Counted from the first letter of the stretch, positions 1 to 25,575 are shown. The stretch is DNA of 25,575 nt from Candidatus Altiarchaeota archaeon (GCA_043800705.1 JAZDMS010000008.1:1-25575), one strand, 5' to 3'. Notes: generated by a model from the letters alone, not told the origin. Translations and numbers: made by a program.

Positions 1-141
1 AAAACAGGAAATACTAGGCTGGCAGACGCCAGCCAGCGTCTACAACGACCCAAAGTATTTTAACAAAGGCTACAAAGAAGTACTCAAAAAGCGGACATAA
101 AATCTTTCAACAAAAGCGGACAAAAACTAAGACACTATACA
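1..141 (+). mobile_element. Right end of an insertion sequence (IS481/IS1202-like)
   Basis: Transposase C-terminus, two copies of AAAAGCGGACA (87-97, 112-122) and a terminus ...GACACTATACA at 141 (5'-TGT on the minus strand). Confidence 0.55.
2..100 (+). CDS. C-terminal fragment of an integrase-core (DDE) transposase, IS481/IS3-like; 5' truncated by the window edge
   Basis: Frame 2 reads KQEILGWQTPASVYNDPKYFNKGYKEVLKKRT*. The LG(W/Y)xTPAxVY motif is typical of the end of rve integrase domains. Not in the ORF track. Confidence 0.65.
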   Translation, partial: KQEILGWQTPASVYNDPKYFNKGYKEVLKKRT

Positions 142-168
142 ATTAATTATCCAAATCTATTCCTATAC

Positions 169-603
169 ATGAAACCGGATTCTGTCGAAGGTGCTGACGA
201 AGAAGCACAGCGAAAAAAAAGATTCATGCGAAGATACTTTCCCGTTGTGCTTATTACAGTCATAATCCTCGTGGCTGCTGACGTTTTCATTTCGAAAGGG
301 GGCGGTCAAAAGCTTTTTACAATATTTCTCATACTTTTGATTTTTCTAATGTACTGCTACTTCGAATACTCACGCTGGAAAAGGGGAGTGGGGCGAGTCA
401 GCGGGACACTTATGAGCCTGATGTTCTTTCTTTTGAGCGCCGCTGTTTTCTGGAGAGGGAACGACATCGAAATCATCGGACTGCTCGCATTCTTCGGCCT
501 CTTGGAGCGATACTACAGTTATCGGAGAAAAAAGGACAAAGGGCAGACTCCAGGCCAAGAGCCGGAAGGGAAGCAGCCTCAATCGCCGGTGGGCCCGGGA
601 TAG
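169..603 (+). CDS. Hypothetical integral membrane protein (~4 TM helices)
   Basis: Four hydrophobic segments with charged N- and C-terminal tails; no recognisable motif. Confidence 0.6.
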   Translation: MKPDSVEGADEEAQRKKRFMRRYFPVVLITVIILVAADVFISKGGGQKLFTIFLILLIFLMYCYFEYSRWKRGVGRVSGTLMSLMFFLLSAAVFWRGNDIEIIGLLAFFGLLERYYSYRRKKDKGQTPGQEPEGKQPQSPVGPG

Positions 604-971
604 TGTCCGTCCCCCTTGGCGGGCTTCTCTCCGACGAACTTGCATACGCGGCATAGGCCCCCCTCGCGCCACCATTCTCTGAAGCATACTCCGCAGAGGT
701 AGATGTCGAACGGCTTGATCTTCTTCGGCTTCAGCCTCTTGCAGAACGGGCACTCCGCCGCGGCGGGCTCGCTCGCGCACAGGCTGCAGAAGGTGCGCCT
801 GCACTGGGGGCATTCGTAGAAACCGAGCTTGAATTCCGGCAGCTCCACCTGGTCCTCGTACACGGAGACGACGTCGAACCTGCCGCACTTCTCGCATTCC
901 GCCTTCAGGTGGACCTTCTTCTCCTTGTGCTTCAGGGGCCGTATCCGGTGGGCCTTCTTGCCGAACATCAT
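579..971 (-). CDS. Cys-rich zinc-binding protein (six CxxC pairs)
   Basis: CEKC, CPQC, CSLC, CPFC, CGVC and CRVC in 130 aa; converges on and overlaps the upstream ORF by 25 bp. Confidence 0.75.
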   Translation of the reverse strand: MMFGKKAHRIRPLKHKEKKVHLKAECEKCGRFDVVSVYEDQVELPEFKLGFYECPQCRRTFCSLCASEPAAAECPFCKRLKPKKIKPFDIYLCGVCFREWWREGGLCRVCKFVGEKPAKGDGHYPGPTGD

Positions 972-1138
972 ATATTATTCTGCTTCTTGTTTTAAAATCC
1001 CGGAAAGGGGGAGATTGAGGCGGCCGATGTAATTTCGCCGAAACGCAGGCGGAAGGGAGAAATGGATCCCTTTTAGAAACTGCTTATATTTCTGGCCTCA
1101 GAAGCTATAATGGGGGCTTTGGCTGGATAGGGGATGAT

Positions 1139-2161
1139 ATGATGGCGCTCACACAGGCGGAGTTGGACTTGCATGAAAGTATTGCCGAGGTCCTACATTC
1201 TGTGGACGCCAGTTTCAACACGGTAACGCTGAAAAAGTTCTTTGACTACAGGGGCGTCGAAACCATCTCCGAACTGAGCGAGGAGCAGAAGGTAGAGCTG
1301 GTCGAAGCGCTGATTATCAGGTGCATACAGCACGGGGCCAGCCAGGGGAAGGCGAGCATAATAAGGGTCGAAGTGTTTAGTCTCCTTGGGATAAAAAGGC
1401 TGCCGATCAAGAAGGAGGAAGAGCTGAAAGCCAAGAATATCGACGACTTCAAGGAATTATGGCGGATGACGCACGACTACATACCAAGCCCGAATAAACG
1501 GCTCCTCGAAGAGGACATGAAACTGGAATTCAAGAATATGATCCATGTTTTCCTTGATAAAATAAAGGGCAAGACTGACGCCGAGGCGCCGAAGAAGATG
1601 GTCAAGGGTATGTTCGGGGAGATTGCATCCAGGGCGCTCGCATTCAGCAAGGACAGAGGACACAAGAATTCAGAGGGTTGGGTTGTGCAAAAGAGCCTTT
1701 CGACATACATCAACGAATACGACTCCAGGGAGATGACTCACGAGGTCCTTGGCACGGCCAAGAACAATGCTTCACAGGATCTGAAACAGATCAACTGGGG
1801 GGTTGAGTTCGAGGAGGAGAACAAGGTGGCGGACGAGGTGAGGGAATACGTCAGGGACATGAACCAGGTAATATTGAGGATGATCGAGAACCTCTCAGGA
1901 GCGGACATGCTCGACAAGAAGGAGGCTAAACTGAAGGTGCTCACCGGCCTGATGTCCTATTATTTCGGGGCGATGAGCGAGAAATACCTGGAACGGGAAT
2001 ACGCCAAACTCAACATTTCGCCTTCGGACACCACGAAGACTGAACAGAAGATAAAGCTGATCATGGCAGTGATCTACGACTGCCTCCAAACCTCGCTCGG
2101 GAAGGATGGGGGCGACGCGGTCTCCGCCACAATATCTAAATCGCTGAAACTGGAGGAATGA
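1139..2161 (+). CDS. Hypothetical alpha-helical cytoplasmic protein
   Basis: 340-aa ORF with host-like codon usage; the CBS gene starts 1 bp after its stop. Confidence 0.75.
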   Translation: MMALTQAELDLHESIAEVLHSVDASFNTVTLKKFFDYRGVETISELSEEQKVELVEALIIRCIQHGASQGKASIIRVEVFSLLGIKRLPIKKEEELKAKNIDDFKELWRMTHDYIPSPNKRLLEEDMKLEFKNMIHVFLDKIKGKTDAEAPKKMVKGMFGEIASRALAFSKDRGHKNSEGWVVQKSLSTYINEYDSREMTHEVLGTAKNNASQDLKQINWGVEFEEENKVADEVREYVRDMNQVILRMIENLSGADMLDKKEAKLKVLTGLMSYYFGAMSEKYLEREYAKLNISPSDTTKTEQKIKLIMAVIYDCLQTSLGKDGGDAVSATISKSLKLEE

Positions 2162-2162
2162 A

Positions 2163-2570
2163 ATGGCAGCAACATTGCAGTTAAAGGATGTGAAGTCGAA
2201 GAAGATACCTCACCTGGAAAAGAACATCTCCGCCTATGGCGCCGCCCAGGTAATGATCCGCGACGATGCGACTACCGTTGCCGTATTGGACGGGAACGTG
2301 ATAGCCGGCACGGTCTGTGAGAGAGATATCATCTCGAAGGTCGTGCTGCAGGGCAGGGACCCAAGGACCACGACGCTAGGGGAGATAATGGAAAAGGACG
2401 TACACTACATCGACGCGCAGAAGACGACGGTCGATGCGGCGAGGATGATGCGGGACCTCAGAGTCAGCATGATAATCGTTACCGAAAACAAACAAGCCAG
2501 GGGGACCATAACCGCCATGGATATCGTGGACATGTATCCCGCCCTCCAACTGCGCCTGGGGGGGCAGTAG
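2163..2570 (+). CDS. Stand-alone CBS-pair (Bateman) domain protein
   Basis: GTVCERDIISKVV...TLGEIM...TVDAARMM...GTITAMDI matches the tandem CBS pattern. Confidence 0.9.
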   Translation: MAATLQLKDVKSKKIPHLEKNISAYGAAQVMIRDDATTVAVLDGNVIAGTVCERDIISKVVLQGRDPRTTTLGEIMEKDVHYIDAQKTTVDAARMMRDLRVSMIIVTENKQARGTITAMDIVDMYPALQLRLGGQ

Positions 2571-2579
2571 TGGCAGCAC

Positions 2580-3212
2580 CTATAATAGGCGGTCCGTGAT
2601 CTTGAATTCATCCCATATCCCGTCGCCGTAGACGGTGTCCGAAGGGTCCGGGTCGCCGAAGCTGAAAGATCCAGCATGCGGCATTTTTTGTATTTCGCAC
2701 GAGCGCTTGAATTCCTTGCCGAAAAGTATATCGTAATCGCCTTCCCGTGGTCTGACCTTGAGCACCACCTTGTTCCAGTCGTTCGTGTCGAATCGTCCGA
2801 CGATGGTCTTCCTGTCGCCTTCGCGGCAGACGAGGGTGGTTCCCTCCCCGAGTTCGAGATCGACGTTCCTGTCGCGGTAGACCGTGTAGCCGAAGTTCTG
2901 CCGATGCTGAAGGAGAAGGTAGAATGACACGACATAGTCGCTATCCCAGACCATGGGAAAGTCTGGTGCCTGCGCGGTGACGGAACGCATCATCTGGCTT
3001 CGCATCTCCAATGCCTTGGCCACGCCGAGGTTGGGGTGGTCTACCACCTCCATCGCCCCGCCGCCGGCCCCATCGACGACCCAGTTCCTCAGGCCGCCGG
3101 AGAAGTCCTCGGAGAAAAACACCTTGGCCGGTATCTCCACCGCGGCCGGCCCGTTTTCCTTCATGCAGCCTGCGACAAGTAGGATAAGACAGATTATGAA
3201 CGCGTTTCGCAT
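2580..3212 (-). CDS. Secreted lipoprotein with a probable ConA-like/LamG beta-sandwich
   Basis: Start moved to ATG 3212: MRNAFIICLILLVAG-C lipobox, then FSEDFSGGLRNW, WNKVVLKV and GIWDEFKI, which are typical ConA-like strands. Confidence 0.7.
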   Translation of the reverse strand: MRNAFIICLILLVAGCMKENGPAAVEIPAKVFFSEDFSGGLRNWVVDGAGGGAMEVVDHPNLGVAKALEMRSQMMRSVTAQAPDFPMVWDSDYVVSFYLLLQHRQNFGYTVYRDRNVDLELGEGTTLVCREGDRKTIVGRFDTNDWNKVVLKVRPREGDYDILFGKEFKRSCEIQKMPHAGSFSFGDPDPSDTVYGDGIWDEFKITDRLL

Positions 3213-3315
3213 AATTGGAATTACCCGAGGCAGGATATAAGCCTTAATCCTTTGTCGAGCCACACTCTGGCGGATTATGCGCATATTTTTTATCATGTCC
3301 AATATTCTGAATGCT

Positions 3316-3861
3316 ATGGCAGTGAAGATCGCCTATTTTGTCCATGGGACAACGACAGATAACGAGAGGGAGATATCATCCGGTTGGTCAGATGTAGACT
3401 TGTCCGATTTGGGGATTCGACAATCGATTGAATTAAAAAACAGCATCAAAGAGAGAGAATTTGACGCTGTTTTCTGTTCGGATTTAAAGCGGGCCGTGCA
3501 CTCTGCCAGATTGGTTTTCGGAGGCAAAACGAGGATCATCCAGGATGAAAGGCTGAGGGAGGGCGATTATGGGGAGTATAACGGGCAGCCCTCGGAAATT
3601 GTCGAGCCGATGCAGGAGAAGAACATAACAGCTAGATTTCCCCAAGGCGAAAGCTACGAAGACGTTAAAAAAAGGGTGAAGGATTTTCTCGTCTATTTGA
3701 GGAAAATATATGATGGGAAGTCAGTGGCCATTGTAGCCCATAAGGCTCCGCAGCTGGCGTTAGAGGTCTTGTTGAAAAATAGGACCTGGAAGCAGGCCTT
3801 TGAAGAGGATTGGAGAAAAAAGAAGGCATGGCAACCCGGCTGGGAGTATATCCTCGAATAA
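3316..3861 (+). CDS. Histidine phosphatase (phosphoglycerate mutase-like) family protein
   Basis: FVHGTTTDN (RHG variant), SDLKRA, LREGDYG, GESY and IVAH motifs; start likely ATG 3316. Confidence 0.88.
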   Translation: MAVKIAYFVHGTTTDNEREISSGWSDVDLSDLGIRQSIELKNSIKEREFDAVFCSDLKRAVHSARLVFGGKTRIIQDERLREGDYGEYNGQPSEIVEPMQEKNITARFPQGESYEDVKKRVKDFLVYLRKIYDGKSVAIVAHKAPQLALEVLLKNRTWKQAFEEDWRKKKAWQPGWEYILE

Positions 3862-3875
3862 TCGCTTCTAACTCA

Positions 3876-3897
3876 GCCCCTACATCCTCGAAGGGGC
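3876..3897. terminator. Possible hairpin between the convergent phosphatase and hicA genes
   Basis: GCCCCT-N10-AGGGGC inverted repeat in a 41-bp convergent gap. Confidence 0.25.
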
Positions 3898-3902
3898 AGA
3901 AG

Positions 3903-4124
3903 TCATTTTATGAGTTTGAGGAATTCTTCCTTCGGCAGGCCGGTGCACCGTATTATTGCCAGCAGGGTGCCGGTTTTTAGCTCTTCATGCTTCGGCACAG
4001 GTATGGAATCTGTTGGATTGGTTTTGTGCAGAATGATATGGCTGCCGGATTGCCTTCGTACAGCATATCCAAATTTTGTAAGAGCCTTAACGACATCTTT
4101 CCAGGAGACGACCGGTGTCTTCAC
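3903..4124 (-). CDS. hicA: Type II toxin HicA (mRNA interferase)
   Basis: VVKAL..FGY...RQSGSHIIL...VPKH.ELKTGTL..II motif; 73 aa; GTG start. Confidence 0.93.
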   Translation of the reverse strand: MKTPVVSWKDVVKALTKFGYAVRRQSGSHIILHKTNPTDSIPVPKHEELKTGTLLAIIRCTGLPKEEFLKLIK

Positions 4125-4128
4125 TTTC

Positions 4129-4344
4129 TCAGACGGCCACGGTCTGTATGTCAGGCTTGCCGAGTTTGGATATGTCCACGCCTTCGTCTTTTAGGTATTC
4201 AAGACAGAGGGAGATGGCATCTTTGGCGTTTTCCAAAGCCTCCTTTTTTGTGTCACCTTCGGTGAAACAGTTGGGTATTCCGATAACCTGGACGAAATAA
4301 CCGCCTTCGGGTTGCGGTTGTAGTGCGACCTTGAAACGTCTCAT
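4129..4344 (-). CDS. hicB: Type II antitoxin HicB (short form, no C-terminal DNA-binding domain)
   Basis: EGGYFVQVIGIPNCFTEGDTKKEALENAKDAI signature; start likely ATG 4344; lies directly upstream of hicA. Confidence 0.92.
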   Translation of the reverse strand: MRRFKVALQPQPEGGYFVQVIGIPNCFTEGDTKKEALENAKDAISLCLEYLKDEGVDISKLGKPDIQTVAV

Positions 4345-4375
4345 ATTAGCCAATAAGTAACACCCCAATATAAGC

Positions 4376-6064
4376 CTACATCCTCTCCGGAGCGTCTATG
4401 CCAAGTAGGTCGAGGCCTGTCTTTATAGTGTCCCTGAGTCTGCGGACCAGAAGGAGCCTGCGGCTTCGGACCGTCGGCTCGGAGTCCAGTACGGGGCACC
4501 TCATGTAGAATCGGCCGTAGGCCGCGGTGAGCTCAAGGAGGTAGGATGCGATATGGTCCGGCCTTAAGTGGGCTGCTGCCCCTTCCGTGACGTCCTGGAA
4601 TTGCAGGAGTTTGATTATGAGCTTTTTCTCCTCGTCGACGATTGCGCCGTAGCCGACTTTGGCCGCATCGTCGAGGCATGCTTCCGCCTTCTCCAGTATC
4701 CTGCAGCTTCGCGCATGCGCGTATTGTATGTAGGGGCCGCTTTCGCCTTCGAAGTTGAGTGCGTCCTCCCAGCGGAAGCTTATCTGCTTGTTCGGCGTCG
4801 TCTTGATTATGTGGAACCTGACCGCACCGACGCCGATCAGTTCCGCTGTGTTCTCGTCGCCGATATTCCGTTTTTCGGCTTCAGCCCTCGCCTTGGCCAC
4901 AGCCTCGTCCATGAGCTCGTCGACTGAGGCGATGTCGCCCTTCCGGGTCGAGAACTTCATGCCTTCGAAGCTGACGAAGCTAAAGTGGACGGCTTCGAGG
5001 GGCAAAGTTACGCCGAACACGTTCGTGAGGATAGTCTTCAGCTCCTGGAACTGCAGCTTGTGGTCCTCTCCGAGGACGTTGATTATGCGGTCGCCGAGTT
5101 TCACCTTCTTCAGATGGTATGCGAGGTCGCGGGTTGTGTATACGCTCGTGCCGTCCGCCCTCGCCAGGACAGTCATACCCGCCCTCTTCTCGAGGCCGTA
5201 TCTGCCCAGGTCCAATCCCTCACCAAGCTCGTTTTTCACGTAGTCGGAGGAATCCCTCACCTTCGCGAGCACCTCGTCCACGCCCCCGTCGGCCAATCCA
5301 TCGCTCTCATAGTCGAAGATGTCGAAAACCGCGCCGAGCCGGTCGAATGTCTGCATCTGCCCCTTCAGGCATCTTTTGGCCGCGGAGGTTATCTCCTGGA
5401 GAGATGCCTTGTCGCCTGCCTCGGCCGCCCTTATCATCGACTGCACCCTCGCCTGGAATCCCGCATCCTCCTCGAATAGCCTGTTGGCGGCAACATAGGT
5501 GAAGAAAGTCTCATAGTCCTCCCTGCCCGAGTAGACCCTGTATTTTTCCTTGAGTTCCGGCGCCGGCTGGAGGCCGTCCCTCAGCCCTGCTGCGATTATC
5601 GCCACCTGCTTGCCGACGTCGTTGACGTAGTAATGCGTCTCCACATCGTAGCCGGAGTGCTTCAGCACCCGACGGATGCAGTCCCCGATCACGGTGTTCC
5701 TGATCCGCCCCACATGAACAGGCCCCGTCGGATTGACTGAAGTGTGCTCCAAGATCACCTTGACGCCCTTGCCGGCCTTCTTGGATTCATTTGACAAAAG
5801 CAGCCTCGCCAAGCCCCCGCCGTCCAGGGTGAAATTTACATAGCCCCCGTCGGCGACGGCGGACGAGATTATGCCGCCCGCCGTTATCCTGCCGGCTACC
5901 TCCGCGGATATATCTTCCGGTCTCCTCTTCAGCTTCTTTGCAAGCCTGAACCCGATGGGGCATCCGTAGTCAGCGACCGGCGACTCCCTAACTTCATCGG
6001 CTCCGACATCCTCCCCCGACGCTTTCTTCAGCGTTTCCAGTATCTGGCGCCTGCCCTCGTCCAT
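4376..6064 (-). CDS. argS: Arginine--tRNA ligase
   Basis: EHTSVNPTGPVHVGRIRN (HIGH), YYVNDVGKQ, KFSTRKG (KMSKS), GPYIQYAHAR and C-terminal LLGIDAPERM; start likely ATG 6064. Confidence 0.97.
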   Translation of the reverse strand: MDEGRRQILETLKKASGEDVGADEVRESPVADYGCPIGFRLAKKLKRRPEDISAEVAGRITAGGIISSAVADGGYVNFTLDGGGLARLLLSNESKKAGKGVKVILEHTSVNPTGPVHVGRIRNTVIGDCIRRVLKHSGYDVETHYYVNDVGKQVAIIAAGLRDGLQPAPELKEKYRVYSGREDYETFFTYVAANRLFEEDAGFQARVQSMIRAAEAGDKASLQEITSAAKRCLKGQMQTFDRLGAVFDIFDYESDGLADGGVDEVLAKVRDSSDYVKNELGEGLDLGRYGLEKRAGMTVLARADGTSVYTTRDLAYHLKKVKLGDRIINVLGEDHKLQFQELKTILTNVFGVTLPLEAVHFSFVSFEGMKFSTRKGDIASVDELMDEAVAKARAEAEKRNIGDENTAELIGVGAVRFHIIKTTPNKQISFRWEDALNFEGESGPYIQYAHARSCRILEKAEACLDDAAKVGYGAIVDEEKKLIIKLLQFQDVTEGAAAHLRPDHIASYLLELTAAYGRFYMRCPVLDSEPTVRSRRLLLVRRLRDTIKTGLDLLGIDAPERM

Positions 6065-6084
6065 GCTGAATATTATCCCAGGGG

Positions 6085-6096
6085 GAGTATTTAACA
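6085..6096. promoter_or_regulatory. Putative TATA element in the 60-bp divergent argS / giant-protein gap
   Basis: TATTTAA at 6088-6094 (TTAAATA on the minus strand), ~24-30 nt from both start codons. Confidence 0.4.
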
Positions 6097-6124
6097 CGCC
6101 AAAAACAATATCCAATGTACGCGG

Positions 6125-9100
6125 ATGGACCTGATCGGGGGAGTTAAAAGGGGATTGTTGGAGAGACAGGCGGAATATAACTTCTCAAGCAGCAACTATG
6201 AGGCCGCCGCAGAAGAATACGAGCGCCTCCTGAAGATTGTCGAGGGGGCAAAGGATGCGGACCGGGTCATGGCCATCGAAGAGAGGCTCGGCGACTGCTA
6301 TGAGAAGTTCAACCACCAGTCGCATGAGGAACGGATCAAAGACCATAAAAAAGCCTGCGAACACTACCTGAAGGCCGCTGACAAGCACCGCAACAGGGGG
6401 GAATACGAGAAGGCGGGGCTTCTCTTCGAAAAGAGCGCCAAAGCCTTCGAGGAATTCGACGCCAACAAGGAGGCCGGCGACTTCTACAAGCAATCTGCCA
6501 CGATGTTCTCCAAGGTGGGGGACTATGTCAACGCGAGCTACGCCTACCATTCCGCAGCGGAAAGATACGAGATGGAGGGGGAAAACGCGAAGGCTGCGTC
6601 AACATACCAGGAATCGGCACTCTCAGACATGCGGGTCAAGGACAACACCAGCGCGAGCGACAGCTTCAAAAAAGCCGCAGCCAGCTTCGAGAAGATAAGG
6701 GAATGGGACAAGGCCATAGACTCCTACGCAAGCTCAGTAGGGATAGACACGATGAGCAGAAGATTCCTCGAAGTCGCGGACACCTACGAGAAGATGGCGA
6801 ACGTATTCTACGAGATGAACGACCAGGAGAAGGCCGTATACTACCACCTAAAATCCGCCGACCTCAGGTTGGTGAACGACGACCCCAGGAGCGCAGCCAA
6901 CTGCATGCGCGAAGCCGGCACCGTCTACGAACACGGCGGGGACTACGATAAAGCCATAGAATACTACCTGAAGTCGGCAAAGACATTCTTCAACTCCAAC
7001 ACGCCCGCCCAGGAGGCGTTCTCCTATTCCAAGGCGGCGAGTATATACGAGATGAGGGGGGAATACGAAGCCTCGGGCAACTACTACCTGGAAGCGGCGA
7101 AATCAAACAAGGCAGGACAGAACGACTCCCAAGCAAAAGACACCTACATGAAGGCAGCCCAGATGTTCAGCAAAGCCTCCGAGAAAAATGACCAGGACAG
7201 GATGAAGGCCGCCGATTTCCACCTGAAGGCAGCCTCGTCCTATAGCGAAATAGAGGAATACGACAAGGCTGCGGACGAATACAACAGCTACGCCAACATC
7301 TTCCACGAGGCCAAAGACATAGACAATGCCAACGAGGGGTACAACAGGGCTGCACAGGAATACGTGAAAGGGGGCAGGATTTGGGAGGCTGCTGAGGCGT
7401 ACACCAACAGAAAGGACTATGAAAAGGCGGCGGAACTCTACGACAAATACGCCAACTCAAAGATTGAATCAAGAGACAACTTCGGGGCTGGCTTAGGCTT
7501 CATGGAGGGTGGAAACTGCCAAAGGAGGCTGAAAATCGACAGCAGTGCAAAGGCTAAATTCGACCGCGCAGCCTCATACTTCGCAAAATTTATCGAAGAG
7601 GCGAAGAACAAGGACCAGACGAGCGAACACACCCTCCTTCTCGCAGATGCATACAGGAAGATAGGGGAATGCAATGAAGGCCAAAACGAACTGATACTCG
7701 CGAAGCAGCACTACGAGAAGGCCGAGGAATACTACGACAGGGCCGGCGACAAGGAAAAGCGAGAGCTGACCATGGGACTGAGGCTCAAGGTGGATGGCAT
7801 CAAAGCCATCGACCACGGCTACTACCCCAAGGCCGAGGAGCTGCTAACCCAGTCAAAGGAAATCCTCCAGGCCAATGCAAAAAACGGAACGTGGAAGACA
7901 GAGTACTCGAGGATACTCCAGGACGGGGCGGACGAAGCACTGCAACTGATAGAGAAGATCATGCTGAAGCCCGAGATAATCCTCGACATAGACAGGTATA
8001 CGTACACGTTCGCAGACATGCCGGTGATGCTGAACGTCAAGCTCACAAACGACGGGAAATACACGATGAAGCAGATAACTTTCCTCGAACACCTCCCGGA
8101 AGAGATCAAGCTCATGAAGCTGCCGGACAGCATCCCCGAACTCAAGCCCACCAACTCCAAGAACACATACATAGAACTGACGCCGAAGAAGACCGGCCTC
8201 TTCAGGGTGAAGCCCATCGAGATATACTACGAGGACCAGAAAGCGCACAAATACGTGAAGGCAAGCAATGAAGTCGCCTTGGAAGTCGTTGAAAAGCCCC
8301 TCACGGACTTCAAGAACTACATCAACTCCGTAGAAATATTCCACAGATACGCCCAATCGCAGGAGAACAACAATAACTGGTTCCAGGCAGGCGACGGATA
8401 CATGCAGATGGCGAGGATATACAGCAGGTTCAGAAGCGACGAGACCCGGACGGGATACTACAAAAAAGCCGTCGAAAACTACAAAAAATACTTCGAAGAG
8501 AACAAAAACGACGAAGAAAAGGAGGACAATACCCTGGCAAAACGCCTCGGCGACTCATACTGGCACACCGGCGAAGGGCTCATGGACATCGGCCAGCTGG
8601 ACGACGCAATAAGGGCGTATGACGACTCGAGGAGGGTATACACAAAATGCGGGATTGAAAACCTCGCCTACCGCTCAAGCGCCCTAAAACTCAAGGTCGA
8701 AGGCATAGAGGCCGTCAAACGCGGGGATTACACGACCGCTCAGGGCAAGTTCAACGAGGCGCTCGCCTTCTTCAACGACGTCATCAGAAGCGGCGGATTC
8801 GACGAAGAGATGCTCAGGTTCCTGGAGAAGAACGAAGACGACGTGAAGAGCATGATTAAGACCCTACAGCTCAAACCCCAGATAAGCGTAAACATCACAT
8901 GCCCCGAGAAGGTGACTGTGGGTTTGCCGGTCACCCTGAATGCCAGCATATACAACAGCCTCGACTTCACGGTAAAGTCCGTCAAGCCGATGCCAAATAT
9001 AATCGAGGGCGTAGAGGTCGCCGAGACCACGACAGACATCAAGGAGATCAAGCCGCAGGAGAACGCGAACGCTACCTTCAAGCTCGTATTCACGAGGCCT

Positions 9101-10201
9101 GGAGCCTACAGATTCACCCCCATGGACGTCAGCTACTCGGACGACACCGGTAAATCGTTCATAAAGGAGGGCAACGAAGTCACCCTGACAGCTGAAGTTT
9201 CCAAGAGCCCGAAGAAAGAGGGGAAGAGAACCCCAGCATCCGCCAAGGAAGCGTACGACGACGGGGCCCCGACGATCACATTGGACTTTGGAGGCCTAAT
9301 CAACACCGCCCCCGGCCAGGAGACATCAGTCAAGGGGAATCTGTCTAACGTGGGCACCGTAGACGTGAGAAACATCAGGTTCATCGGGAGCTCAGGGCCG
9401 GTCATCGAATTGATTGAGACGCCCCAGGAGGTCGAAACCCTGCAGGCGGGCAAAAAAACAGAAGTCGAAATCAGGTTCCGGGCAGTAAAGGAAGGGGTCC
9501 ACACCGTCAAATTGCTAGGATTCTCCTACAAGGACCTGAAAGGCAGCCACTTCTTCAAGAGCGCAAACGAGACGGCGGTGAAGGTGACATCGACGGCCAA
9601 GGAAGACGAGAAGATAGCGCAGGATGCGAAGGCCCAAGAAGACGTGAAAGACCTGCTGGAGGCCGGACTAGCCCAAGCGGATGAGAGGATGGTAGAGCTC
9701 ATATCCACGAAAGCGGACAACCACGCCCAGGCAATCCTGACCGTCCTTGAGATACTTGTCAACAAGAGGGGCATGGGCGGGGTCTATATAAGCGTCAGCC
9801 AGCCATCCGAGTCGATAGCCAACGCCATGAAGGAAGCAGGCATCCCGGATGGTAATGTGAGGTTCATAGACTGCATCAGCCGCTCGGCAGGGAGAGGACA
9901 GACCCAGAAGACGGACAACACGGCGTACATCGAGAACCCAAGCAGCCTAGAAGAGGTTACGATGTACATCGACCTTATGCTTAAGGCTGTCCAGAAGCCT
10001 AAAAAATTCATCGTCTTGGATTCCATATCGAGCCTCCTGATCTATAATCCCGACAAGAGCGTGAGGGAATTCACACATTTCGTGATAAACAAGGTCAAGC
10101 TCGAGAAGAACACCGGCATAATACTGAGCATAGAGAAGAAGGAGGCTGAAGACCTCATCAAGACCATTGCCCCGATGTGCGACGCACATATACGGCTATG
10201 A
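6125..10201 (+). CDS. Large multidomain protein: alpha-SNAP/TPR-like solenoid, three Ig-like (CARDB/BatD-like) domains and a C-terminal inactive KaiC/RecA-like domain
   Basis: 20-aa periodic A..Y.KAA..F...G repeats; three P.I.L...N.G.....I...P..I.EL.P...G...P....Y.D..G Ig-type units; C-terminal GVYIS...FIDCIS...FIVLDSISSLLIYN with no Walker A; no signal peptide. Confidence 0.85.
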   Translation: MDLIGGVKRGLLERQAEYNFSSSNYEAAAEEYERLLKIVEGAKDADRVMAIEERLGDCYEKFNHQSHEERIKDHKKACEHYLKAADKHRNRGEYEKAGLLFEKSAKAFEEFDANKEAGDFYKQSATMFSKVGDYVNASYAYHSAAERYEMEGENAKAASTYQESALSDMRVKDNTSASDSFKKAAASFEKIREWDKAIDSYASSVGIDTMSRRFLEVADTYEKMANVFYEMNDQEKAVYYHLKSADLRLVNDDPRSAANCMREAGTVYEHGGDYDKAIEYYLKSAKTFFNSNTPAQEAFSYSKAASIYEMRGEYEASGNYYLEAAKSNKAGQNDSQAKDTYMKAAQMFSKASEKNDQDRMKAADFHLKAASSYSEIEEYDKAADEYNSYANIFHEAKDIDNANEGYNRAAQEYVKGGRIWEAAEAYTNRKDYEKAAELYDKYANSKIESRDNFGAGLGFMEGGNCQRRLKIDSSAKAKFDRAASYFAKFIEEAKNKDQTSEHTLLLADAYRKIGECNEGQNELILAKQHYEKAEEYYDRAGDKEKRELTMGLRLKVDGIKAIDHGYYPKAEELLTQSKEILQANAKNGTWKTEYSRILQDGADEALQLIEKIMLKPEIILDIDRYTYTFADMPVMLNVKLTNDGKYTMKQITFLEHLPEEIKLMKLPDSIPELKPTNSKNTYIELTPKKTGLFRVKPIEIYYEDQKAHKYVKASNEVALEVVEKPLTDFKNYINSVEIFHRYAQSQENNNNWFQAGDGYMQMARIYSRFRSDETRTGYYKKAVENYKKYFEENKNDEEKEDNTLAKRLGDSYWHTGEGLMDIGQLDDAIRAYDDSRRVYTKCGIENLAYRSSALKLKVEGIEAVKRGDYTTAQGKFNEALAFFNDVIRSGGFDEEMLRFLEKNEDDVKSMIKTLQLKPQISVNITCPEKVTVGLPVTLNASIYNSLDFTVKSVKPMPNIIEGVEVAETTTDIKEIKPQENANATFKLVFTRPGAYRFTPMDVSYSDDTGKSFIKEGNEVTLTAEVSKSPKKEGKRTPASAKEAYDDGAPTITLDFGGLINTAPGQETSVKGNLSNVGTVDVRNIRFIGSSGPVIELIETPQEVETLQAGKKTEVEIRFRAVKEGVHTVKLLGFSYKDLKGSHFFKSANETAVKVTSTAKEDEKIAQDAKAQEDVKDLLEAGLAQADERMVELISTKADNHAQAILTVLEILVNKRGMGGVYISVSQPSESIANAMKEAGIPDGNVRFIDCISRSAGRGQTQKTDNTAYIENPSSLEEVTMYIDLMLKAVQKPKKFIVLDSISSLLIYNPDKSVREFTHFVINKVKLEKNTGIILSIEKKEAEDLIKTIAPMCDAHIRL

Positions 10202-10253
10202 CCCGCCGACAAGCCTTTAAACCAGTGAAACAAATACATAACAGGTCGATAAT

Positions 10254-11198
10254 ATGGTTGAGAGGGACAAGGATATCTTCCAGCAATTCCGCCAGCTGAC
10301 GGATGAAATACATAAGCAGGTCATAGGCAACGACGAGGTCATCGAGAACATCCTCATCGGCATCTTCTCGGGAGGCAACGTCCTCCTAGAGAGCGTTCCG
10401 GGAATGGGAAAGACGGTACTCATAAAGACCATCGCAGACACCATGGATATGGAGTTCAAAAGGATCCAGTGCACACCAGACCTTACAGCCACAGACATAA
10501 TGGGAAGGATCGTATACGACGAGAAAACTGGCCAAAAGACCATGGAAAAAGGCCCGGTATTCACCAACCTCCTCCTGATCGACGAGATAAACAGGGCGCA
10601 GCCGAAGACGCAGTCCGCGCTCCTTCAGGCGATGGAGGAGAAGGAGGTCACCCTCGGCGGAACGACCTACAGACTCCCGCAACCCTTCACGGTCCTGGCC
10701 ACCGAAAACCCCATCGACCAGCAGGGGACGTTCCCACTCCCTGAAGCCCAGAAGGACAGGTTCATGTTCATGTCCGTGATGCAGTACCTCTCCCTTGAGG
10801 AGGAGATGCAGATCATAAAAGCCAAGCAGAAGGACGCCAAGGTGAACAAGATATTCAATCCGCCGGAGATCCTGATCATCAGGGAGGAGATCAAGAGCAA
10901 CATAACCATGTCGGACTCGATACTTGAATACGCCATCAAAATCATCGAGGGAACACGTGAACGCAGGGAGGTCGCCACGGGGGCAAGCCCCAGAGCCTCG
11001 GTCTCGTTCGTGACCGCCGCGAAGACGAGGGCCTTCTTCAGGGGCCGCGACTTCGTCAATGCTGAAGACGTCAAAACGCTGTCGTTCCCGCTCCTTAGGC
11101 ACAGGATAATACTCAACCCCGACTCGAAGGACTACGGAGTCACCCCGGACGATATAATATCGAAGGTCCTGGAGAAGGTGGAATCGCCGGTGGATTGA
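10254..11198 (+). CDS. moxR: MoxR family AAA+ ATPase
   Basis: LLESVPGMGKT (Walker A), RIQCTPDL, LLIDEINRAQPKTQSALLQAMEE, ATENP..QQGTFPLPEAQKDRF, GASPRA and LRHRI. Confidence 0.96.
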   Translation: MVERDKDIFQQFRQLTDEIHKQVIGNDEVIENILIGIFSGGNVLLESVPGMGKTVLIKTIADTMDMEFKRIQCTPDLTATDIMGRIVYDEKTGQKTMEKGPVFTNLLLIDEINRAQPKTQSALLQAMEEKEVTLGGTTYRLPQPFTVLATENPIDQQGTFPLPEAQKDRFMFMSVMQYLSLEEEMQIIKAKQKDAKVNKIFNPPEILIIREEIKSNITMSDSILEYAIKIIEGTRERREVATGASPRASVSFVTAAKTRAFFRGRDFVNAEDVKTLSFPLLRHRIILNPDSKDYGVTPDDIISKVLEKVESPVD

Positions 11199-11203
11199 AA
11201 AAA

Positions 11204-13654
11204 ATGAGAAAGACGACCATAATTGCCCTGACCCTGATACTGGCGCAGACCATGGTCTCTGCAGAAAGCCTTAAGATGAACCTCGAAACCAGATGGGCAT
11301 ACAACACGAATGTCGACGTGGGCGCCATAGCCGTGGCAGACGGCACAGGAAACGGCAGAAAGGATGTCGTAATCGGATTGTCGAACGACACAGTGGTAGT
11401 CCTTGACCGTTTCGGGGTAAAAAAATACGAATACGCCATAGGAAACGCCTCACAGATAGGAAGCATATATGCCATGGATGCCGCAGACGTCGACGGCGAC
11501 GGCAAAGAGGAAGTGATATTCGGCCTCGGCGGGGCGCGGGAAGTCAGAGTCTATGAAGCCCACGCCTACGAGGTGGACCCAAAGAGCATGACAATCGAGT
11601 CGAAGGACAAGGTGCTCTACAGGCTGATAAAGAACCACGGCAGCGTATACGTGATGAAAACAGACGGGAGCCTGTTGTGGAGGTACCTCACCGACGACAG
11701 CGTCAGGGCGGTCGCCTACGTCCCCAACGCCGGGGGCAAGGCATACGTCACCGCGGGAGTGGGCGACGTGACCATATACGAGTACAACCAGAGAAGCAGT
11801 GAACCGATACCCGGCAGATCATGCATAACAACTACGATCACGGACGAAAACGCCCAGTGGGCGACCTCAAGCGACTGCTATTCCAAGGCATGCGAGGACC
11901 TGAACGAATGCACTGCCGAATGGGATTTAAGCTGCCTGGATACGAGATGCAAAAAGATGGGTTCCAACTGCTACAGGAACACATCCGACATTAAGACCTT
12001 ATGCTCTAGCGGGACGCAGGACGTCTGCCTGATAAGCTACGACAAGATCGTCTGCGGCGAGAACCTCGTCGACAAGGAGGGCTGGAGGATATCCACAGAA
12101 AAGACAATGAACGGCAGCGTCGTCTTCCTGGACAGGAGCGGAAAATACGTGACCAAATACGACGTCGTCCTTAGGTTGGATGATGGAATGGAGGTCCCCG
12201 GCGCAGACAACGCAGTCAGGAAGGTCAAAGCGGCAGACCTGACAGGCGACAGGGAAGACGAGCTGATAGTGGGCTCGAACAACGGCCAGATCATGGCCCT
12301 GAACATCACCAATATCAGCGCCATCCGTTACTTGTGGAAGGCAGCAGGCGAATACATCAAGACCAACGGGACTGGGATCGCAACCTGGGAGCACGGAGTC
12401 GGGATAGTCAGCCTTGGCGCGGCAGACCTCAACAACGACAAGGAGCCGGAGATCACATCCGGCAACAGCAAAGGCCTTCTGGCCACATACGACAGCAAAG
12501 GAAAGCTGCAATGGAAGCAGAGAATCAGCGATGCGATAACTGGGATCGATGCCCAGGACATACAGATCGACCAGCAAAAGGACCTGATCGTGTCCTCCAG
12601 GGACCGGACATTGTATGTCTATGACTCCCTCGGCAACATCCAATGGACATATATGACCAACGCACCCCTGTACGGCGTCCTGGCCACGGACATCGATGAA
12701 AACGACCTTGCGGACTTCATCATCCGCACCACGCGAAACGTCACGAGACTTGAGACCAACGATTACTACATAAAAAAATACAGGGCAGACGCATACTTCA
12801 ACACAGCCAACGAAAACTACCTCGCAGGGGATTACACGACAGCAAGCATCTACGTGGACAAGGCAACGGAGGTCTACAAGGATATCGGAGCCCAAGACGA
12901 CCTTGCCCTGAGCAGCGCATTGAGGAAAAAGATAGACGAGGAGTTCAAGGGATCGAGGATCAAGGAGGGAGACCGCCTCTACAACCTCGCGGTAAAATAC
13001 TATTCGATGAACGATTTCCAGACGGTCATAAAAAACCTCGAACAGGCCAGGAACCTCTACCAATCCATCGGATACGAGGAGGGAGTCAAAAAATGCGACA
13101 AGATGGCTGAGACCATGAGGGAAGAGCTCAAAAGGGTGCGCGAATACGACGCGGAAAGCAGGCTTTCCATGGCGGAAACGCTCCTGAGCTTCGGCAACTA
13201 TACCGGAGCCGTCGAACTCATCTACCAGGCTAAACAGATTTACCAGGAAATTGGGGAATACAACGAGACGGCAAGATGCGACATGCTCGTCCTGAAGGTT
13301 GCGGACACACAGTACACGGGCGCCCAGACGGCCTACGAGAGAGGGGATTACCCCAAAGCTATCGAGTACGCACTTGCCGCAAAGGAGCTCTATGACAGGG
13401 TCGGGGCCTACAACATGTCGATATTTGCGCAGGAGCTTATGCAAAAAGCCAATTCATCGGCCTACGACGACGGATCCCGGAGGGGGGAGACTGATTACAC
13501 ACCCTACCTCCTTGGCGCGATATTCCTTGCGATAATCGTCATATTATACATGCGTTCCGGGGGGCAGAAGATCCGGGAGGAAAAACCTGTGAGGGAGGAT
13601 AGAAACGCCGGAACTGACGATGAACTCGAGGGCTTGGAAGGGGCTGATAGATGA
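11204..13654 (+). CDS. Membrane-anchored surface protein: FG-GAP/PQQ-type beta-propeller, TPR stalk and C-terminal TM helix
   Basis: Signal peptide; DxDGDGxxE-like loops (DVDGDGKEE, DLTGDREDE, DLNNDKEPE, DIDENDLAD); G..LW blades; TPR helices; TM YLLGAIFLAIIVILYM; many N-x-S/T sequons. Confidence 0.85.
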   Translation: MRKTTIIALTLILAQTMVSAESLKMNLETRWAYNTNVDVGAIAVADGTGNGRKDVVIGLSNDTVVVLDRFGVKKYEYAIGNASQIGSIYAMDAADVDGDGKEEVIFGLGGAREVRVYEAHAYEVDPKSMTIESKDKVLYRLIKNHGSVYVMKTDGSLLWRYLTDDSVRAVAYVPNAGGKAYVTAGVGDVTIYEYNQRSSEPIPGRSCITTTITDENAQWATSSDCYSKACEDLNECTAEWDLSCLDTRCKKMGSNCYRNTSDIKTLCSSGTQDVCLISYDKIVCGENLVDKEGWRISTEKTMNGSVVFLDRSGKYVTKYDVVLRLDDGMEVPGADNAVRKVKAADLTGDREDELIVGSNNGQIMALNITNISAIRYLWKAAGEYIKTNGTGIATWEHGVGIVSLGAADLNNDKEPEITSGNSKGLLATYDSKGKLQWKQRISDAITGIDAQDIQIDQQKDLIVSSRDRTLYVYDSLGNIQWTYMTNAPLYGVLATDIDENDLADFIIRTTRNVTRLETNDYYIKKYRADAYFNTANENYLAGDYTTASIYVDKATEVYKDIGAQDDLALSSALRKKIDEEFKGSRIKEGDRLYNLAVKYYSMNDFQTVIKNLEQARNLYQSIGYEEGVKKCDKMAETMREELKRVREYDAESRLSMAETLLSFGNYTGAVELIYQAKQIYQEIGEYNETARCDMLVLKVADTQYTGAQTAYERGDYPKAIEYALAAKELYDRVGAYNMSIFAQELMQKANSSAYDDGSRRGETDYTPYLLGAIFLAIIVILYMRSGGQKIREEKPVREDRNAGTDDELEGLEGADR

Positions 13655-14202
13655 AAACCAGGACGGTGCTCATAGGAAACACGAAATTGGTGTTTGGAGT
13701 AATCATACTGATCGCCATATTGGCCGTCTTCGACACCCGTTTCAGGACCGGCGTAACATTCATAATCCTGATCCTGCTGACAATCATCGCAGTTATCAGC
13801 TCCACGAACAAAGACGCCGAATGGAGCATCGAAAGGAGAAACAAAGGCGAAAAGGGCGCATTGACCCTCGACGGCAAGGAGAAGAAATACCTGATATTCT
13901 ACATACTAAACCAGCTTCGGAAGAGGGAAACGATGGAGATGACCGAGATAGCCACCGAACTGAACATCAGCATCTACGATCTGACGGAGGTCCTCAAGCT
14001 TCTGGACAAACACAAGGCGGTCGAGGTCATCTATTCCCCGCCGCACAACTTCCCCATAATCCGCAGAGGCAACCAGGATAAGAGTAAGGCCTACATGATG
14101 TCGATATACAAGGAGTTCGCAAAACGGAGCCTGATGGGGGGGGAGATGATGGATGAGTTTGCAGTGGAGGTAAACGACTATATCCACAACATGAGGAGGT
14201 AA
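13651..14202 (+). CDS. Membrane protein (2 N-terminal TM helices) with a cytoplasmic winged-helix domain
   Basis: Two TM segments, then LRKRETMEMTEIATELNISIYDLTEVLKLLDKHKAVEV; ATGA overlap with the upstream gene. Confidence 0.75.
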   Translation: MKTRTVLIGNTKLVFGVIILIAILAVFDTRFRTGVTFIILILLTIIAVISSTNKDAEWSIERRNKGEKGALTLDGKEKKYLIFYILNQLRKRETMEMTEIATELNISIYDLTEVLKLLDKHKAVEVIYSPPHNFPIIRRGNQDKSKAYMMSIYKEFAKRSLMGGEMMDEFAVEVNDYIHNMRR

Positions 14203-14224
14203 GGATTCGGATTACCAGCGCACG

Positions 14225-14959
14225 ATGACATCAGCAAAACAACGAAAAAGAGGAGAATGCACAGGCACGCCCAGAAAGATAGGCCGCTTCATAGGGACTG
14301 CCATTAGCTGCCTCGCAATTGTCTTCGCATTATCTGGACTGCCCTGCGCCCAATCCCTCCGCCTCGACATAGGCAACGACACAGGCTACGAATGGTCCGC
14401 CCCGATTGCATTCACCGGCCCCCAGAGGCTGTCCATAGCCAGCGACGTAAACAGGTATGTTGCAGGCTGCTGGTGCATAGGATGCATTTATGATTTCGTG
14501 TCAGGAAATTGCACGGTCCCCCTTGTCTTCAGATCAGACGTCTCAGGAAACTTCACGATAGACGACATCAGACTGACATTCGAAAGCGACGCCAACCTCG
14601 GCGAAGTAGGTTACGGAAGCCCGTTTCGCAAAAGCGAGGGAGGATGCTGGGAGATCGAAGGACCGAGCGGAATATTCATGGTGCCCATCCCGTCGGACTA
14701 TGACGGGGGCTCCTGTTCCGCTGCAGAATACTCGTATACACGGGCCGCCAACGCAAGAGCAGTCACCGACGATGCCGTAGTCGATGCCACCTACAGGCTC
14801 CTAAACGAATCACTGGACACCCAACCAAGCCATGGGAGACTGGATGGCGCCGACGGCTTCGCCGGCGATCCGGCGGCCATGTCATTCAGGACGGAGGGCA
14901 GAATCGGGGTCCAGAGCCTCTGGGGCCCCGTGAGGATGAGGTTGGTCGTATGGGGCTAG
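14225..14959 (+). CDS. Secreted Cys-containing protein, probable T4P accessory component
   Basis: Hydrophobic signal segment, CWCIGC...CTVP motif and C-terminal WGPVRMRLVVW; overlaps the downstream pilin-like gene. Confidence 0.65.
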   Translation: MTSAKQRKRGECTGTPRKIGRFIGTAISCLAIVFALSGLPCAQSLRLDIGNDTGYEWSAPIAFTGPQRLSIASDVNRYVAGCWCIGCIYDFVSGNCTVPLVFRSDVSGNFTIDDIRLTFESDANLGEVGYGSPFRKSEGGCWEIEGPSGIFMVPIPSDYDGGSCSAAEYSYTRAANARAVTDDAVVDATYRLLNESLDTQPSHGRLDGADGFAGDPAAMSFRTEGRIGVQSLWGPVRMRLVVWG

Positions 14960-16293
14960 GTGGAAGAGGTTACATGTTCACCCTGGTGGCTGCCCTGATG
15001 ATCATGACCATCCTATCGATGGCCCTGTTTCAGACGCAGATATCCTCCCCCGCCTACGAGGACACCACCAGCAGGATGAGCCTCGACGAGCTCCATTACT
15101 ACGTTGAAGCCCTAAAGAAGGACACAGAAAGGGCGATAGCGATCTCGAGCCAGCGTGCTGCGACATATGCCACCAACCATGCCATAAACACCAATGAGAC
15201 ATTCAGGAATTACGGGATGAAAAACTGCACGCAGTTCACATACTATACCAACGGTTCCGAGGCCGCCATAGCCGAACTCATGGTGTGCGGCAGACTCGCC
15301 AACGCAAAAATGGACGCCCAGGACGTGGAAAAATATATGGAAGACAACACGGTCGAAGGCTGGATGCAGAAGATCTATACGAATCCGCCGGGCGAGGTGC
15401 CGTACAATGTCAGCATGAGGCTGAGGAACATGTCGATGGCCTTGTATGATTCCTGGCATTACATCATTTTCAGCGATGTCGATATCACTGTCGTGGACGA
15501 ATCTAACAACAACCGCTACAGCGGACAGGGGATCCCCATCTCTTCCGTCGTCGACTTCAGCTCTGCGGAGGACCCCATGTATTCCGTCAGATTCGGGATA
15601 CCGCAGGCAATAAGGCAGTACAATAGATGCGAAATGAGGCGTCCCGTGAACGGAACGACGCTGGACGGATGGATAGATGAAGGCTGCTACAATTCCGTGA
15701 AGCCCGACTACAACGCCCCCTCCTTCTTCGACAGGCTCGAGGGGAGGAACAACCTAAGCACGGCGTCGCTTTCCAGGTATTCGAACGCCCTGAAGAGCCT
15801 CAACTACAGCCTCACCGATATCGGACTCGAGAGCATGGCCAACCTCGACCTCCTGGACAGGTACAACGTAACTGTGAACTACAACCTCACACAAGTGGAT
15901 TACCTCTATTGGAGCGGACAGAGAAGCGCATGCTCCGTTGAGGGCATGAGCGCACACCCAAACTTCAGGATCGACTTCGACCATGCGAGGGAGTACGGCA
16001 TAGAGGGATTGAACTGCGAGGTATACGTCAAGCAAGCCACTGCTGGAAGCGATTTCGACTACTTCGAGCCGACAAGGATAGACAACCTGCCTGCCGGGAC
16101 GAAGCTGACCTGGGTCGAGGCCACTGGGACTATAACCCATACGCTCCATTGGAATTCGAAGACCGGGCAGGGTGAGGGCGTGCTCGAACCAAGCAGCAGG
16201 TTGACCTGGCTTTTCAACCAGACAGGGGAGTATGTGGTCACTTCCACGCCGTCCACTGGCTCATATGGGGTATTCTACCTACAAGTAACATAG
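14950..16293 (+). CDS. Large minor pilin / pilin-like adhesin with a class III signal peptide and a C-terminal cupredoxin-like domain
   Basis: GRG|YMFTLVAALMIMTILSMALF; internal APSFFDRLEG...GLES...VDYLYW; C-terminal FEP...AGTKLTW...HTL...LEP...F...GEY. Confidence 0.75.
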   Translation: MGLGGRGYMFTLVAALMIMTILSMALFQTQISSPAYEDTTSRMSLDELHYYVEALKKDTERAIAISSQRAATYATNHAINTNETFRNYGMKNCTQFTYYTNGSEAAIAELMVCGRLANAKMDAQDVEKYMEDNTVEGWMQKIYTNPPGEVPYNVSMRLRNMSMALYDSWHYIIFSDVDITVVDESNNNRYSGQGIPISSVVDFSSAEDPMYSVRFGIPQAIRQYNRCEMRRPVNGTTLDGWIDEGCYNSVKPDYNAPSFFDRLEGRNNLSTASLSRYSNALKSLNYSLTDIGLESMANLDLLDRYNVTVNYNLTQVDYLYWSGQRSACSVEGMSAHPNFRIDFDHAREYGIEGLNCEVYVKQATAGSDFDYFEPTRIDNLPAGTKLTWVEATGTITHTLHWNSKTGQGEGVLEPSSRLTWLFNQTGEYVVTSTPSTGSYGVFYLQVT

Positions 16294-16536
16294 GTAAATT
16301 TAAATATGTAGATATTAAGTATTCCAACCACAAATAATATTTACAGATGTAAATACATAAATTTGAATATCAAACCAACTGAACATATAGTCAGATAGAT
16401 ATTCGTAGATATGAATACTTTAAGATAGATAAGATCTATTTAGTAGAATGTAAATATATAAATATTTGTGCCAGAAATGGTTAAATAACTAACTTAGAGG
16501 GTATTTATTGCCCAAAGAACATAATCATTTGATACT
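16294..16536. promoter_or_regulatory. AT-rich control region upstream of the pilus ATPase operon
   Basis: ~25% GC counted over 16321-16500; palindrome TATTTACA-GA-TGTAAATA (16338-16355); TAGATA copies; TATA-like elements. Confidence 0.6.
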
Positions 16537-18471
16537 ATGGCAGAGCCCGCAAAGAATCCTTCGACAACACAGCCTATTGAATTCACTGGCCAGAAGAAAC
16601 GCCTCCTGGATCGAATAAACGAGTCGGGAAGACTAACCCTGTCGGCTGCCACCGAAAACCTAAACCTCGACAAGACGATGACAATAAGGCTGGCAGAGGA
16701 ACTCTCCTGCGCCAACGCCATAAAGATCGAAGCCCACTACCTCAGGGAACCCGAATTCGAGTCCATCAACTACAAAGACATGAAGAATGAGGTCACCACC
16801 GGCACGGAAACGAAGGTTATCGAGATGCACACGCCGAAGACCACAAACTCGCGGGGCGTAATGACGGCCCCAAAAGAGACAGTCCTGCAGGCGAAGAGCC
16901 AAGAGGAACAGGACGCCGAGAAATTCCAGCAAAAAGCAAACCAACTACTCAAGGATATAATAAAACCCGAATCCGAAAGGGAGCAGAAACTCATAGACAA
17001 GTACGTACTCACCTCGGAAGACGTGCACTTCGAAGTGAAGATAATGGACACCGGCGACTTCGTCCCCCACTACCTCATCACCATGCCGAAAATCGACTTC
17101 GTCACGAGGGCACTCCTGGACGAAACCAAGCGGTCGCTAATCGGTGAGGTGAAGATCGAGACAAAGGACATCTTCGACACCAGCAAATTCACGAAACTCA
17201 GGGCGAAATTCCAAACCCGTGCAAAAGACAAGCTCAGGAACGTCCTGAAAAAATCCTCCGACGAATACGTCTCGACCCTTGCGAAGCTGCTCGTCAACGA
17301 GATGCTCGGCCTCGGAGACATGGAATACCTCCTCCTAGACGACAAGATCGAGGAGATAGTCGTAAACTCCAGCAGGGAACCGGTCTGGTGCTACCACAAA
17401 GGCAAGGGATGGATGAAAACCAACATCATCCTCCCCACCGAAGACATAATATCGAACTACGCCTCAAGGGTCGCAAGGGAGGTCGGCAGGGAGATAACCC
17501 ACCTGACGCCCCTCCTGGACGCCCACCTATCGACGGGAGACAGGGTAAACGCCACCCTGTTCCCGATATCCACCGCCGGAAACACCATGACCATAAGGCG
17601 GTTCTCGAGGACGCCCTGGAGCGCCATCCACCTCCTAGAGCCCAAGACAAGGACCCTCAACTCAGAGATTGCCGCATTCATATGGCTTGCGATAGAGTTC
17701 GAAAGCAGCATTGTCATCGCTGGCGGAACCGCATCCGGAAAGACTAGCATGCTGAACGCCGTCATGCCGTTCATGCCCGCAAACCAGAGGATAATCAGCA
17801 TCGAGGACACGAGGGAACTGAACCTCCCCGAATTCCTCCACTGGCTGCCCATGACCACAAGGCCCTCCAACCCCGAAGGCGACGGGGGCATAACCATGCT
17901 CAACCTGCTCCAGAACTCCCTGCGTATGCGCCCGGACAGGATCATCGTCGGAGAAGTCCGCGCCAAGCAGGAGGCGGAAGTCCTTTTCGAGGCCATGCAC
18001 ACCGGCCACAGCGTCTACGCCACATTCCACGCCGAAAGGGCCCAGGAGGTGGTGGACAGGATCACTAGCCCGCCTATGAGCATACCTGCGACAGTATTGA
18101 AATCGCTACACCTGATCATCATCCAGTACAGGAACAGGAGGACCGGCCAAAGAAGGTGCTTCGAGATCTGCGAGATAATCAAGGACGAATCAGAGCAGCC
18201 GACGCTCAACACGCTCTACAAATGGGAGCCAAGGACCGACTCCATAAACAGGATGTACCCAAGCATCAGGATAAAGGACGAACTGGCGCTTTTCACGGGA
18301 ATGTCCGAAAAGGAGATAGAGGAGAACATAAGCGACAAAAAGGCGATCCTGGAATGGATGCTTGCAGCCGGAATAAAAGACGTCAACAGTGTCGGAAGGA
18401 TCATAACCGAATATTACCTGGATAAATCCAAGATAATAAACATGGCGAAGAATAAAGGCACGTTAAAATAA
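16537..18471 (+). CDS. Type IV pilus assembly ATPase (archaeal PilB/ArlI; CpaF/TadA/VirB11-like) with an N-terminal wHTH extension
   Basis: GGTASGKTS (Walker A), ISIEDTREL (Asp box), LRMRPDRIIVGEVR (Walker B) and AMHTGH..ATFHA (His box). Confidence 0.96.
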   Translation: MAEPAKNPSTTQPIEFTGQKKRLLDRINESGRLTLSAATENLNLDKTMTIRLAEELSCANAIKIEAHYLREPEFESINYKDMKNEVTTGTETKVIEMHTPKTTNSRGVMTAPKETVLQAKSQEEQDAEKFQQKANQLLKDIIKPESEREQKLIDKYVLTSEDVHFEVKIMDTGDFVPHYLITMPKIDFVTRALLDETKRSLIGEVKIETKDIFDTSKFTKLRAKFQTRAKDKLRNVLKKSSDEYVSTLAKLLVNEMLGLGDMEYLLLDDKIEEIVVNSSREPVWCYHKGKGWMKTNIILPTEDIISNYASRVAREVGREITHLTPLLDAHLSTGDRVNATLFPISTAGNTMTIRRFSRTPWSAIHLLEPKTRTLNSEIAAFIWLAIEFESSIVIAGGTASGKTSMLNAVMPFMPANQRIISIEDTRELNLPEFLHWLPMTTRPSNPEGDGGITMLNLLQNSLRMRPDRIIVGEVRAKQEAEVLFEAMHTGHSVYATFHAERAQEVVDRITSPPMSIPATVLKSLHLIIIQYRNRRTGQRRCFEICEIIKDESEQPTLNTLYKWEPRTDSINRMYPSIRIKDELALFTGMSEKEIEENISDKKAILEWMLAAGIKDVNSVGRIITEYYLDKSKIINMAKNKGTLK

Positions 18472-18472
18472 A

Positions 18473-19339
18473 ATGCCATCAATGTTCGAATCCCCGATGG
18501 TGCTCAAGATGGCGGAACCGCTCGTAGAATACTCCAGCCACCTCGAGCCGCTCTTCCCCCACCTCGAATGGAACCTCAAACGTTCGGGATACGCCGTGGA
18601 GAGCGCCCAATACATCTCCGTCGTCCTGTACATGAGCGTGGTCGTCTTCTCCCTTGGCTTCTTCGTGGTCATCATCCCCTCAATCTACACTAATAGGTTG
18701 GAGGGAAGCTATGCAGCCATACTGTTTACCCTAATCGCGACGGTCCTGGCCATAGTATACATGCTCCTCATCCCGACGGTGAAGATGAACCGCAGGGGGC
18801 TGATGATAGACTACGACCTGGAGTTCATGCTCAAGGACATGCAGATTCAGCTATCCGCAGGAGTCCCCCTCTTCGACACGTTGGTCAACGTCGCCCGCGG
18901 GGAATACGGAGAATGCTCGAGGATATGCGAGGGCATAATACAGGAGGTCGAACAGGGCAAGTCGATAACCGACGTATTAGACGACGTCGGCATGTGGTCC
19001 CCCTCCGAATACTTCAGGAAAGCGCTCTGGCAGATAGTCAACGCGCTAAAATCAGGAAGCGACGTCTCAGATGCGCTGGAGGCCATATCGAACGACATAC
19101 GCCTCGAAAAGGAGAACAAGATCAAAGCCTACGGAAGGGAACTCAACCTCTACGGCCTCATATACCTCATGTGCGCCGTGATACTGCCGTCCATGGGGGT
19201 CACCCTACTAGTCATACTGTCCAGCTTCCTAGGCAAGGGAATCATAAACGAGACGACCTTCTACATCATCCTGTTCATTCTAATAGTGGGACAGACCATG
19301 TTCATAATGTTCGTGAAAAGCAAGAGGCCGACGATATGA
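18473..19339 (+). CDS. Type II secretion system F-family membrane platform protein (PilC/TadC/ArlJ-like)
   Basis: 2 TM, then LSAGVPLFDTL...YGE...SPSEYFRKALWQIVNALKSGSD, then C-terminal TMs; starts 1 bp after the ATPase stop. Confidence 0.92.
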   Translation: MPSMFESPMVLKMAEPLVEYSSHLEPLFPHLEWNLKRSGYAVESAQYISVVLYMSVVVFSLGFFVVIIPSIYTNRLEGSYAAILFTLIATVLAIVYMLLIPTVKMNRRGLMIDYDLEFMLKDMQIQLSAGVPLFDTLVNVARGEYGECSRICEGIIQEVEQGKSITDVLDDVGMWSPSEYFRKALWQIVNALKSGSDVSDALEAISNDIRLEKENKIKAYGRELNLYGLIYLMCAVILPSMGVTLLVILSSFLGKGIINETTFYIILFILIVGQTMFIMFVKSKRPTI

Positions 19340-19352
19340 AAAACGGCCTCTG

Positions 19353-19372
19353 CAAAAGGACGTTTATAAGAT
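19353..19372 (+). promoter_or_regulatory. Putative BRE/TATA promoter for the second platform gene
   Basis: AAAAGGACG-TTTATAAG at 19354-19370; the same GTTTATAAG occurs upstream of pilin 1. Confidence 0.45.
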
Positions 19373-19412
19373 ACAACGCAATCTTCGCATATGTTGTTGT
19401 GGGCCGTTTTGC

Positions 19413-20597
19413 ATGCATAAAATGGGTGAAAAAAACAGGTTAACCGGGGCGGGGGCTAGCGTGTTCGGGACATTAAGCGCCCTATCAACGCTTTTGTCGG
19501 ACGCCGCCATTGCCGCGGTAAAACTGGTGCTCTGGGCAGTCAACTACGTCCTCATAATCATCATACAGCTTTTTAAGACCTTTCAAAGTATCATCAAAAG
19601 GGTGATGAAGTTCATCCCGAAGATAGTCGCCAATTTCATGCCGAATAAGACGAGCAACAACATGAACCAGCAGCTTATCTACGCCGGAGTCGAAATGACC
19701 GCCGAGGAGGTGGTCGGCATCACTGTCGTATATAGCATCGTTGTGACGACCATTGCATACCTCACGTCGATCACCCTGAACGTGACACCCGCCACAACCA
19801 TGGTTGCGGTGGTAACCGCCTTTGGCCTCGTCTGGGTGCTCCCGTTCATAATAATTGGCATACTGATCACCAACAGGACGGACACCGTCGAAGAGACGCT
19901 GCCGGACGTCATGAGCATGGTGGCCCAGAACATGAAGGCGGGGATGACGTCCTACAACGCCCTGTGGAGCGCGGCACGCCCCGAGTTCGGCACCCTGGCG
20001 ATCGAGATACAGGATGTCGCCAAGGCCACGCTCACAGGCGTCCCACTGACCGACGCCCTGATAGGCATGACGAACCACGTGAGATCCAACAAGCTGCAGC
20101 GAAGCGTCCACCTCATAGTCCAGGGCATGAAATCCGGCGGAGACCTTCCCGCGGTTCTTCACGCAATAACCACCGACATGAGGAGGGAATATAACCTCAG
20201 GAAGCAGATGGCCGCCGAGACGAGCGCCCACTCCATATTCATCCTTTTCGCCATCATGATAGGGGCTCCGCTTCTGTTCTCGGTTTCGTTCCAGTTCGTC
20301 AGCATATTCTCGAACATGATGTTGAAGCTGAACGTCGCAGAGCTTGCCAAGAACGCCCCCCAGTCCGTGATCAGCATAAGCCCCCTCGCGATTACCCAGG
20401 ACTTCTTCCTCTACTACGCGATCGCGATACTGGCGATTTCGGGGTTCTTCGGAGCGCTCCTGGTCGGGACCTTGAAAAGCGGCAATCCTGTTGACGGGAT
20501 AGCGAGCATACCGGGATTCGTGATCATCCCGATAGTGATCTTCTTCGTGATGAAATTCCTGCTTGGGATGCTGTTTTCGAGCATGATAACGTTCTAG
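19413..20597 (+). CDS. Second type II secretion system F-family membrane platform protein (PilC/TadB/C-like)
   Basis: VEETLPDVMSMVAQNMKAGMT...ARPEFGTLA...GMKSGGDL; multiple TMs; start may be 19413 or 19422. Confidence 0.92.
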   Translation: MHKMGEKNRLTGAGASVFGTLSALSTLLSDAAIAAVKLVLWAVNYVLIIIIQLFKTFQSIIKRVMKFIPKIVANFMPNKTSNNMNQQLIYAGVEMTAEEVVGITVVYSIVVTTIAYLTSITLNVTPATTMVAVVTAFGLVWVLPFIIIGILITNRTDTVEETLPDVMSMVAQNMKAGMTSYNALWSAARPEFGTLAIEIQDVAKATLTGVPLTDALIGMTNHVRSNKLQRSVHLIVQGMKSGGDLPAVLHAITTDMRREYNLRKQMAAETSAHSIFILFAIMIGAPLLFSVSFQFVSIFSNMMLKLNVAELAKNAPQSVISISPLAITQDFFLYYAIAILAISGFFGALLVGTLKSGNPVDGIASIPGFVIIPIVIFFVMKFLLGMLFSSMITF

Positions 20598-21325
20598 CCG
20601 GCCTTGGCTAGAATCAGCCTCGCCGCGGATTGGACGTTTTCGCAAGACAACGGCGGCTCCGTCTTTGCGCCCATTATGCCGGCACACAGGTCGTCTACGT
20701 CCACGACGTCCACGGTCGGATTGATGAGCTCCAATTCCGCGTCGGGGTTCGTGAACGCTAGGAATCCGAAGACCCATATGTGGGGGGCTTTCCCGCCGAA
20801 TACAGCCTCCTGATTCATGAGGATGAAGTCCTTCAGCACTTTGGCGTTCCGCTTCACCTGGTTGCTGGGGCTTCCGATCTCCATTTTCTGGGACACCCCC
20901 CTGATGACCTTCGTCTTCTTCCATGTGTCGCCGTCGCAGGATATGCGCCCCCCGTAGTTCTTCGACTCGATGACGAAGAAGCCGCTTGGGCCGATTACTA
21001 TATGATCCGTGTCGCCCCGGTTCGGCGGCACGACGACGCCATTCAACAGGACATACGAGTCGGGAAGGCCCTTCAGAGCCTCGGTGACGGCCCGTTCACC
21101 GGCCGAACCCCCCTGCCACGCCAGGTAGCTGGAGTAGGAGTAAGCCCCGAGAGCATACGTCAACGGTATGATCAATAGGCCGATGCTGGAATACGGGAAG
21201 ACGTTCTGGGCGAAGAGTAGGATGGCGGACATCATCAGTGCGAGGAACAGCACGATCCGCCCCCTGACCAGCTGGATGTTCCGCCACACATACATCGTCT
21301 GGCCGTATCCGTTCAGCATCCTCAT
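20594..21325 (-). CDS. Membrane-anchored NERD (nuclease-related domain, PD-(D/E)xK) protein
   Basis: Two N-terminal TMs; GSAGERAV..AL..LP, GDTDHIVIGPSGFFVIESKNYGG and SPSNQVKRNA. Confidence 0.9.
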   Translation of the reverse strand: MRMLNGYGQTMYVWRNIQLVRGRIVLFLALMMSAILLFAQNVFPYSSIGLLIIPLTYALGAYSYSSYLAWQGGSAGERAVTEALKGLPDSYVLLNGVVVPPNRGDTDHIVIGPSGFFVIESKNYGGRISCDGDTWKKTKVIRGVSQKMEIGSPSNQVKRNAKVLKDFILMNQEAVFGGKAPHIWVFGFLAFTNPDAELELINPTVDVVDVDDLCAGIMGAKTEPPLSCENVQSAARLILAKAG

Positions 21326-21383
21326 GTTTTCCCCGGATTGCGCCCTTACTCCGACTCAGGCGCGAATAATTAAGGATTATCCC

Positions 21384-21452
21384 TATTTATAGGTTTATAA
21401 GCATTCCGGAGTAATAAAATAACAGCCATTTTAGGGCTATTTGAGGTGAAAA
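21384..21452 (+). promoter_or_regulatory. TATA box and ribosome-binding site of pilin 1
   Basis: TTTATAAG at 21394-21401; SD-like GAGGTGA at 21443-21449 before ATG 21455. Confidence 0.6.
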
Positions 21453-21454
21453 AC

Positions 21455-21997
21455 ATGTTTAGGAAAATGAGTAAGGGTCAGGGTGCCATGGAGTACTTGA
21501 TGACCTATGGATGGGCTATCCTAGTGGTTATGATAGTGGGGATAGTAATGTGGCAGCTTGGTATTTTCAACATAAACCAAGGCTCTACGACGGCGACAGG
21601 GTTCGCGAAGATAAAGCCGCAGCTGGCCGGTTCCAGTTTCACCGGCGCTACTCGTGCGACGAACTTCGTCTTCACGAACGGAGCCGGAGGGACCATCAGG
21701 GTACAGTCAGTAGCCATCGAAGACTTGGTCAATCCAGCAGGAGGAACAGCGGGGATATGCACAGGAGCATTATCAATACTGTCTAACAATGCTAGGCTGA
21801 TCGACGGAAACGCTGATGCGACGTCAGTAGTTGTCTCGCAGGGTGAGAACCTGAGGATCCAAGACACGCTCTGTATGGCAGCCGGAACAGTCGGCGAAAC
21901 CTACAACGCAAGGATCAGGATAAACTACGTGATCACCGTCGTAGGCCAGAGATCGACACACACCGAAACAGGCACGCTAAGGGGCCCAGTCGAATAG
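21455..21997 (+). CDS. Archaeal type IV pilin 1 (class III signal peptide), probable major pilin
   Basis: SKG|QGAMEYLMTYGWAILVVMIVGIVMWQLGIF (Q+1, E+5); strong SD, own promoter and terminator; start moved to ATG 21455. Confidence 0.9.
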   Translation: MFRKMSKGQGAMEYLMTYGWAILVVMIVGIVMWQLGIFNINQGSTTATGFAKIKPQLAGSSFTGATRATNFVFTNGAGGTIRVQSVAIEDLVNPAGGTAGICTGALSILSNNARLIDGNADATSVVVSQGENLRIQDTLCMAAGTVGETYNARIRINYVITVVGQRSTHTETGTLRGPVE

Positions 21998-22301
21998 ATC
22001 GACTCCCCTTAATTTTTTCTTTTTTTTAATCACCCCTCAGCTAAGGCTCCGCGTGAGGGACCGGTTTTAACGCCCCAAATCAATAAACTTATGCCCCAAA
22101 GGGACATATGAGGTAAAAAGAATGATCAGCAAAGTGAGTAGAGGCCAGGGTGCCATGGAGTACCTGATGACCTACGGATGGGCCATCCTGGTCGTCATGG
22201 TAGTCGGCATAGTCATGTGGCAGCTTGGCATATTCAACCTTAACCAAGGCTCTACGACGGCGACAGGGTTCGCGAAGATAAAGCCGCAGCTGGCCGGTTC
22301 C
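21575..22301 (+). repeat. 60-bp exact direct repeat shared by pilin 1 (21575-21634) and pilin 2 (22242-22301)
   Basis: AACCAAGGCTCTACGACGGCGACAGGGTTCGCGAAGATAAAGCCGCAGCTGGCCGGTTCC occurs in both genes. Confidence 0.9.
21978..22027 (+). terminator. Hairpin plus oligo-T terminator after pilin 1
   Basis: TAAGGGG(CCC)AGTCGA-ATAGA-TCGACT-CCCCTTA stem spanning the stop codon, then TTTTTTCTTTTTTTT (22013-22027). Confidence 0.7.
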
Positions 22302-22661
22302 GGCTTCGTCGGCTCAGGAGCCGTGACGAACTTCATATTCACGAACGGAGCCGGAGGCAGGGTCAGGATACAGTCAGTCGCCATGGAAGACATAGCCAAC
22401 CCGGGAGGAGGAACAGCCGCATGCACCGGTGGTGCCGCACTGCAATCGAACTCAGCGAGCCTAATCGACGGGAACGCCGACGCAGCATCAGTTGTCGTCG
22501 ACCAGGGCGAGAACCTCAGGATCTCAGACAACACCTGTTTGGCACCGGCAATCGCAGGCGAAGTCTACAACGCTAGGATCAGGATAAACTACGTAGTCAC
22601 CGTCGTAGGCCAGAGATCCGCACACACCGAAGCAGGCATATTAAGGGGCCCAGTAGAGTAA
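22122..22661 (+). CDS. Archaeal type IV pilin 2, tandem paralogue of pilin 1
   Basis: SRG|QGAMEYLMTYGWAILVV; about three-quarters identical to pilin 1 by manual alignment; GAGGT SD. Confidence 0.9.
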   Translation: MISKVSRGQGAMEYLMTYGWAILVVMVVGIVMWQLGIFNLNQGSTTATGFAKIKPQLAGSGFVGSGAVTNFIFTNGAGGRVRIQSVAMEDIANPGGGTAACTGGAALQSNSASLIDGNADAASVVVDQGENLRISDNTCLAPAIAGEVYNARIRINYVVTVVGQRSAHTEAGILRGPVE

Positions 22662-22710
22662 ACATCCCCTAGGCAGAGCTACGGGGCCGGGCCCGGAAGA
22701 CGGAAAGCCC

Positions 22711-24528
22711 TCAGGGCATCTGGTCGGACTTGAATGCGTCGATGGGGATCACCTTCTTGGCGCCGTAGGCAGTCGAAAGGTTCCGGAAGTATTCATTGAA
22801 CCAGGCGCTTCGGTTGTTCAGGTTCAGGAAATATACGGGGATGCCGCCTTTGACGTAGTAGTCGACCAGGTCGGATGTCACGGCTGGCTGATATTCTACC
22901 ACCAGGACCCTGACGCGCTTGGATGTCTTCGCCTTCAGGAACAATGTGGCATAAGGCTGCTCGTCGACGAAGACCGCCGAATCATCCGCGACCGCATCTG
23001 CCAGGGCGGCGAAAACCTGCACGCCGACCTCGCGCTTCGTGTTCACAATCGACCATTCCCCGTAGGAATGCGCCAAAGAGACGGCCAGACACAGAGCCAA
23101 AAGCAGACCCGCCAGGGAGCGAAGCCGACCAAATCTCAGATAGCACCAAGATGCCGCCAATAACGAGATCGAAAGCATTGCCGGGACCGACTGGACCAAA
23201 GGGTCAAGGGAGAATATGAGCAGTCCGTCGCGGAGGTAGACGGCGGCGACAAGCAAGAAGACCGCACCGAACAACGCCCATTCGACACGCGTAATGCCCT
23301 GAAAAATGCGCTCTGCCACCAACATGCTCAAGACGACGAGGAAGGGCGCGGATTCCATGAAATATCTCATGGAGTATGTCTCGTCCGCCCCCCCGTAACT
23401 GAAGGCAGCATAGTATGCGATTATGAGAAATGAGGCAAAAAAAAGCAGCATAAGGACCGGCTTCCGGTTGTCTTGCCGCAGGTAGAAAACCGACAAAGCC
23501 GACAGAATAAGGAACGGGCTGGACTGCAAAAGGGCCTTCTTATAGACCACCCACATGCCGGAGGGATGATAGGACAGGTCGAAAACGCTCGCAAGAAAAG
23601 ACTGGACATAATTCATGAGCGCATCAGAGTAGAACGCCAGGCCGAATAATCCGATAATGCATGCTACAATTGCGAGTGCCGGAATCCCCACCCGCTTCGT
23701 CGCATAGAGCCAATAGCAAGCCAGCGCCATGGCAGCCGCACCCAGATAGGCGGGCTTCGCAATCATAAGGAAATTCCCGTAACCCGTCTCGAACGCGTCC
23801 CCGAAGCATATGAGGTTTATCCAGAGGATCGCGATCACGGGGATAAGGAGGCCTGTCGCAAACATGGAGGCGCCCGCCCTGTCCCTTCGCACGATGAGGA
23901 GGGACAACATGGCGGCCGAGAATATGCCGTCCGTGAAACGGACCCCCAACGCCAATCCGCCTACCAGTCCCGAAATGAAATTTTCAAAGCCTCCTGCCTT
24001 CCCCCTCAGGACGTTACGTATGACCAGGTATACGCTGAGCACGACCAGCATCACAGAGAGCAGGTGCGGCAGGACATAGTTCGTGAATGGCAGGGATGGG
24101 GTCATGAGTGAGTACACGATTGCAGCAGCCTCGGACAGCCACTCGTCAAGGAAAAGCCTTGCCAGCAGGTAAACAAGGATTATCAATACAGAATACGATA
24201 AGACGTTCAAGAGGACGAGCCCCCTTAAGCCCCACATCCTGTAAAAAGGGAGGGAGATGACGGGATACAGCGGCGAAGGCACTCCAAAAAGCCGGTAGAC
24301 CTGTCCGTCGGATACAAGATGCGTCGAAGGCAGCACAAGCTGCCAGCTTTGCACCTCGTCCAGGCCGTTCCATATCTCGAATCCACCGGTTTCGGCAAAG
24401 GTATCCGCCATCAGGGTGTAAGCCACCTCATCTGATACCGTGGGAGCGGCGACCGAATATGTTAACGCCAGGGATAAGCCGAGAACCAGAGAGTACAATA
24501 CGATGAAGAGGCTGCTTTTTACATCCAC
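22711..24528 (-). CDS. GT-C fold polytopic glycosyltransferase (PMT/ArnT, GT39/GT83-like)
   Basis: SDEVAY acidic motif after TM1, PLYP.ISLPFY..WG, more than 10 TMs, RYF motif and a C-terminal soluble domain; GTG start. Confidence 0.8.
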   Translation of the reverse strand: MDVKSSLFIVLYSLVLGLSLALTYSVAAPTVSDEVAYTLMADTFAETGGFEIWNGLDEVQSWQLVLPSTHLVSDGQVYRLFGVPSPLYPVISLPFYRMWGLRGLVLLNVLSYSVLIILVYLLARLFLDEWLSEAAAIVYSLMTPSLPFTNYVLPHLLSVMLVVLSVYLVIRNVLRGKAGGFENFISGLVGGLALGVRFTDGIFSAAMLSLLIVRRDRAGASMFATGLLIPVIAILWINLICFGDAFETGYGNFLMIAKPAYLGAAAMALACYWLYATKRVGIPALAIVACIIGLFGLAFYSDALMNYVQSFLASVFDLSYHPSGMWVVYKKALLQSSPFLILSALSVFYLRQDNRKPVLMLLFFASFLIIAYYAAFSYGGADETYSMRYFMESAPFLVVLSMLVAERIFQGITRVEWALFGAVFLLVAAVYLRDGLLIFSLDPLVQSVPAMLSISLLAASWCYLRFGRLRSLAGLLLALCLAVSLAHSYGEWSIVNTKREVGVQVFAALADAVADDSAVFVDEQPYATLFLKAKTSKRVRVLVVEYQPAVTSDLVDYYVKGGIPVYFLNLNNRSAWFNEYFRNLSTAYGAKKVIPIDAFKSDQMP

Positions 24529-24569
24529 TTAAACACCATTCAAGCCGACTGCCAACACATAGGACCTGG

Positions 24570-24596
24570 TATTAATTAATCTAGGGTTAATTAATA
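24570..24596. promoter_or_regulatory. Palindromic AT-rich element in the divergent GT / pilin 3 gap
   Basis: TATTAATTAA-N7-TTAATTAATA, a perfect 10-bp inverted repeat ending 2 nt before ATG 24599. Confidence 0.55.
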
Positions 24597-24598
24597 AC

Positions 24599-25159
24599 AT
24601 GGGATTCTGCAGACGCGGCCAGTCATCGGTGGAATACATCGTAAACTACGGGTGGGCGATCCTGGTGATACTGGTCGTCGGCGCCGTCCTCTGGCAGCTT
24701 GGCATCCTGAATAACCAGAACACCTCGATGTCCTTCACCGGATTCGGAAAGCTGAAGCCGCAGCTTGCCGGGACCGGATTGTCCGCCGCTAACGGGGTGT
24801 TCGAAGGCTTGTTCATCAACGGCGTCGGCTCCAAGATATTCATAAAAGGAGTCACTATCACCGACGCCAACACCGGCGAACTCCTCTGCTGCTCGCATGC
24901 CACCTACACCCCCGAATGCGCGGCCGCAGGCGGGTCAAACGTCAACATCAACGGCGGCGTAAGCCCGGATCCAAGCGGCTACTTTCCGAGGATCAGCCCG
25001 GGCGATGCGTTCAGTGTCCACATCGAAGATTGCAGCATCGGAGGATCCCAGGGCGCAGACCCGTACAACATCGATGTCGAGTTAAGCTATGACGCCTTGA
25101 GCGGCAACCAGAAAGTGCCTCACGGCGACGCAGGCAGCATAAGGGGCAGCTTCGAATAG
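24599..25159 (+). CDS. Archaeal type IV pilin 3 (class III signal peptide)
   Basis: RRG|QSSVEYIVNYGWAILVILVVGAVLWQLGIL; shares GFxKxKPQLAG, NGxG and C-terminal GxxRGxxE with pilins 1 and 2. Confidence 0.88.
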   Translation: MGFCRRGQSSVEYIVNYGWAILVILVVGAVLWQLGILNNQNTSMSFTGFGKLKPQLAGTGLSAANGVFEGLFINGVGSKIFIKGVTITDANTGELLCCSHATYTPECAAAGGSNVNINGGVSPDPSGYFPRISPGDAFSVHIEDCSIGGSQGADPYNIDVELSYDALSGNQKVPHGDAGSIRGSFE

Positions 25160-25175
25160 GAAAGGGTATATAATC
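25160..25175 (+). promoter_or_regulatory. BRE/TATA promoter of pilin 4
   Basis: GAAAGGG-TATATAA about 25-30 nt upstream of ATG 25197, consistent with a leaderless transcript. Confidence 0.55.
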
Positions 25176-25196
25176 TTGCCGGGAGAATATTCAACC

Positions 25197-25575
25197 ATGG
25201 ACCACTCAAGGGGGCAGGGCGCGGTAGAGTATATGATGACCTACGGGTGGGGCATACTCGTGGTCCTGGTAACCGGGGTCCTGCTCTGGCAGATGGGTTA
25301 CCTGGAGATGGACAAGAACGTGACCCCAGACAAGCGCGGATTCAGCCAGGTCACGCCCATGGACTGGAGCTTCCTCGAAAACAGGACACTCATAGTAGTC
25401 GTGCAAAACAACGCGGGAACAATAGTGAACCTCCTGGATTCCTCCTCCGGGACCACCGCCGCCACCATCATCGGAGGAAGCGGCGGATGCGCCGATGTGA
25501 CATCGTCGGTGGGCTGGGGGGAGACGTTTAGGCCGGGGGCGACAAGCCAGCTGGTCTTCACGAACTGCGCACTGG
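25197..25575 (+). CDS. Archaeal type IV pilin 4 (3' truncated by the window edge)
   Basis: MDHSRG|QGAVEYMMTYGWGILVVLVTGVLLWQMGYL...QNNAG; open to the end of the window and absent from the ORF track. Confidence 0.88.
   Translation, partial: MDHSRGQGAVEYMMTYGWGILVVLVTGVLLWQMGYLEMDKNVTPDKRGFSQVTPMDWSFLENRTLIVVVQNNAGTIVNLLDSSSGTTAATIIGGSGGCADVTSSVGWGETFRPGATSQLVFTNCAL

Follow-up and report, generated by a model that had tools for sequence, protein, structure and literature searches.

Among DPANN archaea and their relatives, type IV pili are the leading candidates for attachment organelles, and the control of these pili is poorly known. The locus described here raises the question of whether a row of genes for a giant scaffold, a MoxR-type ATPase, an exported propeller protein and a small membrane protein forms a single system with the type IV pilus genes that it precedes, as the original prediction held, or a module of its own. 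The row lies in a 25,575-nucleotide stretch of archaeal DNA, hereafter called the window. Named relatives of the source organism are Candidatus Altiarchaeota/Altiarchaeales, a group frequently placed within DPANN, which agrees with the DPANN-type archaeon suggested in the original prediction. The gene row consists of two separable modules rather than one machine. Module A comprises g1-g4 (giant, MoxR, propeller protein and two-helix membrane protein), and module B comprises g5, g6, PilB, two PilC halves, a membrane NERD protein, four pilins and a PMT-like glycosyltransferase (Table 1). Module A is most likely an accessory to the pilus that serves its assembly or regulation, a reading to which we give a probability of roughly 40%.

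Gene order and packing

The gene row is confirmed, with 9/9 genes (g1-g6, PilB and both PilC halves) on the + strand at the coordinates first predicted, and Pfam and hydropathy analyses recovered the gene content that had been described. Gaps of 52, -4, -4, 22 and -10 bp separate g1 through g6, bearing out the expected run of six packed, co-oriented genes leading into PilB/PilC/PilC. A 243-bp AT-rich spacer follows g6, and the later gaps measure 1 and 73 bp. The spacer carries repeated words and is possibly an internal promoter or operator for PilB; four relatives have g6/PilB junctions of 137, 43 and 31 bp or an overlap, and hence the 243-bp spacer is particular to the Altiarchaeota window genome. 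An Rfam search of the window returned zero matches. An ArgRS gene lies 5' of the giant in the window and, from ORF size and strand only, probably likewise in G010 and G017, so that part of the within-family synteny may be simple descent.

Table 1. Features of the two modules in the window
Feature	Coordinates	Strand	Basis or remarks
g1, giant cytoplasmic scaffold	6125..10201	+	1358 aa; Pfam, hydropathy, AF2
g2, MoxR-type AAA+ ATPase	10254..11198	+	AAA_3 + AAA_lid_2
g3, exported FG-GAP beta-propeller/TPR membrane protein	11195..13654	+	Pfam, hydropathy
g4, small membrane protein	13651..14202	+	two N-terminal helices; hydropathy, six-sequence alignment
g5, secreted Cys-rich protein	14225..14959	+	Sec-type N-termini in orthologues
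g6, pilin-like protein	14950..16293	+	class III-type N-terminus, large globular part, one N-terminal TM-like segment
Spacer g6/PilB	16294..16536	.	243 bp, AT-rich, repeated ATGTAAATA[CT]ATAAAT-like words
PilB/FlaI-like T2SSE ATPase	16537..18471	+	extra N-terminal stretch of ~140 residues
PilC/TadC-like platform, first half-size gene	18473..19339	+	T2SSF 60.7 bits; 75/80 PilB-clade loci
PilC/TadC-like platform, second gene	19413..20597	+	T2SSF 46.3 bits; 75/80 PilB-clade loci
Membrane-anchored NERD-domain protein	20594..21325	-	NERD 76.7 bits; TM-like segment 17-45
Pilin paralogue d1	21446..21997	+	KG|QGAMEY class III-type start, one N-terminal hydrophobic helix
Pilin paralogue d2	22122..22661	+	sequence, hydropathy, relatives
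PMT_2-type multi-pass glycosyltransferase	22711..24528	-	PMT_2 28.8 bits; between pilin genes
Pilin paralogue d4	24599..25159	+	sequence, hydropathy
Pilin paralogue d5	25176..25574	+	sequence; continues past contig end

The pilus locus

Module B, a type IV pilus locus of the DPANN type, encodes T2SSE and T2SSF proteins together with class III-type pilins, and the prepilin peptidase is encoded outside the window, where the single Peptidase_A24 match of the genome (38.4 bits) lies on contig C37. PilB (T2SSE 105.4 bits; Walker A GGTASGKT at 396) has orthologues at E<=1e-100 in 56 of the 61 genomes of the class. Its N-terminal extension gave zero Pfam matches, and BLASTP found no similarity between g4 and the N-terminal 150 residues of PilB (E 1.7). 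An archaellum was considered and rejected: PilB reaches 279 bits against NCBIfam FlaI, under the cut-off of 550, ArlJ scores 23.9 against a cut-off of 400, and zero other Arl families of NCBIfam were matched.

The class III signal peptide motif is a mark of archaeal pilins. The four pilin paralogues have predicted class III starts ([KR]G|Q..(M/V)EY) and one hydrophobic helix each, and homologues of d1 are found 3' of PilC2 in relatives. The NERD gene, oriented against its neighbours, separates PilC2 from the pilins; homologues occupy this position in families f1, f4 and f5 and occur in 6/80 PilB-clade loci, and a homologue of the PMT_2 protein adjoins a pilin in locus L022 (32.5 bits). The class III-type signal predicted for g6 held up as well: its N-terminus reads RG|YMFTL, and the pattern [RKN][RK]G-Y-[ILVF]-[YF]-T is present in 13/13 orthologues compared. 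This protein is matched in 50/61 genomes of the class and 22/80 PilB-clade loci, adjoins PilB throughout the class, and has unnamed DPANN proteins as its structural look-alikes in the Atlas (TM 0.56-0.64). A Pfam search of g5 found zero families; in other lineages its domain forms the C-terminal portion of a pilin-like protein with a vWA domain, for example in L044, whose homologue starts MKQRG|FSLTLD and carries vWA. Both g5 and g6 accompany PilB outside the order to which the window belongs.

Components of module A

The giant begins with a TPR/SNAP-like solenoid (~1-600), followed by an Ig-like sandwich (618-722), a helical repeat (729-915), two further Ig-like domains (920-1024 and 1051-1154) and a KaiC/RecA-like DUF7504 domain that lacks a P-loop (1160-1358). 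Pfam supports this layout with SNAP/TPR at 109 bits, Ig-like matches and DUF7504 at 34.6 bits (cut-off 27), and a hydropathy scan found zero TM-like segments. AF2 modelled residues 596-1160 at pLDDT 86.6 and 1160-1358 at 87.8. The latter model has a RecA-superfamily fold, its best Foldseek matches being PH0284 (E 7e-7, TM 0.63), KaiC, PH0186 and FlaH (4yds, rank 13), and a PDB profile search with this domain reached KaiC at E 0.0035. Pfam KaiC scored 24.4 bits against the protein (cut-off 26.6) and 28.8 bits in a six-frame search. A GxxxxGK[ST] Walker A motif is absent from the g1 sequence, and it is missing at the expected place in 11/11 aligned DUF7504 domains.

For the middle part of the giant (565 residues), Foldseek returned only generic Ig-type matches (TM <=0.2), namely axonemal central-apparatus proteins, transglutaminase C-terminal barrels and TRAPPII. 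A coat-like complex was rejected, as the matches to BBS2, BBS7, adaptin and TRAPPC13 are mostly under their cut-offs and reflect generic propeller/beta-sandwich likeness. Ig domains of the giants of family f5 match BatD (51 and 39 bits; cut-off 24.1) and TRAP_beta, while Pfam BatD has zero matches at E<=0.01 in the giant of the window.

The MoxR protein g2 has the complete core of its family, with AAA_3 at 193.3 bits (cut-off 27), AAA_lid_2 at 67.7 bits, an intact P-loop (PGMGKT) and an intact Walker B (LLLIDE at residue 106), and its hydropathy scan shows zero TM-like segments. The usual operon partner of MoxR is an adjacent vWA or DUF58 gene. Of seven VWA_2 matches in the genome, none is on the contig of the window or among the window proteins, and the two DUF58 matches are both on contig C16. 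Elsewhere in the same genome, another contig carries a canonical DUF7502-MoxR-DUF58-BatA/vWA-vWA operon adjoined by a g3-like FG-GAP paralogue.

MoxR-vWA-beta-propeller ternary conflict systems reportedly combine bpMoxR, a vWA protein and a cytoplasmic propeller protein, and a defence system of this kind could account for the Pfam bpMoxR match of g2 (38.7 bits, cut-off 27) and for the propeller gene 3' of MoxR. The fit to AAA_3 is far better, though, the window has zero vWA genes, and its propeller is of the exported FG-GAP type. MoxR reached just 19-20 bits in PADLOC, which returned nothing for g1 and g3-g6, and the giant-MoxR pair is a conserved single-copy pair across the order, unlike patchy defence islands. 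The defence reading was rejected as exceedingly improbable.

From its N-terminus, g3 consists of a signal-like start, a propeller with a Cys-rich insert (ten Cys at 210-287), TPR repeats, a C-terminal membrane helix (the single TM-like segment, 766-791) and a short acidic cytoplasmic tail. Pfam matches are Beta-prop_CGLA (71.8 bits), FG-GAP_3 (33.8 bits) and TPR_12, and three DxDxD-type loops are present. When N-terminal starts and tails were compared across 14 orthologues, an acidic [DE]ELExLE-type motif was found in the tails of seven; in two orthologues, one of them from G023 with its full array, the tail is just 6-11 residues long.

The original prediction was correct that the window holds no second (retraction) ATPase, since Pfam finds one T2SSE protein only. 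Together with the exported, integrin-like g3, this would fit a model in which the propeller senses a partner cell while the solenoid adaptor and MoxR retract or disassemble the pilus in place of the missing PilT. The tail motif could then be a handle for a TPR protein, and the SNAP-like repeats (109 bits) recall, by analogy, the SNAP/NSF logic of adaptor and AAA+ ATPase. Against this, the sister order and archaea across DPANN have the same pilus clade but not module A, some full arrays have no g3 tail, and to our knowledge most archaeal T4P systems are without a retraction ATPase. Neither a retraction role nor the sensing of a partner cell finds support here, and we regard the model as highly unlikely.

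The last protein of module A, g4, has been described as a wHTH membrane protein. The membrane part stands, with two N-terminal helices, and the winged-helix identity of its candidate cytoplasmic domain (~residues 75-183) is only a lead: Pfam RepL scores 18.4 bits, under its cut-off, and every structural match from the Atlas is a winged helix of the MarR type with TM <0.5. It was found solely in loci of family f1.

Linkage of the two modules across genomes

Related loci were collected with PilB as the single-protein query (80 loci of the PilB clade, from several DPANN phyla). The core of module B is present in 75 to 80 of these 80 loci; MoxR is present in three, the propeller in three and g4 in one. 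Module A is confined to one order of Altiarchaeota-like genomes, and in the sister order the giant was found in 0/8 genomes and PilB in 8/8. The giant and its MoxR clade co-occur, adjacent, in ~33 genomes, with MoxR 3' of the giant in 17 of the 20 loci examined. Likewise, g2 orthologues with at least 54% identity are confined to families that have the giant, with none in f2, f6, f8 and f9. The giant is a rare protein family (190 matches among 1.84 billion representatives) and the steady partner of one MoxR clade without a vWA protein.

The upstream genes are also linked to the same PilB clade elsewhere, as had been anticipated. The giant or MoxR lies on the contig of the PilB orthologue in 11 genomes from three families (G000, G002-G006, G009, G015 and G016 in f1, G022 in f3 and G023 in f4). 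Identity of the giant and propeller across linked genomes falls as low as 24-30%, flanks vary, and the linked lineages fall on four distinct branches of the PilB tree, which is unresolved. In G017 the array runs from the giant through g5 to the contig end, and in G014 the trio of giant, MoxR and propeller precedes a 161-aa gene, beyond which lies a prepilin peptidase gene.

The claim that the row is a single system did not survive this comparison. In f5, the largest family, the giant or MoxR and the PilB orthologue are on separate contigs in 21/21 genomes that have both. The eight f5 giant loci inspected are flanked by tRNA synthetases, RNase P subunits, peptidases and similar housekeeping genes, and the giant and MoxR are absent from the six f5 pilus loci inspected. 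The pair is likewise apart from pilus genes in G011, G014 and G026. An opposite-strand Sm_multidrug_ex gene comes between g4 and g5 in both G005 and G016, and two large genes are inserted between the g4 and g5 positions in G022.

Such separation is also what would be expected if module A were an independent Bat-like MoxR envelope complex, unrelated to pili and next to them by descent in one clade. This reading, which we consider quite possible, draws on the pair standing alone, the unrelated genes at the module boundary, the BatD-type Ig domains of the f5 giants, the canonical MoxR-DUF58-vWA operon with its adjoining g3-like paralogue, and the joining of MoxR, vWA, TPR and BatD in Bat clusters, as described in PMC3557215. 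It is less easily reconciled with adjacency to the same pilus locus being kept in three families despite changing flanks, the tight packing with g5 and g6, and the prepilin peptidase that follows the trio in G014. The KaiC-like domain and KaiC genes point to T4P-type regulation, and a window without a DUF58 or vWA gene is not a canonical Bat cluster.

The KaiC connection

In the orthologous pilus locus of the sister order, a DUF7504 gene (28% identity to the C-terminus of the giant) and two KaiC-family genes lie between g6 and PilB, and in G009 a KaiC gene lies between the giant and MoxR. Within the window genome, KaiC matches occur at most 2.5 kb from 4/7 T2SSE loci, against an estimated chance expectation of ~6% (27 KaiC matches in 2.0 Mb), and DUF7504 paralogues adjoin true KaiC ATPases. 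Across the PilB clade, any KaiC-family match was present in the examined flanks of 18/80 loci, which is not clearly above the genome-wide base rate. A complex prediction that paired PilB (alignment of 15 rows) with the DUF7504 domain (11 rows) lent no support, with a score of 0.00 against a mark of 0.32; run without controls, it is uninformative either way. The analogy to KaiC and ArlH drawn in the original prediction is partly upheld, as KaiC genes recur at T4P ATPase loci; the g1 domain itself lacks Walker A and scores 16.4 bits against NCBIfam ArlH (cut-off 215).

A possible role for module A

We propose that module A is a MoxR chaperone module specific to the order and lacking a vWA partner, in which the giant TPR/Ig scaffold would serve as adaptor or client of the MoxR hexamer and the exported FG-GAP propeller/TPR protein would be anchored in the membrane by one helix. 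Family f1 adds the two-helix, winged-helix-like protein. In the clade of the window the module is set directly 5' of minor-pilin genes and is probably co-transcribed with them, which makes a pilus accessory its most likely identity. It may use ATP to assemble or remodel a membrane complex linking the surface propeller protein with the base of the pilus, and its P-loop-less KaiC-like domain could dock to KaiC-type ATPases, the usual companions of archaeal T4P motors. The analysis establishes which genes are present, how their domains fold, the division into A and B, the pairing of giant with MoxR and the repeated adjacency to the pilus genes, whereas co-transcription, contacts between the proteins and an influence on the pilus are inferred. 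A bolder version, which we think unlikely, is an Altiarchaeales-only trans-envelope coupling device. Here the propeller would signal surface contact via its acidic tail to the giant, and the vWA-less MoxR and pseudo-KaiC would shift the motor of the DPANN-type pilus from one assembly state to another, giving SNAP/NSF-like pilus control without PilT.

The locus separates a DPANN-wide pilus core (the ATPase, the split platform, the pilin-like g6 and the g5 domain, often fused to a vWA pilin) from a lineage-specific add-on. If the add-on acts on the pilus, MoxR ATPases gain a concrete archaeal client, and the wiring of KaiC-like pseudo-ATPases to T4P motors comes into view. Otherwise, the giant and its MoxR still make up an uncharacterised system of two genes that belongs to a whole order.

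Comparison with known systems

ArlH (FlaH) is a KaiC-like partner that binds the archaellum ATPase ArlI. The C-terminus of g1 resembles it in its RecA/KaiC-like fold and in being encoded 5' of a FlaI-like ATPase, but differs in lacking Walker A, in being fused to a scaffold 6.3 kb from PilB, and in having paralogues that pair with true KaiC ATPases, not with T2SSE genes. Alpha-SNAP and NSF are a eukaryotic pair of adaptor and AAA+ ATPase. Here, too, a helical-hairpin adaptor (Pfam SNAP) is encoded beside an AAA+ ATPase, a likeness that is analogy only, as MoxR is not of the NSF/Cdc48 type and SNAP belongs to a TPR-like class whose generic models match g1 as well.

Bat clusters contain MoxR, vWA, TPR and BatD membrane proteins; their role is unknown, with formation of a large membrane complex as one proposal, according to PMC3557215. 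The window shares with them MoxR, TPR proteins and a membrane or exported partner, and orthologous giants share BatD-type Ig domains. Of the Bat-type set (MoxR, DUF58, BatA/BatB vWA, TPR and BatD) the window holds only MoxR and TPR; its TPR/Ig protein is giant and cytoplasmic, some members of the order have module A linked to pilus genes, and the canonical cluster is separate, on another contig.

Archaeal T4P loci are associated with KaiC ATPases, with vWA and MoxR/GvpN pairs, and with transcription regulators, as listed in Makarova, Koonin and Albers 2016 (PMC4858521). KaiC, vWA and MoxR/GvpN at pilus loci have thus been known since 2016; no published description of the giant scaffold or of its propeller partner was found. 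The window departs from the published sets in that its MoxR is without a vWA partner, its KaiC-family domain is a P-loop-less DUF7504 fused to a 1358-aa TPR/Ig protein, and an exported FG-GAP/TPR protein is included (the words TPR and propeller are absent from the accessible text of that paper). It agrees with them in placing a KaiC-family domain and a MoxR-type ATPase beside a VirB11/TadC-type pilus locus and, in keeping with the regulators listed there, in encoding a membrane-linked, winged-helix-like protein (g4).

Composition of the gene row

Nine same-strand genes occupy the row, at the positions originally proposed for it, and Pfam bears out the domain content assigned to the giant protein (g1), the MoxR ATPase (g2), the propeller protein (g3), the T2SSE ATPase PilB and the two T2SSF genes (PilC1 and PilC2); the observation as a whole is confirmed. 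Intergenic gaps from g1 to g6 are 52, -4, -4, 22 and -10 bp. The source contig (25.6 kb) lies entirely within the window and belongs to a 2.0-Mb genome of 43 contigs with an estimated completeness of 87.6%. The genes downstream of position 20597 encode a NERD protein of the membrane, four pilins that begin with [KR]G|Q..EY, and a glycosyltransferase of the PMT_2 type; in relatives the NERD, pilin and PMT_2 genes are part of the same locus.

Features of the window and of related loci (G000, source genome; G014 and G026, related genomes; L, fetched locus)
Feature	Location	Strand	Remark
Nine-gene row	6125-20597		
A-rich coding strand	6001-14000		A >> T (AT skew 0.27-0.43, 1-kb windows); GC 52-56%
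Spacer upstream of PilB	16294-16536		243 bp, AT-rich
PilB N-terminal extension	16537-16960		~140 residues; no Pfam match
Membrane-anchored NERD (nuclease-related) protein	20594-21325	-	Between PilC2 and pilins
PMT_2-type multi-pass glycosyltransferase	22711-24528	-	605 aa; among pilin genes
PMT_2 homologue in one relative	L022:2993-4816		Beside pilin
Type IV prepilin peptidase in G014	L036:9654-10673		Peptidase_A24, 34 bits
MoxR paralogue in G026	L047:15292-16296		46-47% identical to g2
Bat-type cluster	L140 (G000:C16:8000-20030)		DUF7502-MoxR-DUF58-BatA/vWA-vWA
Third MoxR	L139 (G000:C14:48000-67999)		307 aa, 49% identical to g2

The giant protein (1358 aa) carries SNAP/TPR repeats (109 bits), Ig-like matches and a C-terminal DUF7504/KaiC-like domain. 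The predicted structure of its last 199 residues (pLDDT 87.8) resembles RecA-superfamily and KaiC-like structures, FlaH among them. Because the Walker A motif is absent from 11/11 aligned DUF7504 domains and the domain reaches 16 bits with the ArlH model, whose cut-off is 215, we read this domain as a KaiC-like pseudo-ATPase. Residues 596-1160 are predicted to fold in the order Ig, helical repeat, Ig, linker, Ig (pLDDT 86.6), for which Foldseek returned generic Ig-type matches only. The MoxR assignment is carried by AAA_3 (193 bits) and AAA_lid_2, and g3 combines an FG-GAP propeller with TPR. In a simple hydropathy scan, g1 and g2 have no TM-like segments, g3 has a single helix at its C-terminus and g4 has two at its N-terminus, whereas g5, g6 and each of the four pilin paralogues further downstream have one N-terminal helix. 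The cytoplasmic tail of g3, 34 residues long here, has an acidic [DE]ELExLE-like motif in 7 of 14 orthologues and is nearly absent in two. Regarding the winged helix claimed for g4, every Atlas structure row is of the MarR type, yet with TM scores below 0.5, and the Pfam match is under the cut-off, leaving the fold as a lead.

The spacer upstream of PilB holds three ATGTAAATA[CT]ATAAAT-like words, some arranged as inverted repeats, which could be an operator for the g4 protein or a chance occurrence in AT-rich DNA. In four relatives the g6/PilB junction measures 31-137 bp or overlaps, shorter than here. The majority of PilB orthologues outside f1, the family of the window, align only from about residue 140. 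The NERD gene keeps its position in families f1, f4 and f5 (e.g., loci L041, L048, L051, L053 and L035), and the presence of a nuclease-like membrane protein among pilus genes prompts one to ask whether DNA is taken up or processed. NxS/T sites number 12 in g3 and 11 in g6; the glycosyltransferase may act on the pilins, or on g3 and g6.

Distribution across the class and beyond

Among 61 genomes of the class, the giant (residues 1-1030 as query, E<=1e-15) was found in 45, PilB (E<=1e-100) in 56, g6 (E<=1e-5) in 50, and MoxR, counting orthologues and paralogues together (E<=1e-60), in 56. By family, the giant is present in f1 (18/20), f3 (2/2), f4 (1/1), f5 (21/22) and f7 (1/1), and otherwise in f2 0/1, f6 0/1, f8 1/4 (weak) and f9 0/8; PilB occurs in 8/8 genomes of f9 and 0/4 of f8. 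MoxR orthologues with at least 54% identity are restricted to giant-bearing families, the top match in f2, f6, f8 and f9 being at most 47% identical or absent. Of 20 fetched loci, 17 have MoxR after the giant, and coordinates place the two within about 2 kb in ~33 genomes and apart in four (G026, G031, G037 and G051). A profile of the first Ig domain at residues 618-722, the best-conserved part of the giant, retrieved 190 proteins (E<=1e-3) among 1.84 billion representatives. These taxonomic limits, the adjacency and the rarity of the giant therefore mark it and its MoxR clade as a narrow, steady pair.

The closest titled relatives by PilB are Candidatus Altiarchaeota or Altiarchaeales, followed at 42-52% identity by Aenigmat-, Micr-, Iain-, Woese- and Nanohalo-archaeota; judged from these titles, the description "DPANN-type" was roughly right. 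Altiarchaeota are often placed with DPANN and are thought to be free-living. A survey of 80 PilB-clade loci recovered PilC1 and PilC2 in 75 each, pilins in 42, g6 in 22, any KaiC-family gene in 18, vWA-g5 in 15, DUF7504 in 10, MoxR and the propeller in three each, and g4 in one.

Linkage of g1-g4 to the pilus genes

The original prediction joined scaffold, MoxR and receptor in a single trans-membrane system assembling, remodelling or retracting the type IV pilus. The evidence supports it in part: two modules make up the row, g1-g4 and the pilus genes from g5 onward, and their linkage elsewhere is mixed. In 11 genomes (G000, G002-G006, G009, G015, G016, G022 and G023) the contig with the PilB orthologue also carries the giant or MoxR; in many other genomes contigs end before the relation can be read, and G017 runs from the giant through g5 to a contig end. 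Flanks around the linked block vary between families. On the other side, the giant or MoxR and PilB sit on separate contigs in 21/21 f5 genomes with both, housekeeping genes surround the giant in eight f5 loci, six f5 pilus loci have neither giant nor MoxR, and the giant module is separated from the pilus genes in G011, G014 and G026 too. This separation favours an independent Bat-like envelope module, a reading that we consider possible, although the tight g1-g6 packing, the prepilin peptidase in G014 and the recurring KaiC-family genes speak against it.

In G014 the giant-MoxR-propeller trio, which does not adjoin PilB, is followed by one 161-aa gene and then by the peptidase, and in G009 a KaiC-family gene lies between giant and MoxR. 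The g6 start is class III-type and conserved; g5 and g6 are counted as pilus parts, because of this start and because, in the sister order, a class III vWA protein terminates in a g5 domain. These hints lead us to prefer, tentatively and with a probability of roughly 0.4, an accessory role of g1-g4 for the pilus. A retraction or sensor function appears improbable, and a defence system very improbable indeed.

The g4/g5 boundary is an insertion site in relatives, with an opposite-strand Sm_multidrug_ex gene in G005 and G016 and two large genes in G022. The base of the order in the PilB tree is unresolved, with linked lineages on four separate branches, and the age of the adjacency is therefore not readable from it.

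KaiC, MoxR and propeller genes in other loci

The sister-order pilus locus contains a vWA-pilin with a g5-like end, a g6-like gene, KaiC-like, DUF7504, a 106-aa gene, KaiC, a gene of no assigned family, PilB, PilC1, a GyrA_C-type propeller and PilC2, with no giant, MoxR or FG-GAP gene. In its loci L043, L044 and L045, three KaiC-family genes occur, one of them DUF7504; the class III vWA protein terminates in the g5-like domain, the beta-propeller gene stands between the PilC genes, and the second PilC is fused to an extra N-terminal part. The source genome has 27 KaiC-family matches and seven T2SSE ATPase loci, four of which have KaiC matches within 2.5 kb (contigs C35, C24, C42 and C17). Since DUF7504 paralogues adjoin true KaiC ATPases, the evidence suggests that the last domain of the giant docks to KaiC-type rings and not directly to PilB.

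Further MoxR genes were noted. In the single-contig genome G026, a paralogue just after PilB-PilC1 is followed by TruD, and a closer MoxR (54% identity) and a giant-like gene are located elsewhere. The source genome has a canonical Bat-type cluster adjoined by a convergent 806-aa FG-GAP propeller, a g3 paralogue. Its third MoxR stands between a P-loop ATPase of the TraG-like kind with 1104 aa and another T2SSE ATPase, which has 584 aa and 29% identity to PilB, and this forms a second MoxR-T2SSE neighbourhood.

Comparison with known systems

A full-text literature search found no publication on DUF7504, and for DPANN, type IV pili and vWA it yielded only work that, judged by titles and opening abstract lines, concerns a CPR bacterium. 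The accessible part of the hamus paper (PMC4460559) has no mention of MoxR, ATPase or TPR. KaiC ATPases, vWA proteins and MoxR/GvpN ATPases are T4P-associated in archaea according to the available text of Makarova, Koonin and Albers (PMC4858521), in which "TPR" and "propeller" are absent and whose supplementary tables may list related neighbourhoods. Bat clusters, as described in the accessible part of PMC3557215, unite MoxR with vWA, TPR and BatD membrane proteins in a role that is not known. The present row joins two parts: a pilus locus of the DPANN type, which is widespread, and a MoxR module specific to the order, which lacks vWA and includes a giant TPR/Ig scaffold together with an exported propeller protein as its partner.
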